In this document: positions 1 through 64,000 of the stretch, in pieces | Layout: every line of letters begins with the position of its first letter | Numbering within the stretch: the stretch's first letter is position 1 | Assembly (NCBI GenBank): GCA_963663955.1 | Contig: OY760694.1 | Location: 2,118,327 to 2,182,326 of the forward strand | DNA from: Acidimicrobiia bacterium | GTDB taxonomy: Bacteria; Actinomycetota; Acidimicrobiia; Spongiisociales; Spongiisociaceae | Direction of reading: 5' to 3' | DNA length: 64,000 bases | The notes under the pieces: generated by a model | What the model saw: the letters and a program-made list of their open reading frames with translations, nothing else | Databases searched by the model: none | What the model was told of the DNA's origin: nothing | Position numbers and translations under genes: made by a program

Positions 1-1239
1 CGGTCAACATCTCCCAGGACAAAGTCGAGCGATCCCATAATGGCGATGAAGTCGGGAACCAGCGCATTCTCGAGTATCCAAGGCAGGATGGAGAGGTTGG
101 AGAAGGACGCCGAACGGATCTTTAGCCGGTAGGGGCCAAGCCCACCCAGAGAGACCAGATGGTAGCCCATTTCCCCCTTCGGATTCTCGGCCCGCACGTA
201 GGTCTCGCCGGGCGGGACCTTGATAATTCTGGGAACCTTGGCCTGAAGAGGACCTGGCGGAACGCTGTCGATGGCTTGGCGGATTATGCGAGTTGACTGG
301 CGGATCTCCTCAAGGCGCACCCACCATCGATCCCAGCAGTCACCGTTCTCGCCGACCGGGATGTCGAAGTCGAACTCGCTGTAAGGCAGGTATTCGGATA
401 CCTTGCGCAGGTCGAAGCGGCGCCCCGAGGCCCGCAGGTTAGGCCCGGACACACCGTAGGAGACCGCCACATCTACAGGCATCAAACCCACTCCCTTGGT
501 ACGGGCCAGGAACACCTCGTTGCCGGCCACCAGTTTCTCTATTTCATCGCAGGTGGCCACCACCCTGTCCATGGCGTCGCGGGTCTCGGCCAGGAACCCG
601 GACGGGATATCCATGCCGGCCTTCTTCGTTGTGGGACCGGCCGCGTAAACCGGCTTAACTCCGCCGATTCGATTGAAGTTGGGATGGAAGCGCCCGCCGG
701 TCACCGACTCCAGCAGATCCAGCACCCGTTCCCTTTCCCGGAGGGCAAAGAAAAGCGGCGTTGCGGCGCCCAACTCCAACGGGTACGAGGCCATGAACAC
801 CAGGTGGGAGGATATGCGGGCCATCTCGGTGAGCACCAGCCGTATCCATTGCGCCCGCGGCGGCGCCTCCACGCCCATCAGGCGCTCGGCGGCGACGATG
901 AACGGTACCTCGTTGGCAAAGCCGGACACCCAGTCGATGCGGTTGATGATGGTTGTGATCTGCGGGTAGGTGCGGACTTCGGACAGTTTTTCGTAACCTC
1001 GGTGCATGTAACCGATGACCGGTCGTATGTTGGTGGCTCGCTCCCCGTCAACGGTAGCCACCAAGCGAAGAACTCCGTGGGTGGAGGGGTGTTGGGGACC
1101 GATATTGAGGGTCATTCCCTCGGTCTCGATCTCCACCGAGACCGCAACCTCCGACAGATGGTGGACCATCGACCGGTCCATCAGACCACCGCCCTTAAGG
1201 TCATCGATTGTGGAAACTGTCGCATCGCGGGACACCGGA
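1..1239 (-). CDS. nuoD: NADH-quinone oxidoreductase subunit D (partial, 3' part continues beyond window start); start codon uncertain (GTG ~1239 or ATG ~1195)
   Basis: Manual minus-strand translation gives ...TLNIGPQHPSTHGVLRLVATVDGE..., the NuoD/49-kDa subunit signature; lies downstream of nuoC in the same orientation. No in-window stop. Confidence 0.8.
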
Positions 1240-1281
1240 AGTGGGTAACCGTCGGGTGGGTCGAGATACTCGAATAAACCA

Positions 1282-1884
1282 CTATGACCCCGGATTGCTG
1301 GTAGAGGGGGCCGCGCCGTTCTCCGGCATTTCCTCAACGTCCACCTTGCCCGGCCAGGGCTTTACCTCACGGCTTAGAAGCGGATAGCTCTTCCTTAGCG
1401 GATGGCCCTCGAACCCGTCCGGAAGATAGAGCTTGCTGAGATCGGGATGACCGATGAAATCGATCCCGAACATTTCCGCTGCTTCGCGCTCGTGCCAGTT
1501 AGCTCCTGGGAACAGATCGCACAGGCTGGCGATGGATGGCGCCTCATGGTCTACGTCGGCGGAGATGACCAGCAGGTTTCCATGAGTCACGTCGGATACC
1601 GCGCAGAGCATCTCGTAACGTTCCTCGACCGCTTCAGCCGGTTGGTCCCCCACCTCCACATCGTTCCGCCAGTCAATCGCCGAGATCCAGGACAAGAATA
1701 CGAGCCCGAGTTCGTCCCGAGCGACCTTAACCGCTTCCTTCCAGCGTGCTGCGGCCACCCGCACCTTGGCTGTTCCGTGGGCGATCTCCACGGTTCCGCT
1801 CACCATGTCGGCCAGCGACCCGGCGAGTTGGTCGGGCCCTGACGGCTCCCCGGTCGTGGCGATCTCAGACGGGCCTGCGGTCAC
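1282..1884 (-). CDS. nuoC: NADH-quinone oxidoreductase subunit C (30 kDa subunit)
   Basis: 200 aa ORF in the nuoA-B-C-D order; NuoC-like sequence (…[16 protein letters not shown]…[17 protein letters not shown]…). Overlaps the nuoB stop. Confidence 0.85.
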
Positions 1885-2365
1885 GCTGCTTCCACTTCTC
1901 TCGTACGTCTTCCTTTGCGATCTTTTGTTGCAGGAGGACGATCCCGTCCATCAGGGCCTCCGGGCGGGGAGGGCAACCGGGTACGTACACATCGACCGGA
2001 ATAATCTGGTCGACTCCCTTGGTAACCGAATAGGAATCCCAATAGGGCCCTCCGCAATTCGAGCAGGACCCCATGGATATGACGTATTTGGGATCAGGCA
2101 TCTGCTCGTAAAGCCGCTTGACGGCCGGCGCCATCTTGTCTGTAACGGTACCTGCCACCACCATGAGATCCGCCTGCCTGGGCGAAGCCGGTAGGGGGAT
2201 GATCCCGAAACGCATGAAGTCATACCGCGGACCTGATGCGGCCATCATCTCGATCGCGCAGCAGGCAAGACCGAACTGGAACAACCAGAGGGAATAGCGC
2301 CGGGACCAGTTGAGCAGCCAGGAAACAGGCTTGAGCCCGCCGAAGCGCTCCGCTACTACGCTCAT
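1865..2365 (-). CDS. nuoB: NADH-quinone oxidoreductase subunit B (20 kDa, Fe-S N2)
   Basis: 166 aa with conserved Cys motifs CCAIEMM…[11 protein letters not shown]…[11 protein letters not shown] typical of NuoB. Confidence 0.9.
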
Positions 2366-2384
2366 GCCGCTGTCTCCCGCTCCT

Positions 2385-2807
2385 CTACTCCCATTGGAGC
2401 ACCCCCTTACGGACTGCGTACAGCAGCCCTTCCAGAAGGGTCAGCATGAAGATGACGATAGCTACCACACCCCCGATACCGAGTTCCTCGGCCACGATGG
2501 CCCACGGGAAGATGAAAACCGCCTCCACGTCGAACAGTACGAAGAGAAGACCGAAGATGTAATAACGGACGAACGTCTGGCTCCATCCTCCCCCCACCGG
2601 ATCCACCCCACACTCGTAGGTGGTGAGTTTCTCCTTTCCGGGGTTGGAAGGACGGACCAGGTATGTGGCGCCCAATGTAACGGCTACCAGCACCACGCCG
2701 AAGGCGGCAAACGCGGCTACGGCGATGTAATCCTGGAAATATTCACTCACGGTCGCTCCGCCATCAATTCTCGGTCGCTTGATCCGGTGGGTGGAATCCG
2801 TTTCCAC
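2385..2807 (-). CDS. nuoA: NADH-quinone oxidoreductase subunit A
   Basis: 140 aa, 3 TM helices, YECG…FDVE…IFPWA motifs of NuoA/ND3; first gene of the nuo operon. Confidence 0.8.
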
Positions 2808-2949
2808 ACCTTCGGGTTCTTCGGGTTCTTCCGGTCATCTCCCGGATACCTGAACTATGGAGATTATAGGTGCCGAGCTCGAACCGATAAATTCGATCGG
2901 CGGACACGGCCTGTCGTAGTCACCGTCCACAAACTGAATACTCAAGACA

Positions 2950-4722
2950 CTAGGAGCCTGCTGTTTATAGGGGTTGTGATGTTTGGACGGTTTGGGGTGG
3001 TGGGGTGCGTTTTTGGGGTTCGGGCGGGGTGCAGATGCGGGTTTTTGGGGTTCGGAGCGGGTTTTTGGGTGGTGGGTGGTGGATGAGTCTGGACTGTGCC
3101 GGGTTCGGGGTGGTTTATGCGGGGTTGAGGGTCCAGCGGGTGTTGGTGTGGGTGAGTCCGAGGTTGGTGAGGCGTTGTAGGTTGACGGCTGCTGCTTTGG
3201 TGGTGAGCCATTGTTTGTTGCGGGTTAGTCCTCGGTATGGGACGCGTCTGGCTTTGCCTCGGGTGAGCCAGGCGATGGTTCGTTCCACGAGCGGACGTCG
3301 GGTGCGGTAGGTGGTTTGGTTTCGGGGTTCAGCGAAGCGGGTTTTGTTGGTTTCACGCCGGTCGTGGTGTTCGTCGACTGTGACGGTGCGGCCTGCTTTG
3401 GCGGTGGTGCACCGGGCGCGTAGTGGGCAGCCGTTGCATCGTTTCGCGAAGCGGGCGGTTCCTCCGGGGCGTATACGAGCGGTGTGCCCGGCGGGGCATG
3501 TCACGGTTCGTGCCCCGGTGTCGATAGTGAAATCGTCGCGGTGGAACCCGTCGGGAATGCGGGGTTTGCGTACGATCGGTTTCACGATGGGGATATGATC
3601 TGCTTCTTCGAACGTTTTGAGCGCCGGACCGGACGCGTACGCGGAGTCGGCGAGTATCACGGTTTCGGGGAGTTCTTCGGCTATAAGATCGGCGATGCTG
3701 CCGGCGTCTGTGGTGTTAGCCGCGGTCAAAGCCGTAGCGGTGACCAACCCGGTTTCGGGTTCCACCGCGACATGTGCTTTGTAACCGTCCCGCTTCGCGG
3801 ACCGGGTTTTGTGACCGTGCCGCGCTTCGTGGTCCACCACAGATATGGTCCGGTCCTTCGCGACCCGGCGGGCTATCCGCCAACGACCAGGCCGGTCGGG
3901 GTCCGGTTCCACGTCCTGGCCTGTGACCACTCCCAACAAACCCAGGGCGTCGACCTGGTCCGAATCCAACTTCAAACCTTCTACAGCTTCGATAACCGCC
4001 AAGCCGTCTGTGACCAAACCGTCAATCAGTTCGGAACGAGACTCCGGATCGGACCAATCACAGGACGGTTTCGCTTTCGATTCATAATCATGCGCGGCCA
4101 ACACCACATCGGCCGCCTGCGGTATCAGACGGCGGCAACGCCTGATCTGGGATGAGATCATCGTTACCGTATCCTGAGTAGCCACCGCGTCATCCAAAAT
4201 CGTGGAATCCAGGGCCCGACGATCCTTACCCGCCAACACCCCGGACTCTGCAACCACTTCCCGCACCGCGTCGAAAATACGCTCAGGCCGCTTACTCGCC
4301 CGCAGCCTCGCCCGCCACCGGGTCAACACCGTCGGATGGAAACCCCGGTGCGTCAACGACAAACCCGCCGCGGCTTTCCAGGCGATGTCACGACGCAGCC
4401 GCTGCACCGCTTCCCGATCCGAAACAGCCTCCAAAGCCTGCAACACCAACACAGTCGCAATCACCGAACCAGGAACAGACGGGCGACCCCGCCCACTCCC
4501 GAACAAATCCGAAAACATCCCGTCGGGAAACAACCGGAGGCGATGCTCAGCCAGAAACCGGTACACCGAACCCTCCGGCACCAGATGCCACAAATCCGAC
4601 GTGTCCAGAAACTCACGATCAAAACGTTCAACACCCTGCATACCACCCATAATAACACCACCAAACACAAAACACGAGGACCCGCAGGCCCGACCAGGTG
4701 AATAAAACAGCAGTCTCCTAGG
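2950..4722 (-). mobile_element. IS element (~1.77 kb), IS1182/IS5-superfamily-like, with ~20-bp terminal inverted repeats
   Basis: Left end CTAGGAGCCTGCTGTTTATAG (2950-2970) is the inverted repeat of right end GAATAAAACAGCAGTCTCCTAGG (4700-4722). Encloses the 517-aa transposase ORF. G-rich tandem repeats lie inside the left end. Confidence 0.7.
3115..4668 (-). CDS. DDE transposase, IS1182/IS5 family-like (InsH-N / DUF772-like N-terminus)
   Basis: 517 aa; N-terminal segment …GRGRPSVPGSVIATVLVLQALEAVSDREAVQRLRRDIAWKAAAGL… resembles the transposase InsH N-terminal domain. D/E-rich C-terminal catalytic region. Flanked by the inverted repeats. Confidence 0.65.
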   Translation of the reverse strand: MFGGVIMGGMQGVERFDREFLDTSDLWHLVPEGSVYRFLAEHRLRLFPDGMFSDLFGSGRGRPSVPGSVIATVLVLQALEAVSDREAVQRLRRDIAWKAAAGLSLTHRGFHPTVLTRWRARLRASKRPERIFDAVREVVAESGVLAGKDRRALDSTILDDAVATQDTVTMISSQIRRCRRLIPQAADVVLAAHDYESKAKPSCDWSDPESRSELIDGLVTDGLAVIEAVEGLKLDSDQVDALGLLGVVTGQDVEPDPDRPGRWRIARRVAKDRTISVVDHEARHGHKTRSAKRDGYKAHVAVEPETGLVTATALTAANTTDAGSIADLIAEELPETVILADSAYASGPALKTFEEADHIPIVKPIVRKPRIPDGFHRDDFTIDTGARTVTCPAGHTARIRPGGTARFAKRCNGCPLRARCTTAKAGRTVTVDEHHDRRETNKTRFAEPRNQTTYRTRRPLVERTIAWLTRGKARRVPYRGLTRNKQWLTTKAAAVNLQRLTNLGLTHTNTRWTLNPA

Positions 4723-4773
4723 CGGCCTCTTTCTGGGGTTTCACCGTGAACGCCGTAGGGTACGATTAGTTAT

Positions 4774-5892
4774 GTGTTTGAGCGTATCTACATTGAGAAC
4801 TACAAGTGCCTGGTCGACTTCGCCCTCCACCTAGACGACACCACGCTACTCCTCGGAGCTAACGGCACAGGCAAGACGGCCGTACTGGATGTGGTGTACG
4901 GCCTCCGCAAGCTGCTTACCGGCGAAGCCAAGGTCGCGGATCCCGTCGCTTTCCCCGCGTCTTCGCTCACTCGTTGGCAAACTCATAGGCACCAGCAGTT
5001 CAGGCTTCGGATTCGGGTGGTTGATGAGTCCTTTACCTACGCCCTCCGGGTGGAGCACGAAGAGGGCGGTTCGAAATCCCGTATAACTCGGGAGAGGCTG
5101 CTCGGGCAGGACAGAACGGTTCTGTTCGATTGTAAGATGGGGGAGGTTCAGCTCTACCGTGATGATGGCTCCACGGGTCCTGCTTTCTTGACGGACTGGC
5201 ATGAATCAGCCTTAGCACGGGTGGTGGAGCATCCCACTAACACGCGACTCACATCCTTTCTTAAAGCTATCCGAAGGACCGTGGTCTGCACTATCCGACC
5301 GGACAGGCTTCGCACCGAGTCGACCCGGGAGGACCCGATCCTGGATCGTGCTGCAACCAACTTTGTGGACTGGTACCGCCACGCCATCCAAGAGAACCCG
5401 AGACGGGCTCTCCCTCATGTAGACGCTCTCCGACCGGTGCTGGATGGTTTCAACGATCTCCAGGTGCGGCAGGCGGGACTAGACAGCAGGGCACTCATGC
5501 TCAGGTTCAGCGCCGACGACGAGAAAACCTACCGCCTTCGTTTCAGCGAGATCGCCGACGGACAGCGGGCACTGGTGGTGCTTTATGGACTAGTTCATCT
5601 GAGCCGCGGCGCCGGAGGCATCGTGTTATTCCTGGATGAACCCGACAACTACGTGGCACTTCCCGAGATCCAGCCATGGCTGCTGGAGTTGGTCGAGTTG
5701 TGTGAGGAAACCCCTTCTCAGGCGGTCATCTGCTCCCACCATCCGGAGTTGATCGACTACTTTGGAATAGCCCGCGGACGAGTACTGCGCCGCAACGCGT
5801 CCGGAGCGGTCACGCCGCACTCTCTTGACCCGCCGCCGGCTGGGAGCAGGCACAAGCTATCGGAATTAGTAGCTCGGGGCTGGGACAATTGA
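4774..5892 (+). CDS. ABC/SMC-type AAA family ATPase (AAA_21/AAA_15-like), copy 1 of a two-gene ATPase + Toprim-like module
   Basis: GTG start; Walker A GANGTGKT near the N-terminus, Walker B-like VLFLDEPDNYV near the C-terminus, SDGQRALV signature-like motif. Stop overlaps the start of the next gene (ATGA). Confidence 0.75.
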   Translation: MFERIYIENYKCLVDFALHLDDTTLLLGANGTGKTAVLDVVYGLRKLLTGEAKVADPVAFPASSLTRWQTHRHQQFRLRIRVVDESFTYALRVEHEEGGSKSRITRERLLGQDRTVLFDCKMGEVQLYRDDGSTGPAFLTDWHESALARVVEHPTNTRLTSFLKAIRRTVVCTIRPDRLRTESTREDPILDRAATNFVDWYRHAIQENPRRALPHVDALRPVLDGFNDLQVRQAGLDSRALMLRFSADDEKTYRLRFSEIADGQRALVVLYGLVHLSRGAGGIVLFLDEPDNYVALPEIQPWLLELVELCEETPSQAVICSHHPELIDYFGIARGRVLRRNASGAVTPHSLDPPPAGSRHKLSELVARGWDN

Positions 5893-6431
5893 GCAGGAAC
5901 GTCCGTATTGTCCTGCTCTGCGAGGATCAGCAGCACGAGGCCTTTGCCAGACGCTTCCTCAAAAGAGGCCCTTGGACCGTGCGAGATCTCAGAGTTGAGC
6001 GGGCACCGTCGGGGCGAGGATCAGCTGAGTACTTCGTACGCGACCGTTTCCCTGACGAACTCCAGTTGGTACGTTCCAAGAGGGGCGAGCAGGCCTACGT
6101 CATCGTAATGGTCGACGGCGACGCCGATGGCGTAGGCAAGCGCAAGGCCTCGCTTGGCACCGCCTGCGAGGAACGGGACGTGGCTCCACCAGGCAGCCGT
6201 GACCATGTGCTTATCTGCGTTCCCACATGGAACATCGAGACGTGGCTGGCATACCTCGGAGGCGAGGGGGTCGATGAAACCAACAAGGGGTATCCCCGAC
6301 TGTCTAGAGCACGGGACTGTGCTCCATTGGTAAACAAGTTGGTCAATATGTGCAACAAGGGAAGCCTGCGTGAGCCAACACCTGCATCGTTGGTGGAAAC
6401 CTGCGTCGACTATCAGCGCGTCTTTGACTAG
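5889..6431 (+). CDS. small Toprim-like protein (DUF4276-like), partner of the ATPase, copy 1
   Basis: 180 aa; N-terminal RIVLLCEDQQHEAF (conserved Glu) and VIVMVDGDADG (DxD), matching Toprim catalytic motifs. Translationally coupled to the upstream ATPase. Confidence 0.6.
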   Translation: MSRNVRIVLLCEDQQHEAFARRFLKRGPWTVRDLRVERAPSGRGSAEYFVRDRFPDELQLVRSKRGEQAYVIVMVDGDADGVGKRKASLGTACEERDVAPPGSRDHVLICVPTWNIETWLAYLGGEGVDETNKGYPRLSRARDCAPLVNKLVNMCNKGSLREPTPASLVETCVDYQRVFD

Positions 6432-6520
6432 AACACACAACGTCAAGCGCCATCATATGCATCTCAAGATGCCGATGCCCCGCAACGAAGCGGCAGCATA
6501 GCGCCGACTCGACGCGAGTA

Positions 6521-6705
6521 TTAGCCTCGATTATTCATGGATGGGGGTTTGTAGGCTGAGTGGAGTAGACCATATTCGTGCCCTGACCAGGAAAGACAGC
6601 TATCGGCGTTTCCTATCCCGGAAGGGAACCACTGATGGCGACATTGCCTGTTCAGTGGTCTGATCCATTCATCGCCGAACTCCGATCTCATGAATCGGGG
6701 CTAGC
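6521..6705. repeat. degenerate/chimeric copy (a) of the ~210-bp MITE-like repeat family
   Basis: Starts TTAGCCTCGATTATTCATGG and matches the element in reverse orientation to ~6630, then diverges; ends with a TIR-like CATGAATCGGGGCTAGC. Confidence 0.55.
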
Positions 6706-6708
6706 GTC

Positions 6709-7854
6709 TTGTACATGGTCGGCGCATCCTTCACCCGAGTCCCGGATTATTCGGGAGGATCGCTGAGCAACCTCATGGCCGAGTTGGAGTTGCGCCTCAC
6801 CGGTGCCTGCCCCGGTATTCCCTTGCATTCGGCGCTAGCGGCGGAGATTCCGCCCGCGGCAACCTACTTGCTGGTCTTGATTGACGGCCTCGGCGCCCAC
6901 CAGCTGCACCATCCGGCGGCCGGACCGCTGGCCGACGCTCAGCGTGCAACCATCCACGCCCCGTTCCCGACGACCACCACCGTCAGCCTGGCTACGGTTG
7001 CTACCGCAGAGCCCCCCGGCGAGCACGGATGGGTCGGGCATTTTCTTCTGCCGGCGAATCACCCCAGACCGGTAAATACCCTCCGCTGGGTTGATTCAGC
7101 AGGCCACGCGGTCCACCCTGACGGGCGTGGACTGTTAATCGCCCCGAACCTGTGGGAGAGACTCCGCACATCCGGTATCGAGCCGATCACCGTGCAGCCG
7201 GCCGGTTTCGAGGGAAGCCCACTCACCCGGACGCTCTATAGAGGATGTCGATTCGAAGGAGCAGCGACAACCCGAGAATGGGCCCGTGCTTCCCTGGACT
7301 TGGCGCAGGAGCCGGGGCGGTTGATCTTCAGCTACTACCCGGCGGTCGATATCGCGGCCCACATGAAGGGCCTTAAGAGCCCCGCCTATCGGAACGCCCT
7401 GGCGGATGTAGCCAACGCGTGGGAGCGGATGGCGGCGGGGCTCCCCGGTAACGTCACCATGATCGGTACCGCCGACCACGGGGTAATCCCCGTCACCGCT
7501 AAAGGCAAACATCGCCTGGTGAGTAAACAGACCAGAGGTTTGGAACTGTTCGGGGATCCTCGCTCCCTATACGTGAATGGCCCGCAGGAACTCATCGAGG
7601 AGTTGGCCGCCCGGGTTCCCGCCGAACGGCTCACAAGGTCTGATCTCCGGACTCTATGGGGTTCCGGTTCGGCGGCGGATAACCCTGCTGCCGTCACCCC
7701 GTTCATCGAACCGGACGGCGCATTGCTCGCCCATCAGGGCCGGGTACTGCTGCCGGGCCACATGGACAAACGTTTGGTGGGTTACCACGGCGGGCTGGAT
7801 CCCAGAGAAATCGAGATCCCTCTGCTGGTCACATCACGAGCAGCGTCCGTATAG
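6709..7854 (+). CDS. alkaline phosphatase superfamily protein (type I phosphodiesterase / nucleotide pyrophosphatase-like)
   Basis: 381 aa; LVLIDGLG…TTTTVSLATVATAEPPGEHGWVG…GTADHG…YHGGLDPREIEIPLL motifs typical of AlkP-core metal/nucleophile sites. Confidence 0.65.
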   Translation: MYMVGASFTRVPDYSGGSLSNLMAELELRLTGACPGIPLHSALAAEIPPAATYLLVLIDGLGAHQLHHPAAGPLADAQRATIHAPFPTTTTVSLATVATAEPPGEHGWVGHFLLPANHPRPVNTLRWVDSAGHAVHPDGRGLLIAPNLWERLRTSGIEPITVQPAGFEGSPLTRTLYRGCRFEGAATTREWARASLDLAQEPGRLIFSYYPAVDIAAHMKGLKSPAYRNALADVANAWERMAAGLPGNVTMIGTADHGVIPVTAKGKHRLVSKQTRGLELFGDPRSLYVNGPQELIEELAARVPAERLTRSDLRTLWGSGSAADNPAAVTPFIEPDGALLAHQGRVLLPGHMDKRLVGYHGGLDPREIEIPLLVTSRAASV

Positions 7855-7856
7855 AG

Positions 7857-7951
7857 ATTCACCTGTCGGGTAAACGGTGGGTTTCTCCTGATACTCGGGT
7901 TGAACTGGCGTTACACGCCTCGGTGTGTGGGAAACCTGAATAATCAGGGCC
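7857..7951. repeat. half copy (b) of the MITE-like repeat (one TIR plus ~95 bp)
   Basis: …CTCGGGTTGAACTGGCGTTACACGCCTCGGTGTGTGGGAAACCTGAATAATCAGGGCC matches the reverse-orientation half of the full copies. Sits between convergent gene ends. Confidence 0.6.
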
Positions 7952-7953
7952 AA

Positions 7954-9435
7954 TCACCGGCACAAAGGTTCGTAGCGCAGGTCCAGGTCGGCAAGACGGT
8001 CGAGAAGCATGGAAAGGCCCCGAACGGTCTGGGTTCGGTTGCCACCCCCGTCGTGCATCAAGACAACCGACCCGTAGGTGACCTGTGACACGATCCGGTC
8101 GGCTATCTCTTCACCGGTAAGACCGAGCCAATCGTTAGCGCTGACCGTCCAAAGATGAAGCTCGAGGCCGTATTCGGCAGACCACTCCCGAGTTCGACTA
8201 CCGGTAGCCGCATAGGGGGGTCGCAAGCACGGAGTGGCATGCTCGCCGAGAATCTCCTCCGTCCTGCTTATGGTTTCATCGAACTCCGCCTTGTTAAGGC
8301 CGGCGAGGTTTTCGTGTCGCCATGTGTGGTTGGCGACTGTGTGGCCCTCGGTCACGATCCTCTGGAAGATATCCGGATACTTCTCCACCAGAGATCCGAC
8401 CACGAAGAAGGTAGCTCGCGCGCCGTAACGCGCCAGGAGGTCCAATACTTCCGGTGTGTGTCGGGGATTAGGTCCATCGTCGAAGGTGAGATAGACAACG
8501 TCACCAGGGCCGATCCGCGGTCGGCTCGGGACCTGACGGGTCACCGGCGGCGGCGGGGGAACAGGCTCCGGATCGGGGAATCCGATTCGGATCAATAACT
8601 CGAAATCTGCGGATTGCTCTCCTGAGGGAATCACACTCACGAACAGTTCACCGTCCCGAGTCAACGTGGTCTCCAGCCGTTGAGCTACACCCTGATCCGC
8701 TCGCAGGACTTCGGCCCCGTGACGAACCTCCAGAGTCACCCCCGGGGGAGCGAGGAGAACTGCTTCCAGTTTCTGGTCAACACCTCCTGCCAGCGCGTAT
8801 ACCTGTGACCGGTCGTTGACAGTTCCGAATACCACGGCTTGGATCACTTCGCCATCCACCCGCACGTTGGTATCCGGGCGGTAGGAAGAAGAAATCCGAA
8901 TGTTGGCCGGGACCGCTGATCCTCCGACGGGAGGACCCGGATAGATTGCAACCCGGTCGGGACCGCTCACCGGCTGGACTTCGATCAGGGTTGATTCCAC
9001 CTGATCGGTCCCTTCAGACGAGGGGCCTTCCACAACGCCCGGGTCCGGCGCCGTTACCTCCGCCAACCGCTCGTTAGCTTCGCCCGACGGAAGTGCCGGT
9101 TCAGAGAGGACCGTCGGCTCGTTCCCCGGAGGCTTGATCTGAGGTTGGTTGCCGGCGCCACTCTGTTCCGATGCAGAAGTTGGTTCCGGTAACACGATCG
9201 GCGCCGCCTCGACGGTCTCGTGGAGAACGGACTCGGTTGGACCCTCAGCAAGTCCGGCAATTGGTTCGCCGAGGGTGGGTAACGGGCTGTCGGACGAGTC
9301 GGTGCATGCCGCTAACAGGGCCAGAGCCAACGCGGCTGACACCAACCGACCAATAAAGCGCGGCGTCACGGGTTCGCTCTCCAATCTTTCCAAACCATTG
9401 TCCGGGCTCCGAAGATCTCTGCCATCCGGTATCAA
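7954..9435 (-). CDS. polysaccharide deacetylase (CE4/NodB family) with N-terminal signal peptide or lipoprotein and low-complexity linker
   Basis: C-terminal …VYLTFDDGPNPRHTPEVLDLL…ATFFVVG…ANHTWRHENL… NodB homology motifs. N-terminus hydrophobic with LLAAC lipobox-like sequence. Confidence 0.8.
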   Translation of the reverse strand: MIPDGRDLRSPDNGLERLESEPVTPRFIGRLVSAALALALLAACTDSSDSPLPTLGEPIAGLAEGPTESVLHETVEAAPIVLPEPTSASEQSGAGNQPQIKPPGNEPTVLSEPALPSGEANERLAEVTAPDPGVVEGPSSEGTDQVESTLIEVQPVSGPDRVAIYPGPPVGGSAVPANIRISSSYRPDTNVRVDGEVIQAVVFGTVNDRSQVYALAGGVDQKLEAVLLAPPGVTLEVRHGAEVLRADQGVAQRLETTLTRDGELFVSVIPSGEQSADFELLIRIGFPDPEPVPPPPPVTRQVPSRPRIGPGDVVYLTFDDGPNPRHTPEVLDLLARYGARATFFVVGSLVEKYPDIFQRIVTEGHTVANHTWRHENLAGLNKAEFDETISRTEEILGEHATPCLRPPYAATGSRTREWSAEYGLELHLWTVSANDWLGLTGEEIADRIVSQVTYGSVVLMHDGGGNRTQTVRGLSMLLDRLADLDLRYEPLCR

Positions 9436-9512
9436 GGATACTGCCCGAAGTTCGATTCTCCGCGTATCTCGCTAGCGGGAGAAGCAACACGGTTTAGGTT
9501 GTGTCATCCGTA

Positions 9513-10484
9513 TTAAGGATATATAAGAACTTTTCCGGTGGTGGAACGACTCTCGATAGCCCGATGGGATTCCGATACATCCTCCAAACTGAACCGCCCG
9601 CCGATCCGGACATTCAGGCCGTCCTCGATTAGGGCGAAGAGTTGTTCGGATCGGGCCAGCAACGACTCGCGGTCGGCTACGTGATCAAACAGGGTAGGTC
9701 GGGTGAAGAACAGGGAACCGTTGGCGGTCAATACGAGCGGGTCGACCGGGTCGACCGCACCCGAAGCATTGCCGAACGCCACCATCAGGCCGAAGCGGCG
9801 GAGAAGACCCAACCCGTCCGGAACCGTAGCCTTGCCCACCCCGTCATAAACAACGTCGAGAGGGCGATTGCCCGCAATCTCCCTGATCCGCTCGGCGAAG
9901 TCCTCTCGCCGGTACTCGATCACATGATCGGCGCCTGCCGAACGGGCGATCTCCGCCTTCGCATCGCTGCCGACAGTCGTGAATACGGTTGCTCCGAGGC
10001 GCTTGGCGATCTGGATCAGGAGTAATCCGACACCGCCGGCGCCAGCGTGGATCAAGCATGCGGCGCCCGCTGACAATGGATAGGTGGCGGTCGCCAGGTA
10101 GAGGGCTGTCAACCCCTGAAGCATGGAGGCTGCGGCTGTATCGGACGAGACTGCTTCCGGGACCGGTACCAGATCCGTAGCGGGAACCAGCACCCGCTCG
10201 GCGTAGGCGCCGAGCCTGGAACAGAAGGCCACCCGATCACCGAGACCGGCTTCGGTGACCTCGGAACCGACGGAAACGACTCGGCCCGCGGCCTCCAACC
10301 CCGGCGTGAAGGGAAGGGCCACCGGATACAAGCCGCTGCGATGGTAGGTGTCTATGAAGTTCAGTCCGGCGGACGCCACCTCAACGACCACCTCACCGGT
10401 CCCCGGAACCGGCTCCTCGACCTCTTCGACCTCCAACACCTCCGGCCCGCCATTCCGGCGGATGACAACTGCCCGCATCGTCAT
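9513..10484 (-). CDS. qor: NADPH:quinone oxidoreductase (zinc-type alcohol dehydrogenase/MDR family)
   Basis: 323 aa; MDR fold with GAGGVGLLLIQIAKRLGA nucleotide-binding motif; typical Qor length. Confidence 0.75.
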   Translation of the reverse strand: MTMRAVVIRRNGGPEVLEVEEVEEPVPGTGEVVVEVASAGLNFIDTYHRSGLYPVALPFTPGLEAAGRVVSVGSEVTEAGLGDRVAFCSRLGAYAERVLVPATDLVPVPEAVSSDTAAASMLQGLTALYLATATYPLSAGAACLIHAGAGGVGLLLIQIAKRLGATVFTTVGSDAKAEIARSAGADHVIEYRREDFAERIREIAGNRPLDVVYDGVGKATVPDGLGLLRRFGLMVAFGNASGAVDPVDPLVLTANGSLFFTRPTLFDHVADRESLLARSEQLFALIEDGLNVRIGGRFSLEDVSESHRAIESRSTTGKVLIYP

Positions 10485-10516
10485 GCCTCCCTACGATCTA
10501 TCCAATCCAGGCTACG

Positions 10517-11593
10517 CTAGCGCTGGCTAACCCGGGACAGCGCCGAATCGAAACGTCTCGCTACCGACTGCCAAGAGTACATTTCCTCCGCCCGGGCGCG
10601 TGCCGCAACGCCCATCTCCCGCCGTCGACCGAAAATCAGTCGAAGAGCCTCCATGATCTCGGATACCGATGCCGCCACATACCCGGTGATTCCGGGGACC
10701 ACGGTTTCGGGCGCCCCTCCCGAGGTCCCCGCGACGACCGGAACCCCGGAAGCGGAAGCTTCCAGGTAGACGATCCCCAAACCTTCGGCCTCCAGACCAA
10801 GCCAGCGGGAGCGAGCGGGCATGACGAACACATCGCAACGGCGGTAAAGATCAGGTAGGTCCTCCCAGGGCACGTCGGACTCGACCTGCACCGGAACCCT
10901 TGCTCTTGCCGCCGCCTGCCTTATTCGCGCTTCGAGACGCCCGTTTCCCGCCAGGAGAACCTCCACTCCCATTCCCTCCTCATGAAGCCGTTCCGCCGCC
11001 GCAAGAACCCGTAGGTGACCTTTCCGAGGAATGAAACGAGAGATACAGCCGATCACCAACCTCCGGCTCGGTTGCCGATCGCCCGGATCCTCTACGGGAC
11101 GGAACGCGGATAGGTCTACCCCTGCCCCTAGGACTTCCGCCTCCCCCCCGCCCAGATCCGCCACCTTCCCGGCTGTGAAGGAGGAGACGGTCAGCACCAA
11201 ACCCGCCTCGCGAAAGGTCCATCGGAGCACTTGGCGCAGCACGGGCGCCGCAGCCGGGATGGTCACCTCCGCCCCGTGAGCTATCACCACGTAGGGAATA
11301 TCGAAGGAGGTGGCAAGTCTCGGTCCCATCTGGGCCAACGGGTGGGGGGCGCCGAACACGACCAGGTCGGGATCGAACTCCCTTATGTGAGCCGACACCC
11401 ATCGGTAAACGTCCTTCGTGGGAAGCATGTATGAAGACCGTCCACGTACGACATCAGGTAAGGACGGGGAACCGGGATGGCGGGGTCCCAACACCCGAAA
11501 CTCGACCGACGAATGGGCCACCAGGTTGGTCAGGTACTGCTGTATACCGCCCGACTTGGGGGGGTAGTCATTGGTTACCAGAATGGCGCGCAC
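10517..11593 (-). CDS. GT4-family glycosyltransferase
   Basis: 358 aa; N-terminal …ILVTNDYPPKSGGIQQY… and C-terminal E…VMPARSRW…LEA..G.PVVA GT-B/GT4 motifs. Confidence 0.7.
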   Translation of the reverse strand: MRAILVTNDYPPKSGGIQQYLTNLVAHSSVEFRVLGPRHPGSPSLPDVVRGRSSYMLPTKDVYRWVSAHIREFDPDLVVFGAPHPLAQMGPRLATSFDIPYVVIAHGAEVTIPAAAPVLRQVLRWTFREAGLVLTVSSFTAGKVADLGGGEAEVLGAGVDLSAFRPVEDPGDRQPSRRLVIGCISRFIPRKGHLRVLAAAERLHEEGMGVEVLLAGNGRLEARIRQAAARARVPVQVESDVPWEDLPDLYRRCDVFVMPARSRWLGLEAEGLGIVYLEASASGVPVVAGTSGGAPETVVPGITGYVAASVSEIMEALRLIFGRRREMGVAARARAEEMYSWQSVARRFDSALSRVSQR

Positions 11594-11676
11594 AGCCCGA
11601 CGGTACCTGATCGGGCATGCCCGAGGATGACGACCATCCCGGACCTATACAGGGTCGTCTCGGGTACGATCACAGG

Positions 11677-12762
11677 ATGAAACGTCCTCCCATCCGCGTT
11701 CTAGATGTTGTAGGTAGCCATCGAGAGATGGGCCGCATCCACGGTTCTACCTACGCCGACGAGATTCGCTCCTACGCGAACGAGCGCGTCGAACTCGTGG
11801 TGGGTGGTCTCTGGACCGGAGTACCGCTAACCCGCAGTGAGGTACTCGAGGTAGCTGAGACTTGCCTCGATGCTCACGAACGCCAATCGCCTGCCTTGTA
11901 CGAGGAGATGGCGGCCATGGCCAAGGCCGCCGGTATTTCCCTCCCCGAAGCGGTGGTAGTGGGAGGTTTTACAGACTTCGTCGATACCGTCCGGGCACAG
12001 AAGGGAGAAACCGGTCCTGATCTACTAACCGAAGATACCTGTACGGCTTTCATAGTTCCTGATCATCGAGCGGATGGCGCCGGATTCCTCGGCCAGACTT
12101 GGGACATGCATGCGTCAGCCACCGACCACGTAATCATGTTGCGAACCCGACCGGAGGAGGGTCCGGCTGCGCTGGTGTTCACCACCACCGGCTGCCTGGG
12201 TCAGATCGGGATGAACGAGCTCGGTGTCTGTGTAGGTATCAATAACCTCACCGCCACCGATGGAACGACCGGCGTTACTTGGCCGACGGTGGTTCGCCAT
12301 GCCCTGATGGCGGAAACAGCCGACGAAGCCAAGGACGTGATCCTGTCAGCCGATCTGGCCGGAGGTCACAACTACCTGGTTTTCGACTCCGAAGGCGCCG
12401 GCTTCAACATCGAGGCGATGCCCACTGCACGGCCTGTCACCCGCCTGCGAAGGAGCGCTCTGGTCCATACCAACCACACCACGACGAAAGAAACCAGCGC
12501 CGTCCAGGGTGTTAGACCGCCGGACCTGCAAGAAAACTCCCGGAGGCGCATGATCACCGCGGTGGATCATCTCGACAGCCACGACATCTCGCGGGACGAT
12601 CTGATCGATCTGACCCGGACCAAGGTCTGCCAGGTTCCCCGCCCCCCGTACCACCTCGAATCGTCGGGAGGTGCGGTAATGCGACCGAAAACCGGAGAGT
12701 TTTGGGCAGTATGGGGACTGCCCAGCATGAACGATTACGTGAAGATCGGATTCCGGAACTGA
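11677..12762 (+). CDS. C45 family peptidase / acyl-CoA:6-aminopenicillanic acid acyltransferase-like (Ntn hydrolase)
   Basis: ORF track starts at 11617; MKRPPIRVLDVVGSHREMGRIHG… is the more plausible N-terminus. …TCTAFIV… nucleophile-Cys region typical of the family. Confidence 0.6.
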   Translation: MKRPPIRVLDVVGSHREMGRIHGSTYADEIRSYANERVELVVGGLWTGVPLTRSEVLEVAETCLDAHERQSPALYEEMAAMAKAAGISLPEAVVVGGFTDFVDTVRAQKGETGPDLLTEDTCTAFIVPDHRADGAGFLGQTWDMHASATDHVIMLRTRPEEGPAALVFTTTGCLGQIGMNELGVCVGINNLTATDGTTGVTWPTVVRHALMAETADEAKDVILSADLAGGHNYLVFDSEGAGFNIEAMPTARPVTRLRRSALVHTNHTTTKETSAVQGVRPPDLQENSRRRMITAVDHLDSHDISRDDLIDLTRTKVCQVPRPPYHLESSGGAVMRPKTGEFWAVWGLPSMNDYVKIGFRN

Positions 12763-12842
12763 ACAGCGGCAATCGGGGGCTATTCTGCATGGGAGGCGTC
12801 CCGTCCTAACGGCCGGGCAGTACGGCAGGAACGGGAGGAATC

Positions 12843-13913
12843 ATGCCAGCGGTGACGCCGGCAGTTAGCCTGTATGGCATTACCAAGCGGTTCGGGTCGG
12901 TAACCGCCGTGGACCAAATGGACCTCGAGATAGTCGACGGGGAGTTCTTCGCGTTGCTCGGTCCCTCCGGGTGCGGTAAGACCACCACTCTGCGCCTGAT
13001 TGCGGGCCTCGAATTCCCGACCGAGGGAAGTCTGCAGATCTTCGGCGACGAGGTGGGAACACTCCCGCCGAACAAGCGTCCGGTCAACACCGTATTCCAG
13101 AACTACGCATTGTTCCCGCACATGACTGTTGAGGAAAACGTCGGCTTCGGGCTCCGGATGCAGGGGGTCTCCAAGAATCGGATCAGCTCCCGGGTTAGTG
13201 ACGCCATCGGTCTGGTGCATCTGGATGGTCTGGAACACCGCCGGTCCCGCCAGCTATCCGGAGGGCAGCAGCAGCGGGTCGCCTTGGCCCGGGCACTTGT
13301 AAACAGCCCCAAGGTTCTGCTGCTCGACGAACCCCTCGGAGCGCTCGATCTCAAACTTCGCCAAGCCATGCAAACCGAACTGAAGGGCCTTCAGCGAGAG
13401 GTCGGGATCACCTTCGTCTTCGTGACTCACGACCAGGGCGAGGCATTGGCGATGAGCGACCGAATCGGCGTAATGGACGGGGGCCGCCTTCTTCAGGTGG
13501 GTACGCCTGAAGAGATCTACTCACAACCGTCCAACCGTTTCGTGGCGGACTTTATCGGCCAGACGAACCTGCTGGACGCGATGGTCATTGACCGCGAAAC
13601 GGTGACGCTGGCCAACGGAATCCGGATCCCGGCTGCGTCACAGGTTGCTCCCGGCGCCAGGGTCAACGTCAGCCTGAGACCGGAGCAGGCCATCTTGCAC
13701 CGGTTGGGTGGAGCGCCGCGGCGCCATACATCGGTGGACGGCCGGATCGAACAGATCACTTATCAAGGCAACGCTCTGGTTTACACGGTGGTGTTCGAAT
13801 GGATCAACCTGGATGTCCGCGTAGAGAACCGGCCGGGAGCGCAGCATGCGGGCGTGGGCGACGAAGTGACGGTGTCGTGGGAACCGACCGCCATGACGGT
13901 AGTTGAGGACTGA
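12843..13913 (+). CDS. potA: spermidine/putrescine ABC transporter ATP-binding protein
   Basis: Walker [10 protein letters not shown], signature [15 protein letters not shown], Walker [13 protein letters not shown]-terminal TOBE-like domain. GGAGG RBS upstream. Confidence 0.85.
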
Positions 13914-14853
13914 AAAGTTGACCACGGTCACCGGATCGCCTCTATCCCCGGGTTCCGGAACCGGTACGCCGGGTCCCGACAACCTACCGGTAACGCCGGA
14001 GTTCGAGAAGGCCGCCGACCGAGCCGCTTCTCGACGGGGATTCCTCCTGTCGCTTCCCGCGTATGTCTACCTCGTCTTGTTCTTTGCGATCCCGTTCGGC
14101 ATCGTGATTATCTATTCCTTCGCAACCCGCAACCGCATCGGAGGCACCGACCTGACCGGGTGGAATCTGGAGTCCTACCGGCGGCTCGGCGAACCGATCG
14201 TGCGGGACATTCTCTTCCGTTCTGTGTGGATCGCCCTGCTGACCACCGTGATCTGTCTGGTAGTCGCCTATCCCTTCTCCTATTTCGTGTCGACCCGTTC
14301 GGCAACCGTCCGCAACCTCATGCTGGTATTCGTAATGATTCCCTTCTGGACCAACTTCTTGGTGCGTAACTACGCGTGGCGAGTGATCCTGGGTACGGAC
14401 GGACCGCTGAACACGGTCAGCGAGGCGCTGGGATTAGGCCCGCAGGAGATCCTTTTTACACATACAGCAGTGATCCTCGGCCTAGTCTACGGTTTCCTCC
14501 CCTTCATGATCTTGCCCCTGTACGCGGCTATCGAGCGCATCGACCACAGTCTTATCGAGGCAAGCCGTGACCTCTACGCCACCGGGACCCAATCCTTTCG
14601 CAGGGTGCTCTTGCCGTTGTCGATGCCGGGGGTGGTGGCGGGCTCCATCCTGGTGTTCGTGCCCAGCCTCGGCGCCTACGTAACCCCCCAGATCCTGGGC
14701 GGCGGCAAATCGACGATGCTGGGATCGTACATCGTGGTCCAGTTCCTCACCGCGCGGAACTGGCCCTTGGGCGCCTCACTCTCCTTTGTCCTGATGACCG
14801 TGATGCTGGCCGCCACCCTGATCTACTTCCGGACCGGGGGTCGGAACCTGTGA
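13903..14853 (+). CDS. potB: polyamine ABC transporter permease (PotB-like)
   Basis: 316 aa polytopic membrane protein with ABC TMD EAA-like loop (…IEASRDLYATGTQSFRRVLLP…). Overlaps potA stop. Confidence 0.8.
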   Translation: MRTEKLTTVTGSPLSPGSGTGTPGPDNLPVTPEFEKAADRAASRRGFLLSLPAYVYLVLFFAIPFGIVIIYSFATRNRIGGTDLTGWNLESYRRLGEPIVRDILFRSVWIALLTTVICLVVAYPFSYFVSTRSATVRNLMLVFVMIPFWTNFLVRNYAWRVILGTDGPLNTVSEALGLGPQEILFTHTAVILGLVYGFLPFMILPLYAAIERIDHSLIEASRDLYATGTQSFRRVLLPLSMPGVVAGSILVFVPSLGAYVTPQILGGGKSTMLGSYIVVQFLTARNWPLGASLSFVLMTVMLAATLIYFRTGGRNL

Positions 14854-15713
14854 GCAGTGGAGCGATCAGACCCCGTGGCGCCACCAGAGTCGCCCTAACC
14901 GGCGGTGCCTGGCTGGTGTACACGTTCTTCTACGCGCCGATAGTCCTGTTGGTGGTGTTTTCGTTCAGCGACGACCGCAACGTGGGCCGCTGGGGCGGTT
15001 TCACCCTTTCCTGGTACGAGGATTTCATCCAACACGCCCAACTCCAGAACTCCCTCTGGGTTTCGATCCGGGTCGCGATTCTGTCCACCATCATCTCGGT
15101 GGTACTCGGTACGCTGTCGGCGCTAGCCCTGGAACGTTTTCGTTTCCGGGGGAAACGGGTGTTCGATGCCCTTCTCTACCTACCCATCATTATCCCGGAC
15201 GTCACCATGGCGGTAATGATGCTGCTGTTTTTCTCCGAAGCGATACGCGTGGGGGAAGCGCTGCTGGGGTTTGAACTGTCCAAGGGCTTCACAACGATCA
15301 CCATCAGCCACATCGCCTTCAACATCAGCTTCGTTTCCGTGGTGGTCCGGGCCCGCCTATCCGGTATGGACGAGAATCTGGAGGAAGCGGCTCTGGACCT
15401 GTATGCGACTAGGTGGAAGAGCTTCCGGTACGTCACCTTCCCCCAGATCGCCCCCGGTATCGCCGGCGGCGCCCTTCTCGCCCTCACCCTCTCGCTGGAT
15501 GACGTGGTGGTTACCCAATTCGCCTCGGGACCCGGATCGACCACCCTCCCGGTATTTGTTTTCGGAATGATTCGTAGAGGGGTTACGCCCCTTATAAACG
15601 CAGTATCCGTGATCATGCTGGCCGCGTCGGTATTCCTTGTTTTCCTATCTCTGATAGTTCAACGAGTCCGTTCCGGAGAATCAGCTAGGCGCGCCACGAT
15701 CGATATCGAGTAA
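14850..15713 (+). CDS. potC: polyamine ABC transporter permease (PotC-like)
   Basis: 287 aa; EEAALDLYATRWKSFRYVTFPQIAPG EAA motif; overlaps potB stop (GTGA). Confidence 0.8.
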   Translation: MSSGAIRPRGATRVALTGGAWLVYTFFYAPIVLLVVFSFSDDRNVGRWGGFTLSWYEDFIQHAQLQNSLWVSIRVAILSTIISVVLGTLSALALERFRFRGKRVFDALLYLPIIIPDVTMAVMMLLFFSEAIRVGEALLGFELSKGFTTITISHIAFNISFVSVVVRARLSGMDENLEEAALDLYATRWKSFRYVTFPQIAPGIAGGALLALTLSLDDVVVTQFASGPGSTTLPVFVFGMIRRGVTPLINAVSVIMLAASVFLVFLSLIVQRVRSGESARRATIDIE

Positions 15714-15884
15714 CGAATCAACCGGGATCGGAAGCTATCGACCCACCAACCTGACTCTGGCCGCTCCTATCCGACAAGCGAAAGCCTCCCGTGTTGGTTA
15801 CACTGCCGAACCTCTAGAATCCACTCTGGAGGACCACCGATGATGTGGTCAAACCCGGCAGTTCTTCGGGGAGGGAGTTAACCC

Positions 15885-16994
15885 ATGCGGGTGATCAGTA
15901 GGAGAAAGTGGCTAGTCGCAGTCCTGAGCATGGCGCTGCTCACCGTCGCCTGTGCGGACGAGGGCGGTGAGGGACCATCGGCGGCCGACTGTGAAATAGG
16001 CCAGACCGACGGTGATTCTGAACATCTTCAACTGGGCCGAATACATCGATCCCGAATTGGTGGATGCGTTCGCGGCGGAGTTCGGAGTTGAAGTGACGAT
16101 CGACGCCTACGACTCCAACGAAGCAATGCAACCTATCATCTCTGCCGGGAACTCCGGCTACGACCTGATCGTACCGTCCGACTACATGGTGGCCATCCTT
16201 ATTGCCGGAGAGGACATCCAGCCTCTCGACAAGGACGCCATCCCGAACGCCGCCAACATCTCGCCGGACTTCGAAAACCTGATCTACGACCCGGATGGCG
16301 CCTACTCCATTCCCTACCAATGGGGAACCACCGGTATCGCGGTGGATACCGCGGTGGTGGGGACCGATTTTCCGAGGTCCTGGTCGATCATCTTCGATGC
16401 GGCCATCGCCGACGCCTACGCCGGTCGTATCTCGCTGCTGAACGACCCGCGGGAGACTCTGGGGGCGGCTCTCAAGTACCTCGGTTACTCGCTCAACACC
16501 ACCGATGAGGGAGAACTGGAAGAGGCTAAGGAACTGGTGGCCGAGGCCCGCGGGCGGGTGGCGGCGTTCGACACCGATCAGGCGGACGAGTTGCTCACCA
16601 CCGGAGAGACAGCGATAGCCCACGGTTACTCCGGCGACATGTTCACCCAGTTCCTGGAAACCGAGGATCCGTCTCGGTATGTCTATTTCGTTCCGGTGGA
16701 GGGTGGGACCCGTTGGATCGACAATATGGCGATCCCTCATGACGCCCCCAACCCGTGTTCCGCTCACGCCTTCATCAACTGGATCCTCGATGGGGAGAAC
16801 GGCGCGGCGCTCTCCAACTGGAACTACTACTCGACCCCCAACAGCGCAGCCTCGACGGGCTGGACGAGGATTTGCTGGACTTCGTCAACGACCCCGACGT
16901 GATTCCGGGCGGAGTGGAGTCATTGGAGTCGATCCAGGACACGGGTGATTTCGAGATCAGCTTCACCGACGCCTTCATCGAGGCGGTGGGATAG
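15885..16994 (+). pseudogene. potD: polyamine ABC substrate-binding lipoprotein (PotD-like) disrupted by two compensating frameshifts (+1 near ~16005-16015, -1 near ~16845)
   Basis: Frame 0 encodes the lipoprotein signal peptide (…LLTVACADEGG…) and stops at 16091. Frame +1 (16012-16902) encodes the mature domain (ILNIFNWAEYIDPE…). Frame 0 resumes at ~16845 with the PotD-like C-terminus (…LDGLDEDLLDFVNDPDVIPGG…DTGDFEISFTDAFIEAVG). Confidence 0.6.
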
Positions 16995-17190
16995 CCGTCG
17001 CTATCGCCTGACGGTACAGGAAACGACCCGAAACGGCTCGTCTGCCCTAGGGAACCACAACGTCCCCAGGGCAGACGAGCCATCGGAGTATGTGAGCTAC
17101 ATCCTGATTCACACGGCCCTACTATGCCGCCCAATTCAACGCCGTTTACTGACAAGCTCCTGATGGCCAATCACGATGTGCAGATGTACC

Positions 17191-18324
17191 ATGATTTTCG
17201 TGCTGGAACGTATCTATATCAAGAACTACAAGTGCCTAGCGGACTTCAACCTTCAACTGCAAGAGACCACACTTCTTCTTGGGGATAACGGTTCCGGAAA
17301 GACGGCCGTCCTCGATGTGGTTTATGGACTTCGCCAACTCTTGGCAGGAGAAGTCAAGATCACGGACCCTGTAGCGTTCCCTTCTTCCACGCTCACCCGC
17401 TGGCAAACCTGTCAAGAACAGCAGTTCGAACTCCAATTGAGGCTGGAGAGCGAGAGCTTTCTCTATAGGCTCCAAGTCGAACACGATCCCGGCATCGGTG
17501 CTTCCCGTATAACCCGTGAGAAGCTGGTCGGTGAAGACAAGACGGTGTTGTTCGATTGCAATATGGGAGAGGTACAGCTATATCGTGATGATGGTTCGGA
17601 GGGGCCAACCTATAGAACAGACTGGGGCGAGTCCGCCCTGGCACGTGTAGTTGAACAGCCGACCAACACGCGGCTCACCTCCTTCCTGAACGCTGTTCGC
17701 GGCGCAGTGGTCTGTACTGTCCGGCCGCATACCATCCGCTCGGTAGCAGCCCGAGGGGGCCATCGGCTCGGCCGTTACGCCGATAACTTTGTGGGTTGGT
17801 ACCGCAATGCCGTCCTTGATAGTCCAGGGTTGGCTCGATCTCATGAACAAGCCCTACAGGGTGTAATGGACGGTTTTGAAAGTCTTCGCCTTGAGCGGAT
17901 TGGCGTCGACACGCGGGAATTGAGGCTTCGCTTCTCTAGCGTAAACGGCGACCGCAGCGCCGGCAGGTACTGGCTCCGGCTTGATGAGATCTCCGATGGG
18001 CAGCGCGCACTGGTGGTTCTTTACGGATTGCTGCATCTGCACGGTGGGGATGGCGTATTGATGCTGTTGGATGAACCGGATAACTACGTGGCTCTTCCTG
18101 AAATCCAACCCTGGCTGATGGAATTGCTCGAGTTATGTGAGGAGACACCCTCGCAAGCCATTATATGTTCACACCATCCGGAGATAATCGACTTCCTCGG
18201 GCCGGATTATGGATTGATTCTACGCCGTAACGCCTCCGGTAACGCCACCGCGCGGCCGATCAGCCAACCAGCCTTGACGGGCTCCCTCAAGCTGTCCGAG
18301 TTGGCGGCGCGGGGAGACGCGTGA
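17191..18324 (+). CDS. ABC/SMC-type AAA family ATPase, copy 2 (paralog of 4774-5892, ~70% aa identity by eye)
   Basis: …FVLERIYIKNYKCLADF…LLLGDNGSGKTAVLDVVYGL…MLLDEPDNYVALPEIQPW… colinear with copy 1. Start taken at MIFVLERIY by homology; the track ORF begins at 17176. Confidence 0.75.
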   Translation: MIFVLERIYIKNYKCLADFNLQLQETTLLLGDNGSGKTAVLDVVYGLRQLLAGEVKITDPVAFPSSTLTRWQTCQEQQFELQLRLESESFLYRLQVEHDPGIGASRITREKLVGEDKTVLFDCNMGEVQLYRDDGSEGPTYRTDWGESALARVVEQPTNTRLTSFLNAVRGAVVCTVRPHTIRSVAARGGHRLGRYADNFVGWYRNAVLDSPGLARSHEQALQGVMDGFESLRLERIGVDTRELRLRFSSVNGDRSAGRYWLRLDEISDGQRALVVLYGLLHLHGGDGVLMLLDEPDNYVALPEIQPWLMELLELCEETPSQAIICSHHPEIIDFLGPDYGLILRRNASGNATARPISQPALTGSLKLSELAARGDA

Positions 18325-18893
18325 GCAGGAAAATCAGGGTGGTTCTACTCTGCGAAGACAAGCAACACCGTGCCTTCGTTACTCGTTTGATCCATCGGCT
18401 CGGCTGGAAGCCGCGTGATCTCCGAATCGAACAATCGCCCACTGGTCGAGGGTCGGCGGAGCATTACGTACGGAACCGGTTCCCTCGTGAGCTTCAGTGG
18501 CTACGCTCCAAAGGCGGCGAGCGGGTTTACCTGATAGTCATGGTCGATGGAGACGCGGCCGGCGTCTCCAAAAGAAAGGCCTCGCTCAGCGCCGCCTGCC
18601 ACCAACTAGGAGTACCACCACCTGGCGACGCCGACAACGTAGTCATTTGTGTACCGTCCTGGAACATCGAGACATGGCTGGCTTATCTCGAGGGTAAAAC
18701 GGTTGACGAAACCCATGCCCAATACCCCAAAATGGACAGACCCCGCAATTGCCAACCGATGGTCGACCAACTCGTTGAAATGTGCCGCGACCGAGCCCTT
18801 CGTAAGCCGGCCCCTGCATCTCTGGAAGAGGCTTGCACGAGCTACCGCCGCGTGTTCCCCAGCAGAGGTTCCGGATCTACCCACCTCGCCTGA
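18321..18893 (+). CDS. small Toprim-like protein (DUF4276-like), copy 2
   Basis: 190 aa; RVVLLCEDKQHRAF and LIVMVDGDAAG motifs as in copy 1. Start overlaps the ATPase stop (GTGA). Confidence 0.6.
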   Translation: MSRKIRVVLLCEDKQHRAFVTRLIHRLGWKPRDLRIEQSPTGRGSAEHYVRNRFPRELQWLRSKGGERVYLIVMVDGDAAGVSKRKASLSAACHQLGVPPPGDADNVVICVPSWNIETWLAYLEGKTVDETHAQYPKMDRPRNCQPMVDQLVEMCRDRALRKPAPASLEEACTSYRRVFPSRGSGSTHLA

Positions 18894-18958
18894 GAAAGGC
18901 ATCTCAGAACAAAACTGGTCATATGGCGCGTCCCGGAGACCCGCAGCAACCGACCACT

Positions 18959-19165
18959 AGCCCTGATTATTCAGGCTTCCCGCACACCGAGGCATGTAAC
19001 GCCAGTTCAACCCGAGTATTGGGAGAAACCCGCCGTTCACCCGGCAGGTGAATCTCTATACTGGATCGGAATGGGAAACGCCTATAGCTGTATTCCCTGG
19101 TCAGAGTACGAGTATGGTCTACTCCGCTCATCCTTCAAACCCCCGTCCATGAATAATCGGGGCTA
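18959..19165 (+). repeat. full copy (c) of the ~210-bp MITE-like repeat
   Basis: CTAGCCCTGATTATTCAGG…CCATGAATAATCGGGGCTAAC; the termini are inverted repeats of each other. Confidence 0.7.
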
Positions 19166-19211
19166 ACAGGTGTTCTTTGTAGCCTGATGACACACGCGCG
19201 GAGTGGATAGT

Positions 19212-20393
19212 TCACTTCCCGCGACGGCTCGCCACAGGTACTCGCCGGTCAAGCTCGGCCTGAACCAGCGGATCGTCGGCCTTCTCAAGTGGATGCAGCG
19301 ACATGCCGAGGCGGCGTGCACACCACACGGCGTGCGCCCGCACCAACTCGTCGGGATCGGCTAGGGCATTGTTCACCGCTGAGCGAACGCATGAACTCGA
19401 AGGATCGCCCACATTTCCGAGAGCTACCAGGGCGTTGCGCCGCAGATAGCGAGGTTGGCGGCGGGGTATGTACCAGCGACCGAACCTCTCCATCAATTCA
19501 TCGTCGGATGCATCAAGTATCTCTAGCAACGAAACCCAAGCCTGGTTGTTGACCTCGTGCGTGGACCACCGGTGACCTCGACCGTCTCGGACAGCATTGC
19601 GGGTGGAACGCCGGAACCTAACCCGGTTAGGAGGACAAACGTCGGCGCAGTCGTCACACCCGTAGATGCGGTCGCCCAGAGCAACCCGGAACTCGGGAGG
19701 AAACACCCCGGCTTGCTGGACGAGCCAAGCCAGACAACGACGGGCATCGACGGTGCCGGGAGCGATTATGGCGCCGGTCGGGCACCCGTCGAGGCACTGC
19801 CTGCATGGCCCGCATCCGTCAGGGACCGGTTCGGGATCCGAGTCGCAAAGCTCGGCGTCGGTCACCACCGCTCCCAGGACAACCAGGCTACCCAAGCCTT
19901 GTATCAGTATGTTGGAACTCTTCCCCCACCAGCCGATTCCGGCGCGGTGGGCGGCGGCGCGGTCCACAAGATGGTTCTCGTCGGCTACCACTACCGCTCG
20001 ATGCCCGTCGGAGCGCAGCGGCTCGGCTACCGATTCGAGCGCGGTTCTCAACGCCGCGTAGTGGTCGGATCGGGCGTACGCGGCGACCCGACCGTAGGGT
20101 ATCCCGTCATCCGGTCGAGCGGGTTCGGCATGCCCGAAATCGAGAGCTCCCACTACCAGGCTTGCGGCGCCCGGGAGCACCCGAGCCGGGTCTGTGGAGC
20201 GCTGCGGATTCCGGTAGGTGAACTGCATTTCACCGTTCAACCCTTGACGCTTGCGCTCTTCAAGGATCTTCCTGGATTTCGAGAAGGGCTCGGCTCGGCA
20301 GACCCCCACCGCGCGCAAACCGGCTTGTCGTCCTATGTCTGCCAAGAGGTCAGCGGTTACGGCCATGTCTCCCTTGACCCTGACTGCCGACAT
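19212..20393 (-). CDS. queG: tRNA epoxyqueuosine(34) reductase
   Basis: 393 aa; 4Fe-4S ferredoxin motifs CGPCRQCLDGCPTGAI and CDDCADVCPPN; C-terminal HEAT-like region; QueG-type N-terminus. Confidence 0.75.
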   Translation of the reverse strand: MSAVRVKGDMAVTADLLADIGRQAGLRAVGVCRAEPFSKSRKILEERKRQGLNGEMQFTYRNPQRSTDPARVLPGAASLVVGALDFGHAEPARPDDGIPYGRVAAYARSDHYAALRTALESVAEPLRSDGHRAVVVADENHLVDRAAAHRAGIGWWGKSSNILIQGLGSLVVLGAVVTDAELCDSDPEPVPDGCGPCRQCLDGCPTGAIIAPGTVDARRCLAWLVQQAGVFPPEFRVALGDRIYGCDDCADVCPPNRVRFRRSTRNAVRDGRGHRWSTHEVNNQAWVSLLEILDASDDELMERFGRWYIPRRQPRYLRRNALVALGNVGDPSSSCVRSAVNNALADPDELVRAHAVWCARRLGMSLHPLEKADDPLVQAELDRRVPVASRRGK

Positions 20394-20471
20394 TGCTCAA
20401 GGGATGCTCTCTCCGGATCCGACGTGGCAGACACCCCCGAGGTGTCCTACAACCTGACGCCGTCCGTAAGC

Positions 20472-21146
20472 TTACCCACTTTTGAGAAACCTCATTCCAA
20501 GGGTGATGCTCCAGAGTACCCAGGGGAAGTAGCAAAGCCTGGCCAGCGTAACCATGCTCTCGCTGGGACCGGTCTGCCCGATGATGAGCGCCACCACGGC
20601 GACGACGGACACTACGAAAATCACTAGGGCGGCGATCTTGTTAAAACCCACCGGATCCCTAAACGACAGACCGAGGCTCAACGCCATTATCCCCAACGAC
20701 ACTGCAAGGCTCGAAATGAAAGTAATACCCGCGCTCGCCTGCTCGACCGGTACCGCCGCCTGGACCGCTACAGCGTCTTCGATCGGGACCTCGGCAAGGA
20801 TGTGAATCAGTCCGTAGGACATGATCCATCCGAACCCACCCACGGTCGCGCTGAGGATACCGAATCGGGATAGGGCGGAGGCGGAGTCATCCTCCACGAG
20901 AACGATCAGCCGGTTGAGACCGGTCAACCCGTAAATCATTATGAGCAGGCCGATTGGAACCATCAGGCCCGCGCCATGGGCTAAGGCGGCGTTGGAAGCC
21001 AGGGCCCGGATCCTCCCGATGGAGTCGGTCGAAACAGCGCTGTCAATCAACATACCGCCCGGTTGGAGTAGGAAGAATAACAGGGCCAGAATCGGCCCTA
21101 TGATCAGCGACCATGCCTCGAACCGGTTGACGGAACCAACCTTCAT
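20472..21146 (-). CDS. polytopic membrane protein (DUF4386-like)
   Basis: 224 aa, ~6 predicted hydrophobic helices; no catalytic motif recognised. Confidence 0.45.
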   Translation of the reverse strand: MKVGSVNRFEAWSLIIGPILALLFFLLQPGGMLIDSAVSTDSIGRIRALASNAALAHGAGLMVPIGLLIMIYGLTGLNRLIVLVEDDSASALSRFGILSATVGGFGWIMSYGLIHILAEVPIEDAVAVQAAVPVEQASAGITFISSLAVSLGIMALSLGLSFRDPVGFNKIAALVIFVVSVVAVVALIIGQTGPSESMVTLARLCYFPWVLWSITLGMRFLKSG

Positions 21147-21309
21147 GCCTCACCCCACATCGGTTTTGCTCTTCCCGAAAGGATAGCCGCCGAGCCGGCG
21201 GCCCGGCTTGTCTATTACCGAGGTAGTTGGACATCGCTTCTCCGCGCGTTTTCCCGACCCGGCCGGAGTGAGGTTGGGCGTCTAAACGTCAGCCTTGTCG
21301 GGCGGCGAC

Positions 21310-22689
21310 TCAGTGTCGGAGCAGCCGGTAGGCGGTCTCCCCGGCCCAGGAAGTACGCCCCGTCCTGAACTCCTTGCGGTCCGCCCAGCCCATCACGGCC
21401 CTGGTACCTCTGATCCCCAGCCAGCGCAAGGGCTCCGGCTCCCAGCGGCGCGACTCGATCCCTACCCATGCAAGATGGGCCAACTCGGAATCGGTACCGG
21501 TTACCAGATCGGCAAGAGTGCGACCGGCCAGATTGGAGGGAGCTACCCCCTCCCCCACGTAGCCTCCCGCAGATCCGAACCCACGTTTCAGATCGAAGCG
21601 GACGGACGGAATCCAGTTGCGGGGCGCCCCCAGCACCCCGCCCCAGCGATGGGTTATCTTGACCTCGGCCAGCACCGGAAAGATGTCCACCAACACTCGC
21701 CGGATCATTTCATGGGCTCGCCGGTTCCGTTCAGTAGCGGGGTTGATCCGGGACCCGTACAGGTACGGTACTGCCCGTCCTCCGAATGCGATCCGATCGT
21801 CCTTAGTCCGCTGTCCATATATAACCGCGTAGCGGTCATCGGCGAAGGTGGGTCTGGTTTCGAGGCCGATTTCGGTCCACATCGCCTCATCCAGTGGTTC
21901 GGTGGCAACCATCAGCGAGTACAGCGGCGCGACCGCGCGACGCCTGCCCGGTAGATCACGGGTATAAGCCTCGGTGGCTCTGATCACCACCGGAGCCGAG
22001 ACAGTTCCTCGAGGGGTGGTGACTCCACCCTCCCGGATGGATGTCACGGCGGTCTGCTCGACTATCCGGACCCCCCGCCGCTCGACCGCGGCGGCGCCCA
22101 ATCCCCGAACCAGCCGGGCCGGGTCGAGAGCCGCGCAGGGCGCGTAGAAGATACCCCCGTGCAGGTTGGTAGGCCGGGCGTACCGACGTACCTCATCGGG
22201 AGTGAGCAGCCGTATGACGTCCTCGCCGATTCCGTGGGAACGGTTTTCCTCGACCGCAGCTACCTGACGCTCGGCTTGGGCTCGGTTACGGGCGAAGCGG
22301 ATGACACCTCCCTTGGCGAAACCACAATCAATCGACTCCGCCTCGATCACCCTCCCTACCTCATCGACCGAACCATGCACGTAATCCATCAGTCGCAGCG
22401 CCGCCTCGTGGTTACTATGCCGTGCATAGCCCGCCACACCCGTTGCTAACTCGCCGACACACCATCCTCCGTTGCGTCCGGAAGCCCCGAAACCACATAT
22501 CTCACGTTCAACCACCAGTATGGACCGCGACGGATCTCGTTCAGCTAAGTAATACGCCGTCCAAAGACCGGTGAAGCCACCCCCGACGATTACCACGTCC
22601 ACCTCACTATCACCGTCGAGCGGAGGACGCGGTTCAAGGCTTCCCGGGAAGGTCGCCAACCAGAGAGACAGGTTCGTGTAGTCCACCAT
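21310..22689 (-). CDS. FAD-dependent oxidoreductase (DAO / glycine oxidase-like)
   Basis: VDVVIVGGGFTGLWTAYYLAERDP…ICGFGASGRNGGW Rossmann/FAD motif. Start taken at MVDYTN (ATG 22689) rather than the 552-aa ORF start, which would overlap the divergent GNAT gene. Confidence 0.7.
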   Translation of the reverse strand: MVDYTNLSLWLATFPGSLEPRPPLDGDSEVDVVIVGGGFTGLWTAYYLAERDPSRSILVVEREICGFGASGRNGGWCVGELATGVAGYARHSNHEAALRLMDYVHGSVDEVGRVIEAESIDCGFAKGGVIRFARNRAQAERQVAAVEENRSHGIGEDVIRLLTPDEVRRYARPTNLHGGIFYAPCAALDPARLVRGLGAAAVERRGVRIVEQTAVTSIREGGVTTPRGTVSAPVVIRATEAYTRDLPGRRRAVAPLYSLMVATEPLDEAMWTEIGLETRPTFADDRYAVIYGQRTKDDRIAFGGRAVPYLYGSRINPATERNRRAHEMIRRVLVDIFPVLAEVKITHRWGGVLGAPRNWIPSVRFDLKRGFGSAGGYVGEGVAPSNLAGRTLADLVTGTDSELAHLAWVGIESRRWEPEPLRWLGIRGTRAVMGWADRKEFRTGRTSWAGETAYRLLRH

Positions 22690-22709
22690 GACATGAAGTA
22701 TATAATCGG

Positions 22710-23330
22710 GTGGTGAGCCAAGATTTGCATTACCGTCACATCCGGCCGGAGTGGATCGACAAGCTGGCCAACCTGGAACTAAGGGCCTTCCAGAGCGTTG
22801 AACCAGCCGACCTGTACAACTCCGAGAAGTTGGCGGACCTGGCCGAAGTATTCCCGGAGGGTAACTTCGTGGTACTCGACGGTGACGAACCCGTAGCCAT
22901 GGGTCTAGGGGTGCGGGTCGACTTCGATCTCGAACACCCGCAACATCGGATGAAGGACCTGATTGCACTGGGCAAGAAAGCCGGACACAATCCTGCTGGA
23001 GAGTGGTACTACGGGACCTCCATCACGGTAGACCGGCGGTACCGGCGGCGCGGGATCGGTAGCCGCCTCTACGAGCTACGGAAGGCAGTGTGCCGTGACC
23101 TGGGTCTGCGAGGCATCATCGCGGGTGGGGTGATTCCCGGTTATGCCGAACATAGACACTCCATGACCGCGGCGCAATACGTTGAAAAGGTGGCCGCCGG
23201 CGAACTCTACGACCGAACCCTCACCTTCCAGATCAAGAACGGGTTCGAAGCGCGAGGCGTACTGGAGAACTACATGCGAGACCCTACCGTCGACAGCTGG
23301 GCCTCGTTGATAGTCTGGATCAATCGGTAG
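22710..23330 (+). CDS. GNAT family N-acetyltransferase
   Basis: 206 aa; …RRYRRRGIGSRLYELRK… acetyl-CoA binding motif (R/Q-x-x-G-x-G/A). Confidence 0.7.
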   Translation: MVSQDLHYRHIRPEWIDKLANLELRAFQSVEPADLYNSEKLADLAEVFPEGNFVVLDGDEPVAMGLGVRVDFDLEHPQHRMKDLIALGKKAGHNPAGEWYYGTSITVDRRYRRRGIGSRLYELRKAVCRDLGLRGIIAGGVIPGYAEHRHSMTAAQYVEKVAAGELYDRTLTFQIKNGFEARGVLENYMRDPTVDSWASLIVWINR

Positions 23331-26319
23331 CGGGCTCGAGCGTGCGGCCCTGCGCGGCGATGTGCGGTTCGCTGCACCATGCGGTTCGCAACACCGCCAA
23401 CGCGTTCGTGAAGTCGTCGGCGGAAACGTTGGCTTGTTCGTGCAGCCGGAGGAGGTCGCATAGGACGGCGGCGTCTAACCGGTGTCGGGCGGTGTCTTGG
23501 TCAGCCTGGTTGGCGGGTAGGAAACGAACCGCTTTCAGTTCTTCGTATAAATGCCCGGCTTGATCCAACTGTGTGTCGGATAGGGTCCGAGGGTCGTAGA
23601 CCGGAATTCGGGCCTGGCGGGTCACCGTGACCAGAGCGCGGCGTTTCTGCTGGCGTGTGCCGGTCACCCAAAAGGAAATGAGCCCGAGGGTGGTGTTCAT
23701 CCACAGCGTCAGGAAGGCTCCGTGGCGGGGGTCGGTGAGTTTGTAGCCGGGCCATGCTCGTCCACCCAAGACACGGTCCGGGGTCATGCACGCCGCCAGC
23801 ATCTGCGAGCCGAAGTCGAAATCCTGGTTCAAGTGGAAGGTTGTGGCGTGATCGCGGAACAGCCGCCTCGCCCTGTCCGCTTGGCCCTCCCTGACCGTAC
23901 CGGAGCGGTCCGGGCGTACCTCCAGCCGGGACTCCCGACCGCTGGGCGCGTGATGCGCCCACAGCAGCGGATAGTAGGTAGCACCATGTTCGGGTATCGG
24001 ATCAATGTAGAAGGGGGCCCGCGTTTGTCGGCTTCCCACCGATCCGCGCTGCGTCGCAATGTCCCTGTGGATAGGTCCCCGCCCACCTAGCCTGCCGAGT
24101 CGGGTGCTTGGTATGGGGATCGGTGCGAAGCGTCCCAGCCGCACCTTACCTGTCATCAGGCCGCTGGCGGCATCGCGTACCGGGTCGGAGTGGATAGCCA
24201 GCAGGCCACCGTCGTCGATACCCGCGGTTATCGCCCTTCCTATCAGGTCACTGCCGTACCGCAGTTCCGCCGTTCCACCATTTGACGGTTCGGCTTCGAC
24301 TATCAGCCCGGCGTCGATCAACGCTTCCATTTCGGATGTCGGTCTCGAAAACAGCGTGACCCATCGGACGGCGGGGATGTCCCCATCCGACCGTAGCGTT
24401 CGGCGGCGTCTGGCCACCACAAGCAACTCCGCTATACCGGTGTCGGCGGAGAACTGCCTTTCTTCATCGGTTGATCCGGCAAGTCCTATAAAGGTGATGT
24501 TGTCGTAGTGAGCGGCGAGAAGGGAGCGCAGCCCTCCCCAGTCCCTGCCTGTGGAGACGGTGAGCGGCAGCACGAACGCTAGCACCCCTCCGGGGCGCAG
24601 TTTGGCATGAGCTATGTCGAAGAAGTAGGACCCCAACCCGGCGTTGCCGTGAGCGGCCCGATCCCGACTCCCCCGCGATAGCTTGGCGAGGCGGTCGGCC
24701 ATGATCCGCTGATGTTCAGGGCTGGCGCCGAACGGAGCAAACGGGGGCACAACATCGGTTGTCACCCCGCTGTGGATCGCTCCACGGCGGCTGTGCTTGG
24801 TGGCTCTCCCGTAGGGCGGGTTCATTATAATCAGATCGCAGCTTTGCGGCGGCACGCCCACCCGGGTGTTGCTGCGGGCTTCGTCGGCGGTGGCCGCTAC
24901 CCGCAGATCGGAACGTTCGCCTAGCAGTGACATCACGTTGGCCCCGTCCCGCAGCATATCCAATGCCCCCAAGTTGATGGTCGTCCGTCCGTCGAGCGCG
25001 GTGTCGCACCCCAGTGGCACCAAGTGGATGCCGGTACCTCCGTACACCAAATCGGGATGCTTTGACGACAGCGCCATCGCGGTCAGATGAGTGGCGGCAG
25101 GAAGCACGTCCATACCTGTGAACACTCTCTCGACCATGGCGGCGTGAATAGACCGGTCGTCACCCCCTGCCCTCCGCACGCGGGCTGCGATGCTTCGGTA
25201 TGCGGCGGTGAGCAGCATCCCGGTACCGCACGCGAAGTCAGCCACCCGCAAACCTGTCACCGCGTCCGTGTCGGACCAATCGGTAACGTCCATGTTCGCT
25301 ACCGCTACCTCGGCTAGCAGCGCGGCCGCTTCGACCCTGGTGTAATGCGCCTTGAGCAGGTCCCGGTCAGTTACCAGACGCCCGAACATCTGGCCGACCG
25401 CATCCTGCAGATTTCCGAGGTTGGCGCTGGCCATCCGTTCGGATGCGGTGACGGCCCGATCAAGCACTTGCGAAGCGTTCCGAGGGGCCAGCTCTTCGAG
25501 AATCTGCGTGGCTATATCGAATATGGGCCACCAGTTGATTTGCAGTATCGCCTTCCAGGCCATCCTGACAGCTTGGACAGACGGCCGGAGTACCTGAGTG
25601 CTGTCAGCCAGGCTTACCCGTTCCGTGCGGACCGAAACGACGGTAGGTACGTGCATTACCGAGTCGGCTAGCCCGTCTTGGAAGATGAAGGCGTTGACCA
25701 ACAACATGGCCGCCATGCGACAGCTCTGAATGTCGCTGACCGTCGGATCGTGGTGTTGACGCAGCAACTCGGTGATTCGGTCCGCGCGTCCGGTACGATG
25801 AATGAGAGCGCCTGCGTCCCTTACCCCGTCCGCCAGCGCACTGCTCGCGGCGGCGACACTGCTAGCTGAAACCCCGCTGACTTCGATAAGGTCGGCGATT
25901 CGTTGCAGACCCGCGGGGGACCACCCTTGAGAAGGCAACCGTCCGGTGGTCGAAAGTAACGCCCACCGCAAACAGGGCTGGGCCGACACCAGCTGGTTAT
26001 CCAATTCTTCGTCGGTTGCTTCACGCCACGACTCGGGGTACAACACCATTAGTACCGTTTCGACCGGCTGGCCGTCAACCAACACCCCTAGCCGTCCCCT
26101 AGCCTGTTGCTCAAGCGCCGATGCGTGTCGCTCGAACTTCGCTTCGACGATCACCGGGGCGGCCCCGGATGGATGCACCAGCACGTCCGGGGAGTCGGCG
26201 GGCCTACCATCCAACACACGGGTCTGCTGTACCTTCAGGCCGTCACCCGCCCAGCGAGGACTGAGTCTGCGCAAGGCTGGGCCGACCTTTCCCGAAGTGA
26301 TGTCCTGCTCAGTCCTCAT
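23320..26319 (-). CDS. large N6-adenine DNA methyltransferase, candidate type IIG/IIL restriction-modification enzyme (PD-ExK-like N-terminus + gamma-class MTase + C-terminal TRD-like region)
   Basis: 999 aa; motif I FACGTGMLL, motif IV IIMNPPYG; N-terminal SPDVLVHPSGAAPVIVEAKFE resembles a PD…(D/E)xK nuclease motif. Size and architecture resemble MmeI-like enzymes. Confidence 0.55.
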   Translation of the reverse strand: MRTEQDITSGKVGPALRRLSPRWAGDGLKVQQTRVLDGRPADSPDVLVHPSGAAPVIVEAKFERHASALEQQARGRLGVLVDGQPVETVLMVLYPESWREATDEELDNQLVSAQPCLRWALLSTTGRLPSQGWSPAGLQRIADLIEVSGVSASSVAAASSALADGVRDAGALIHRTGRADRITELLRQHHDPTVSDIQSCRMAAMLLVNAFIFQDGLADSVMHVPTVVSVRTERVSLADSTQVLRPSVQAVRMAWKAILQINWWPIFDIATQILEELAPRNASQVLDRAVTASERMASANLGNLQDAVGQMFGRLVTDRDLLKAHYTRVEAAALLAEVAVANMDVTDWSDTDAVTGLRVADFACGTGMLLTAAYRSIAARVRRAGGDDRSIHAAMVERVFTGMDVLPAATHLTAMALSSKHPDLVYGGTGIHLVPLGCDTALDGRTTINLGALDMLRDGANVMSLLGERSDLRVAATADEARSNTRVGVPPQSCDLIIMNPPYGRATKHSRRGAIHSGVTTDVVPPFAPFGASPEHQRIMADRLAKLSRGSRDRAAHGNAGLGSYFFDIAHAKLRPGGVLAFVLPLTVSTGRDWGGLRSLLAAHYDNITFIGLAGSTDEERQFSADTGIAELLVVARRRRTLRSDGDIPAVRWVTLFSRPTSEMEALIDAGLIVEAEPSNGGTAELRYGSDLIGRAITAGIDDGGLLAIHSDPVRDAASGLMTGKVRLGRFAPIPIPSTRLGRLGGRGPIHRDIATQRGSVGSRQTRAPFYIDPIPEHGATYYPLLWAHHAPSGRESRLEVRPDRSGTVREGQADRARRLFRDHATTFHLNQDFDFGSQMLAACMTPDRVLGGRAWPGYKLTDPRHGAFLTLWMNTTLGLISFWVTGTRQQKRRALVTVTRQARIPVYDPRTLSDTQLDQAGHLYEELKAVRFLPANQADQDTARHRLDAAVLCDLLRLHEQANVSADDFTNALAVLRTAWCSEPHIAAQGRTLEPATD

Positions 26320-26385
26320 ACGGCGGTTTCCTTAGCGGGAATCTACTGCCCGGAACGGCATGCCAACCTGCCCGGCGCGAGCGAT

Positions 26386-26886
26386 TCAGCCCAGGGCGCC
26401 TATCGCGGAGTCGTAGTCGGGTTCGTCGACGATCTCCGGAACCAAGTGGGAATGCAGGACAGTACCGTCGGTATCGAGGACCACCACAGCTCTGGCGCAC
26501 AAGCCTGCCAGGGGCCCGTCGATCATGCCGACACCATAGTCATCCATGAACTCCCGGTTGCGGAATACCGAGCCGGTCACAACGTTGTCGAGCCCTTCCG
26601 CCCCGCAGAATCGTCCGGCGGCAAATGGAAGGTCAGCCGAAACGCATACCACTGTGGTGTTGTCGAGCCCGGACGCGAGTCCGTTGAAGGCGCGGACGCT
26701 AGCTGCGCAGGTGCCGGTATCCACCGAGGGGAAGATATTGAGCACCACTCGTCTCCCCATCAGCTCCTCCGACGTTACCGAGCCGAGATCCTTGGTGGTG
26801 AGACTGAAAGCGGGCGCCGCCGAACCGACTGCCGGAAGATCCCCGCTTGTATTGACGGCATTGCCCTTGAGGGCCGTACGTGCCAT
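26386..26886 (-). CDS. tpx: thiol peroxidase (atypical 2-Cys peroxiredoxin)
   Basis: 166 aa; …AAPAFSL…[20 protein letters not shown]… with conserved Tpx Cys. Confidence 0.85.
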
Positions 26887-27042
26887 TCGCTTCTCCTATA
26901 CGTGGGTGGACAATTGCGGCGCCGTGAACCACCGTGTGGAATCCGGAACCGGCATAATCAGATTAGCCGTCGAGATGAAATCGTATGAACGGGCCCGAGT
27001 TCGGGGTCGGCGGTTGCAACACCTGCCCGGCTGCGTCAATCC

Positions 27043-28284
27043 TCAACTTTCTGACCCCTCCAAGTGGGTGGTGAGGTTGTAGGTACCGATGACCGGCGTG
27101 CCGTCGGCCGACACAGCCACCTGGGTTACGGAGGTGTTAGCCAGCGGTCCGATCAGCCGGGCTTTGTCAAACTCGAAGCCGAGCACGGAGCCGACGTAGG
27201 CGCGTATCGCTCCCCCATGGGATACGACGGCTACCCGACCGCCGGGGTGTCTCGGCTGGAGACGGTTAACAAACCCCGAGACCCTCTGCTGTACATCGGT
27301 CCAGGTCTCACCAGTGTGACCCCGTCGGATATCGTTACCGTCAGTCGGGTAGCCGCCCAACTCTCCGGCTGCCTCCAGATCGGCCCACATCTTGCCTTCC
27401 CATTCGCCCAAGCTGATCTCGACCATCTGATCAACCGCAATGGCCGGCCGCTCGAAGACAATCTCCGCCGTGGATCGAGCTCTTCCGAGCGACGATGCAT
27501 ACACCTCGTCAACCTCTCCGATCCAGCCGCGCAGCTTCCCGGCTTGGGCTCGTCCTTCCGCATGAAGACCATCGTCCAGGCGGCCTTGGACTCGCCGCTC
27601 GAGATTTGCATGTGTTACTCCGTGACGGATCAGGTCAACTATGACAGAACCTTGGTCGCCCAAGTAGGCGGGCCAGCCGACCACCGGGCCGAGATGGCCC
27701 GCATCGTTGTAACGCTGAAGGGTGTGGCCGTAGTCGTGAAAGGCCAACTCGCAGAAGGATGTGTTGGTCAGGAAGGCCAGCCGGCGACGCCCTACCGGGA
27801 GGTCCAGCAGTCGCCACAGCACCGCGCCGATCAGACCACCATGGGTGGCTACCAAGGCGGTCTCCCCGTCATCCATGCGGGAAATCAGATCCCCGAGCGC
27901 CCCACACCCCCGATCGGCCACCTGTCGGGGTGATTCACCCGTTACCCCCATGGGCATATCGAAGTCCCGGTTCAGACGTTCGAGATCTTCGCCATGACGC
28001 TCTAGCACCACAGTATCAGGCAGGCCTTCCCATTCACCGATGTCACCTTCCCTCCACCGGATTGTCCGGCGGGGCTCGAATCCGGATTCAAGGGCGGTGT
28101 CTACCGACCGCTCTAGATCTGAGGACTCGACCAAGGCTATCCGTCGTTTCGACAATCTCTGTCCGGCCTTCCTGGCTTGGGAATGGCCTAGCTCCGTCAT
28201 CGGACTATTGCCGGCACCCTGGAATATGCGGCGGGCATTAGCCTCGGATTCGCCGTGGCGCATGAGTATCACATGTCTTGCCAT
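27043..28284 (-). CDS. histidine phosphatase family protein with two tandem phosphoglycerate-mutase-like domains
   Basis: Two RHG motifs: VILMRHGESEAN (N-terminal) and IVDLIRHGVTHAN (second domain). Start taken at MARHVIL. Confidence 0.65.
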   Translation of the reverse strand: MARHVILMRHGESEANARRIFQGAGNSPMTELGHSQARKAGQRLSKRRIALVESSDLERSVDTALESGFEPRRTIRWREGDIGEWEGLPDTVVLERHGEDLERLNRDFDMPMGVTGESPRQVADRGCGALGDLISRMDDGETALVATHGGLIGAVLWRLLDLPVGRRRLAFLTNTSFCELAFHDYGHTLQRYNDAGHLGPVVGWPAYLGDQGSVIVDLIRHGVTHANLERRVQGRLDDGLHAEGRAQAGKLRGWIGEVDEVYASSLGRARSTAEIVFERPAIAVDQMVEISLGEWEGKMWADLEAAGELGGYPTDGNDIRRGHTGETWTDVQQRVSGFVNRLQPRHPGGRVAVVSHGGAIRAYVGSVLGFEFDKARLIGPLANTSVTQVAVSADGTPVIGTYNLTTHLEGSES

Positions 28285-28384
28285 TTGCCTCTTCCCGCTT
28301 CGACCACGTAATGACCACACTTCCGATGCCTGCCGACATATCTCGCCAAGTGAACCTTGTTCATCGGGTTCGACGAAGTTCCCT

Positions 28385-28593
28385 TAACCCTGATTATTCA
28401 GGTTTCCCACACACCGAGGCATGTAACGTCAGTTCCACCCGAGTTTGGGGGCTACCCACCGTTCACCCGACAGGTGAATATCTAGACCGGACCGGGATGG
28501 GAAATACCGATAGCTGTATTGCCTGGTCAGGGTGCGAATATAGCCTACTCCACTCATCCCCCAAACCTCCATCCATGAATAATCGGGGTTAAA
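28385..28593 (+). repeat. full copy (d) of the MITE-like repeat
   Basis: TTAACCCTGATTATTCAGG…CCATGAATAATCGGGGTTAA; perfect 19-bp terminal inverted repeat. Confidence 0.7.
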
Positions 28594-28605
28594 GGAGTCT
28601 GATTA

Positions 28606-30669
28606 TCAGATGAAGGCCGCCGCAAAGATGAGCGAAACGATCGTCATCACCTTGATGACGATGTTCATAGCCGGGCCCGACGTGTCTTTGAAAGGGTCGC
28701 CTATCGTGTCGCCTATCACCGCCGCCTTGTGCTGATCCGATCCCTTACCTCCGAAGGCACCCGATTCGATGAGCTTCTTGGCGTTGTCCCAAGCTCCACC
28801 GGCGTTAGCCATGAAAATGGCCAGCAGGAAACCGGTGACCAGCGCACCGGCCAGCAGGCCCCCTAGCGCCTCCACATCCACGAAACCCACAACTAGCGGC
28901 AACGCCACGGCAAGAGCGCCCGGGATAATCATCTCTCGCAGAGCCGAACTAGTAGCAATGTCTACCGCCTTGGCATAGTCGGGCCGGGCGTTCGGATCAC
29001 CCGCGAGCAGGCCGGGAATCTCACGGAACTGCCGCCTGACCTCCTCGATCATCCGGAAGGCGGCCCGACCTACCGCGTTGATGGTTAGCGACGCAAAGAG
29101 GAACGGGAACATTGCCCCCAGGAACAAGCCGACGGTGGTACCCACGTTGGTTATGTCGATCGACTCAAGCCCCACCGCTTGAGTGAAGGCTGCGAACAGA
29201 GCGAGAGCGGTAACCGCTGCCGAACCGATTGCGAACCCCTTCCCCAGAGCAGCGGTGGTATTGCCCAGAGCGTCCAATTCATCCGTTGCTTCCCTTACTT
29301 CGGGAGGTAGGTGGGCCATCTCGGCTATCCCCCCGGCGTTATCGGCGATCGGGCCGTACGCGTCGACCGCCACCGTGATACCGAGCGTCGAAAGCACGCC
29401 GATTGCGGCGATCGCCACCCCGTATATCCCTCCACCGTCACCGATGGCCCAATCTCCCGCCGCGTGCGCGGCGGCGATCCCTGCGGCCACTACAATCACC
29501 GAAAAAGCGGCGGAACGCATTCCCTCGGCAATTCCCGAGAGAACCACCGTGGCTGGACCGGTTTCGGTCTGCCGGGCAATCTCCTTGACTGTCTTGTAAT
29601 GGTCGGACGTGAAAACCTCCGAAATCTTCCCCACCACGATGCCCACGACCAGCCCGACCAGAACCGCCAACGCCAATCCGAGGGGGTTCGACACACCGCT
29701 TCCATCACCGAAAATCACGAAGGTCAGTATCAGGGTGCCGATAACCGTCAGCACCACCGCTACGTTGTTCCCTCTATGCAATGCCTTCGCCAGGTTGTCC
29801 CCGGTTACCCGCACAAAAAAGGAACCGATGATGGCCGCGAACATTCCTACGGCCGCCACCGCCAGCGGGAAAACGATGGCCTCCACCACGAAGGAACTAG
29901 AAGCGAAGACGATGGCCGCGTAAGCGATCGGAGCAACGATCGAACCCACATAGGACTCGAACAGGTCAGCCCCCATACCGGCTACGTCACCCACGTTGTC
30001 GCCTACATTGTCTGCGATCACCGCCGGATTGCGGGGATCGTCTTCGGGAATCCCCGCCTCTACCTTGCCGACCAGATCGGCGCCCACATCGGCGGCCTTG
30101 GTATAGATACCACCCCCGACTCGTGCGAACAGAGCGATCGAAGAGCCACCCAACCCGATGGCGGCGATGATGTTGTACTGATCCGCGTCGGCGATATCGA
30201 GGACGTTCACGAACAGGAAGTATCCGATTGCCACGCCCAGTAGTCCCAGACCGGCCACGCTGAATCCCATCACGGCGCCTCCTCGGAAGGCCACCGGTAA
30301 CGCCTGCTTGACCCCGCCGAGCCGAGCGGCCTCCGCGGTACGTGAGTTGGAGGAGGTCGCAATCCTCATGCCCACAAATCCGGCGCCGGCCGAGAGAACC
30401 GCTCCGAAAATATAGGCGATCGAGCCCCAGGGCGCTCCCCACGGCAAGACCACGGAGATCAGAATCGCCAGCGCTACCACGAAGACGGCAATCCATGTGT
30501 ACTCGCGCCTCATAAAGGCGTTGGCGCCCTCGCGGATGGCTTCTGACAGCTCGCGCATCCGATCATTTCCCGGATCGGCGGCCAAGACCACCTTCGCGTA
30601 ATAGAAAGCAAGAACGAGCGCCGACAGTCCGGCGAGCATCGCTATCACCAGCACAGCGTCTGAAGACAT
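28606..30669 (-). CDS. hppA: membrane-bound proton-translocating pyrophosphatase (H+-PPase)
   Basis: 687 aa polytopic protein with GGIYTKAADVGADLVGKVE and DNVGDNVGD motifs characteristic of V-type PPases. Confidence 0.9.
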   Translation of the reverse strand: MSSDAVLVIAMLAGLSALVLAFYYAKVVLAADPGNDRMRELSEAIREGANAFMRREYTWIAVFVVALAILISVVLPWGAPWGSIAYIFGAVLSAGAGFVGMRIATSSNSRTAEAARLGGVKQALPVAFRGGAVMGFSVAGLGLLGVAIGYFLFVNVLDIADADQYNIIAAIGLGGSSIALFARVGGGIYTKAADVGADLVGKVEAGIPEDDPRNPAVIADNVGDNVGDVAGMGADLFESYVGSIVAPIAYAAIVFASSSFVVEAIVFPLAVAAVGMFAAIIGSFFVRVTGDNLAKALHRGNNVAVVLTVIGTLILTFVIFGDGSGVSNPLGLALAVLVGLVVGIVVGKISEVFTSDHYKTVKEIARQTETGPATVVLSGIAEGMRSAAFSVIVVAAGIAAAHAAGDWAIGDGGGIYGVAIAAIGVLSTLGITVAVDAYGPIADNAGGIAEMAHLPPEVREATDELDALGNTTAALGKGFAIGSAAVTALALFAAFTQAVGLESIDITNVGTTVGLFLGAMFPFLFASLTINAVGRAAFRMIEEVRRQFREIPGLLAGDPNARPDYAKAVDIATSSALREMIIPGALAVALPLVVGFVDVEALGGLLAGALVTGFLLAIFMANAGGAWDNAKKLIESGAFGGKGSDQHKAAVIGDTIGDPFKDTSGPAMNIVIKVMTIVSLIFAAAFI

Positions 30670-30989
30670 GATTTAGGACCTTCCTTGGATCGGGTGGGCT
30701 TGAGTATATGGCGTCTGTAGGACAGCCCGGCCGTTTCACCTCCCCGCGGTGCTGTAATGGGACAAAGACGACTACGACACAATAGGAATTGTCAAGTTCG
30801 ACCTGCTAGGTCTAGGCATTGCTCACGGATCCCGAACAACTACCGATCCTCCCCGGCAAAGGACCCACCTGAACTACCGCCGACGAACAACCGGGAAACA
30901 CATCAAACGTCACTATGGGCGACCGGAGTGTCGGCAAAGCACCCCGCACACTACGCCCGATCCCGGCCAACAGCACAGGGATGCCTCCC

Positions 30990-31299
30990 CATCGCCGACG
31001 CTCTCAACCTGAAACGAAACGGGGTTCGCGTCAAAGTGGGAGGGGTCGTCACCCACCGGCAACGTCCCGCTACCTCCAAAGGCGTCATCTTCATCAACCT
31101 CGAAGACGAAACCGGCCGACTCAACGTAGTCGTAACACCCGAGACCTGGAACCGACACGGTAACGTAGCCCGCCGCAACCCCGGCCTCACCATCCACGGC
31201 GTCCTCGAACACCGCGACAGCATCACCAACCTGATAGCCAAAAGCTTCACCCCCTACCAACCGACCGACTACGAACCAGAAACTTCCGGTAAGGGCTAG
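30990..31299 (+). pseudogene. orphan C-terminal remnant (~100 aa) of a DnaE/DnaE2-type DNA polymerase III alpha subunit (OB-fold tail)
   Basis: …GVRVKVGGVVTHRQRPATSKGVIFINLEDETGRLNVVVTPETW…LTIHGVLEHRD…ITNLIAKSF matches the conserved C-terminal tail (…RQRPGTAKG..F.TLEDETG..NVVVWP…) of PolIII alpha/DnaE2. No upstream polymerase body is present. Confidence 0.55.
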
Positions 31300-31449
31300 G
31301 TATCTCAAGTACACCAAGAAAGTATGTCAAGAATGTGGAAATAAATCTAAGCCTATCTCTGTTAGATTATATGTACATGAAACGAGGAGGATGAGATCCT
31401 GGCGGGATCATCCACCTTTAAAACCCAACATGATAAGGAATGAAGAAAG

Positions 31450-31902
31450 ATGCACCTGGTTAGAACCCGACCCTTCCGACTCAATCATGATGTCGAGACG
31501 CTTCTCGAAGTGTTGCCGCTACCGGCGGCGCCCGGTTTCGGTGTCCGGGAGACTCGCCGGACCCGGCGGCCGTGGTCGCCGCGCGTCGACGTGATCGAGA
31601 CCGATGAGGCTCTTGTTACCCGGTATGAACTCGCCGGATTCCGGCTAGAGGACCTGGAGGTCACCCTCGACAACAACCTGCTAACGGTGAAGGGAACTCG
31701 TTCATCGGAGGCTCCGGAGGGAGCCGTTTATCGAGTCCGTGAACTCGCCGATGGCTCCTTCTCCCGCTCAATCCGGATCTCGGATGACTTCGATCCCGAC
31801 GGTGTGGTGGCCGAATTCTCAAATGGAATTCTCGAGGTTGTGGTTCCGAAGCGCCCACAGGTACAGACGAGAACCGTTCAGATCAGGACAGGAGGTAACT
31901 AG
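31450..31902 (+). CDS. Hsp20/alpha-crystallin family small heat-shock protein
   Basis: 150 aa; alpha-crystallin domain with …FSRSIRISDDFDPDGVVAEFSNGILEVVVPK… C-terminal consensus. Confidence 0.8.
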   Translation: MHLVRTRPFRLNHDVETLLEVLPLPAAPGFGVRETRRTRRPWSPRVDVIETDEALVTRYELAGFRLEDLEVTLDNNLLTVKGTRSSEAPEGAVYRVRELADGSFSRSIRISDDFDPDGVVAEFSNGILEVVVPKRPQVQTRTVQIRTGGN

Positions 31903-31953
31903 CCCTGATTATTCAGGTTTCCCACAGACCGACGCATGGAACGCCGGTTCAAC

Positions 31954-32920
31954 ATAAGAGCGTCCGCGGGTAGGGGTTAGTTGAGGTTCCAGCGGTCTCG
32001 CCATTTGATGAGTTTGATGGTGATGATGAGGGTGATGGCTAGGTTGAGTTGGGCGTGTCGGTGGTGGGTGTTTCGGTCGGTGTTGCGGCGGAGTTGCCCG
32101 TAGTTGGTGAGCCATGAGTTGGTTCGTTCGACGGTCCAGCGCATACCGAGGGGTGCGGGTGTTTTGGTGTTGCCGGTTTGGCCTCGTGGTTTTTTCTTGG
32201 CGCATATGACGTCGGTTATGCCGGCGGCGTCGCAGAGGGCGCGCACGGTTTTGCTGTCGTAGCCTCGGTCGAGGTGGAGGGTTTCTATGTCGGGGAGCAA
32301 TCCCCGCCGGTCGACAGCTTCGAGGGTGGGCTGGAATAGGATGCTGTCGTGGCGGTTGGCCCCGTTTGTGGCCCAACCGATCGGTATGCCGTTGCGGTCT
32401 ACGGCGAGGGACCATTTCCACCCGGATTTGGCCCGGTCGCAGGGGTTTTTCCCGGTTCCTTCCCCCCCGGAGGGCGCTTTGTGTTGGCTACCGTCGACCG
32501 AGACCTCGGATAGGTCCAACCCGATCACACGGTCGTAGGCGGCTACGGCTTCTGCTTCGAGGTTCTCGAAGACGCCTGCTTTCGTCCATTCATCGCGTCG
32601 GGCCCGCAGAGTCGTGTCCGACACCTCTTTGTTCAAGAGTTGTTCGGCTGTTTCCCACGAGCAGCCGGTCACTAACCGGATCAGTATCCCCTGGAAGCAG
32701 ACACGGTCGGGTTTGCGGGGATTGTGACAGCCCAGGGGATGGTTGTCCTCCCGGGCGGGCAACAGACCCTTTGTGGCTTTCCACACCGCGTTTGCTACTT
32801 CGGGGTCGAGTGCGCGCATAATGAACCTCCACCAGTTGGGGGATTTGTGTTGCACTCGGTATGAAACCCGAGACAACCCCTCAACTGGTGGATTTCCACC
32901 TACCCGCGGACGCTCTAAGT
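31954..32920 (-). mobile_element. IS5-family (IS427/IS1031-group-like) insertion sequence, ~0.96 kb, inserted into a MITE copy
   Basis: Terminal inverted repeats AGAGCGTCCGCGGGTAGG (31957-31974) and CCTACCCGCGGACGCTCT (32899-32916). Flanking TAAG on both sides is a possible target-site duplication. Confidence 0.7.
31977..32876 (-). CDS. IS5-family DDE transposase
   Basis: 299 aa; …FQGILIRLVTGCSWETAEQLL…RRDEWTKAGVFENL… typical IS427-like N-terminus, DDE region downstream. Confidence 0.7.
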   Translation of the reverse strand: MSRVSYRVQHKSPNWWRFIMRALDPEVANAVWKATKGLLPAREDNHPLGCHNPRKPDRVCFQGILIRLVTGCSWETAEQLLNKEVSDTTLRARRDEWTKAGVFENLEAEAVAAYDRVIGLDLSEVSVDGSQHKAPSGGEGTGKNPCDRAKSGWKWSLAVDRNGIPIGWATNGANRHDSILFQPTLEAVDRRGLLPDIETLHLDRGYDSKTVRALCDAAGITDVICAKKKPRGQTGNTKTPAPLGMRWTVERTNSWLTNYGQLRRNTDRNTHHRHAQLNLAITLIITIKLIKWRDRWNLN

Positions 32921-33332
32921 ATCAGGATAAATCCCGCCTTCACCCGCGGGTGACCCTCCAACACCGGCCCGGGATGGGAAACACCGATAGCTGTATTGCC
33001 TGGTCAGGGGTGTGATTACGGCGTAATCGGCTCATCTGTCAAACCCCCATCCATGAATAATCGGGGCTAACACTTTCCAGTACCAGCCGGACCGCTGTGG
33101 ATGGCACAGCCCACCCCTCCTCTCCTCCATCCACAGTCCGGCCTCCCGTTCCGGCGCACCCTCCCGGCGCCGGAACGGGAACTCCCTTTTCGTTGTGTTC
33201 AATCCTGAATGTGTTCGGGAATCCCGTGAAAAACGCATAACGAGGCCACCTTGCACGGTGAACGGCGCAGGGCCTTATTCCGGTAGTCGGTGAAACCCTA
33301 CGCTTTTCTTGATGGCTGGGACCACGCCCTAC

Positions 33333-33776
33333 CTACCGCTCGTGAACCCGCTCTCGCAGACCTCTCAACGCGGTTCCGACCAACTGTTTCTCAGCTTGAC
33401 GTCGTAAGAATCCCGGTATGTCAAAAGACGGAACGACTCTCAACATATAAACCACTGAGGTGGCGCCGCCCTCGACCGGCTGGAACCGGTAGGACCCGTG
33501 TAGCTCACTTATATCAGGTCCCGGTTCGGCGGTCCAGGACATTACGAAGGGTGGCTCGTAGACGTAGACGAAGGTTGTTTCGACCTGTTTGACCATCGCG
33601 TCGATTACCAGGGTCGCTCGGACCGGTCTACCCGATTCGTCCCGTTCGTGGATCACGACCTTCCGCACCTGACCGGCCCACTCCGGGTAGGACTCCAGGT
33701 CAGCCGCTACCTCGAAACACGCGCTCGGTTCGGCATCAATCTCGATGGTCTGGATGGTTGCCTCGGCCGCCCTCAT
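33333..33776 (-). CDS. SRPBCC family protein (polyketide cyclase/dehydrase-like)
   Basis: ~150 aa; …FEVAADLESYPEWAGQVRKVVI… typical SRPBCC N-terminal pattern. Confidence 0.55.
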   Translation of the reverse strand: MRAAEATIQTIEIDAEPSACFEVAADLESYPEWAGQVRKVVIHERDESGRPVRATLVIDAMVKQVETTFVYVYEPPFVMSWTAEPGPDISELHGSYRFQPVEGGATSVVYMLRVVPSFDIPGFLRRQAEKQLVGTALRGLRERVHER

Positions 33777-33836
33777 CCTCCACCCGCCATTCTGCCGCCT
33801 TCCCTCATCCACCCAAGCGTAGCTTCCCGCCCGGAG

Positions 33837-34775
33837 TCAGTTCCTCCTAAGAACTCTTGCAACGCGAGCGGCGTCTTCCATGTCAGCGGCCCGCACAACT
33901 ATCGAATCGATCCCCACCGCCATCAATTGCCTGAACCCGGCTACCACCTCGGACAGTGAGCCCACCTGAAGGTATGGAGATGCCCGGACCTGGTCGGGGG
34001 TGACACCGCTCTCGCCGGCCACGTAGTCGACGAGTTCGTCGGATTGATCGGACACCGCCATCCGGAATAGGAGTATGTCGATTCGCTGAACTCGAGAACT
34101 CTGCTCACGAACCATCCGCACCCTTCCGGCTACCTCCTCGAACGTGGCCGAACCCGAGGTGCGCTCCATGTCGGACCGTCGACCGCTGGTTAACGGAATA
34201 CCGATCGAGACGACATCGGCAACCTCGGCGGCAACCCCCAGAAGCTTCGGTCCGCCCCCTCCCACAATGATCGGTGGGTGGGGCTCCTGAACCGGACGGG
34301 TCATCGGTTTGAGTCGGGTCCGGTACCAAGCCCCGTCATGGTCTACATACTCGTCCGTCCAACACGCTCTGATCAGACTGACCGCTTCCCGCAGCCTGGA
34401 GATCCGGCGGGCAGGCGCATCCATTTCTAGGCCCACCGCGTGGTAATCGTCAGGCCACCACCCTGCTCCGATACCCAACTCCACCCGTCCTCCGGAGAGG
34501 ATATCCAGCGCCGCGAAGTCTCTCGCCACCGTGGCCGGATGACGAAGGTCATTGGCCAGCATGTAGGCCCCTACTCTCATCGAGGTGATTGCCGCGATCG
34601 TGGCCATGGCCGGAACCGGCGATAGCATCTGGTTGAAGTGGTCCGGGAGGTAGAACGTATCGAAACCGAGGTCTTCCGCTCTCCTGGCCACCTCTGTAAC
34701 CGGTTCCTCGACAGACGGTGGCGCCATCAGCACCCCTAGCCCGAGTTGACCCACCGCGGAGACGGAGCTAATCAC
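33837..34775 (-). CDS. LLM-class (luciferase-like) flavin/F420-dependent oxidoreductase
   Basis: 312 aa TIM-barrel; …FDTFYLPDHF…RVELGIGAGW… LLM motifs. Confidence 0.7.
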   Translation of the reverse strand: MISSVSAVGQLGLGVLMAPPSVEEPVTEVARRAEDLGFDTFYLPDHFNQMLSPVPAMATIAAITSMRVGAYMLANDLRHPATVARDFAALDILSGGRVELGIGAGWWPDDYHAVGLEMDAPARRISRLREAVSLIRACWTDEYVDHDGAWYRTRLKPMTRPVQEPHPPIIVGGGGPKLLGVAAEVADVVSIGIPLTSGRRSDMERTSGSATFEEVAGRVRMVREQSSRVQRIDILLFRMAVSDQSDELVDYVAGESGVTPDQVRASPYLQVGSLSEVVAGFRQLMAVGIDSIVVRAADMEDAARVARVLRRN

Positions 34776-34823
34776 GGGCGATTCCGTCCGAGGACGGGGG
34801 AAAATGGGAACAGGGATCGACTT

Positions 34824-36839
34824 TCACGAGAGCACAGCCTCGTTGATCTCACGCATTTCCTTTCGCAGCTCTGCCACCTCGTCCCTGAGACGGGCGGCGT
34901 ATTCGAAGCGAAGTTCTTTGGCGGCTTCCCGCATCTCGTCCTCGAGGCTCTGGATCAGGCGTCCGAGATCCTCCCCGGCCAACTCCACCGGCGCCCTGAT
35001 CTCGAAGTCAGGACGGCGCCTCGGACGGCGCGACGCTGTCCCGGACGAGACCAACTCAAGGATGTCGGAGACCTTTTTGCGGATGGTTTGGGGATCGATC
35101 CCATGCTCCTCGTTATAGAGCATCTGCAAGCCGCGGCGGCGGTTGGTTTCCCCGATCGCCGCCCGCATGGAGTCTGTCACCTCGTCTGCATACATGATGA
35201 CCTGTCCCGAAACGTTACGAGCTGCCCGTCCGATAATCTGGATGAGGCTGGTTTCCGAACGGAGGAAGCCCTCCTTGTCAGCGTCGAGTATCGTCACCAG
35301 CGATACCTCGGGCAGATCAAGACCCTCCCGAAGCAGGTTGATCCCCACCAGAACGTCGTACTCCCCCAGCCGGAGGTCACGTAACAACTCGATCCGTTCC
35401 AGGGTGTCGATCTCGGAATGCAGGTAGCGGGCGCGGACACCCACCTCAAGCAAGTAGTCGGTTAGGTCTTCGGACATCTTCTTGGTGAGGGTGGTCACCA
35501 GGACCCTCTCATCCACTACGGTCCGGGCCCGTATTTCTTCGATCAAATCGTCGATCTGCCCTTTGGCGGGACGAACCACCACCTCCGGATCGACCAACCC
35601 GGTGGGTCTGACAATCTGTTCAACGATGCTGTCGGAATGGTTCCGTTCGAATGGCCCCGGGGTCGCCGACATGAACACCACCTGGCCGGTCTTATCCATC
35701 CATTCGTCGAAGCGAAGGGGGCGGTTGTCGACGGCCGAGGGGAGCCGGAAGCCGTGGTCCACGAGGACGTCCTTTCGGCTCCGGTCGCCTTCGTACTGCC
35801 CGTGCAACTGGGGAATGGCGACATGGCTCTCATCTATGACGGTGAGGAAGTCATCGGGGAAGTAGTCGAGCAAGGTATAAGGCGCCTCGCCGGGTTCCCG
35901 CCCGTCGATATGTCGGCTGTAGTTCTCGATACCCGAACAGAAACCCACCTCTCGCATCATTTCCAGATCGTAGGCGGTCCGCATCCTCAGACGCTGCGCT
36001 TCGAGTAGCTTGCCTTGCCCTTCGAGTTCGGACAAGCGCTCCGCCAACTCGATCTCGATAGCTCCCATCGCCCGCTCCATCCGTTCGGTGGTAACTGCGT
36101 AATGGGTAGCCGGATAGACCCACAGCTGCTTCATCTCCTCGATTATCTCCCCGGTCACCGGGTTCATCTGCACGATGCGCTCCACCTCGTCCCCGAAGTA
36201 CTCGACCCTGGCCACGGTCTCCCCGTAGGCGGGAAAGACCTCGAGGGTGTCACCGCGAACCCGGAACCTCCCTCGCACCAGGTTCACCTCATTGCGCTCG
36301 TACTGGATGCTCACTAGCCGGCGGATCGCCTCGTGCAACGGGAACTCCACCCCGGTGATAAGCCGGAGTACTTGTTCTGCATACTCTTCCGGGCTACCCA
36401 AACCGTATATGCAAGAAACGCTGGCCACGATCACCACATCGTCTCGGAAGAGCAGCGAGGAAGTGGCGGCGTGGCGCAGCCGATCGATCTCATCGTTGAT
36501 GGTGGCGTCCTTCTCGATGTAGGTATCGGTCTGAGGTATGTACGCCTCCGGTTGGTAGTAGTCGTAGTACGACACGAAGTACTCGACCCGATTATCCGGA
36601 AAGAACTGGCGGAACTCCGAGGCGAGTTGGGCGGCAAGGGCCTTATTGGGGGCTATCACCAAGGAAGGACGCTGGGAACGTTCTATGGTCCAAGCGATGG
36701 TGGCCGATTTGCCTGAACCCGTGATCCCCAGCAAAGTCTGGAAGCGGTCCCCCCGCTCGATCCCCTCCACCAAGGCCGTAATTGCGCCGGGCTGATCCCC
36801 GGCCGGGTCAAACTCGGAGTGAACACGAAACTCGGCCAT
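34824..36839 (-). CDS. uvrB: excinuclease ABC subunit B
   Basis: Start taken at [17 protein letters not shown] (ATG 36839); Walker A GITGSGKS, helicase motifs, C-terminal UvrB/UvrC interaction coiled coil. The ORF track extends to 36956. Confidence 0.9.
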
Positions 36840-36909
36840 GCGCATGACTCTACAAGGGGCAAGACCTCCATACTCCCGCTGGAACAAAGGACCGCCCGAG
36901 CCAGGTTCG

Positions 36910-37560
36910 ATGGCCGTTAACGTAACACCGATGAGAGGGCCACTCCCCGGAGCCACGGTCGAGCGACTACCGCGTTATCTACGCTGTATTGAACAACTCC
37001 CGCCCGACCGGACAACTATCTCGTCGAAGGACCTGGCGCTCCTCAGCAACATGAGCGCGGCCGGAGTGCGTAAAGATCTGTCCTTCCTGGGTTCATCCGG
37101 CATCCGAGGCGTGGGCTACCCGGTCGACGAATTGGCCGCCCGGATTCGTGCCGCCCTCGGACTGACCCGAGATCGCGAGGTGGTGGTGATAGGGGTGGGC
37201 AACCTGGGCTCGGCGCTTGCCAACTACGGTGGTTTCTGGAAACGAGGCTTCAAGATCGTCGGCTTGTACGACGCCGATCCAGCCAAGGTAGGCGCCATCG
37301 TCGGCGGAATAGAGGTGCGTTCGGTGGACACCCTGGCCCGAGATGCACGGAAGTCCGACATTGCGGTGGCCATCATCGCCACCCCGGCCAAGGCGGCCCA
37401 GGAAGTGGCCACCCTCCTCTCCCGTGCCGGGATACCGTCAATCCTGAACTTTGCCCCTGCAGTGCTGACCGTTCCCGAGAAAACCCATCTCCGTCAGGTG
37501 GATCTGGCCACCGAACTCCAGATCCTCAGTTACTACCTGGCAGGTAGGCAAGGCGTCTAG
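36910..37560 (+). CDS. rex: redox-sensing transcriptional repressor Rex
   Basis: …[14 protein letters not shown]… winged helix N-terminus and Rossmann [16 protein letters not shown]-binding motif. Start taken at MAVNV (the track ORF from 36838 would overlap divergent uvrB). Confidence 0.8.
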
Positions 37561-37718
37561 TCGGGAGTTACCGATTCTCGAAACCAGGGACCCTGTGGCG
37601 ATGTCATGTATTCGCTAACGATGCGACACCATCAACAGTTACCACAACTTGGGGGTTGGAATGGGATGCCTCATTGCTTACACTCACGATTGGAAACAAG
37701 CTCGGCTAGGTACGCGCA

Positions 37719-39005
37719 ATGATCTCTGACTACCGCGGGTATACCTCTCGGCTTCGCGAACTGCTAGTTTCGATAGTGGATAGCGGTCTGCGAGATCACC
37801 ATACCGATCTGCTACGTGTACTAGACGGACAGGCGGCGGCGGAACTTCGCGACCTCGTCGAACTACCGGTGCGGCGCGCTCGCGGGGCATTCTTCACTAC
37901 CGGCAAATTGCGCGCCATGGTCCTGTCATCCTTCGATCACAGTGGCACCGGTGTCTACTTCGATCCGGCATGCGGCGCCGGTGATCTACTGGTAGAGGCG
38001 GCAATGAGAATGCCTGTATTCGACAGCTACTTATCTACTGTCGAATACTGGGGTGAACGCCTGATGGGGTGTGATGTTGAACCGGTGTTCGTGGAGACCG
38101 CCAAGCTTCGTCTGCTCCTAGCCGCGGCCTACCGATCCGGACAGCCGCCCCCGCAGGAGATACCGGAGGATGTGTTCCCTTGGGTGGTTGTGGGTGATGG
38201 CCTCGCTCAGGAACGCCTCGCCAAACGGAGCAGCCATATTGTGCTGAACCCCCCGTTCGGCTACATGAAGGCCCCGGACAACATCCCATGGGCCGGGGGT
38301 CGGATTTCGGAAGCCGCGTTCTTTCTGGCGCGGGTAATCGAGTACTCCCCGCCAGGAGTGTCGATTGCAGCCGTCCTCCCCGATGTTCTTCGATCCGGTA
38401 GCCGGTACGGGAAGTGGCGGTCGATGGTCGAGTCAATGGTCGAAGTCACGAAGATCGAGATTCACGGAGTTTTTGACGAATCTACCGACATCGACGTGTT
38501 CGTCCTGCACGGGACAAAGTCTGATCCCGCGACGGGCGCCGTCCCGTGGGTACCCGAACACGAGGACACGTCTGTCGGTAACTATTTCGACGTTCATGTC
38601 GGGGCAGTCGTCCCCCACCGCGATCCGGAAACTGGTCCTAGGCACCCGTACATCTGGCCAAGGCGACTCCCGCTCGCTGGATCGTTCGATCCACGGGGGG
38701 AATGGAGGCGATTCTCCGGCACGACGTTCGATCCTCCGTTCGTAGCCATCCGCCGGACTTCCCGACCAGGAGAGAAGCGGAGAGCAGGCGGCGTCCTCGT
38801 GGTCGGTGACTGGCCCGTAGCGGTCGAGAACCATCTTCTGGTTGCCATACCCAAAGACGGCAGCGCGTCGTCATGCCTTGCTCTGATCGACACACTGGCT
38901 GACAAGCGTACCCGGGACTGGATAGATAGTCAGATAAGGACCCGGCACCTGACGGTATCTGTGACCCGGGGCATCCCGTGGTTGGGTGATAACGCTGATG
39001 GCTGA
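37719..39005 (+). CDS. gamma-class N6-adenine DNA methyltransferase (first gene of a 4-gene overlapping operon)
   Basis: 428 aa; FFTTGKL (motif X), FDPACGAGDLL (motif I), IVLNPPFG (motif IV, NPPF). 3' end overlaps the next gene by 20 nt. Confidence 0.75.
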   Translation: MISDYRGYTSRLRELLVSIVDSGLRDHHTDLLRVLDGQAAAELRDLVELPVRRARGAFFTTGKLRAMVLSSFDHSGTGVYFDPACGAGDLLVEAAMRMPVFDSYLSTVEYWGERLMGCDVEPVFVETAKLRLLLAAAYRSGQPPPQEIPEDVFPWVVVGDGLAQERLAKRSSHIVLNPPFGYMKAPDNIPWAGGRISEAAFFLARVIEYSPPGVSIAAVLPDVLRSGSRYGKWRSMVESMVEVTKIEIHGVFDESTDIDVFVLHGTKSDPATGAVPWVPEHEDTSVGNYFDVHVGAVVPHRDPETGPRHPYIWPRRLPLAGSFDPRGEWRRFSGTTFDPPFVAIRRTSRPGEKRRAGGVLVVGDWPVAVENHLLVAIPKDGSASSCLALIDTLADKRTRDWIDSQIRTRHLTVSVTRGIPWLGDNADG

Positions 39006-41049
39006 AAGACTGAAGTTCGCGCCGTCGATCCTCGCCAGGCTCGGCGAAGAACTAGTTCCCCACCCCGACCAAGGCATACTCGAACTGGCCAAGAACGCCT
39101 ACGACGCCGACGCCCGCTGGTGTCGGGTGACTCTCAATGACGTTACTCGATGGGGTGGGACTGTGGCGGTAACCGACGACGGGGACGGTATGACGCTGCA
39201 ACAAATCCGGGAAGGCTGGCTGATCCTGGGGCGCTCCGAGAAAGACCCCTCACGGAGAACAAGGCTAGGTCGGTTGCCGGTGGGCCAGAAAGGCCTCGGC
39301 CGGCTCGCCGCCCTGAGGCTGGGCCGTCGGGTTGTCCTGGCGACGCGACCGGTGTCCGAACCCGGGGTTGAATACTGGATGGAGATCGATTGGGAGCGGT
39401 TCGACAAGGCCGATGCGGTAGAGGATGTTGCACTGATAATCCACCACCGACTCACATCAAAGCCTTCCGGGACATCGATCACGATCAGCCATCTCTCAAC
39501 AGCGCTGGGGCGGATGGACACCAAGCGACTCGCTCGCTCGCTGATTCTCCTAGCCGATCCGTTCAAGTCTACGCGTGGTTTTAGGGCGGAGTTGATCACG
39601 GACGACTTCCGAGATCTCGAGAATCTGGTGAGAAGCGGATACTTCGCCGAAGCTCACTACCGACTAAGCGCAACGTTGGATTCTGATGGCTCAGCGACGG
39701 CAGAGGTGACGGATCACCAGGGGAATCTCAAGTGGAAAGCCGGCCACAACGATCTAAGGGAATCGGGCCCCTATCGCGCCCCACCCGCGACTCTTGAACT
39801 CTGGGAGTTCAGGCTCACGGGAGAATCCTTCTCTCATAGCAAAGCGACTCTGGGGGAAGTCAAGAACTGGCTCAGAGAGGTAGGAGGGGTTCATTTCTAC
39901 TACCGCGGGCTACGGGTGAGACCCTACGGGGACCGTGGTCACGACTGGCTTGAGATGAACTTGCGTCGTGTCCGGAGTCCCGAACAGCGCCCCTCGACCA
40001 ACAACTCCATCGGGCTGGTTATCGTTGACGACGACCCCGACAATCTACTCGGTGAGAAGACAGATCGGTCCGGTTTCATCGAGAACCGCGCCTTCTCCGA
40101 GATCCGAGACTTCGCCGGCGACGCTTTGGACTGGATGGCCCACCGCCGCGTTGGAGAACGCGATCGGAAGCGTCGTAAGCAGCGCCACACCGGGCAGGAG
40201 CGAGTAGCCGGGGCGCGGAAGGATATGGAAAAAGCTGTAGCTCAGATCCCGGAAGATCAGCGTAAGGATGTGCAGGCAGCCATGCAGCAGTTGGAGAAGG
40301 CACGCGAAAACGAGCGTGAGTCTATCTTGAGCGACCTTCAGCTGTATCGAACATTGAGCACCGTAGGCACAACCGCGTCGGTCTTCGCCCACGAGGCCGC
40401 AGGACCACTCAACCGGATCGAACGCCTAGCGAATACGATCGAACACCGGTGCCGAAACACCCTTGCCGCTGACTACCAACCTACGATCGGCGGGCCGGTC
40501 CGTCTGCTGCATAGGGCAGCCCGGGCGCTACGGAGCTTCGTCAGGCTTCCGCTGACTCTCTTGCAACGGGAGAAGCGCCGGATCCGCACGATCAACCTTC
40601 ATCAGGCAATCGACGAAGTGCTGGAACTCTTCGACCCCTTCCTCGCCGATTCGGATGTAACCGTCAAGACCGAATACGTTGACGCTTCCTTTAGGGTCCA
40701 GGGCCGGACCGCATCGCTGGAGGCGATCCTCGCAAACCTCATCACCAACTCAATTAGCGCTTTCCAGCGCTCCGACACTCTGGAAAGCCGTGAGATCCTG
40801 ATCCGGACCGTCCAATCCGGAGACCGTATGCTCCTATCCGTTCGGGATAACGGACCAGGAATCCGCGGCATCGCCAGGAACGACATCTGGAACCCCGGGC
40901 AAACGACAACACCCGGCGGCACCGGAATCGGCCTGACGATCGTCCGCGATGAAGCAGCGGATATCGGTGGACGCGCCTACCTCGCGCCGGACACCGAAGA
41001 AGGTGGAGCTGAGTTCATAGTCGAACTCCCGTTGCTGGGATTGAACTGA
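38986..41049 (+). CDS. hybrid protein: N-terminal GHKL (Bergerat-fold) ATPase domain + coiled coil + C-terminal histidine kinase core (HisKA H-box + HATPase_c)
   Basis: N-terminus: LELAKNAYDADA (N-box), VTDDGDGMT (G1), GQKGLGRLAA (G2). C-terminus: SVFAHEAAGPLNRIE (H-box), ILANLITNSISAF (N-box), VRDNGPGI (G1), GGTGIGLTIVRD (G2). Stop overlaps the next start (TGATG). Confidence 0.7.
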   Translation: MITLMAERLKFAPSILARLGEELVPHPDQGILELAKNAYDADARWCRVTLNDVTRWGGTVAVTDDGDGMTLQQIREGWLILGRSEKDPSRRTRLGRLPVGQKGLGRLAALRLGRRVVLATRPVSEPGVEYWMEIDWERFDKADAVEDVALIIHHRLTSKPSGTSITISHLSTALGRMDTKRLARSLILLADPFKSTRGFRAELITDDFRDLENLVRSGYFAEAHYRLSATLDSDGSATAEVTDHQGNLKWKAGHNDLRESGPYRAPPATLELWEFRLTGESFSHSKATLGEVKNWLREVGGVHFYYRGLRVRPYGDRGHDWLEMNLRRVRSPEQRPSTNNSIGLVIVDDDPDNLLGEKTDRSGFIENRAFSEIRDFAGDALDWMAHRRVGERDRKRRKQRHTGQERVAGARKDMEKAVAQIPEDQRKDVQAAMQQLEKARENERESILSDLQLYRTLSTVGTTASVFAHEAAGPLNRIERLANTIEHRCRNTLAADYQPTIGGPVRLLHRAARALRSFVRLPLTLLQREKRRIRTINLHQAIDEVLELFDPFLADSDVTVKTEYVDASFRVQGRTASLEAILANLITNSISAFQRSDTLESREILIRTVQSGDRMLLSVRDNGPGIRGIARNDIWNPGQTTTPGGTGIGLTIVRDEAADIGGRAYLAPDTEEGGAEFIVELPLLGLN

Positions 41050-41741
41050 TGCAGGTTGCCATCGTCGACGACGTGGCCGACGAGTTGGAGGTACTTGAGT
41101 ATGAACTCGAAGACGCAGGCCACAAAGCTATACGCCGGGAGAGCCCGATCGCATCCCTCGACAACCTGGACTCGTGGCTGAGGGCCCAGCAGGTCGAGGG
41201 GTTTGTCTGTGACCAACGCCTATCGGTCGCCAACTACGCGCCCTTCCAAGGAGCCGAAGCCGTCCGACGTGTGTTCCGCCATCTCCGACTGCCATCGCTC
41301 CTTGTCAGTTCGTTCATTGCCACCGAGGTGTTGGCCATCAGGTATTTCCGCGCTTCCGTTCCCGTTCTGATAGAGAAACAGGCCTTGGGCCGAGACACGA
41401 TCAATCGGGGGTTCGCGCTCAGCAAGTCCGAACTGGGGGGCAACGTACCTACCCAGCGAATTCCGAGACGAACCGGAGTTCACATCACGAAGGTGGACGT
41501 GCGCGGTCGTGGGATCGTCGAAACGATAGTGCCCGGCTGGAATGAAAACCTGGAGGTCAGCTTCCCGCTGGACCTGATTGAAGACCATACCCTGAGAACA
41601 GATGTGCGTAGCCGCCGTATGGACTGGCTCATAGCACGAGTCAATCTCGACGCAGAGCACCAAGCTGACTTGTTCTTCATGGACTTCGAGCGGGCCCCCG
41701 ATCCGGGAGATGTTTGGGAGCGACTATGGCGCCCGAGTTGA
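41049..41741 (+). CDS. response-regulator receiver (REC) domain protein with ~110-aa C-terminal domain of unknown function
   Basis: N-terminal VAIVDDVADELE (acidic pocket), candidate phospho-acceptor in …GFVCDQRL…, conserved S in LLVSS, K in LIEKQ. No recognisable HTH or known output domain. Confidence 0.55.
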   Translation: MQVAIVDDVADELEVLEYELEDAGHKAIRRESPIASLDNLDSWLRAQQVEGFVCDQRLSVANYAPFQGAEAVRRVFRHLRLPSLLVSSFIATEVLAIRYFRASVPVLIEKQALGRDTINRGFALSKSELGGNVPTQRIPRRTGVHITKVDVRGRGIVETIVPGWNENLEVSFPLDLIEDHTLRTDVRSRRMDWLIARVNLDAEHQADLFFMDFERAPDPGDVWERLWRPS

Positions 41742-42493
41742 TCCTGCTGGATGTAGGCCACGGTAACTGTGCTCTGCTGACTGGACAGGATACAGCCGTG
41801 GTGATCGACGTTCCCCGTGGAGGTGTTCACGCCGATGCGCTCAAAGCAAGGTCGATAAGGGATGTACACGCCGTCATAATCTCCCATGCCGACGCCGATC
41901 ACATGGGCGGAGCCACCAGCCTTCTATACGACAAGGACATACGGGTACACAAGGTCTACGTCAACCCGGACGCCACGAAGACCGCAGGTGGTGGCGGATT
42001 GGTGTGGAAGAACTTCCTTATAGCCCTGCGAGACGCAGAGAGACGCGGCGAGTTGAAGGTATCCGGCATACACCGCGGTCAGCACATCGAAGTACCCGAT
42101 CACCGGATTCGTTTGGAGGTGCTGGCCCCGACCACCGAGCTTTGGCTCCTCGGTGTAGGAGGAAGCGCAGGGAAGCGAACGCTTACTTCTAATTCTGTCA
42201 GCGTGGTAGTCCGTGTCCGGTTCGACGACAAGCCGATGGCCCTGTTGCCCGGTGACCTTGACACCCTGGGACTCGAACAGTTGCTCGCAGAAGAACACGA
42301 ACTACATGCTCAAGTGATGGTGTTCCCGCATCATGGTGGGAACACCGGAGGAGACAACAGGGAGTTCGCCGCCCTGATTACCAATGCTGTCAAACCGGAA
42401 ACTGTCGTGTTCTCGTTCGGACGACACCAAACCAGCAACCCCGACCGGAGATTATCGAAGGCATCGGGTCAGCCCGACCAGACATGCGAATAA
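41714..42493 (+). CDS. metallo-beta-lactamase-fold hydrolase (ComEC/Rec2-type MBL domain; possible nuclease)
   Basis: 259 aa; ILLDVGHGNCALL…, HxHxDH motif IISHADADHMGG, downstream His in …VFPHHGG…. 5' end overlaps the REC gene by 28 nt. Confidence 0.65.
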   Translation: MGATMAPELILLDVGHGNCALLTGQDTAVVIDVPRGGVHADALKARSIRDVHAVIISHADADHMGGATSLLYDKDIRVHKVYVNPDATKTAGGGGLVWKNFLIALRDAERRGELKVSGIHRGQHIEVPDHRIRLEVLAPTTELWLLGVGGSAGKRTLTSNSVSVVVRVRFDDKPMALLPGDLDTLGLEQLLAEEHELHAQVMVFPHHGGNTGGDNREFAALITNAVKPETVVFSFGRHQTSNPDRRLSKASGQPDQTCE

Positions 42494-42981
42494 TGTGTAC
42501 GCAGCTCTCGAAACGATGCTCCGAATCGACCTTCGATCCGCAACACGTAGCACCTCTCCCAGCCAAAGGAAAAGACCTGGGGAACTGCTGTGCCGGCAGC
42601 CTACAGTTCGACCCGGACGGCTTGGTGGCTCCCAGTGCAGAAGAGCATGCAGAGTTCGTCGACAACTTCACGACATCGCCACTCTGCCGGCTCGAGATGC
42701 CCTGAGCCAGGCAACCTGGATATCAAGGAGAAAGAGGCTTCGCAGAAACGTTGAGAGGGGCGGTTCTGGAGATCCCTGGTTAGGGCCGGAGACCCGGAAG
42801 ACGGCTTCGATGCTCGGGCCATGGGTAAAGCATCTTCGCCGGGTGAAAACCGGACCGATCTCGAGGCAAGCGTCAGGAATGCCGGTCTATGTCACTTCGA
42901 CCAAGGCGGAGGGAACAGGCCCGTCAGGTTTCACAGCGTTAAGGAGATTACACTCGATCGCACACCACTGTCCGGCGGCAT

Positions 42982-44859
42982 TCACTCCCACTTGTCAGAG
43001 TTAGGCCCCGGCCAGATGCGTGATACGACCTTGGCTAGCTGCTCTCCGCGCGTTCGTATCGCTTGCTCGTTCCAATCGGTTTCCTGACACAGCCGCGCGT
43101 TTAGACGCAAGTGTGAGTGCTTCATAAGTTCGCGCCGTTTGTCGTTCCAGGGTGCGTTGCTCAGTGCCGGATTCAATCGGCTGCTAACCAGTGTGAGGTT
43201 CCCGATGCGGTGCAAGTGGTCGGACCGCTCCTTCTCCAGAACGATCTTTTTACCCTGATCCGAAGTCTCGACCGGCCAATGTGCTTGCCAGCTCTTTGGG
43301 AGCACATGCTCGATTTGCAGCGAGTCATAGTCAATGGACTTAAGCGGTTCTCCCTTGTGGTAGTCGTCGTGCTGGAATCGGTCGTCGACCGCGCCCAAGA
43401 GTAGTCGGAGTCGATACTGGGCGATTCCTCCGTATCCGTAGTAGGCGGAGCTTCGGAACTGCTCGACCAATTGCGCGTCCGTTGGCCATGGGTATCCATG
43501 TGGCCCTTGGCGAAGTGCCTCCACGATAGCTAACCCCGGATGGGCTCCCGCTCCTTTAGCGGCTCGGAGCACGTCGGCGAAGGCTTGGCCGTAGGCGCGT
43601 GTCTGAGCCTTAATCGCCATACGCCGAATGACGAAGGACTCTATGGCTTGGAACGCCAACTCCCTCTCCCCTGGTAGCAGCACCTCTTCGGATCGAGTCA
43701 GAAGCCACAGGAGCACGGGAGTGGCCACCGTTACGTTGAGACGATCAATTCGTTGAAACGACAGACGCTCGTTGACTGTTGCGCCTTCCATTCGCCCGTG
43801 GAGCCGCTCGTACGCATCCGCGTAGCGGTCCAGTTCGCGCAGAGCGTCGACAGCGGTTGTGCCACTGGAATGCAACCAACTTCGGAACTCACCGTACAGG
43901 CGACCGACGTTGATGACGCGACCACGCTGAGCGATCAGCCAGTCTCCCATCAGCCAGTCCTGTCTTGCCCTGCGAGCGTGACCAGCCCCGACAGGCTTTC
44001 GCCACCAATCATCGGCATTGTCAAACCGAGCCCAGACCTCATCGTATAGTTTCTGGGGATCGTGGCCTTTGGTTTGAGCGCGCATGAAAAGTAGGTTCTT
44101 TACCAGGTCCGTCGCTGATAGCGGCGTGTTGCGGGCGTTCAGCGCCTCGAAGATAACTTGCGCGTCGTCGACATCCTCCAGATCGATTACTACAAGCTTG
44201 ACGAGCACCAGCAACGTGGCCACGAGAAGCGACGCGCGACGCTGTACCGCGTCCCCGTCCGCATATGGATCCTCGTGGACTCTCTCGTCCTCCAGAAAGC
44301 CGCTCACTTGACTGAAGAAAAAGTGGCGCGCTTCAGCGAAGACCGAATCATCTGGAGGTGGCGGTTCTGCCCCCACTGCACTCCGATAACGTTCGGACTC
44401 CGCTTGCCGAGGCCAGACTTTGTGCACATCGTCGCCCGACCAGATCTCTTGGTCATTGATAGTCAGCTTGCGTAGTTGTGCCAGTTGAAGCTTGGTGATG
44501 GCTGCGGTCCGCAGAGCATCAAGCGTCCCCATCAGAAGAAGTTGCAGCGTAACGAGGCGTTGCTGACCGTCCACTACCAGCCTAGTCTTGATATCCAATG
44601 GGCCTGTGGGGTACGGCTCCACGACGATGGCACCCAAAAAGTGCGGTGCTGCCCTTGCATCTGCAGTAGACGCAGGCTTTCCGGCACTATGCGACTCCTG
44701 TCGCGTCTCTGCCAAGCGCAGGGCGGTTGACTCCACGTCTTCCCAGAGGGGTTCCCACTGCAGCTCGCGCTTCCAGACATAGGGGCGCTGGTACGTGGGT
44801 ATGACGAAACGCCGGTCGCCCTGAAGCACCTCTTGCAGCGTGTTCGTGTCAGCTTTCAT
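42982..44859 (-). CDS. GmrSD-family type IV (modification-dependent) restriction endonuclease-like protein (DUF262 + DUF1524)
   Basis: 625 aa; N-terminal ParB-like DUF262 motifs FVIPTYQRPYVW and DGQQRL; C-terminal HNH-like DUF1524 region …LQIEHVLPKS…HRIGNLTLV…. Confidence 0.75.
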   Translation of the reverse strand: MKADTNTLQEVLQGDRRFVIPTYQRPYVWKRELQWEPLWEDVESTALRLAETRQESHSAGKPASTADARAAPHFLGAIVVEPYPTGPLDIKTRLVVDGQQRLVTLQLLLMGTLDALRTAAITKLQLAQLRKLTINDQEIWSGDDVHKVWPRQAESERYRSAVGAEPPPPDDSVFAEARHFFFSQVSGFLEDERVHEDPYADGDAVQRRASLLVATLLVLVKLVVIDLEDVDDAQVIFEALNARNTPLSATDLVKNLLFMRAQTKGHDPQKLYDEVWARFDNADDWWRKPVGAGHARRARQDWLMGDWLIAQRGRVINVGRLYGEFRSWLHSSGTTAVDALRELDRYADAYERLHGRMEGATVNERLSFQRIDRLNVTVATPVLLWLLTRSEEVLLPGERELAFQAIESFVIRRMAIKAQTRAYGQAFADVLRAAKGAGAHPGLAIVEALRQGPHGYPWPTDAQLVEQFRSSAYYGYGGIAQYRLRLLLGAVDDRFQHDDYHKGEPLKSIDYDSLQIEHVLPKSWQAHWPVETSDQGKKIVLEKERSDHLHRIGNLTLVSSRLNPALSNAPWNDKRRELMKHSHLRLNARLCQETDWNEQAIRTRGEQLAKVVSRIWPGPNSDKWE

Positions 44860-45112
44860 TCATAGAGCCGGTGGCAACGAGACAGCATGTGGTCGGGGTC
44901 ACGGGAGGATCCGTTTCTTGGGAGCGGACAAGGCCGAGTTTAACAAAACGAACAGCAGACGTGTGGATACCCGCTAGGTGATGATTCGGGTTCTAGGAGC
45001 GCCAATGCCACGGCGGAACAAGCCCACAGCATCGTGACATACGGACTGCTATGCCAAGGTAGAAGCTCTTGGCAACCGGTAGACTGAATATGTATGAAAG
45101 ACGAGGCGAACA

Positions 45113-45532
45113 ATGACGGACTGGGGAACCTGTCCCGCTGTTGAGAGTGTGCCCGGAAGGCTTGGAGGAACCTGGGTGTTCACCGGAACGAGAGTGCCCG
45201 TATCAAGCCTGTTCGGAAACCTTGCGGAAGGCGCCACCGTCAGTAACTTTTTGGAGTGGTTCCCTGGCGTGGAGGAATGGCAGGTTCGATCCGTGCTGGA
45301 GCATGAGGTGACGTCTCTTGATGCGAAGGTGAGGTATGAGGTACCTGTTTTGACCACGGAAACCGCCCGGAAATCATCACACTTGTCGACCTGCACAACT
45401 TGTCCAACCCCACCAAGAAACCAATCCGCGCACCCTCTAAGACTTAGGAGTTACGGTTGGTCCGAATCATCGTCCTCGAGTGCGCTGCTTATAGAAGGCC
45501 CAACTGCCAAACGGCACCGCCCTCAAGTGTAG
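45113..45532 (+). CDS. DUF433 domain protein (TA-antitoxin-like small domain) with an uncertain low-complexity C-terminal extension
   Basis: N-terminal ~75 aa …PGRLGGTWVFTGTRVPVSSLFGNLAEGATVSNFLEWFPGVEEWQVRSVLEH matches the DUF433 pattern (…G.P.I.GTR.PV..I…G.S.EEI…P.L…). Confidence 0.45.
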   Translation: MTDWGTCPAVESVPGRLGGTWVFTGTRVPVSSLFGNLAEGATVSNFLEWFPGVEEWQVRSVLEHEVTSLDAKVRYEVPVLTTETARKSSHLSTCTTCPTPPRNQSAHPLRLRSYGWSESSSSSALLIEGPTAKRHRPQV

Positions 45533-45540
45533 GTTCCGGA

Positions 45541-46077
45541 TCAACATGGGCTGTTGTTCTTTCGGAGACCGGACGTAGACCCAGATTTAGGATACTTCTG
45601 GTCGCGGCGTCGAATCGCCCCTTCTACCCACTGGGCTAGTACATACCCTTTCGATGGATACGGATGATACGAAGCATAGCCGACTTCCGAGTTGTTGACG
45701 TATCGTCTGTTCCGACCCAACCTCCCTGGTAGTTTTATGTTATTCCTTCCGTTCACAGATGGGAGTTGGACAGCAAGTAATCCCCCGCGCGGGTCCGTAG
45801 GATTGTTTCGTAGTGTCGCCGCGATTTCCCAATCCACATATTTTCGAGCCCATGTACATTTTCCGATCAAGGCAATTGTCACCGACGTTCCGGAAATGTA
45901 CTTTTCTCGAATCCTTCTCAGAATATATTCCGCATTGTTACTGTTTATAAAGTCATCATCACCGGAAATACCAATTACACGTATCTGATTGAAAGATTTA
46001 CGGAAACAGGATACAAACCCGTCTACTTCTCTTTGGTCGGCGTGGTGGTAGGTTAGAAAAACGTTTCGCTTGACCAT
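45541..46077 (-). CDS. ThsB-like TIR-domain protein (TIR-like DUF1863 type); markedly low-GC gene
   Basis: …RNVFLTYHHADQREVDGFV…VTIALIGKCTWARKYVDWEIAATL… matches the ThsB/TIR-like pattern (F.SYhh.D…V..VLIG..T..R.WV.YEI). GC by eye ~48% against ~65% surroundings. Confidence 0.65.
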   Translation of the reverse strand: MVKRNVFLTYHHADQREVDGFVSCFRKSFNQIRVIGISGDDDFINSNNAEYILRRIREKYISGTSVTIALIGKCTWARKYVDWEIAATLRNNPTDPRGGLLAVQLPSVNGRNNIKLPGRLGRNRRYVNNSEVGYASYHPYPSKGYVLAQWVEGAIRRRDQKYPKSGSTSGLRKNNSPC

Positions 46078-46208
46078 TGTGGCCCCTTTCGGCCGTTGCA
46101 CTGCATATCGATATGCCTACTGATCAAGTTCAAGACAGTACCACCTTGTGCGAGACAATCCCATAGTTACAACCGAGCGTAACTTCCAGAAGGAGGTAAG
46201 GTGAATTC

Positions 46209-47444
46209 GTGCTTCCTCCAATCCTTGAGATCTACGTAGTCTGGCATCCGGACGACCGCGAGGGTCAGCGGATTAGCCGATGGCTGCTAGAACACTTCCA
46301 TGGGACGCCTTACCAGGGCCTGATCGGCGGGGCGGTGGAGGTGTACTCCCGTTCAGCCCCTTGGGGGCCGGGCTCGGACGCCCCAAGACCTCTGCCATTT
46401 CAAAGACCCCTACCCTATCAACTGGCCCAGGCGCGTGTGACGGCCATCGTGCCGGTTCTGGGTGCGGGCCTTGCACGAGCGGTCGAGGAGGAATCGTCGG
46501 GCTGGCGCGGATACCTAGCGAGCATGAGCACAGTCGTCAACGCGTCGGATGAACGGATCGGAGTATTCCCCGTGCGCCTGTGTGGAACGGTGGATGGGGA
46601 TCTAGATCAGTTGATGGGAAGACTTCAAGCCTTGGATCCTAAGAGTACAGAAGACCGCGCGGTCCTGTGTCGAGAATTGTCACAGGCAGTTGCCCAGCTG
46701 ATAGGCGACCCATTCGGCAATCGACTAACGGTATTCATCAGCCACACCAAGCGGCACTCCCTCGCAGAAGAACCGGACGACGTCGATAACCTAATAGCCC
46801 GGATCCGGGATACAATCGCGAACACCCGCCTTCGAGCCTACTTCGACACTGCTGATCTGCAACTCGGGTCAGACTGGGACCAAGAACTTCGCTCGAACGC
46901 CGCGTCAAGTGCGCTCCTCGCCGTTCGTACCGATCTGTACGCCAGCAGGGAGTGGTGCCAGCGAGAGTTCCTAATCGCGAAGCGATCTGGAATGCCGATC
47001 GTCACCCTCAGCGCGATTCGTCGCGCCGAGGAACGCGGCTCCTTCATTATGGATCATGTCCCGAGCGTTGGCTACCGGCAACCTGAAGCGGAGGCGGCCA
47101 CCTCTGTCATCAAGGTAGCGTTGAATATGCTCGTCGATGGTGCACTCAGTCGGGCTCTATGGTTAGTTCAGGAGGATATGATGCAAGGTATGGGGATTGA
47201 CTGGGCACCACCGCAGGCACCTGAGCCGGTAACCCTTCTACCTTGGCTCCTTGACAATCGTTACCGGTTCGCAAAAGATGGCCCTATAGTGATTATGCAT
47301 CCCGATCCACCTCTTGGACCGGAGGAATCGAGCGTGATTGCCGAGCTTCTCGCGTTGGCAGGGGTCGCCGATGTAATTGACATCGTTACTCCGCGTACCT
47401 TGGCGAGCCGCGTCACTCAGGACATCTTGTGGCCACCGAACTGA
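46209..47444 (+). CDS. protein with two TIR-like domains in tandem (degenerate N-terminal + clearer C-terminal TIR)
   Basis: C-terminal half …TVFISHTKRHS…YFDTADLQLGSDWDQEL…ALLAVRTDLYASREWCQREFLIA… TIR-like; N-terminal half begins LEIYVVWHPDD…. 3' end overlaps the next gene by 16 nt. Confidence 0.55.
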   Translation: MLPPILEIYVVWHPDDREGQRISRWLLEHFHGTPYQGLIGGAVEVYSRSAPWGPGSDAPRPLPFQRPLPYQLAQARVTAIVPVLGAGLARAVEEESSGWRGYLASMSTVVNASDERIGVFPVRLCGTVDGDLDQLMGRLQALDPKSTEDRAVLCRELSQAVAQLIGDPFGNRLTVFISHTKRHSLAEEPDDVDNLIARIRDTIANTRLRAYFDTADLQLGSDWDQELRSNAASSALLAVRTDLYASREWCQREFLIAKRSGMPIVTLSAIRRAEERGSFIMDHVPSVGYRQPEAEAATSVIKVALNMLVDGALSRALWLVQEDMMQGMGIDWAPPQAPEPVTLLPWLLDNRYRFAKDGPIVIMHPDPPLGPEESSVIAELLALAGVADVIDIVTPRTLASRVTQDILWPPN

Positions 47445-48280
47445 TCCCGCGGAACGCACTTCAAGGATTCCGCGTCGGCCTCTCAGTGTCCGACAGCGAT
47501 GACCTCGAACGGCTTGGACTATCACAAGCACATGCGGAGCTAGCCGTAGGTGAACTGGCCAGAGCTGTGCTAGTCGCAGGAGGCAGTCTGGTTTATGGAG
47601 GACGAATTAAGCCCTCGGGCTTCACGCAAATCCTAATGCACGAGGTTCATCGCTATGGCGATGGACAGAACATAATAACTCTTTGCCTTGCTGCACCTGA
47701 ACACCGCAAGCTCTCCCGACGTGAACTAGATGACTTAGGCCAAGAGCTGGGTACAGAAGGTCGCTTAGTTTGCCTAGATGAGACAGGACGTGAAATACAC
47801 GGGATACTGAGTTCGAAAGCTAAGGATCCTGATCCCATTCCCGAAGATGAAGCAAGGCGATCCTACAGTTCGTTACGACGCTACATGAGGACCATTACAG
47901 ATGCTCGAGTTCTCATTGGTGGCAAGCTATCAGGCTTTAAGGGATCAATACCGGGAATTATCGAAGAAGCGATCGTCACAATCGAGAAACGGCAGCCTCT
48001 CTATGTGTCAGCAGGTTTCGGAGGAGCTGCTGCATTGGTTGCACAGCAACTCGACATTGATGACTTGAGTTGGGCACCCCCGGATTTTCCAACATATCCC
48101 ACCGAGGATAAGCGGATTGAACAGGCGCTCGAAAGCCTTGACACGGTAGCCTTATCCTCCATGTGGAGCGCCAGTTCTCTAGGACTCGACAGGCGAGCCC
48201 TCCACCGACTCGCAGCTTCACATCGGGCGAGCGAGATCGCATCACTAGTAGTTGTGGGCCTATCTCGATTGACACGATAA
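47429..48280 (+). CDS. SLOG/LOG-family (Rossmann-like, 'Lonely guy'-fold) protein, TIR-associated
   Basis: 283 aa; …VLVAGGSLVYGGRIKPSGFTQILMHEV… (LOG GGxGxMG-like) and …GFKGSIPGIIEEAIVT… (PGGxGTxEE-like). Co-operonic with the tandem-TIR gene. Confidence 0.5.
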   Translation: MATELIPRNALQGFRVGLSVSDSDDLERLGLSQAHAELAVGELARAVLVAGGSLVYGGRIKPSGFTQILMHEVHRYGDGQNIITLCLAAPEHRKLSRRELDDLGQELGTEGRLVCLDETGREIHGILSSKAKDPDPIPEDEARRSYSSLRRYMRTITDARVLIGGKLSGFKGSIPGIIEEAIVTIEKRQPLYVSAGFGGAAALVAQQLDIDDLSWAPPDFPTYPTEDKRIEQALESLDTVALSSMWSASSLGLDRRALHRLAASHRASEIASLVVVGLSRLTR

Positions 48281-48442
48281 GGTTCAACGGGTTCGGTCCA
48301 CAACGGACATGGATGGCAGTGAGCCGTACCTGGTTTGCCGGCTCTTCGCGAATAAGGGGGAGTAGCCGATAAACTTGACACGAGAGGGTTGGAGCGGGGG
48401 AACACTGAGACTCGCGGGTTCGTGAACGTGGAGAGGCTTATG

Positions 48443-48640
48443 GAAGTACCGGCTGAGATCATATTCGAGGTGAACGAGGCCGCGGAAGGTGGCTTCGATG
48501 CTCGAGCGCTTGGCTACAGTATCTTCACGCAGGGCGAAGACTGGGCTGACCTCAAACCGATGGTCAGGGATGCCATACTCTGCCACTTCGGTGACAGGGA
48601 CCAACAACAAGGTCGTCAGGCTGCACTTCGTAAGGGATGA
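48443..48640 (+). CDS. HicB-like antitoxin N-terminal-domain protein (UPF0150-like), orphan
   Basis: …MEVPAEIIFEVNEAAEGGFDARALGYSIFTQGEDWADLKPMVRDAILCHF matches the HicB N-domain pattern (…DGGY.A…G..TQGDT.EEA…A…); no adjacent HicA recognised. Confidence 0.4.
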   Translation, partial: EVPAEIIFEVNEAAEGGFDARALGYSIFTQGEDWADLKPMVRDAILCHFGDRDQQQGRQAALRKG

Positions 48641-48696
48641 AGCTATAGCGGTATGGGACCCCCGCGCGCGCCTCCCCGCCAAACGCCAACGGTCGG

Positions 48697-49050
48697 CTAT
48701 TCGTGTTCCTGGTCCCGCTCGTAGCGATGCAGTGCCACCATGAACATCGTGAACAGGATCGCGGAGGCTACGGTGAAGGCACCGGGGATTATCCGGATCT
48801 CGAAGGCGTTCAACCCCTCGAAATCGACCGGGCGAGGTCCCCGGGGAGCGTATAACACGAACAGAACCGAGTTGATGGTGGTCCAGCCGAAGATGCCGGC
48901 GCCTGATACCAGAATGGCCAAACGCTTACCGAGGTTGGTGTATTGCAACAGGTAGACACTGCCGAAGAATACGAGAACTGCGGCCAGCGTCAGAACAATC
49001 CCCGTAAACAGCAGGTTCTGCGATAGAAGAGCCCGAAACAGCTCGCGCAC
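48697..49050 (-). CDS. small membrane protein (3 predicted TM helices), last gene of the cytochrome bc operon
   Basis: 117 aa hydrophobic ORF whose start abuts the cytochrome c gene stop. Confidence 0.45.
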   Translation of the reverse strand: MRELFRALLSQNLLFTGIVLTLAAVLVFFGSVYLLQYTNLGKRLAILVSGAGIFGWTTINSVLFVLYAPRGPRPVDFEGLNAFEIRIIPGAFTVASAILFTMFMVALHRYERDQEHE

Positions 49051-50513
49051 TATCCTCCCCCTCCTTCATCGCCGTCGATGTACTCGACACCATCGAGGGT
49101 AGAACCCCTCAGATAGCCGACGATCAGATTCAAGTCGTCCTCGGATAGGACCATCCCGAAACCGGGCATCCGCCCCGAACCGACTCCGTTGACACCGTAT
49201 CCCACCCCTTCGACCGAACCGTTGGAGATGAAGTCATACATGTCTTCGACGGTTAGGAACTGGGTCAGTGATCGGCCATCTCGCAACGACGGGCCGAGCG
49301 CTCCCGAAGCCTGGACCTGTTGGAAGGAAGGGCCTGCCGAATAACCGGCCGTGTGGCAGCGTGCGCAGTAGGAATTGTACAGGCTCACGGCTCGCTTAGC
49401 CGCCTCCTGGTCACTTCCGAAAGAGGCATCCGCCACCGCGGCGATGTCGACTTCCCAACGGGCATCAGCGGCCGCGTCCTCCAAGAATCCGAGACCGAAA
49501 CGCGCTTGGCCGATCAGAACATCCTGGTTCGCGAAGGTAATGCTGAGTGAAGTGGCCGTGGATTCGAGATCGCCGACCGCTCGTGAAGCGGAAACGAAGT
49601 CCCCGATGCCGATCAAGGTCTCGGCATTTCGGGGATCGAACGATAATCCGGAAGCCAGGAACCCGGCTTCGAAGGCCTGACCGAGCACAGAAGTGAGCCC
49701 GATCTCCGCTACGTCCGACAACCCGTCACCATCGGTGTCGATCCCGGTTCCGGTCCTATCGAGCAGGTCACGCGCCTGCTCGGCGAAGTCGGAAGCCACC
49801 GCCGAACTATCGCCGGAGGTCCGGATGGTCTCGATCAATTCCTCCTGCTCGGTTATCTGGGCGGCTACCGAATCGGCGGCGCCGGAAAGTCGATTCACGG
49901 CCCCGTTCACCGAACCCTCGACCTTGAGCAGGGCGCCGGTCTGATCGATTTGGAACGATCCGATGTAGTTGAGCAGGTCATCCACCTGCTGGCTGTTCAG
50001 TGGCCCCCCGCCTTCAAGGCCCCATGGCGGCATAGGAGTGTTCGCCCGTCCGTAAACTATCCAGAATCGTGCTTCGTTCCGGTCGTAACGGTAGAAGATG
50101 TCGTCCAGAGCAGGCGCGGCCCATCCGGCCACGTTGACCTGGGAGCGCTCTTCCAGGAAGGCCGCTACGCCTCCTCCGCCCGCAGCGCCGTGGCAATCCC
50201 CGCATCCGAACTCTTCCCACACCTCATGACCGCGCTCGACGGATGCATGGCTGAACTCCTCTACAAACCCCTCCTGTCGATCGAGTTCACCGAGGTAGTA
50301 GATGGGCATCGCCAGGGTGAGGAACCCGGCTGTGACAACCGCTCCCACCAGCGTGCGGTCCAGGCGGGTGGTTTCCAGCTCATCGTCGGTCTGGGAGACA
50401 GAGAGGTTGGCAGGGACCGGATCCCGGCGTCGCCGACGTGACCCCGAACCCACGAGGTATGCAAACCAGCCGATCGCCGCGAGGGCCACGATCGTGACAA
50501 CTAGCGTGGCCAC
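49050..50513 (-). CDS. qcrC: dihaem c-type cytochrome subunit of the menaquinol-cytochrome c reductase (QcrC-like)
   Basis: Two CxxCH motifs (CGDCH, CARCH); N-terminal TM anchor; immediately downstream of the Rieske gene. Confidence 0.75.
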   Translation of the reverse strand: MATLVVTIVALAAIGWFAYLVGSGSRRRRRDPVPANLSVSQTDDELETTRLDRTLVGAVVTAGFLTLAMPIYYLGELDRQEGFVEEFSHASVERGHEVWEEFGCGDCHGAAGGGGVAAFLEERSQVNVAGWAAPALDDIFYRYDRNEARFWIVYGRANTPMPPWGLEGGGPLNSQQVDDLLNYIGSFQIDQTGALLKVEGSVNGAVNRLSGAADSVAAQITEQEELIETIRTSGDSSAVASDFAEQARDLLDRTGTGIDTDGDGLSDVAEIGLTSVLGQAFEAGFLASGLSFDPRNAETLIGIGDFVSASRAVGDLESTATSLSITFANQDVLIGQARFGLGFLEDAAADARWEVDIAAVADASFGSDQEAAKRAVSLYNSYCARCHTAGYSAGPSFQQVQASGALGPSLRDGRSLTQFLTVEDMYDFISNGSVEGVGYGVNGVGSGRMPGFGMVLSEDDLNLIVGYLRGSTLDGVEYIDGDEGGGG

Positions 50514-50516
50514 CCG

Positions 50517-51413
50517 CTATGCCTCCTCATCGGTGGTAGTCAGGGCGATACAGGATGGACCCTGCGGGTATTGGACTGTCTTGGCGATCGCCCGCGCCGT
50601 CTGGAAGATGGTCCCCGTCTTGACGATGAACCGCCCGTTCTCCTCGAAGACCTCGAAGCGATCCAGGTTGCGCGGCGCCGGACCCGCCTCGTACTCACCG
50701 GCGAAGTTGTATTTGGAACCGTGGCAAGGACATTCGAACCCTTGAGAGGTCTCGCACCAAGGAACCCGGCATCCGAGATGGACGCAGCGTTGGAAGAGGG
50801 CGCTGAGCCCCCCGACCACGACCGGCATCCCATCGAACTGGGAGCGTGAGATGTCCGACTCGGCGAAGGGAATTATGTAGGCCCGGGCCTCCGGCACGAA
50901 CTTGGGGAGTATGGATCCGTCGTTGAGGATCACTTCGGCCTGAATGTCGGCCACCGCGCCTACGTCTATGTCTGAACCGAAACCACCCGAAAGGCGCGGC
51001 CAGAGAAACGCCAGGTAGGAAATGCCGTTGAGCCCTAGGAATGCCCCGAAAGTGATACCGAGGGCGCGGGTGAAGAACTGGCGACGGTTGACGCCCGCTT
51101 CCTGGGGGGACAATTCCTCGACCCGCATGACCTCGACGGTCCGGACCGGGGCGGGTTCCTCGGGTTCAGGAGTCTCGGCAGGGGTCTCGTCGATTTCGGG
51201 CGCCTTTGGTTCCTCCTCCGGAGGACGGGTCACCACCGGCGACGGAATACCGGAACGGTCTGCCCGGCGTGTCTCTCGGGATAGGCCTGATCTCCATGAT
51301 CTCGAGGGTTTGGAAACGTCACCGGAACGCCTGAAAGCGATCACGAAAGCGCCCAGCACCCCGATCATCACCACCGCAGCGATCGCGACGATCAATAGTT
51401 GCAGGGTCGTCAT
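50517..51413 (-). CDS. qcrA: Rieske [2Fe-2S] iron-sulfur subunit (QcrA-like)
   Basis: CVHLGCRVPW…CPCHGSKY Rieske boxes; N-terminal TM helix and Pro/Glu-rich linker. Confidence 0.85.
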   Translation of the reverse strand: MTTLQLLIVAIAAVVMIGVLGAFVIAFRRSGDVSKPSRSWRSGLSRETRRADRSGIPSPVVTRPPEEEPKAPEIDETPAETPEPEEPAPVRTVEVMRVEELSPQEAGVNRRQFFTRALGITFGAFLGLNGISYLAFLWPRLSGGFGSDIDVGAVADIQAEVILNDGSILPKFVPEARAYIIPFAESDISRSQFDGMPVVVGGLSALFQRCVHLGCRVPWCETSQGFECPCHGSKYNFAGEYEAGPAPRNLDRFEVFEENGRFIVKTGTIFQTARAIAKTVQYPQGPSCIALTTTDEEA

Positions 51414-52294
51414 TCGAAATGCACCCAGTCTTTGAGGTCGTCGAACCAGATTCCGTCGGCCCAGGGATAGGTGAAGTTGAACCCGGGACCGCGGAACAGC
51501 GTTCCGAGCAAGGTCAGCGTCGCCGATCCGGCCAGGAATAGGGTGAACAACATGATGGCGAACTTCCGATCGGAGGGCTTGGTGGAGGGGTTCCTGTCCA
51601 CATATGGAATAGCCATGAATCCCAGCAAGCCGGTGATAGTAGGGATGATCACTCCTGCGACCTGCGGATCGTAGTAGGACAGCAACTCCTGCAGACCTAG
51701 GAAGTACCAGGGCGCCTTCGAGGGATTGGGCGTCGCGTTGAAGTTGGCCAATTCCAGGAGGGGCGCCTGAAGGATCACGGACAGAACGATCAGGACGGCC
51801 GTGACAACCAGCAGGGCGGTGAACTCGGCGATCATCAGATGCGGCCAGGTGTTCACCTTGTCGGTTGGAGTGGCCTTGACCTGCTGGATAGCCCTCGCCT
51901 TGACCACGGTGAGAAGTCGCTGCGGCCTAACACCCTCGGGAATCTCCTGGGGCGGCGCTACCGGGCGAGGAGTCACCGTGGTCGCAGCCCCGTTATCCGT
52001 TATGGGTGGGGCGACGGGGGCGGCCGATCCGGTGGGCGCCTCAGCGACCGGCGTCTCGACGCCGACAGTCGGAGGCGCCTCCTGCCCTACCGCAGCCGCC
52101 ACCGGCTCCGGAACTGCAGGAGGAGGCGGCGGTGGTTCCGGCAAGGGTGGCGGAGTCGGGACTGCAGGAGCGGACGGAGGGGTGGCGGGCATCTCCCCCC
52201 GCATCTCGGCCAGCACCTGTTCCATCGGGACACCGAGTGCCCTGGCCTTGGCTTCCGCCGAGCGTCTTAAAAGATGTTCCGGTATTTCGACCAT
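51410..52294 (-). CDS. cytochrome b C-terminal-domain protein (subunit IV / PetD-like) with long Pro-rich N-terminal extension
   Basis: …PNPSKAPWYFLGLQELLSYY… (PEWY-like motif) and 3 TM helices. N-terminal 100 aa are Pro/Ala-rich after a conserved MVEIPEHLLRRSAEAKARA peptide. Confidence 0.7.
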   Translation of the reverse strand: MVEIPEHLLRRSAEAKARALGVPMEQVLAEMRGEMPATPPSAPAVPTPPPLPEPPPPPPAVPEPVAAAVGQEAPPTVGVETPVAEAPTGSAAPVAPPITDNGAATTVTPRPVAPPQEIPEGVRPQRLLTVVKARAIQQVKATPTDKVNTWPHLMIAEFTALLVVTAVLIVLSVILQAPLLELANFNATPNPSKAPWYFLGLQELLSYYDPQVAGVIIPTITGLLGFMAIPYVDRNPSTKPSDRKFAIMLFTLFLAGSATLTLLGTLFRGPGFNFTYPWADGIWFDDLKDWVHFE

Positions 52295-52310
52295 CGGTCC
52301 TCAACAGTCC

Positions 52311-53084
52311 TTACAACGGTCCGGATATTCCACCGTCCTTCCGTACCCGCCAGAAGTGAACGGCCATGAAGATGACGATTACAAACGGTAGGAAGAGCAC
52401 ATGCAAAACATAGAACCTGAGCAGCGTGTTGCCGGTGACTTCGATCCCACCTAGCAGTGCAAACTTAACCTGATTACCGAATAACGGAGTGAAACCGGCC
52501 ATGTTGGTACCCACCGTGACCGCCCACAGCGCCAACTGATCCCACGGCAACAGGTATCCGGTAAACGAGAGCAGCAGGGTGAGCAGGAGGAGCACAACCC
52601 CCACCACCCAATTGAACTCACGAGGAGGCTTGTACGCGCCGTGGTAGAACACCCTCGACATATGGAGGAACACCGTGAGAACCATCAGGTGGGCGCCCCA
52701 GCGGTGCAGGTTGCGCACCAGAGACCCGAAAGCCACCGAGGTAGATAGCGCTTCCACATCGATATAGGCGGCGGGTTCGGTCGGGCGGTAGTAGAACATG
52801 AGAAATATGCCGGTGATGGTGAGCAGGATGAAGAGGAAGAAGCTCAAACCACCCAAGCACAGCGTATAGGAGAGCCGAACCGCGTGCCGCTTCACCTTGA
52901 CCGGGTGAAGATGGTACAGCACGTTGTTCATGATCACGTAGGAACGGTTACGGGGGCTGTCGCTGTATCCCCTCTTGAATGGAGATCCAGGCCTGAACAT
53001 CGACTCCCAGAAGGGGCTCCTCCGGAAGGAATCAGCCGCTTCTGCTACCCGGTCCCTGAGCTTCAACCCGTCACCGATCACCAA
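52311..53084 (-). CDS. qcrB: cytochrome b6-like N-terminal-domain subunit (split cytochrome b, QcrB/PetB-like)
   Basis: 257 aa, 4 TM helices, haem-ligand His in …[12 protein letters not shown]… and …VLHVLFLP… contexts; cytochrome b N-domain pattern. Confidence 0.8.
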
Positions 53085-53092
53085 TACCTCCG

Positions 53093-53548
53093 TTACCAGC
53101 GCATTCCATACGTATAACCGTTCTTGAAGTCACGAGCGCCGGTATCCAAGTCCCATGGCGCCTGATCGATCAACCCGGCGTTGAGCGCGTTGTCGGTTAC
53201 CGAGCCCTCGAACTTCCCGATCGATATCACGTTGGTCGGACACCGATCGATACACAGCTGGCACCGTGTGCACTCGTACTCATCCACCACGAAAAAGCCC
53301 ACATTGTCAGGGCTATCCTCGGGATGATCGACACCGTAGGCCTCATCGATCGCATCCAGTGACAAGTAGTGGATGCACTTCCAGGGGCAGATATCAACGC
53401 AGCCTTCACAAAGGATGCACTCCGCCTGATTGATATGGAGGAACTGGCGGGGTCGAACCTGGCCCTGGACGTACCCGGCCTCCACCATGGCCAGCTGGTA
53501 ATCGTCACGAAACGGGGGCGTCTCGAACCAGACCTCCGATTTGGCCAT
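53093..53548 (-). CDS. 2x[4Fe-4S] ferredoxin-type protein
   Basis: [12 protein letters not shown] and [12 protein letters not shown] cluster motifs. Confidence 0.75.
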
Positions 53549-54322
53549 CTACTTAGCTCCTTTGACAAGTGGGCGGCCGTATGGCGAAACCTTCTCCGAA
53601 CGAGTCGCGACAGGTATCGGACCACCGAACCCTTGAACCCAGCGGGCAAACAGGATGATAAAGGTCAGAGCAGCCATATTGTAGTTGATCGATACGAAGT
53701 CCTTGATCGCTCCCCAACTAACCCCCACCTGGTTACCGAGAACCAGCGGCTCCCAAATCGTGAAGGCGTCGTTCTGTTCCGTCCAGTTGAGGGGGCCCTG
53801 CGCCAAGTTCAGCCACTCGGACGCTACGTTGCCCAGCAACATCACCAACTCGAACATGGCGAGAAACGCGGCAAGCGTGGCCACCGACCAAGTCATCCTC
53901 CTCCCCAGGATCACCGCGATCGTGATTCCCACCAGCATCATCTGGCTACCTACGAAAGCTACGAGATGCCCCACGGTGAACCAGGGGAAGCACCAGTCGC
54001 TACCTTGGAGCAGGCAGTCTCTCGGAACCCATCCGAAAGTATCCACTTCGACGTCGAGAGCGACGGGTACTTGGGGAAGGGCGGCGTCAACGACCGGGGT
54101 GGCCGCTACGGTGCGGCTTTGCCGGTCGAACTCGATTCGATCCCCTGCCTGCAGGCCGGTGGCGCTCTCGACGGGGATGGTCACTGTCTCCACTGATGGA
54201 AAGTTGGCGTAGTGGTTGAACCACACACCCAGCACGACCGCTCCTAGACCTAGGATGAACAGTCCCCAGCCGGACAGTGCCCGATTCCGATCGGTCATCT
54301 GGCGAAGCACGCGTTGCAGCAT
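53549..54322 (-). CDS. membrane protein of unknown function
   Basis: 257 aa; N-terminal and 3-4 C-terminal hydrophobic helices; same strand and contiguous with the ferredoxin/cytochrome b genes. Confidence 0.4.
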   Translation of the reverse strand: MLQRVLRQMTDRNRALSGWGLFILGLGAVVLGVWFNHYANFPSVETVTIPVESATGLQAGDRIEFDRQSRTVAATPVVDAALPQVPVALDVEVDTFGWVPRDCLLQGSDWCFPWFTVGHLVAFVGSQMMLVGITIAVILGRRMTWSVATLAAFLAMFELVMLLGNVASEWLNLAQGPLNWTEQNDAFTIWEPLVLGNQVGVSWGAIKDFVSINYNMAALTFIILFARWVQGFGGPIPVATRSEKVSPYGRPLVKGAK

Positions 54323-54497
54323 CAGGTTATTTCGTCTCCATACGTTTCGGCTCGGTCCCCCACCCCTGACCGTGGCGACACCCTGCTGGACGCCGACAGA
54401 CCGGAGGCGGGCCTGGATTCGAGTTTAGTGGATACCATTGAAACACAAAGGCGGGCGCTCGCTAAACCAAGATGGAGGTCGCAGCGAGTAGATTCCC

Positions 54498-54712
54498 GCT
54501 AGCCCTGATTATTCAGGTTTCCCACACACCGAGGCATGATACGCCAGTTCAACCCGAGTATTTGGGAGGAAGCCCACTGTTCACCCGGCAGGTGAATCTC
54601 TACCCCCGACCGGGGACGGGGAACGCCGAAGGCTGTATTGCCTGGCCAGGGCGCGAATATGGTTCTATTCCACTCATCCTCCAAACCCCCGTCCATGAAT
54701 AATCGGGGCTAA
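54498..54712 (+). repeat. full copy (f) of the MITE-like repeat
   Basis: GCTAGCCCTGATTATTCAGG…CCATGAATAATCGGGGCTAATC. Confidence 0.7.
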
Positions 54713-54883
54713 TCGGGTGACTATCCGGTTCAGATCGGGTCAGGTTCACCGCCGGGGGGAATGGAGGGCGCCGACTATCGTCAGCGCGTGGAGCGGCCTG
54801 ATGAGCTTCGGTGTGTGGGGAACGGGAAGAATCGGGGCTAGTCTACCCTTTGCAAGCAGTAAGCAACCCGGGGAGAATCGGTT

Positions 54884-56338
54884 TTGGTGACCGAAGACAC
54901 CGGCACGGGCAGCCAATCGACGGGAATAGGAGCGAGAGAGACCGCCGTATCCGGTCTCATGCTGTTGTCCTGCCTGATGCTGTTGGCCGGAGCAGCCATG
55001 CAGTGCCTCACGCTTATCAAGTTGGCCATACCCACCCTGTTCGAAGACACCGCCTTCCTTTCCTACGGCCGGCTTCGACCAGTCACGGTAACGCTGCTGG
55101 TGTACGGATTCGGAGGTACCTTCACCCAAGCCGCCGCCTATTACCTAACCCCACGACTGGTCGGGACACGCCTCAAACATCAATCTGCGGCACTCCTCGC
55201 AGGCGTCGGGTACGGCGCTCTGGTCGTGGTCGGTACCCTTGCCATCCTGTTCCGAGGTCCTTCGGGGCCGGAATTGGCCGAGTTTCCCCCACTCATCGAT
55301 TGGCCTCTCGCGGCTCTCATGCTGGTACCCGTAGCCCTCGTAACGTCGATGATTCGCTCTCGAACCGAAAACGGCTACTACGTATCGCTCCTCTACATAA
55401 TCGGCGCCGTGTGGTGGTATCCGGCCCTGCACGTCATGGCCTCGATTCCCGGACTCGGGGGAATTGGACCCTTCCTCCAGACAAGTCTCTTAACGGGAGG
55501 AATGTGGACTCTGGCCCTCCCGGCCGCAGCCCTCGGCTGCGCTCACTACGTCGTCGTCAAGGAGTCCGGCCGACCCCTGTTCTCAGGTCCGTTGGCCCGG
55601 GCCGGATTCTGGACCCTGGCCGGCGTTGCATTGCTGGCTTCGCCGGCCCGCTTCCTGGGCGGGCCTGCCCCGGACTGGACGGAGACGGTTTCGGTGGTCG
55701 CTTCCATGGGCCTGATTCTCGCGGCTCTTACTGTTCTCGCCTCCGTCGCCTTAACGTTGTCAGGCGATTGGGTAACCGCTCAGGAGAGTCCGGTTATCCG
55801 TCCGCTCCTCTACGGTACGGTCGCATACGCGATCATCACTGTTCTTATGGGAGCGTCCGGATTTCGCTCGACGGCGGCTGTGGTCGGACTCACTACCTGG
55901 CATGAGGGACTGGTCACGGGCCTTGCGCTGATCGCCGTCACAGCCCTCGCAATGGCCTTCATCTTCCACGGCCTTCCCAGGACAACCGGCAGGGAACTCG
56001 CCAACCCCCACCTGGCTAACCGGGGTCTAAGGCTGACTATCTGGGGTGGCGCAATAACGTCCGGCGCATTGATGGCAAACGGGCTTCTGAGCGGCCTCAC
56101 ATGGAACTGGGCCTCGGCCTCGGGCGCGCGGACAAACGTGGGTGAAGGATTCTCCTCCACCATGGCCGGGGTGCAGGTGCTGCTTACGGTCTCCGCTCTA
56201 GCATCGCTCGTAGCCTTGCTCGGAATTGCCCTGCTGATCTGGACTGCCGCCACCACCTACCTGGCCGGTAGCGCCCGACCGGAGGAGATTCTGGTGTCGA
56301 CCGTTACCCCTGACGTCGAGGAGTCCGGCAATGAGTGA
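54884..56338 (+). CDS. polytopic membrane protein (~12 TM); possibly a divergent haem-copper-oxidase subunit-I-like protein (speculative)
   Basis: 484 aa, highly hydrophobic; directly upstream of and overlapping a CcoO/FixO-like monohaem cytochrome c gene; the canonical His-ligand pattern of CcoN/NorB is not evident. Confidence 0.4.
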   Translation: MVTEDTGTGSQSTGIGARETAVSGLMLLSCLMLLAGAAMQCLTLIKLAIPTLFEDTAFLSYGRLRPVTVTLLVYGFGGTFTQAAAYYLTPRLVGTRLKHQSAALLAGVGYGALVVVGTLAILFRGPSGPELAEFPPLIDWPLAALMLVPVALVTSMIRSRTENGYYVSLLYIIGAVWWYPALHVMASIPGLGGIGPFLQTSLLTGGMWTLALPAAALGCAHYVVVKESGRPLFSGPLARAGFWTLAGVALLASPARFLGGPAPDWTETVSVVASMGLILAALTVLASVALTLSGDWVTAQESPVIRPLLYGTVAYAIITVLMGASGFRSTAAVVGLTTWHEGLVTGLALIAVTALAMAFIFHGLPRTTGRELANPHLANRGLRLTIWGGAITSGALMANGLLSGLTWNWASASGARTNVGEGFSSTMAGVQVLLTVSALASLVALLGIALLIWTAATTYLAGSARPEEILVSTVTPDVEESGNE

Positions 56339-57149
56339 TCTGCTCACCGCTGCGGCTACCGCACTCGAAGCCCCCGAGCATCTGGTGGAGAGATCCGCCC
56401 AGGCGAGAGCCGAGGCCGACGGATCAACCTACGAGTCAGTGCTGGCGAGTTGGGCCGGAGGCGCCCCTTCCGCTCCCCCATCTCCGGCGGCCGCCCAACC
56501 CGAAGCGGCTAGCCCCTCCCCCGCAATCGCTCCCGAACCGGCTGCACAACCTGTGGCGCCCGCCCCCGTGTCTCCGGCCGCGATACCGGTTCCTTCCGCT
56601 CCGGTTGCGCCACAACCAGTAGTCGCCGCCCCGGAGCGCAGCAAGGCAACCCCTGTCCTCATAGGAAACCGCTTTCGCCCCGTACAGACTTGGATAATCC
56701 TGGCCGGACTCTTCCTGCTCAGCCTCGTAATAGGTGTGATCGGCCCGTTCAATGCCGGGGGGGACTTCCGTCATCTGGTTTCCGATGCGCCACTCAGCAG
56801 TCTTGGCGAAACGGGCCGATCGGTTTACCTCAACCAGGGCTGCGGGTATTGCCACACCCAGTTAGTCCGCCCGGTGCTGGCCGATGTGGGCCTCGGACCG
56901 GCCACCGAAACCTTCGCCGATTCGCTCCAAACGGCGACGTTCGGAGTCCAGCGAATCGGCCCCGACCTCTCCCATGTCGGAAGTAGGCCCTCCTACCAGG
57001 ATGACGAAAGCGAGGTGGCCGCCGCCGAGCTCCTCACCCTCCTGACCCACCCCGAGCAGATATTCCCGAACGGCATCCATCCCTCTTACGCCCACCTATC
57101 CCAGGGGGACTTGGAAGCTCTTGTAACCTACCTGGTGGAGTTGCGATGA
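56331..57149 (+). CDS. CcoO/FixO-like monohaem c-type cytochrome
   Basis: …YLNQGCGYCHTQLVRP… and …GPDLSHVGSR… match the FixO/CcoO family pattern (…GC..CHSQ.VRP…GPDLARVGgR). N-terminal conserved peptide + Pro/Ala-rich linker + TM helix. Confidence 0.6.
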   Translation: MSDLLTAAATALEAPEHLVERSAQARAEADGSTYESVLASWAGGAPSAPPSPAAAQPEAASPSPAIAPEPAAQPVAPAPVSPAAIPVPSAPVAPQPVVAAPERSKATPVLIGNRFRPVQTWIILAGLFLLSLVIGVIGPFNAGGDFRHLVSDAPLSSLGETGRSVYLNQGCGYCHTQLVRPVLADVGLGPATETFADSLQTATFGVQRIGPDLSHVGSRPSYQDDESEVAAAELLTLLTHPEQIFPNGIHPSYAHLSQGDLEALVTYLVELR

Positions 57150-58159
57150 AGGATCTGATTGCCGCGGCAGCCGCCCGGATGGGAAGCCCGGAGCACCTTG
57201 TCGAACGATCGGCGGAAGCCCGCGCCGAGGCCGACGGGCTGACCACCGAAGAAGTATTGACCGCATGGGCGGGCGGGACGTCTATTGGCGCCGCCGACCA
57301 GGGATCGGTGGATACTCCTTCTCCCCGAACGGAAACACCGCCCGCCGAGCCACAAGACCCGCCCCCCGAACCCGCAACCGTGCCTATTCCCGAACCGGCC
57401 GGGATCGGTGTAGCGGCTGTAACATCTGTGGGCCTCAGTCCGGAGCCTTCTCCCCCCGAACAGGTAAGTATTAGCGGGTCACTCGACTTCGAGGCCGTGA
57501 TAACGGGACGGACGGCGGGAATACGCGAACGGGTGGCAGCTTCGATACCTCGTTGGCTGACCTCCCTATTCTTTGCCGTACCGCTAGTGGGTCTCGTGTA
57601 TCTGATCACGTTCAGCGGCGGACCGACCTGCGGAACCGGGGGACAGTTGTCGGTGGACCGCCTCACCGGGGTGGTGGAAAACTGTGACGGCTCGGTATTC
57701 TCAGCCGGCGGGGGCGCGGGCGGGGTGGATGTCCGATCACTGGTCTCCGAAGGGCTCGCCGTATACAACGAACCATCGAGTTGCGCCTCCTGCCACGGCG
57801 CGGGCGGTGAAGGCGGATCCGGTCCGGCTTTAGTTGGTTCGCTAATCAATACGTTCGCCATGTGTACCGACCACATCGAGTGGGTCTCGCTAGGCACCAC
57901 CGGGTTCCAAGACGCCGGGAGGTCATCCTACGGGGACACCGGCACCGCGGTAGGAAGCGGAGGCCAGATGCCTTCATTCCAGGATACTTTGACCAGTGAG
58001 CAGATCGCCATGGTCGTCTTCTACGAGCGGGTGGTGCTCGGTGGCCAAGACATCGAGGAAGCCGTCTTCGACTGCGGGTTCGCCGAGCCGGAAGGCGAAG
58101 AAACAGGGGAAGATCCGGCCGGAGAAGCCGAAACCGTCGCCCTTACCCCTGTGGAGTAG
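57146..58159 (+). CDS. class I monohaem c-type cytochrome, membrane-anchored
   Basis: CASCHGAGGEGGSGPAL…GGQMPSF…SEQIAMVVFY; N-terminus paralogous to that of the preceding gene. Confidence 0.65.
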   Translation: MKDLIAAAAARMGSPEHLVERSAEARAEADGLTTEEVLTAWAGGTSIGAADQGSVDTPSPRTETPPAEPQDPPPEPATVPIPEPAGIGVAAVTSVGLSPEPSPPEQVSISGSLDFEAVITGRTAGIRERVAASIPRWLTSLFFAVPLVGLVYLITFSGGPTCGTGGQLSVDRLTGVVENCDGSVFSAGGGAGGVDVRSLVSEGLAVYNEPSSCASCHGAGGEGGSGPALVGSLINTFAMCTDHIEWVSLGTTGFQDAGRSSYGDTGTAVGSGGQMPSFQDTLTSEQIAMVVFYERVVLGGQDIEEAVFDCGFAEPEGEETGEDPAGEAETVALTPVE

Positions 58160-58289
58160 GAGGGGTGCTACAAAAGTCCGCTCAAAGGGGTTCGCGCTCT
58201 GTACACCCAGCGGCTACCAGGCAGTTTGCCGGACTGCGAACCCCGCTAGATATCTTTCAGTACCCTCCTAGGTGACCGATCCCACCATC

Positions 58290-58382
58290 ATGAGACCCGG
58301 AACGGCCGTCACACTCCTTGTCCTGCTTTCTGTCATAGGGATTGCCGGCATCGTATTCGTGATCCAACTGCTCGGAACTTAG
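58290..58382 (+). CDS. candidate 30-aa single-TM micro-protein (CcoQ/CcoS-like position downstream of the cytochrome cluster)
   Basis: ATG…MRPGTAVTLLVLLSVIGIAGIVFVIQLLGT*; below the ORF-track size cutoff; found by manual translation. Confidence 0.25.
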   Translation: MRPGTAVTLLVLLSVIGIAGIVFVIQLLGT

Positions 58383-58427
58383 GAGAAACTGCAATACCGG
58401 TAGCCAACATGGTTTAGTGACCAGTAA

Positions 58428-59240
58428 CTAACAACTAACAACTACGGATACTTCGAGATCGATCGAAAAGTGCTCGTCGGCCCGGCCTCCCCTGACAGCC
58501 AAAGCCATGAGCCCGGCCGAGTCCACATGCAGCAGGGGGCGTCCCTCCTCCACCTCCCCATAGCTTCCTACCCAAGGAACCCGGTACTTCATGAGTCCTA
58601 TCCGAACCGCCACCCGGCTACCGGGGGAAAGGCCTACCTCCTCCAGGTCTTCGGGCGAGATGTTGGTCTCGACGTTGCCATAGGTATCCACCCACCAAGC
58701 CTGGCCTTCCACCTGGTCATCGCTCACCTCCGAGAGGGGAAGCAGGAGCGGTTCGAGGGCGTGCGTATCCACTTGCGGGCCCAGTTCATCAATCTCTGCC
58801 TCACCTGACGCCAGAACGGCGGCAGCGGGAGCAAACCTATCCCGCCCCTCGAACGTACTACCTCTCGCCGGAAGCATGAAGTCAGGATTCTCGATCGAAA
58901 AGGCCCGTATAGCGCCGCCCACGAGCGCGACGGCAGGTGAAAGGAGCCCATTATCCGGCCCGATCATGTGCCCCCACGGTGTTTCCAGCGCGATGGCTCG
59001 GCGGGTAGTACCGACTCCGGGGTCTACCACCGCCAGCAGAACCCCCTGAGGCATGTACTGGATGCCCCGGAGCAACAGCAGAGCGCCGAATCTGACATTT
59101 CCCCTGGGTATTTGATGATTCAGGTCGATAACCCGGCAGGCCGGGGCCAGGGTGGCGATCACCCCGTGTACGACCCCGACAAACTCGTCGTCGGCGCCGA
59201 AGTCGGACAGGAAAGTGATCGGGTTGTTATGCGCTCTCAC
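58428..59240 (-). CDS. SAM hydroxide adenosyltransferase (DUF62 / fluorinase-chlorinase-like SAM hydrolase family)
   Basis: …ITFLSDFGADDEFVGVVHGVI… N-terminal signature of the family; 270 aa. Confidence 0.75.
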   Translation of the reverse strand: MRAHNNPITFLSDFGADDEFVGVVHGVIATLAPACRVIDLNHQIPRGNVRFGALLLLRGIQYMPQGVLLAVVDPGVGTTRRAIALETPWGHMIGPDNGLLSPAVALVGGAIRAFSIENPDFMLPARGSTFEGRDRFAPAAAVLASGEAEIDELGPQVDTHALEPLLLPLSEVSDDQVEGQAWWVDTYGNVETNISPEDLEEVGLSPGSRVAVRIGLMKYRVPWVGSYGEVEEGRPLLHVDSAGLMALAVRGGRADEHFSIDLEVSVVVSC

Positions 59241-59388
59241 GTAGCAAGGAGCCTAGACAGGAACCGAGGACCCGCCAACGAGCCCCCCGGATGCCCGACT
59301 CTTGACGCTGTAGGTTTCCGACAAGATAGGGCGCCGACTCAAGCGGGCTGTACCGTCCAGTACTGTCCGTTGCCCGAAGCCCGGCAAA

Positions 59389-59600
59389 ATAACCCCGATT
59401 ATTCATGGATGAGGGTTTGGGGGATGAGTGGAGTAGACCATATTCGCGCCCTGACCAGGCAATACGGCTATCGGCGTTTCCCGTCCCGGTCCAGTGTGGA
59501 AATTCACCTGTGGGGTGAACAATAGGTTTCTCCCAATACTCGGCTTGAACTGGCGATACATGCTTCGGTGGGTGGGAAACCTGAATAATCAGGGTTAAGG
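59389..59600 (-). repeat. full copy (g) of the MITE-like repeat, reverse orientation
   Basis: AACCCCGATTATTCATGG…CCTGAATAATCAGGGTTAAGG. Confidence 0.7.
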
Positions 59601-59641
59601 TAACCTGGGATTCACTCACCCGAGGTCGAAACTCGCCGACG

Positions 59642-60298
59642 ATGCAACCACCATCACTTCCAATAGCCGGTGTCCTGGCAAAGGGCTTAGGCGTTCTCCG
59701 TGCGGATCCCGGCCGTCTATTGGTCCGGGCCTCACTTCTCATGGCCATACCAGCCCTGGTTATCGGGGTGCGCCAGGCAACCGACAGCTACTGGCTGAAC
59801 ATGCTCCTATGGCTGTTTAGCCTCGTCCTGGGTGGATATGCCGCGTGGCCTCTGTCCCGCTCGGTGCTGGCCGCCGTATCGCCAGGACGGTCCGGACCAC
59901 CGCCCAGGGATGACTGGTGGGTTCGGGACGGGTTCGTGCGAGCCTCGGTGGCGTTCTACCTTACAGTCGCTGTGGGCATCGTGTTCCTGGTCGTACCAGG
60001 ATTCATGATTGCAATGATCTACGGTCTCTACCCGTTCCTTATCATCGAAAGACGCGCCCGCGGTTTCCACGCCCTGGCCCTGAGCTCCGACCTGACCAGA
60101 GGCAACCGGATCAGACTCCTGCGGCTCCAACTGGTGTGTCTACTGCTGTTCGTTCCGGCAGGAGCATGTCTGTACCTATGGAACTCCCACCCTCTAGGGG
60201 TGGTCGCCTTCTGGGCGGTGAGCACCCCGGCGATGGCCGCTACCTTCAGCGTTATGGCCGGCGCCTACCGGACACTCGCATACCCGACTAGAAGATGA
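59642..60298 (+). CDS. membrane protein of unknown function
   Basis: 218 aa with ~5 hydrophobic helices. Confidence 0.45.
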   Translation: MQPPSLPIAGVLAKGLGVLRADPGRLLVRASLLMAIPALVIGVRQATDSYWLNMLLWLFSLVLGGYAAWPLSRSVLAAVSPGRSGPPPRDDWWVRDGFVRASVAFYLTVAVGIVFLVVPGFMIAMIYGLYPFLIIERRARGFHALALSSDLTRGNRIRLLRLQLVCLLLFVPAGACLYLWNSHPLGVVAFWAVSTPAMAATFSVMAGAYRTLAYPTRR

Positions 60299-60299
60299 A

Positions 60300-60530
60300 C
60301 CGGGCCGAGTACCGGGGAAATGTATAACACAGCTAACTAACATATGATCCAAGTATCCATCATCCATAGATAAGTTAGTCTATTGACTCTAGTAAGCAGT
60401 CTGTACTACTGAAAACATTTCTAACTTTGCATTAAAGATGTGTACATTGAGACCATCCGGTTACGTCTATCGGCTGATTGGTACCTAATTTCTCCACCGC
60501 CCCCCTATTCGTTAGCTAGAGTTGGTCAAC
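60300..60530. promoter_or_regulatory. AT-rich (~35-40% GC) intergenic region upstream of the mannitol PTS operon; probable promoter/operator region
   Basis: Abrupt drop in GC relative to flanks; candidate -35-like hexamers TTGACT (~60392) and TTGCAT (~60428). Confidence 0.35.
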
Positions 60531-60557
60531 CATTCATCCACATTGCCAGGAGGTCGA

Positions 60558-61649
60558 ATGCTTGCACGTATTCAGAAGTTCGGTGGTTACATGGCGGGTA
60601 TGGTCATTCCCAATATCGGGGCAATTCTTGCCTGGGGACTGATTACCGCATTCTTCATTCCCACCGGATGGACACCTAACGAAAGTCTCTCCGAGCTGGT
60701 GGGCCCGATCATTGTCTACCTCCTGCCCGTATTAATCGGGTTTACGGGAGGCAAGATGGTGTACGGTCATCGTGGAGGGGTCATGGGCTCCATTGCCACG
60801 ATGGGCATCATTATCGGAGCGGACTTCGAATTGGCGAGCGGCGCGACAGGCGATCCTCCCCAGTTCCTCGGTGCGATGCTGGTCGGTCCGCTGGCCGCAT
60901 GGATCATCATGAAGATCGACGAAGCCTTCGAGGATCAAGTCCCGGTCGGTTTCGAAATGCTCTACAACAACTTCTCGGCCGGAATACTGGGTTTCGTCCT
61001 GGCTATTGTCGGTAAATGGCTCATCGGGCCGATTATGGCTGCGATAGCTACCTTCTTCGGGAACCTGGTCGAGTGGGTTACCGACGCCGGGCTACTGCCG
61101 CTCGCGGACATCCCCATAGAGGTTGGGAAGGTCCTGTTCCTGAACAACGCAATCAATCACGGTGTTCTGGGTCCGTTAGGGGTAGCTGACGCCGCGGAGA
61201 CCGGGCGTTCGATCTACTTTCTCCTTGAGACCAACCCCGGACCCGGCTTGGGATTGTTGCTGGCCTACTGGTTCGCCGGCAAGGGTCTAGCCAAGCTGTC
61301 AGCGCCAGGCGCCATCGTGATTCACTTCTTCGGCGGTATTCATGAGGTCTACTTCCCCTACATCCTCATGCACCCCATCATGATCCTGTCCGTATGGGCT
61401 GGGGGCATACTGGCCGATATCGTCTTCGTCATCTTCGATGCCGGACTGTCGGCGACACCTTCACCGGGTTCGATATTCGCCTACTTGGCTGTCACACCTC
61501 GAGGACAGCACTTCGGTGTCCTCTTAGGAGTGCTGGTAGCGGCGGTCGCCGCATTCGTAGTAGGTACCTTGCTACTGCGGATATCGCCGGTCAAGGAACA
61601 GGAGGGTACCGAGGACATGATCGGAACGATGCCCGCCATGCCCGCCTGA
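60558..61649 (+). CDS. mtlA: PTS mannitol-specific EIIC component (stand-alone IIC)
   Basis: Polytopic; …GIIIGADFELASGATG… and mannitol EIIC-like conservation; start taken at MLARIQKFGG. Confidence 0.8.
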   Translation: MLARIQKFGGYMAGMVIPNIGAILAWGLITAFFIPTGWTPNESLSELVGPIIVYLLPVLIGFTGGKMVYGHRGGVMGSIATMGIIIGADFELASGATGDPPQFLGAMLVGPLAAWIIMKIDEAFEDQVPVGFEMLYNNFSAGILGFVLAIVGKWLIGPIMAAIATFFGNLVEWVTDAGLLPLADIPIEVGKVLFLNNAINHGVLGPLGVADAAETGRSIYFLLETNPGPGLGLLLAYWFAGKGLAKLSAPGAIVIHFFGGIHEVYFPYILMHPIMILSVWAGGILADIVFVIFDAGLSATPSPGSIFAYLAVTPRGQHFGVLLGVLVAAVAAFVVGTLLLRISPVKEQEGTEDMIGTMPAMPA

Positions 61650-61668
61650 ACACTCGCACTATTCTCTA

Positions 61669-61706
61669 AAAGGAGAGCCTCTCAAATGGGAGGCTCTCCT
61701 TTTTTC
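61669..61706 (+). terminator. rho-independent terminator-like hairpin between the EIIC and EIIB genes
   Basis: AGGAGAGCCTCTCAAATGGGAGGCTCTCCTTTTTT: 11-bp perfect stem, 6-nt loop, followed by a T6 run. Confidence 0.7.
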
Positions 61707-61729
61707 CACTACTAGAAGGATCAAGCAAC

Positions 61730-62050
61730 ATGAGTTCAGTGAAAGCCGCAGAGGATGTCCGCTGGATCGTTCTGGCTTGCGAAGCCGGAATGGGTTCAAG
61801 CCTCATGACCACCAACTTTCTCAAGAAGAAGATCAAGAAGGCCAAACTCAATATCAAGGTCACCCACGCACCGGTCCACGACATACCACCCGCCGCCGAC
61901 GTGGTGGTCACCCACGCCGGTCTAGCAACTCGGGTCCAGCAGGTGGCGCCCGGCGCGGCGGTAATACCCTTCCGGACCTTTCTAAACGATCCGGCACTCG
62001 TCAAGCTGGTCAAAGACCTTGCCGCGGGCGCCGACATCGAGGGTATCTGA
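61730..62050 (+). CDS. PTS mannitol-specific EIIB component (stand-alone)
   Basis: …RWIVLACEAGMGSSLM… phospho-Cys motif of EIIB(Mtl). Confidence 0.75.
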   Translation: MSSVKAAEDVRWIVLACEAGMGSSLMTTNFLKKKIKKAKLNIKVTHAPVHDIPPAADVVVTHAGLATRVQQVAPGAAVIPFRTFLNDPALVKLVKDLAAGADIEGI

Positions 62051-62063
62051 GCAGGATTCTCCG

Positions 62064-62510
62064 ATGACTGACAAACAGGTAACCACAGTCGAAGCGATCA
62101 CGCTGGGTGAGCGTGGCCGTACCCAGGCCAAGGCGATCGAACGAGTATCAGGGATGCTGTTCAGCCGTGGAGCGGTTGAGGCCGGCTATGGGGAGTCGAT
62201 GCTAGCTCGGGAAGCCGTGATCTCCACCTATCTGGGCAACGGCGTAGCCCTTCCGCACTGCACCTATGAAGACAAGGGCATGATCAAACGGACCGCCCTG
62301 GTGTTGGCCCAGTATCCGGCCGGTATACCGTGGGGAGAGGAGGGAGACCTCGCCTACCTGGTATTCGGGCTCGCTGCGGTAGGCGAAGAGCACTTGGCGG
62401 TGATGTCGCATCTCGCCGACGTACTTGACGACGAGAGCCTCTGTGACCGGCTGGCAACCACGACCGATGAGGAATACGTTAGGGACGCCCTCTCCGCACC
62501 TGCCGAATGA
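62064..62510 (+). CDS. mtlF: PTS mannitol-specific EIIA component
   Basis: …YLGNGVALPHCTYEDKG… active-site His motif of EIIA(Mtl); start taken at MTDKQ. Confidence 0.7.
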   Translation: MTDKQVTTVEAITLGERGRTQAKAIERVSGMLFSRGAVEAGYGESMLAREAVISTYLGNGVALPHCTYEDKGMIKRTALVLAQYPAGIPWGEEGDLAYLVFGLAAVGEEHLAVMSHLADVLDDESLCDRLATTTDEEYVRDALSAPAE

Positions 62511-63628
62511 CTACCCCCGAAGTCGCGGTGTTCGGCGCCGGAAACATCGGTCGGGGCTTACTCGGCTGGTTGTTCGGGCGGGCCGGATGGAAGGTTGTCT
62601 TCGTAGATATCTCACCGGCGTTGGTAGACCGGTTGAACAGCGAAGGCTCGTATCGGGTGATCGAGGTGGGGAGTACCGGACGCACGACAAGCGTCGTCCG
62701 CAGCGTGAGCGCTGTCAACGCAGCCGACACCGAGAAAGCCGTAGCCGCTACCGCATCCACCGATCTGGTGTGTACCGCGGTAGGGGCGGGAGTCCTCCAT
62801 CTGGTAGCGCCTACCATCGCTGATGCTCTCTCACGAGCAGGCAACCGGATAGGCAATGTCCTGGCATGCGAGAACGCCAATCCCAACACGGCCCTACTGC
62901 GACGCCATATCGAGACCCGGACGGGTAACCTCACCGGGTCGGTGGGTTTTCCCGAGACTCTGGTCGACCGTGTGGTGCCCGGCGGTGCCGGTCAGCGTCT
63001 TTCGGTCGAAGTTGAACCTCGCTTCGAGTTCAAGATCGCCAGAGAGGAATGGATGGGTGACCATCCGGGAGTAGGTGGATTCGAGTTGGTAGACAACCTT
63101 CCCCTCCATCGGCTGAGAAAACTCTGGCTGGTGAACGGCTTGCATGCCGCCTCCGCTTTCCTGGGCCTTCAAGCGGGCCACGAGACGGTGGCCCAGTCGG
63201 TTGGTGATCCCTCCATCCGAGTTCGTCTGGAAGAGATCGCCGGAACGATGTCCGCAGTCCTGGCCACCGAGGTAGAGGAATGGACCACCGAGGAACTCCT
63301 GGAGTACGGGCACTCCAATCTGGATCGTTTCGCCGGCGCCGACCTGGTGGATCCCCTTCGCCGCGTGGCGCGGAACCCACTTCTCAAACTCGGTCCCGAC
63401 GAGCGGCTGGTGGGTCCGGCCCGCATGGCGGCCCGCCGCGGGCTCCCCGGCGAGGCCCTCCGCGACGCCATCGCAGCCGGGCTGGCAATGACCGATGACC
63501 GGATACCGGGCGTAGAAGAACTACGCGATGCCATCGCGTCCGGAGGCTGGCAATCCGTGGTAGGACTTGACGAGAACGAACCTCTGGCCGGGATGCTGCG
63601 AATGGTTATGGCGGGGACTGGATGTTAA
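62507..63628 (+). CDS. mtlD: mannitol-1-phosphate 5-dehydrogenase
   Basis: N-terminal VAVFGAGNIGRGLLG Rossmann motif; overlaps the EIIA stop; mtl operon context. Confidence 0.8.
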   Translation: MTTPEVAVFGAGNIGRGLLGWLFGRAGWKVVFVDISPALVDRLNSEGSYRVIEVGSTGRTTSVVRSVSAVNAADTEKAVAATASTDLVCTAVGAGVLHLVAPTIADALSRAGNRIGNVLACENANPNTALLRRHIETRTGNLTGSVGFPETLVDRVVPGGAGQRLSVEVEPRFEFKIAREEWMGDHPGVGGFELVDNLPLHRLRKLWLVNGLHAASAFLGLQAGHETVAQSVGDPSIRVRLEEIAGTMSAVLATEVEEWTTEELLEYGHSNLDRFAGADLVDPLRRVARNPLLKLGPDERLVGPARMAARRGLPGEALRDAIAAGLAMTDDRIPGVEELRDAIASGGWQSVVGLDENEPLAGMLRMVMAGTGC

Positions 63629-63756
63629 CTAGTTACTAGTTGCGTGACTCGTTGTTTCGCTTGCGTTTATACCGATAGCACGGTCTGATCGTTTCCGCTC
63701 GGATGCCCTTGGAACTACTCGTCTAGACTGCCAGGGACCCGTTAAGGAGTAGAGAA

Positions 63757-64000
63757 TGGCACGTATGAGCCACGAGCAGCTGCGCGATTCCATGATTTCT
63801 CGGCTAGACGCGGAAGCGGATCCGTCCAGACAAGCCGACCTAGTGTGCGCGAAGGGCTCGCTTGGGATTGTTGCCGATCGTAAACAAATCAAAAAAACCG
63901 TAAAACGGCTTAGGAAGGTTGATGGCTATCGGTACCTCGTCATCAATCGAGCAGACCTATTTGCGGCCAGTCCCGCCACCATCGGCACCAAGATCGGGAT
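63757..64000 (+). CDS. hypothetical protein (partial, continues beyond window end)
   Basis: ATG at 63757 preceded by AAGGAG RBS (63746-63751); open to the window end (MARMSHEQLRDSMISRLDAEADPSRQ…). Confidence 0.4.

Follow-up and report, generated by a model that had tools for sequence, protein, structure and literature searches.

Two diverged copies of a paired ABC ATPase and putative Toprim nuclease module in an Acidimicrobiia genome

Within a stretch of 64,000 nucleotides from the genome of an Acidimicrobiia bacterium (assembly GCA_963663955.1, contig OY760694.1, positions 2,118,327 to 2,182,326; hereafter the window), two overlapping genes occur side by side at two separate loci. An initial annotation had likened these pairs to the ATPase-Toprim defence nucleases OLD, Gabija and PARIS. 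We therefore asked what the two genes encode, how the two copies are related to each other, and whether they represent one of the known systems, a relative of these systems, or a module with a different function.

Layout of the two loci and predicted properties of the encoded proteins

The open reading frame listing of the window revealed at both loci an ABC ATPase gene followed by a gene for a small protein, with stop and start codons overlapping by 4 nucleotides. The common architecture and the coordinates initially given for the genes were recovered as follows:

4774..5892, forward strand: ATPase of copy 1, 372 aa, GTG start
5889..6431, forward strand: small Toprim-like protein of copy 1, 180 aa, TTG start
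17176..18324, forward strand: ATPase of copy 2, 382 aa as longest open reading frame
18321..18893, forward strand: small Toprim-like protein of copy 2, 190 aa, GTG start

The overlapping stop-start described for these genes is present at both loci. In copy 1 it reads TTGA, with the TTG start of the small gene across the TGA stop of the ATPase gene, and in copy 2 GTGA, with a GTG start in the same position. Alternative starts of the copy 2 ATPase lie at 17191 (ATG, used by an independent gene call that yields 377 aa) and at 17200 (GTG, aligned with the start of copy 1), and the true start is probably one of these two rather than 17176.

The ATPase of copy 1 carries a Walker A motif (GANGTGKT), a signature-like ADGQR, a Walker B motif (VLFLDEPD) and an H-loop (CSHHPE); the counterparts in copy 2 are GDNGSGKT, SDGQR, LMLLDEPD and CSHHPE. 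All motifs that had been read from the sequence beforehand, i.e., both versions of Walker A and LDEPDNYV as well as LLCEDxQH and VMVDGDA in the small proteins, appear in the translations. In line with the initial assignment, both ATPases exceed the Pfam gathering thresholds of AAA_21 (44.7 and 55.5 bits, cutoff 27; E 1.2e-14 for copy 2) and AAA_15 (41 and 46.9 bits, cutoff 32.1). The fold resembles the head domains of Rad50, SMC and PtuA more than it does the NBDs of transporters, and the model is compact, lacking a long helical insert. The first gene product is thus a compact SMC/Rad50-type ABC ATPase without a long coiled coil.

The small proteins of both copies share the same putative catalytic residues, E12/D13, D76xD78 and E117. 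All of 126 diverse members of the family have E12 and D76, while D13 and D78 are each retained by 123 and E117 by 119; the cysteines C11, C144, C155 and C172 are likewise well kept across the family. In the AF2 model (pLDDT 88), E12 follows strand 1 (residues 7-11), D76xD78 follows strand 3 (residues 70-74) and E117 is located after strand 4. The Toprim domain has been described as a three-layer alpha/beta fold in which strand 1 is followed by a conserved Glu and strand 3 by a DxD motif (PMC12065111), and the placement of the motifs in the model agrees with this description. The Toprim motifs and fold proposed at the outset are supported to this extent by the AF2 model and the 126 members, and by analogy the second gene product would be a Toprim-fold protein of 180-190 aa and a putative metal-dependent nuclease.

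In profile searches the small proteins of the window stayed below every curated threshold. Pfam returned no match at E <= 1 for copy 1 and a sole match at E <= 1 for copy 2 (DUF3226, E 0.12); of the PADLOC models, HEC-01B reached E 0.003 at best (copy 1; 0.04 for copy 2) and mad4 matched copy 2 weakly (E 0.031). NCBIfam and PHROGs yielded nothing usable, the family profile had no more than chance-level matches among PDB sequences (E > 1), and none of the 120 homologues listed carries a precomputed Pfam entry. Across the 126 family members, one HEC-01B model matches 45 (best E 2.9e-8), DUF3226 matches 18 (best E 1.8e-6), DUF4276 and mad4 match 14 each (best E 6.8e-6 for DUF4276), and RloB and OLD-like_TOPRIM match one each. 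DUF4435 has no match in the window proteins or in the 126 members. The family resembles DUF4276 and DUF3226 in being small and in its arrangement of acidic motifs, although the window proteins do not reach either model. The suggested likeness to DUF4276 finds indirect support in the 14 matching members; neither window protein matches at E <= 1, and the hits indicate remote relatedness rather than membership.

Relation of the two copies and their flanking elements

The ATPases of the two copies are 63% identical and the small proteins 61%, which corrects the earlier estimate of ~70%. The ATPases diverge most at residues 181-260. At the DNA level identity amounts to ~65% and is restricted to the open reading frames, with similarity ending at their ends. 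The nearest relative of copy 1 (locus L017, 82.5%) and that of copy 2 (locus L007, 73.6%) are both closer than the copies are to each other. As each copy is nearer to the copy of another genome than to its partner in the window, the two represent separate lineages of one family, which bears out their initial description as old paralogues or separate acquisitions. A recent tandem duplication was rejected, since similarity stops at the ends of the reading frames, dS is saturated (2.1-2.8) and closer relatives exist elsewhere. With dN/dS values of 0.11-0.22, the ATPase gene and the small gene of either copy are under purifying selection. At 56-60%, the modules have a GC content slightly lower than that of the flanks (58-65%), a difference that is not a decisive sign of transfer.

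The window copies are flanked by nuo, a phosphodiesterase, pot and queG genes. In addition, the following elements, which are context rather than part of the module, are found next to them:

2955..4717, reverse strand: IS1182-type insertion sequence, 1,763 bp, boundaries from sister-genome alignment
3115-4668, within the reverse-strand insertion sequence: transposase, 517 aa, Pfam DUF772, DDE_Tnp_1 and DDE_Tnp_1_6
2950-2954 and 4718-4722: target-site duplication CTAGG of the insertion sequence, from the junction sequences
18954..19168, forward strand: MITE-like repeat, ~215 nt, terminal inverted repeats CCCYGATTATTCA

Both the insertion sequence and the MITE had been regarded as pointers to accessory or defence-type cargo. 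The insertion sequence does lie upstream of copy 1, 52 nt from the ATPase start, but its weight was overstated: it is missing from the sister genomes L001 and L088 and is a recent insertion. Likewise, the MITE-like repeat beside copy 2 is real, starting 61 nt downstream of the small gene, but carries less weight than it was given. A half copy of this repeat (6521-6620) is located 90 nt downstream of the small gene of copy 1. A 299-aa open reading frame inside a split MITE copy encodes an IS5-type transposase; a common cargo family consisting of this frame and the phosphodiesterase gene in split MITE copies was rejected, as their sequences are unrelated. Copy 2 is directly preceded by the potABCD operon, which has its own ATPase gene, potA (12843-13913). 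The frameshift reported for potD is evident from the signal peptide (15885-16091) and the gene body (16012-16902) lying in different frames, and the same sequence is present in an independent Logan assembly.

A widespread family of paired genes and its likeness to known systems

In all 80 genome loci, which come from many phyla, the ATPase gene lies directly 5′ of the small gene; this argues that the pair in the window is no chance pattern. Of 77 loci, 62 retain the 4-nt NTGA overlap, and the pairwise identities of the ATPase and the small protein correlate (r = 0.80); the two genes are strictly paired and co-inherited. ORF clustering over the 80 loci yielded no third conserved gene, and Rfam gave no match to an RNA in the window.

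The family comprises 1,661 clusters at 50% identity. A collection covering genomes of 185,579 species contains no more than 161 candidate stretches that encode a relative, corresponding to ~0.1% of species; the relatives are spread over many phyla at ~50% identity, and some genomes harbour two copies. The family appears to be particularly common in Acidimicrobiia and in other metagenome-assembled genomes with record names pointing to sponge hosts. One locus belongs to an island with integrase, IS, HipA and PIN genes, others stand singly as insertions between metabolic genes, and at one (L090) a Helicase_C gene precedes the pair. The patchy distribution and the variable neighbourhoods agree with the view of the pairs as accessory cargo. 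Conserved synteny, named beforehand as speaking against this view, was found among very close relatives only, the nuo/pot arrangement being restricted to genomes with 96-100% identity to the window and absent from all other loci. On the other hand, most neighbourhoods examined are housekeeping regions and not defence islands, which counts against a role in defence. Many defence systems ride on phages or plasmids; relatives of the window pair were found neither in IMG/VR nor among PLSDB plasmids or INPHARED phages, which likewise counts against such a role.

Pairings of an ABC ATPase with a Toprim protein have been listed as defence systems in the case of OLD, Gabija, PARIS, AbiL and MADS3-4 (PMC11464382). 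Closest is the PADLOC candidate system HEC-01 (Hma-embedded candidate 01), in which an ABC ATPase of ~370-400 aa is followed by a Toprim-like protein of ~200 aa (10.1101/2024.01.29.577857). The PADLOC models for HEC-01A match the window ATPases nearly end to end (E 4e-20 for copy 1 and 1.5e-19 for copy 2, ~90% of the length), whereas HEC-01B matches the small proteins poorly. The E values of 0.003 and 0.04 suggest that the small proteins form a divergent clade, which such models probably leave uncalled. Moreover, HEC-01 was defined inside Hma systems, whereas the window pairs stand alone beside nuo, pot and queG. When HEC-01 was assayed in E. coli, it gave no protection from any phage tried (10.1101/2024.01.29.577857).

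In MADS3-MADS4 the ABC ATPase is likewise of the AAA_15/21 type and its Toprim partner of the DUF4276 type (PMC11464382, PMC12065111), and the PADLOC model mad3 matches the ATPase of copy 2 with E 3.5e-19. However, Mad3 and Mad4 act within an eight-gene system, of which six genes (mad2-4 and mad6-8) are needed for defence (10.1101/2023.03.30.534895), whereas the window pair consists of two genes alone. An assignment to MADS was rejected: the NCBIfam MAD3 model scores the ATPases at 47.6 and 41 bits, far under its cutoff of 420, no methyltransferase or other mad gene is among the annotated window ORFs next to either copy, and none recurs as a conserved third gene in the 80 loci.

PARIS also distributes its ABC ATPase and its Toprim effector over two adjacent genes, and may serve as a mechanistic template, with an ATPase scaffold that holds the nuclease and lets it go on a trigger. 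Yet its effector AriB is a 35-kDa DUF4435 protein, and its ATPase AriA is larger (53-55 kDa) and builds a hexamer with coiled-coil inserts. The absence of DUF4435 matches in the window proteins and the family, and of a long helical insert in the compact ATPase model, led us to reject PARIS itself. OLD and the Gabija protein GajA contain the same two catalytic modules, and the best PDB sequence relative of the ATPase is the N-terminus of Ts OLD (E 1.1e-9). A single polypeptide contains both modules in OLD and GajA, whereas the family has a separate gene for each in all 80 loci; no fused form was found, the best 150 family representatives all being at most 271 aa long. Gabija in addition needs the helicase GajB, and no helicase is conserved beside the pair in the 80 loci. 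On these grounds OLD and Gabija proper were rejected as well.

Taken together, judged by sequence comparison, the pairs belong to a widespread, unannotated family resembling candidate anti-phage systems (HEC-01, MADS3-4, OLD/PARIS). We put the probability that the two translationally coupled genes of a locus form a self-contained, OLD-like operon, in which separate proteins carry the ATPase and Toprim functions, at roughly 0.6.

Proposed function and rival readings

The module probably acts against mobile elements as a split OLD-like system in which the ATPase would be the sensor and the Toprim nuclease the effector. The mechanism we propose is modelled on PARIS (AriA/AriB), OLD and Gabija, and it is by this analogy that we infer complex formation, nuclease activity, substrate, trigger and a role in defence. 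A dimer of the ATPase would bind the small nuclease and keep it in check, while variable insert regions of the ATPase may sense a trigger, which would be a protein of foreign origin or a nucleic acid of abnormal structure. Binding or hydrolysis of ATP would then free or activate the nuclease, which would cut DNA or RNA and thereby stop the phage, another mobile element or the infected cell. Copies 1 and 2 probably respond to different triggers. A bolder proposal, which we consider tentative and rather doubtful, is that of a distinct stand-alone defence family missed by the current Pfam and PADLOC models, in which cysteines of the Toprim effector (C11, C144, C155, C172) form a metal or redox site beside the catalytic Glu, and in which genomes keep several diverged paralogues with ATPase inserts for different triggers.

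An addiction module, in which a Toprim toxin is checked by the ATPase and the pair is kept because its loss harms the cell rather than for protection from phages, is improbable in our view, yet it is the best of the rival readings. A coupled two-gene cassette with a patchy distribution across phyla and no fixed neighbourhood would look much the same, HipA, PIN and HicA toxin-antitoxin genes lie near some loci, and Pfam describes AAA_21 as a 'putative AbiEii toxin, Type IV TA system'. Furthermore, a cell with MADS survives the loss of its methylase only when mad2 or mad3 is deleted as well (10.1101/2023.03.30.534895), which indicates that such ATPases can drive self-toxicity. However, apparent frameshifts in five of the 80 loci (L017, L054, L032, L047 and L072) suggest that the cassette decays without death of the host, and the PLSDB collection contains no relative, although addiction modules are common on plasmids. 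A sister genome also retains an orphan ATPase of a third lineage without a small-gene partner; this persistence speaks against addiction, but as it is likewise the loss pattern to be expected if the nuclease is dangerous, it does not separate the toxin-antitoxin reading from defence.

Somewhat less probable still is an accessory role in DNA repair or maintenance, with the ATPase and its Toprim partner working on the cell's own DNA in the manner of RecF-RecR or Rad50-Mre11. RecR, the partner of RecF, contains a Toprim domain, which provides a parallel, and most loci are chromosomal and surrounded by housekeeping genes. Nevertheless, the RecF equivalog TIGR00611 scores the ATPase at only 30.3 bits against a cutoff of 172, and the nuo/pot synteny does not extend beyond near-identical genomes. 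A family that occurs in ~0.1% of species, sometimes in two copies, at ~50% identity across phyla, and whose window copies are each nearest to a foreign copy, fits horizontal transfer and not a core repair function. Finally, an ordinary ABC-transporter ATPase or ABC-F translation factor placed by chance beside an unrelated small ORF, as might be read from weak matches to Pfam ABC_tran (E 1e-5 to 1e-7) and to NCBIfam EttA and ABC-F and from the position of copy 2 directly after potABCD, is effectively refuted, given that all matches are far under the curated cutoffs (e.g., EttA 25 bits against 599), that a permease is paired with the ATPase in none of the 80 loci and a small Toprim-like gene in all of them, and that the pot operon already has potA.

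Pairings of an ABC ATPase with a Toprim protein, as in OLD, Gabija, PARIS, AbiL, MADS3-4 and HEC-01, recur as a design of bacterial immunity, and the family described here is large, strongly conserved and overlooked by annotation pipelines. Its compact proteins (372 and 180 aa), for which high-confidence models are available, suit biochemistry, and two diverged paralogues in one genome could serve to map the ATPase regions that set specificity. If the family is inactive against phages like HEC-01, the question arises what such widespread cassettes serve for. If, in turn, the stand-alone defence reading is true, the pairs would constitute a new named member of the ABC-ATPase/Toprim class of immune systems, with its own regulation and substrate.

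Gene pairs and their ATPases

The two loci that the initial annotation had described as an ATPase gene coupled to a small-protein gene were both recovered as ORFs with stop/start overlaps. The finding is real and its interpretation is largely right. The ORF list gives the following genes:

4774-5892, plus strand: copy 1 ATPase, 372 aa, GTG start
5889-6431, plus strand: copy 1 small protein, 180 aa, TTG start
17176-18324, plus strand: copy 2 ATPase, 382 aa as the longest ORF
18321-18893, plus strand: copy 2 small protein, 190 aa, GTG start

The junctions between the two genes (GACAATTGAGCAGG in copy 1 and GACGCGTGAGCAGG in copy 2) indicate that the ATPase stop overlaps the small-gene start by 4 nt, TTGA and GTGA, respectively. 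For the copy 2 ATPase, a separate gene prediction on an identical Logan contig places the start at 17191 (377 aa), and the GTG at 17200 is the better candidate when aligned with copy 1. The ATPases are 63% and the small proteins 61% identical between the copies, somewhat lower than the ~70% first estimated, and DNA similarity is limited to the ORFs. The ATPases diverge most at residues 181-260 (~40% identity) and 341-360, and their catalytic core is 75-90% identical.

In line with the proposed ABC/SMC type, both window ATPases pass the Pfam thresholds of AAA_21 and AAA_15. PADLOC returned HEC-01A as the top match (E 4e-20 and 1.5e-19, coverage ~90%), followed by PDC-M25A, mad3 and AriA, and the best sequence relative in the PDB is the N-terminus of Ts OLD. 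On the NCBIfam MAD3, RecF and transporter models the window ATPases score far under cutoff. In the AF2 model (pLDDT 90.9) the ABC head is compact, carries beta-rich and helical inserts and lacks a long coiled coil.

Toprim assignment of the small protein

The small proteins matched no model in Pfam, NCBIfam or PHROGs, the sole trace being DUF3226 (E 0.12, copy 2), and PADLOC gave weak matches to HEC-01B (E 0.003 and 0.04) and mad4 (E 0.031). A word-indexed search yielded 388 matches, with a Pfam domain in none of the 120 matches listed. A full HMM scan extended the family to 1,661 clusters (50% identity) at E <= 0.001, 1,274 of them at E <= 1e-10; the length is ~180 aa in nearly all of the 150 clusters listed.

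Among 126 diverse representatives of this family E12 and D76 are invariant, and D13 (123/126), D78 (123/126), E117 (119/126), W119 (125/126) and E130 (124/126) are nearly so. The AF2 model (pLDDT 88) consists of a beta-alpha repeat with four strands and then two C-terminal helices, strand 1 being followed by E12, strand 3 by D76xD78 and strand 4 by E117. This arrangement corresponds to the Toprim signature as given in PMC12065111 and bears out the Toprim motifs initially read from the sequence. When family members were scanned singly, 45 of the 126 matched one HEC-01B model (best 2.9e-8), 18 matched DUF3226 (best 1.8e-6), 14 matched mad4, and RloB and OLD-like_TOPRIM were matched by one each. 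DUF4276, named in the initial annotation, was a good lead, with 14/126 members matching (best 6.8e-6), but the window small proteins fall formally outside it. These scans tie the family to known Toprim-like groups, and together with the conserved acidic residues and the model layout they make the Toprim assignment well supported.

Five cysteines are also well kept, listed here for copy 1:

5919-5921, plus strand: C11 (114/126)
6165-6167, plus strand: C93 (82/126)
6318-6320, plus strand: C144 (103/126)
6351-6353, plus strand: C155 (109/126)
6402-6404, plus strand: C172 (115/126)

C11 adjoins the putative catalytic Glu, and three of the five are located in the C-terminal helices. Together the cysteines may constitute a metal or redox site, and they are the only feature for which no counterpart could be identified.

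Conservation, distribution and surroundings

One genome for each of 185,579 species was scanned, giving 161 candidate stretches that encode a relative, of which the best 80 were kept. In all 80, an ATPase homologue directly precedes the small gene in the same orientation, and the 4-nt NTGA overlap is retained in 62 of 77 scorable loci. The partners retain intact catalytic motifs and are co-inherited (r = 0.80 between pairwise identities of ATPase and small protein). Both genes are under purifying selection, with dN/dS of 0.11-0.22 between the copies and versus their nearest relatives; apparent frameshifts occur in 5/80 loci. Clustering of all flanking ORFs from the 80 loci revealed no third conserved gene, the next family occurring in only 8.

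The module has an accessory distribution: many hosts are Acidimicrobiia, and others belong to Planctomycetota, Acidobacteriota, Spirochaetia, Alpha- and Gammaproteobacteria, Binatia, Myxococcota, Gemmatimonadota and further groups. Copies in different host groups are ~50% identical, which indicates horizontal spread. Three MAGs among the 80 (APA_bin_98, APA_bin_7 and Poriferisodalis aea9684f) contribute two loci each. Among the record titles of loci L004-L083, some (Candidatus Poriferisodalis; APA_bin, IRC3_bin and RHO3_bin labels) carry names that, as we read them, may point to sponge hosts, and many others are MAGs with only UUID-style isolate names. Searches of IMG/VR, PLSDB and INPHARED turned up no relatives. 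The nearest relatives of copies 1 and 2, loci L017 (82.5%) and L007 (73.6%) from other genomes, are each closer than the copies are to one another (63%), which upholds the earlier view of old paralogues or separate acquisitions.

Neighbourhoods vary between the loci examined. Locus L085 lies in an island beside smpB with an integrase, IS fragments and HipA, PIN and AbiEii-like genes; L084, L086, L089 and L091 are surrounded by metabolic or envelope genes. In L090 (4510-7543, an Acidimicrobiia contig) a Helicase_C gene precedes the module, its 454-aa product terminating 4 nt within the ATPase gene, with an AAA_14/DUF4143 ATPase just upstream; this single occurrence may represent a three-gene, Gabija-like variant. 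Copy 1 lies between nuoA and a phosphodiesterase-family gene, identically in two sister genomes (flanking DNA 99.8-100% and ~97% identical to the window) and in no other locus. Elsewhere in the ~97% sister genome (ERZ25069711), an ATPase of a third lineage, P0141 (L087 8001-9134), stands as an orphan and is 60% identical to the copy 1 and 57% to the copy 2 ATPase. In place of a small Toprim-like gene there is just a gap of 330 nt up to the following gene; corrinoid methyltransferase genes, an IS and two copies of the MITE adjoin this ATPase.

The mobile elements reported beside both copies were located, as was the frameshifted potD:

2955-4717: IS1182-type element, 1,763 bp, CTAGG duplication, 52 nt upstream of the copy 1 ATPase start
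18954-19168, 28381-28594, 54496-54714, 59390-59597 (inverted): whole copies of a MITE-like repeat
31898-31953 + 32918-33072; 6521-6620 + 7849-7950: split copies of this repeat
31954-32917: IS5-type element, 299-aa DDE_Tnp_1/DUF4096 transposase on the minus strand, interrupting one MITE copy
15885-16902: split potD-like solute-binding gene

The IS1182-type element is missing from its site in both sister genomes, an insertion polymorphism that indicates recent insertion, and may alter expression of the copy 1 ATPase. Its left end (~3001-3600) has extreme GC skew (+0.40) and AT skew (-0.48), and copies 87-95% identical lie elsewhere in the sister genomes (L001 15866-17632; L087 613-2163). The MITE-like repeat (~215 nt, terminal inverted repeats CCCYGATTATTCA..., copies 81-92% identical) lies 61-90 nt downstream of both modules in opposite orientations. 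The halves at 6521-6620 and 7849-7950 (repeat positions 118-217 and 11-112, contiguous in repeat coordinates) flank the whole phosphodiesterase-family gene (6709-7854); the former is missing in sister genome L088. The potD-like gene shifts frame near 16005-16015, between a lipoprotein signal peptide ORF (15885-16091) and the body (16012-16902). The sequence is identical in the Logan assembly of run ERR3887494, and the split gene is thus a genuine pseudogene or else an error common to both assemblies.

Relation to known systems and putative function

The ABC-ATPase/Toprim architecture is known from earlier literature, and Toprim enzymes of this class cleave DNA (OLD, GajA) or tRNA (AriB). In its putative working principle the module is an OLD-like system split over two genes, with HEC-01 and MADS3-4 as the closest counterparts. 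Class tests returned AAA_21/AAA_15 and the Toprim motif, and placed the module outside DUF4276, MADS, PARIS, OLD/Gabija and RecF. The window ATPases match HEC-01A well, whereas HEC-01B is matched at the small-protein family level only. The nearest candidate described so far, HEC-01, did not confer defence in E. coli (10.1101/2024.01.29.577857), and Mad3/Mad4 function inside a larger system (10.1101/2023.03.30.534895).

By analogy with PARIS, OLD and Gabija, we consider the most likely mechanism to be one in which an ATPase dimer would bind the small putative Toprim nuclease, its variable inserts would sense a foreign protein or nucleic-acid structure, and ATP would serve to free or switch on the nuclease, which would then attack DNA or RNA. 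In PARIS, AriB is held by AriA until a trigger frees the nuclease (PMC11464382). We infer the complex, nuclease activity, substrate, trigger and biological role likewise.

With the present data an addiction or TA-type selfish cassette would look the same as a defence system; we consider it unlikely. A RecF/RecR-like repair accessory is improbable, being disfavoured by a module that is rare, multi-copy and similar across phyla. The reading as an ATPase of a transporter or of the ABC-F type is all but ruled out.

Both copies belong to a large clade of ABC-ATPase/mini-Toprim pairs, putative ATPase-held nucleases that have gone unannotated. The clade is a reasonable target for experiments: it is large, current models do not detect it, and the two paralogues form a natural pair.

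Follow-up and report, generated by a model that had tools for sequence, protein, structure and literature searches.

The 64-kb window analyzed here, that is, the whole stretch of Acidimicrobiia DNA under study (G+C content of approximately 60%), carries a family of short noncoding repeats that lie outside the called genes and contain no open reading frame of note. The original prediction described them as a MITE family with at least 7 copies, and the terminal 18-mer of the repeat (TAGCCCTGATTATTCAGG) was matched in the window with up to three mismatches allowed and 100 shuffled sequences as the control. In total, 12 occurrences were found compared with 0.00 expected, and the matches paired as inverted termini at the predicted positions. 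The four intact copies aligned over approximately 205 bp with a mean column identity of 86%, and the similarity ended exactly at the termini, with no relatedness among the copies in their flanks. A profile built from these four copies was then searched over the window with nhmmer and recovered 4 fragments and 5 full copies, of which one is interrupted by an unrelated IS of the IS5 family (Table 1); the same repeat families were recovered by an independent repeat search of the window. Thus, the repeat family is real, with all four of the full copies originally predicted among those recovered by the profile, while the pairwise identity among copies (78 to 88%) differed from the 85 to 90% that had been given for the interior.

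The copies were found on both strands and in convergent, divergent, and co-directional gene contexts. Copy 1 lies between the convergent ends of a 190-aa ORF and a QueG-like gene, copy 2 has the stop codon of an H+-PPase gene on one side and the start of a histidine-phosphatase gene on the other, copy 4 is upstream of a COX1-like gene, and copy 5 sits between divergent SAM-hydrolase and UPF0259-like genes. The predicted intergenic placement held for all nine full copies in the window and in the two loci of a relative described below (L096 and L103). Additionally, the window contains two paralogous two-gene modules (4774-6431 and 17176-18893) that are approximately 80% identical over 133 nt, each consisting of an ABC-type ATPase matching the PADLOC HEC-01A/AriA-like models and a 180- to 190-aa partner; the partner proteins gave no family match. 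A low-GC (approximately 55%) cluster of defense-type genes (GmrSD, DUF433, ThsB-like TIR, TIR_2, and SLOG) was observed at 42982-48280, and the counterpart of the 40.7- to 48.7-kb region in the relative is smaller by approximately 3.5 kb and has a MITE copy (L103b) at its border.

The core of the MITE measures 192 to 206 bp, and its termini (15 to 21 nt) read CCCKGATTATTCAGG(CTTCCC) on the left and CCCCGATTATTCATGG on the right. The inverted repeat that had been estimated at approximately 19 bp is present, but only 15 nt of it (CCCTGATTATTCAGG versus CCCCGATTATTCATG) form the inverted repeat proper, the rest being the duplicated TA and a single variable base; this 15-nt repeat is imperfect, with one wobble (T:G) and one mismatch. 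A 13-bp terminal helix was formed in 9 of the 9 aligned copies. Two copies start with TAACCC and end with GGGTTA instead of the TAGCCC and GGGCTA ascribed to all.

Table 1. Positions, flanks, and verified targets of the MITE copies and of the IS nested in copy 3. Positions refer to the window unless a locus of the relative is named.
Feature	Position	Strand	Left flank	Right flank	Verified target	Details	Basis
Right-half fragment	6521-6621	-				model positions 210 to 110; 88% identical to copy 5	
Older degenerate right-half fragment	6618-6704	+				model positions 111-209; nhmmer E=2.1e-7	
Left-half fragment	7847-7952	-				model positions 2-107	profile search
MITE copy 1	18957-19166	+	CTAG	CTAA	CTAA	core 18961-19162	profile search, alignment
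MITE copy 2	28384-28592	+	TTAA	TTAA	TTAA	core 28388-28588	profile search, alignment
MITE copy 3, left part	31899-31957	+	CTAG		CTAA	model positions 2-56	profile search
Nested IS5-family IS	31958-32915	-				958 bp; 299-aa transposase at 31977-32876; NF033580 E=2.7e-46	
MITE copy 3, right part	32916-33070	+		CTAA	CTAA	model positions 58-210; ends CGGGG-CTAA	profile search
MITE copy 4	54499-54712	+	CTAG	CTAA	CTAA		profile search, alignment
Degenerate left-half remnant	54722-54841	-				nhmmer E=3.6e-4; inverted repeat I1	
MITE copy 5	59389-59598	-	TTAA	TTAT		flanks in canonical orientation	profile search, alignment
Relative's own copy	L096 19230-19429		CTAG	TTAA	CTAA		

The profile search refined the limits of the partial copies. 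The half copy predicted at 7857-7951 proved to be a left half with slightly wider limits, and it ends beside the stop codon of a polysaccharide-deacetylase gene. Element sequence is also present at 6521-6705, where one degenerate copy had been proposed, but it really comprises two right halves: a fragment on the minus strand abuts, head to head, an older fragment on the plus strand whose terminal repeat lacks AAT. All three of these fragments break in the middle of the element, at model positions 107 to 111, and the young left half lies 1.2 kb from the pair of right halves, beyond a phosphodiesterase-like gene (6709-7854); breakage in mid-element or template switching is suspected behind them. 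The remaining fragment, a degenerate left half, was absent from the original list. It is inverted and lies 10 bp from copy 4, so that a younger copy landed beside an old one, as in the IS1380 dimers described below, and since it is also found in the relative (L103 14400-14517), this remnant is older than the split of the two genomes.

The disrupted copy predicted at 31899-33070 is indeed split by an IS. This 958-bp IS5-family element has inverted repeats GAGCGTCCGCGGGTAGG and is flanked by a TAA duplication (31955-31957 and 32916-32918), and the pre-insertion sequence of its site, taken from an uninterrupted paralogue in the relative (L103b), is CAACATAAGTATCAGG. The nested IS5 is unrelated to the mobilization of the MITE itself.

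The window was compared with a relative through two loci, L096 and L103, which were reached via homologues of the window pyrophosphatase and SAM hydrolase and which belong to one circular-looking ENA contig (ERZ25069711:ctg17310; 4,016,103 bp). Synteny extended over approximately 37.6 kb (window 18445-40696 and 48676-64000), with nucleotide identities of 89.5 to 98.3% per block and approximately 96% overall. Copies 1, 2, 3 (with its nested IS5), and 4 were missing from the relative exactly at the element boundaries: the empty sites read ACCA-CTAA-CAGG for copy 1 and TCCC-TTAA-AGTG for copy 2 in L096 and CCCG-CTAA-TCGG for copy 4 in L103, and the stretch 31902-33066, comprising copy 3 and the IS5, was wholly absent from L096. 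The relative has a copy of its own in L096, at a point where the window is uninterrupted (21283/21284), and copy 5 has an orthologue with the same flanks and 100% (rounded) identity at L103 9645-9852. Altogether, 4 of the 6 comparable sites were occupied in the window only, 1 in the relative only, and 1 in both. Two further copies of the relative, L103a and L103b (20566-20773), fall outside the comparable stretch and are 94% identical to copy 1 and 96% identical to copy 3 (L103b being without the IS5), respectively, and the relative has 4 copies in 43 kb. An outgroup polarizes gain versus precise loss for copy 2 only: the H+-PPase/phosphatase intergenic region contains no MITE in the more distant relatives L097 and L100, and copy 2 is therefore a gain in the lineage of the window. 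L095, a contig assembled from short reads of the window's own strain, terminates within a MITE copy on either side, as expected of a high-copy-number repeat.

These exact presence/absence differences between genomes that are approximately 96% identical demonstrate that the element is mobile and has moved recently. They also bear on the possibility that the copies lack mobility of their own and are left over from segmental duplication or recombination. In its favor, both paralogous ATPase gene pairs have a MITE copy or a fragment after them. However, the flanks of the copies are unrelated, copy 1 is missing in the relative although the adjoining gene pair is present there, and the boundaries are exact, with YTAR targets and a TA duplication at five sites. 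The exact empty sites in the relative thus rule out segmental duplication, and we consider relics of this kind extremely improbable. The original prediction had itself named segmental duplication and a lack of conserved termini as outcomes that would speak against it, and both are contradicted by the flanks, the empty sites, and the conserved ends.

Analysis of the target-site duplication, which had been proposed as a check, was possible on five occupied/empty pairs. The five verified empty sites were CTAA (four times) and TTAA (once), all of them YTAR, and since only 258 of the 1,940 TA dinucleotides in the window (13%) fall within YTAR, the target is specific. TA was duplicated on both sides of the element at all five sites. 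A plain 4-bp target duplication is not enough to describe the junctions, since it fails at four of the five verified sites, while a 3-bp (YTA) duplication fits five of six copies; the duplication may be 2, 3, or 4 bp long, with TA as the only constant part. TA is separated from the CCC/GGG core by one base that is independent of the target, most often G/C and sometimes A/T. Thus, a duplicated TA plus one nontarget base on each side of the CCC...GGG core fits all of the junctions. Elements of the IS1380 family, to which we return below, are usually quoted with a plain direct repeat of 4 to 5 bp; identical flanking 4-mers were seen at copy 2 and at the loci L104, L109, L110, L116, L120, L021, and L143, but the four CTAA targets had CTAG/CTAA or CTAG/TTAA as their flank pairs.

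Copy 3 entered the stop codon of an HSP20 gene, which is TAA in the relative and was rebuilt as TAG in the window. At the empty site of this copy (L096, approximately 8955-8975), the relative reads CTAACTAA, which has four bases beyond the single CTAA predicted and could be the result of a 4-bp slippage or an excision footprint.

A full-length IS with the same inverted repeats had been put forward as the parent to look for, and such ISs were found in other Acidimicrobiia and in metagenomes. They are 1.68 to 1.83 kb long and share 13 to 21 terminal nucleotides with the MITE. In each full-length element that carried these termini, they sat exactly at the ends, and the sole transposase encoded was of the IS1380 family. 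To judge from these sequences, the MITE termini are the exact ends of full-length ISs with IS1380 transposases, belonging to at least four independent IS lineages. The clearest examples are the 1.68-kb ISs of "Ca. Poriferisodalis" (L021 and L102), with the structure CTAG-CCCTGATTATTCAcG...CATGAATAATCAGGG-CTAG and a sole ORF of 449 aa that matches NF033539 (IS1380 family; E=2.6e-75) and Pfam DDE_Tnp_1_4. In another MAG, this terminus is seen at two contig ends (L003 and L051), with the start of the transposase coming after it, and L120 carries a frameshifted IS1380 element (NF033539 E=1.2e-57) whose left end matches that of the MITE at 20 of 21 nt. A further IS1380 element, in L143, has related ends and CTAG on both flanks. 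The P0237-type IS1380 elements (L128 to L134), whose ends are also related, occupy seven sites, with 1,682-bp cores that differ at 0 to 2 positions and with variable flanks (left, CTAG or TTAG; right, CTAG, CTAA, or TTAA); the right-hand base next to the core is C five times and T twice. The pairing of left and right flanks in this set was discarded as evidence, since these are short-read repeat contigs, two of which share a right flank, and chimeras are likely. Head-to-tail IS1380 dimers joined by a single CTAG were also observed in "Ca. Poriferisodalis" (L021 3683-7053 and L102 1-2765), which suggests either insertion beside an existing end or a tandem transposition intermediate.

The distribution of the termini extends further. 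The scan of genome contigs used a 17-mer with three degenerate positions and returned mostly chance matches, the Acidimicrobiia loci being the informative ones among the matches listed. A metagenome scan with the 21-nt left end gave no match, and one with the right end gave 24 loci of 34 to 68% G+C, at 17 of which the outer and inner flank bases were palindromic (TTAA or CTAG). Among these 24 loci were L120 and four mini-elements of 45 to 135 bp, on metagenomic contigs with G+C contents of 36 to 63%, that have the same termini but otherwise unrelated sequences and are flanked on both sides by TTAA (L104 354-495, L109 570-674, and L110 681-759) or CTAG (L116 251-302). On this evidence, the IS1380 subgroup has spawned MITEs in several distant hosts, and the termini are the signature of a widespread subgroup that does so repeatedly.

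The duplication of TA also invites another reading, in which the repeat is an IS630/Tc1-mariner-type MITE that duplicates TA at NTAN and is moved by an IS630-family transposase. In its favor, no dinucleotide except TA was duplicated at every one of the five verified sites, and an IS630-type (DDE_3) gene is present in the co-resident genome L143. However, the DDE_3 element of L143, which begins immediately beyond the IS1380 end, opens with another sequence, no IS630-family IS bounded by inverted repeats of the CCCYGATTATTCAKG type was seen, and the full-length elements that carry the MITE termini exactly at their ends encode IS1380-family transposases. We consider an IS630-type origin very improbable.

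Several results weigh against mobilization by an IS1380-family enzyme. Searching the 64-kb window with tblastn revealed no gene for an IS1380 transposase, and none of the top 120 homologues of the query transposase lay on the contig of the relative; P0140 sits on a different circular contig from the same sample as the relative. The copies also diverge from one another by 12 to 22%. The similarity between the MITE and the sampled ISs is gone after the 13 to 21 terminal nucleotides, with subterminal z-scores of -1.9 to 1.5. A simple internal-deletion derivative of a sampled IS was rejected because there is no subterminal homology, and a closer parent IS may lie outside the sampled set. A search of the plasmid collection gave no match to the MITE, and no report of this family, or of any IS1380-derived MITE, was found in the searchable literature, a scope distinct from ISfinder and Dfam; within it, nothing contradicted the original label of the family as previously undescribed.

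The strong conservation of the repeats had raised the alternative that they are a functional structured RNA or a REP/BIME-like module acting in termination or mRNA stability, with the fold under selection and the spread of the copies secondary. Single copies were indeed more stable than shuffled sequences (z = -3.6 on either strand), mostly via the terminal repeat, and in the nine copies, 9 predicted pairs showed double changes compared with 3.9 in shuffles (0 of 500 shuffles reached 9), a count that was also above slid controls. A few internal blocks also survive in L085, a 57 to 64% identical copy from another species. However, the double-change test is inflated because its structure came from the very sequences being counted, and some of the double changes, several in number, are common to a single lineage. 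RNAalifold gave a covariation term of +1.23 on the nine copies, so that the alignment provided no net support for covariation, and the only long helix was the invariant terminal repeat. No Rfam 15 match was obtained, either for the whole window at the gathering score or for copy 1 at an E value of up to 1, and no promoter-like or terminator-like site was found. Additionally, copies of either orientation occur, all types of gene context are represented, and near-identical genomes differ at comparable sites (4 of 6 being occupied in the window only), which is unexpected for a regulator that is needed. The fold signals are weak evidence and point to small local hairpins, not to a functional RNA, and we regard the structured-RNA alternative as very improbable. 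The MITE also differs from REP/BIME elements, which are imperfect palindromes of approximately 20 to 40 nt, often clustered, linked to RAYT (TnpA-REP), and without target duplication, in that its unit measures approximately 205 bp and has inverted termini, TA is duplicated, and the copies are single and not in arrays.

Mobilization in trans, as originally predicted, is supported by both the exact-boundary polymorphism against the relative and the existence of full-length IS1380-family ISs with the same inverted repeats. Because exact ends are shared by at least four IS lineages, the best explanation is mobilization in trans by an IS1380-family transposase, and we consider it highly probable that the repeat is a nonautonomous IS1380-type MITE moved into YTAR by a DDE transposase of the IS1380 family that is produced from another place in the genome. 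In this model, the MITE (approximately 202 bp, with imperfect 15-nt inverted repeats), which encodes nothing itself, would depend on transposase supplied in trans. An IS1380-family DDE transposase would recognize the termini common to the MITE and the ISs, and the element would be cut out and then pasted into a YTAR tetranucleotide, leaving the central TA on both sides, in a cut-and-paste reaction that would proceed through DNA hairpins on the element ends. We infer the mobilizing family from terminal sequences, and an active transposase copy is presumably present in the window's own genome. The hairpin reaction is likewise a proposal, made because the predicted fold of the transposase resembles the Tn5 and piggyBac transposases. 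The AlphaFold model of the IS1380 transposase (pLDDT 77) had Tn5 transposase as its best structural match (E=2e-7; TM 0.5), followed by piggyBat (E=3e-4) and piggyBac (E=2e-3), while a sequence profile of the transposase found no relative among solved structures. The Tn5, piggyBat, and piggyBac transposases all act via hairpins on the transposon ends. Effects on neighboring genes, such as the rebuilt stop codon of the HSP20 gene, are a by-product of insertion.

With respect to known systems, the repeat adds a new IS1380-type MITE family, from uncultured Acidimicrobiia, to a kind of element that is already known. It resembles other IS-derived bacterial MITEs (Correia elements and IS630- and IS5-derived MITEs) in its size of approximately 200 bp, its lack of coding capacity, its IS-like termini, and its short target duplication, as well as in its many dispersed intergenic copies, nested insertions, and copy number differences between strains; it differs from them in that the partner is IS1380 and that the interior is unrelated to the sampled ISs. 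The IS1380 family proper (NF033539; DDE_Tnp_1_4) has termini that likewise start with CC and the same 13 to 21 terminal nucleotides, whereas the MITE carries no transposase and its flanks are not a plain repeat of 4 to 5 bp, with a YTAR target in which only TA is constant. IS5 elements target YTAR, and IS630 elements insert at CTAG and duplicate TA. The MITE thus has a target like that of IS5 and a TA duplication within CTAG like that of IS630, but the transposase family and the terminal repeats are different.

The IS1380 family is regarded as the prokaryotic counterpart of the eukaryotic piggyBac elements (PMC5718144; bioRxiv 10.1101/2021.09.26.461848). Elements of the piggyBac type end in CCC/GGG and insert at TTAA. 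Several features of the MITE are in line with this view: the termini are of the CCC...GGG form, TTAA is present on both flanks of copy 2 and of the low-GC mini-elements in L104, L109, and L110, and the empty sites are without a footprint, excision being indistinguishable from noninsertion there. Once the hairpins have been opened, 4 nt of the donor flank remain attached to the 5' ends of piggyBac (PMC7351741), and such carriage could explain MITE junction bases that do not match the target. The differences are that the MITE uses CTAG and CTAA besides TTAA, with TTAA at only one of the five verified sites and CTAA and CTAG predominating here, and that the model of the IS1380 transposase is closest to Tn5 and has no cysteine-rich domain. 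The odd junction bases may be either the element's own or flank nucleotides carried from the previous site. Under carry-over, the base beside the CCC/GGG core would derive from the previous site and not from the new target. If true, this would account for the CTAG left junctions at four CTAA targets, for the CTAA-target copy whose left and right flanks are CTAG and TTAA, respectively, and for the differing flank bases of the near-identical 1,682-bp IS copies, and it would predict excision free of footprints. That the IS1380 branch and its MITEs are the bacterial counterpart of piggyBac in mechanism too, with TA-centered targets and hairpin excision carrying flank nucleotides, is a possible but doubtful extension of the preferred IS1380 explanation.

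With roughly one copy per 10 to 13 kb, the MITE breaks short-read assemblies of Acidimicrobiia, of which L095 is an example, and in genome annotation the repeat should be masked and cataloged. Its turnover is fast, since 5 of the 6 comparable sites differ between genomes that are approximately 96% identical, and because the copies land at gene ends, in promoters, and once in a stop codon, it probably contributes to differences in regulation between strains. The natural pairs of occupied and empty sites are a resource for the IS1380 transposase family, which has barely been studied. Overall, the targeting of TTAA, CTAG, and CTAA together with junction bases that are independent of the target is the part most worth pursuing, and both features make the relationship between IS1380 and piggyBac testable.

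Follow-up and report, generated by a model that had tools for sequence, protein, structure and literature searches.

The window, a stretch of 64,000 nucleotides, holds four open reading frames on the forward (+) strand between positions 37719 and 42493 (37719-39005, 38986-41049, 41049-41741 and 41714-42493; here g1 to g4). The co-directional, overlapping arrangement noticed in the sequence-only reading was found as described for the longest ORFs, with overlaps of 20 nt (g1/g2), 1 nt (g2/g3, TGATG) and 28 nt (g3/g4); with the ATG starts picked by gene callers on near-identical contigs (g2 at 38998, g4 at 41726) these become 8, 1 and 16 nt. Such start/stop overlaps fit with translational coupling, and the proposal of one four-gene unit agrees with a neighbourhood comparison in which the cassette is kept across phyla. 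No transmembrane-like segment is present in any of the four proteins. The non-coding leader 5' of g1 (37610..37718, +) is probably a promoter or regulatory region, and about 110 nt of it are conserved in a relative of 84% identity (L007); neither an inverted repeat nor a match in a sigma-70 consensus scan was found in it. The gene 5' of the leader is the housekeeping gene rex, and the cassette adjoins uvrB and rex. The suggested defence-island setting is confirmed by the neighbouring GmrSD, ThsB-like TIR gene and TIR_2 + SLOG pair. The supposed lower GC of the operon is not supported, its GC being 0.596 and that of the window 0.601. GC3 of the operon is slightly below (0.64-0.69 vs 0.71-0.755), and the actual GC dip of the window lies at 45-49 kb.

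At the sequence level, g1, g2 and the receiver of g3 are demonstrably homologues of AbrA, AbrB and AbrC of Ambrosia, a system of XRE, N6-MTase, HATPase/HK, REC and HNH proteins that protects P. aeruginosa from phages and is known from a 2025 preprint only (10.1101/2025.09.30.679545). The first gene, g1 (37719..39005, +), encodes a predicted AbrA-like gamma-class N6-adenine DNA methyltransferase of 428 aa, which has 35% identity to AbrA over 348 aa (E 6e-66, AbrA residues 1-399 compared). Both motifs reported earlier are present, motif I (DPACGAGD) at residues 82-89 and motif IV (NPPF) at 177-180 (nt 38247-38258), and the C-terminal domain is conserved (VVPHRD, PPFVAxRRTS, VENH). Profile comparison against the PDB matches HsdM and M.BseCI, and the PADLOC matches, to mad2 and MTase_II, are partial. 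In each of the protein families g1 to g4 the catalytic residues do not vary.

The product of g2 (38998..41049, +; 683 aa from the ATG at 38998, with an alternative GTG start at 38986) is predicted to be a soluble fusion of a MORC/MutL-like GHKL ATPase and a histidine kinase. The GHKL ATPase spans residues ~26-160 (ELAKN33AYDAD, DDGDGM; Mg-binding Asn33 at nt 39094-39096); residues ~190-385 form a conserved middle domain with KTDRxGF at 354, residues 386-450 a charged helical linker, and the kinase core behind it has H-box FAH465E (His465, nt 40390-40392), N box at 580, DNGPGI at 617 and GTGIGL at 641. Motifs and Pfam (HATPase_c_3 2e-16, HATPase_c 1e-19) thus agree with the earlier assignment of two GHKL domains, an N-terminal module and a complete histidine-kinase core. 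The PDB profile likewise relates residues 438-680 to a ZraS-like histidine kinase (4e-25) and 27-128 to MORC3/MutL. Against AbrB, identity is 27% over 386 aa covering the GHKL and middle domains (E 1e-35, AbrB residues 1-399 compared), Asn33 corresponds to N40 of Ambrosia, and the catalytic motifs are all invariant among 22 homologues.

It could be argued that g2 is a GHKL restriction subunit of the HgiDII/BbrUII type which recruits the MBL nuclease in an ATP-dependent, type II-like R-M system, the kinase and receiver being vestigial or structural. Its N-terminal GHKL domain hits PADLOC REase_II and, at 1e-16, NF050001 (the BbrUII/HgiDII restriction enzyme family), and paraMORC GHKL ATPases are components of R-M operons (PMC2292703). 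The NF050001 match, however, extends over only ~170 residues, and its score of 61 bits compares with a cutoff of 550. Moreover, the receiver residues D7, D8 and D55 of g3, like His465 and the N/G1/G2 boxes of g2, are invariant across phyla and therefore under selection, and the D60A exchange in AbrC abolishes Ambrosia defence (10.1101/2025.09.30.679545), which makes such an enzyme very unlikely.

The receiver protein g3 (41049..41741, +, 230 aa) has the CheY-like domain expected from the first reading, with the acidic pair D7/D8 and the phospho-acceptor D55 (nt 41211-41213); the canonical Lys of receivers varies within the family. The receiver aligns with that of AbrC, and D55 falls on the essential D60. 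The C-terminal domain, previously left without assignment, is an OB-fold barrel; no HTH was found in g3.

For g4 (41726..42705, +), the assignment as a ComEC-type MBL-fold hydrolase with HADADH stood, but its end at 42493 did not, as the gene runs to ~42705 and encodes 326 aa including a Cys-rich C-terminal domain once a frameshift is repaired. The reading frame breaks at a C4 homopolymer (42435..42438, +), the N-terminal ORF stopping at 42493, and in tblastn the last third of the protein aligns in a different frame. Two independent assemblies, the short-read contigs L006 (99.4% identical, 8741 nt) and L094 (99.94%, 3600 nt), have C5 at this site and an intact 326-aa g4, so the apparent truncation is most likely a homopolymer consensus error in the window assembly. 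Homologues are 326-360 aa long and conserve the Cys-rich C-terminus, a putative Zn site, which is lost here to the frameshift. The motifs of the MBL fold are HADADH at residues 54-59 (nt 41885-41902), D177 and PHHG at 201-204 (PHHGG at 201), and Pfam gives Lactamase_B at 1.3e-10. The closest solved relatives by a wide margin are ComEC MBL domains (1e-18, vs 3e-4 for Apyc1, a cyclic-nucleotide phosphodiesterase); CbpE is also matched weakly. The ComEC MBL domain is a DNA nuclease, and MBL hydrolases also cut RNA, cyclic nucleotides and phosphodiesters.

In another reading, activated g4 would kill or arrest the host cell by attacking its nucleic acids or a nucleotide pool or signal, with the methylase incidental or regulatory. 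The weak Apyc1 similarity would suit this, as would the fact that Lamassu, DRT, PDC-M48 and 6A-MBL have MBL proteins in an effector or accessory role, to which g4 has weak PADLOC/NCBIfam matches, and an AbrA-like methylase is missing in a third of the loci. Yet two thirds of the loci have it, the ComEC DNase domain is much nearer to g4 than Apyc1, and host toxicity was absent during Ambrosia defence (10.1101/2025.09.30.679545). We regard an abortive or toxic outcome as quite unlikely.

Of 43 species-representative loci whose flanks are complete, 42 keep the order g2-g3-g4; they come from more than 10 phyla, including Cyanobacteria, Actinomycetota, Acidobacteriota, Chloroflexota, Planctomycetota, Bacteroidota, Verrucomicrobiota, Latescibacterota, Myxococcota and Pseudomonadota. 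The co-occurrence of g2 homologues with a methylase and an MBL protein, which the earlier reading had proposed to look for, was thereby found in 42/43 loci for the MBL gene and in 28/43 for an adjacent AbrA-like methylase. Among the remaining 15, two of those checked have a different methylase, and some cyanobacterial loci have none. The absence of an adjacent AbrA-like methylase from a third of the loci speaks against strict R-M logic, and because it can be missing or replaced, g1 appears to be an exchangeable accessory. Every g2 homologue of at least 40% identity sits with REC-OB and MBL genes, as against none of ~30 homologues at 24-29% identity, which are accompanied by HNH, or by receivers fused to other domains, with Dcm/Vsr. 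The effector type therefore follows the kinase clade.

The distribution is patchy, with ~45-50% identity between phyla and with plasmid copies, one on a conjugative plasmid. Insertion contexts vary among the inspected loci, and genes of defence or mobile elements are common there (ThsB-TIR, SMC/AAA_15, toxin-antitoxin pairs, integrase, transposases). These features, together with the methylase linkage and the homology to a validated anti-phage system, argue against a housekeeping or niche signalling unit serving, for instance, DNA uptake, processing or repair through the ComEC-like hydrolase. The MBL domain itself, the position of the window cassette beside uvrB and rex and the housekeeping flanks of some cyanobacterial copies could be taken to favour such a unit, but no ComEC membrane or competence domains accompany g4 (40 bits vs cutoff 190), and we consider a role outside defence highly improbable.

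The homology of g1, g2 and the g3 receiver to AbrA, AbrB and AbrC of a validated defence system, with the conserved gene order, the invariant catalytic residues and the defence-rich contexts, leads us to read the cassette, with a probability of roughly 0.55, as an R-M-like anti-mobile-element defence of the Ambrosia superfamily, in which a nuclease would be gated by a cytoplasmic His-Asp phosphorelay. The soluble, dimeric sensor g2 would bind ATP through its MORC/MutL-like GHKL head and engage DNA or an infection cue. The charged helical linker would relay the signal to the DHp, the kinase core, whose motifs are all present, would autophosphorylate at His465, and the phosphoryl group would pass to Asp55 of g3, the equivalent of AbrC D60. 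Phosphorylated g3 may then bind single-stranded nucleic acid or the nuclease via its OB-fold, rather than DNA via an HTH, and so license the translationally coupled g4 to degrade invading DNA. The AbrA-like m6A methylase could mark host DNA as self or tune sensing. In favour of this reading, Ambrosia loses defence in the N40A (GHKL Asn), D60A, MTase and HNH mutants (10.1101/2025.09.30.679545 and its supplement). Weighing against it are the wider substrate range of MBL hydrolases, the variable receiver Lys, the broken g4 frame in the window and the preprint-only status of Ambrosia.

The Ambrosia authors prefer transcriptional induction and found that AbrA methylation gave phage no protection (10.1101/2025.09.30.679545). 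In their working model, an infection-sensing kinase phosphorylates the receiver, which turns on silent methylase and nuclease genes, so that expression and not enzyme activity is controlled; reporters at the AbrA and AbrD positions were barely expressed before infection, and AbrC is said to carry a wHTH (10.1101/2025.09.30.679545). The conserved leader 5' of g1 would be in line with such a switch here. Cold-shock-type OB folds, moreover, can regulate transcription or translation via nucleic acids. On the other hand, the C-terminus of g3 is an OB barrel without HTH, and the MBL-type clade has no conserved XRE/C-protein gene upstream, nor is an AbrR/XRE-type regulator gene present at the window locus. 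The kinase and receiver also lie inside the operon to be induced, tightly coupled to g4, and sister-clade receivers are fused directly to large non-HTH domains, which favours post-translational control. A transcriptional switch is accordingly possible but in our view unlikely for this cassette.

In PADLOC and NCBIfam searches the cassette fits none of Detocs, BREX, DISARM, MADS and classical R-M, in agreement with the sequence-only reading for Detocs, BREX, DISARM and R-M. Detocs (DtcA HK, DtcB Hpt buffer, DtcC REC-PNP) is alike in that a His-Asp phosphorelay activates an effector after infection, but PADLOC shows no sequence relationship, the cassette has no Hpt buffer protein, its effector is a separate MBL hydrolase and not a REC-fused nucleoside phosphorylase, and Detocs has neither the methylase nor the MORC-like head. 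MADS (mad1-8) is also a methylation-associated multi-gene defence and g1 partially matches mad2 (PADLOC 5e-12; NCBIfam 21.6 bits, far under the cutoff of 720), but the cassette lacks the mandatory MAD6-8 and matches no further mad model. Like the MORC/paraMORC proteins (Iyer, Abhiman & Aravind 2008, PMC2292703), g2 has a HATPase_c_3/MORC3/MutL-type Bergerat-fold ATPase at its N-terminus and is encoded alongside methylases and nucleases; it differs in the fusion of this head to a complete histidine-kinase core, in its pairing with a receiver and in the lack of an SF2 helicase.

A soluble HATPase_c_3-DHp-HATPase_c kinase with a divergent receiver beside R-M genes was described bioinformatically in 2021 as HEF_HK/Response_reg_2 (Bellieny-Rabelo et al. 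2021, PMC8011034). As set out in the results sections of that paper, the likeness comprises a soluble kinase-like protein beside a divergent receiver, the association with methylase and nuclease, and a proposed tie to paraMORC ATPases. Those pairs are from Proteobacteria/Bacteroidetes, lie beside C5 methylases, Vsr and HNH_2 and have receivers with no other assigned domain; an MBL partner or an OB-fold does not appear in the same sections. PF19191 and PF19192 gave no match to g2/g3, even at E<=10.

Ambrosia has the same order of MTase, GHKL/HK, REC and nuclease, and the two-GHKL architecture is common to g2 and AbrB. Its effector AbrD is a type IV HNH protein, whereas g4, in its place here, is an MBL hydrolase of the ComEC type whose tail is Cys-rich; the AbrC receiver has a reported wHTH and that of g3 an OB-fold; and the MBL-type clade lacks a conserved counterpart of the XRE regulator AbrR and has a dispensable or exchangeable methylase. 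The kinases from loci with AbrC and AbrD homologues group in a clade of their own, with 33-38% identity to AbrB vs ~27% for the MBL-type clade. Ambrosia has been reported in Gammaproteobacteria only (10.1101/2025.09.30.679545), as against more than 10 phyla for the MBL-type clade. We have not found described the combination that marks the MBL-type clade, in which HNH gives way to a ComEC-like MBL hydrolase and REC-wHTH to REC-OB, with a distribution far beyond Gammaproteobacteria. The homology to Ambrosia and the 2021 account of the kinase/receiver pair (PMC8011034, results sections) speak against the earlier proposal of a previously undescribed system in the sense of a new kind; judged by its proteins, the cassette is an undescribed, effector-swapped relative of Ambrosia rather than a system of an entirely new kind.

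The four open reading frames lie on the forward strand and, when the longest-ORF starts are used, the overlaps of 20, 1 and 28 nt described in the sequence-only reading were reproduced: gene 1 at 37719-39005 (428 aa), gene 2 at 38986-41049 (687 aa), gene 3 at 41049-41741 (230 aa) and gene 4, as it stands in the window, at 41714-42493 (259 aa). Gene callers (near-identical contigs) pick ATG 38998 for gene 2 and ATG 41726 for gene 4, which gives overlaps of 8 nt (ATGGCTGA), 1 nt (TGATG) and 16 nt, and under either set of starts the four genes are tightly coupled. Every motif quoted earlier was found in the four proteins, none of which has a hydrophobic stretch of membrane-spanning length. The operon had also been described as GC-poor, which did not hold (GC 0.596 versus 0.601 for the window); only its GC3 is slightly below that of uvrB, rex and the cytochrome gene, and the marked GC dip sits to the right of it, at 45-49 kb.

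The stop of gene 4 at 42493 had to be corrected. Homologues of its product are 326-360 aa long, and in tblastn the final third of the protein aligned to another reading frame of the window. The C run at 42435-42438 consists of four C in the window and of five C in two closely related contigs, L006 (ERR3887488, 99.4% identical to the window over 8.7 kb) and L094 (ERR3887490, 99.94% identical over 3.6 kb), which come from independent short-read assemblies and both encode an intact 326-aa protein. Since this difference breaks the frame in the window, the true gene 4 extends from 41726 to 42705. A homopolymer consensus error in the 4.14-Mb source contig is the most likely cause of the break; a strain-specific mutation is less likely, and real pseudogenisation is disfavoured by the intact gene of two independent short-read assemblies. 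The four-C run also yields a spurious 206-aa ORF (42384-43004, + strand), and like homopolymer errors may occur in other genes of the source contig. Cassette genes are split over multiple frames in three other long contigs (L009, L058 and L072), and short-read contigs of the same lineage are intact (L010 compared with L009), which is consistent with long-read homopolymer errors and not with decay.

Gene 1 encodes a gamma-class N6-adenine methyltransferase in which motif I precedes motif IV and the C-terminal domain is conserved; its profile matches HsdM and M.BseCI. The gene 2 product has two Bergerat-fold modules. Residues ~26-160 form a HATPase_c_3 domain which resembles MORC3 and MutL by profile, and residues 438-680 form a complete DHp and catalytic histidine-kinase core (PDB profile match to ZraS, 4e-25), with FAH465E, N580/N584, D617xGxG and G641TGxGL invariant in 22 homologues. 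The modules are separated by a conserved domain of ~200 residues (invariant YGD..DWL, RPST and KTDRxGF), followed by a highly charged helical linker. The middle domain, with its invariant K354-T-D-R, is a candidate S5-fold transducer.

The gene 3 product has no Pfam match, and its sequence gave marginal receiver matches only against the PDB, where the C-terminal domain matched nothing. An AlphaFold2 model built from 49 diverse homologues (pLDDT 95.8) has a receiver fold at residues 1-130 (Foldseek TM ~0.75 to PhoP, VicR, CheY and Spo0F), in which D55 and the acidic D7/D8 pair do not vary, position 87 is Ser/Thr, and Arg or Lys predominates, though not invariantly, at the position of the beta5 Lys. 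The C-terminal output domain is an OB-fold, with no helix-turn-helix. Gene 4 encodes an MBL-fold protein with the ComEC-type HxDxDH motif (HADADH), D177 and PHHG. Among solved proteins its profile comes closest to the ComEC MBL domains (~1e-18), with much weaker matches to CbpE (4e-9) and Apyc1 (3e-4). The four conserved Cys and one His of its C-terminal domain suggest a putative zinc site.

In the window genome uvrB-rex and a cytochrome bc gene cluster flank the cassette, and a sponge-metagenome relative with 84% identity carries it at the same place with different right-hand genes (ISL3 transposase). The gene upstream of gene 1 is rex, and the 158-nt gap between them contains no ORF; neither an inverted repeat nor a sigma-70 promoter match was found in the leader, and in the relatives no conserved XRE/C-protein was found upstream of gene 1, where HTH_17 and HTH_3 genes are only sporadic. 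The ~110 nt before gene 1 (37610-37718) are nearly identical to positions 2250-2357 of L007, the relative with 84% identity, and the remaining rex-gene 1 spacer differs between the two by an indel of ~220 nt. To judge from this similarity, the conserved stretch could be a promoter or operator of the cassette.

The defence-island setting to the right of the cassette was confirmed. It comprises a GmrSD-type type IV restriction enzyme on the minus strand within 42982-46101 (PADLOC Orf5/mREase_IV, 5.9e-85), then a DUF433 protein at 45113-45532, a solitary ThsB-like TIR protein on the minus strand at 45541-46101 with no ThsA nearby, and, at 46209-48280, a TIR_2 gene (411 aa) and a SLOG-cluster-2/LD_cluster2 gene (283 aa) which overlap by 16 nt. 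The last pair, in the stretch of the island where GC is lowest (GC3 0.46 for the SLOG gene), has no PADLOC match and may constitute a further, two-gene defence candidate of TIR-SLOG type. At other loci the neighbours of the cassette include ThsB-TIR genes, an SMC/AAA_15 ATPase, toxin-antitoxin pairs, an integrase fragment and transposases, and the overall pattern is that of a mobile defence cassette in a variable hotspot.

Full-length homologues of the gene 2 product (~685 aa, 48-85% identity) number in the hundreds in metagenomes and genomes, and the four genes occur in identical order between unrelated flanks in Acidobacteriota, Myxococcota and Chloroflexota. When GTDB genomes were scanned, one per species, at least 575 loci were found to encode gene 2 relatives, of which 80 were kept and scored with HMMs built from the four proteins; 43 of the 80 had complete flanks and a gene 2 score of 500 or more (~40-50% identity). 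Genes 3 and 4 follow gene 2 in 42 of these 43 loci. Of the 43 loci, 28 have a methylase like AbrA of Ambrosia, the anti-phage system AbrR-AbrA-AbrB-AbrC-AbrD of P. aeruginosa: in 19 it lies upstream with the same orientation, in 6 it is divergent and in 3 it lies downstream. The other 15, in which none was detected, include a Marinomonas locus with a C5 methylase and a Thermohalobaculum locus with an Eco57I-type N6 methylase. From these counts (42/43 against 28/43) and the substitutes it follows that genes 2, 3 and 4 are an invariant core, with a methylase that is frequent but exchangeable. The proposal that the four genes form a conserved unit is borne out, with the methylase as an exchangeable partner. 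The cyanobacterial loci that were checked have housekeeping genes directly on both flanks.

The relatives with REC-OB and MBL partners, here called the MBL clade, span at least ten phyla, and the gene 3 family comprises 413 clusters at 50% identity (E<=1e-30). Plasmids of Hymenobacter, Pseudanabaena and Burkholderia, including one conjugative plasmid, also carry cassettes of this clade. Complete plasmid cassettes are present on NZ_CP095070.1 (L091), NZ_CP028965.1 (L092) and NZ_AP017563.1; the plasmid of Burkholderia sp. IDO3 is a conjugative MOBH/MPF_T megaplasmid, on which the cassette adjoins a ParDE toxin-antitoxin pair and a DEAD/DEAH helicase. Full-length homologues of the GHKL-kinase were seen in two Nitrosopumilaceae loci (L069 and L083), in Paceibacterota (L065) and in TM6 (L073). 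The copies in ammonia-oxidising archaea and in reduced-genome candidate phyla indicate a very wide horizontal spread of the superfamily. A phage collection contains MT838277.1, a human faecal contig of 5.4 kb that is labelled "Bacteriophage sp." and has no annotation; it codes for a protein sharing 29% identity with the N-terminal 367 residues of the gene 2 product. Either a GHKL module carried by a phage or a misclassified fragment could explain this match.

Conservation, genomic context and homology give good support to the reading of the cassette as a defence unit. Across phyla, selection has maintained all catalytic and phospho-acceptor residues, and the core genes are inseparable. By sequence comparison three of the four proteins are homologous to Ambrosia components whose equivalent residues are essential for defence. 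As for mechanism, a dimeric gene 2 kinase would sense DNA or an infection cue by binding it with its MORC-like ATPase head, and the helical linker would relay the signal to the DHp domain. His465 would then phosphorylate Asp55 of the gene 3 protein, and the phosphorylated REC-OB protein would license the MBL nuclease, through direct contact or by recruiting it to nucleic acid; the methylase, where present, would supply a self mark. In the alternative model, proposed for Ambrosia, the relay acts on transcription. We favour post-translational gating, because the gene 3 protein is without any HTH, no XRE regulator is conserved in the MBL clade, and the receivers of sister clades are fused directly to large non-HTH domains. 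Two further rivals are an abortive-infection reading and one in which the gene 2 protein is a "GHKL restriction subunit". Classical restriction-modification logic should not be assumed, since some loci are methylase-free and AbrA methylation gives phage no protection (10.1101/2025.09.30.679545).

It is tentatively proposed, with a probability of about 0.3, that a MORC-like ATP-driven DNA clamp-kinase reads the state of DNA (e.g. unmethylated or foreign), phosphorylates a REC-OB adaptor and thereby directly switches on a ComEC-like nuclease, that the relay has no transcriptional role, and that this scheme is the founding principle of a very large superfamily which swaps effectors (MBL, HNH, REC-fused domains, HerA partners), extending from Nitrosopumilus archaea and CPR bacteria to Streptomyces. 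If the DNA-clamp reading is true, the cassette would be a restriction system under post-translational control by a His-Asp relay. The OB-fold output and the MBL partner make a direct, post-translational mechanism in which phosphorylation licenses a nuclease testable, and the cassette, being compact and soluble, lends itself to the question of how a GHKL DNA-clamp module can drive a histidine kinase. For defence-annotation tools it is a new clade, which PADLOC, NCBIfam and PGAP label only generically as sensor histidine kinase, hypothetical or MBL fold.

None of the four proteins gave a system-level match in PADLOC, NCBIfam or Pfam, where the matches were generic or partial (mad2, MTase_II, REase_II, LmuA, RTasMBL, PDC-M48B and 6A-MBL). 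The earlier statement that the operon does not fit Detocs, BREX or DISARM agrees with the profile scans: the gene 2 and gene 3 proteins have no PADLOC match at E<=10 to Detocs (DtcA/DtcB/DtcC), and BREX and DISARM gave no match whatever. MADS was rejected, as the MAD6, MAD7 and MAD8 that are mandatory in its authors' MacSyFinder model are absent and no mad model matches the products of genes 2-4; the partial mad2 match of gene 1 reflects methylase similarity only. The BbrUII/HgiDII restriction enzyme model NF050001 reached 60.7 bits against a cutoff of 550, over gene 2 residues 31-193 only, and the ComEC/Rec2 model TIGR00361 reached 40.2 bits against a cutoff of 190, over the MBL domain only of a protein with no hydrophobic segment. 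In the DefensePredictor and BREX-diversity papers, the only mention of the architecture is an unvalidated HATPase plus REC prediction in a figure legend.

The gene 2 protein shares the complete H-box, N, G1 and G2 kinase core with canonical two-component systems. In place of their membrane or PAS/GAF input it has a MORC-like GHKL module and no transmembrane segment, and in place of a DNA-binding output the gene 3 protein has an OB-fold. The GHKL part resembles MORC/paraMORC ATPases through its matches to MORC3 and MutL. In Bellieny-Rabelo et al. 2021 (PMC8011034), soluble HATPase_c_3-DHp-HATPase_c proteins are described, 91.6% of them linked to divergent receiver proteins, with enrichment of the pairs near restriction-modification genes (C5 methylases, Vsr, HNH), and are tied to paraMORC ATPases of restriction-modification operons. 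These HEF_HK/Response_reg_2 pairs place a soluble HATPase_c_3, DHp(His) and HATPase_c protein beside a divergent receiver, likewise found in 42/43 loci here. Contrary to expectation, PF19191 (HEF_HK) and PF19192 (Response_reg_2) gave no match to the gene 2 and 3 proteins or to the sister-clade proteins at E<=10, in a Pfam copy which may lack one or both models.

Ambrosia, for which a 2025 preprint is the sole source and which was reported from Gammaproteobacteria only, is protective in P. aeruginosa and consists of the XRE protein AbrR, the N6 methylase AbrA, the HATPase/kinase AbrB, the REC protein AbrC (reported wHTH) and the type IV HNH protein AbrD; its expression rises upon infection, and point mutants in every gene, including AbrB N40A and AbrC D60A, lose defence (10.1101/2025.09.30.679545). 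Using the sequences of Table S1 of the preprint, AbrA and AbrB being compared over residues 1-399 only, we judged likeness by BLASTP and identity instead of the authors' HMM thresholds (100 bits for AbrA, 500 bits for AbrB). The gene 1 protein is 35% identical to AbrA over 348 aa (E 6e-66) and the gene 2 protein, which has the same HATPase_c_3 plus HATPase_c architecture as AbrB, is 27% identical to it over 386 aa (E 1e-35), N33 being the counterpart of AbrB N40, the Mg-binding Asn of the N-terminal GHKL head. AbrC matches the gene 3 protein in the receiver part only (E 2e-4), with D55 aligned to D60. The differences lie in the output of the receiver, an OB-fold and not the reported wHTH, in the effector, since the cassette has an MBL-fold protein with no Ambrosia counterpart and no HNH gene like AbrD, and in the regulator, as nothing like the HipB-like XRE protein AbrR stands beside gene 1.

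Distant homologues of the gene 2 protein (24-29% identity) are never accompanied by REC-OB or MBL partners, and the effector type therefore tracks the kinase clade. One set has a short REC protein, an HNH protein and an N6 methylase; its loci match AbrB at 33-38% and also AbrC and AbrD, and are thus true relatives of Ambrosia. AbrD matches loci of this HNH clade only, and the kinases of the MBL clade are farther from AbrB than those of the HNH clade. A second set has Dcm, Vsr and receivers fused to 350-460-aa domains without assigned function, and a third a HerA-like ATPase. Twelve loci (L068, L071, L074, L075, L077, L078, L082, L085, L086 and L088-L090) have the GHKL-kinase beside a C5 methylase, Vsr and receiver fusions, and are probably the Response_reg_2 pairs of 2021; the fused domains have no Pfam match, share a conserved motif (SPACDL, TPDCDL or SPQCDF in three representatives), and may be nucleases. 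In L059, L062 and L080, which form a distant kinase clade, a HerA/DUF87-type ATPase precedes the GHKL-kinase and a receiver fusion of ~390-400 aa follows it, a partner set unlike both Ambrosia and the MBL clade.

Ambrosia has been presented as a Gammaproteobacterial oddity under transcriptional control, while the same methylase and MORC-kinase chassis is found in more than ten phyla and on plasmids, with an MBL nuclease and an OB-fold receiver output. The cassette had been put forward as a previously undescribed kind of system, which cannot be maintained given its kinship to Ambrosia and the HEF_HK-RR class through the homology of genes 1 and 2 and the gene 3 receiver to AbrA, AbrB and AbrC. 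It is an undescribed variant of that class, with an MBL effector, a REC-OB adaptor and a pan-phylum distribution, and sequence relationships place it as a sister clade of Ambrosia within a large effector-swapping superfamily.
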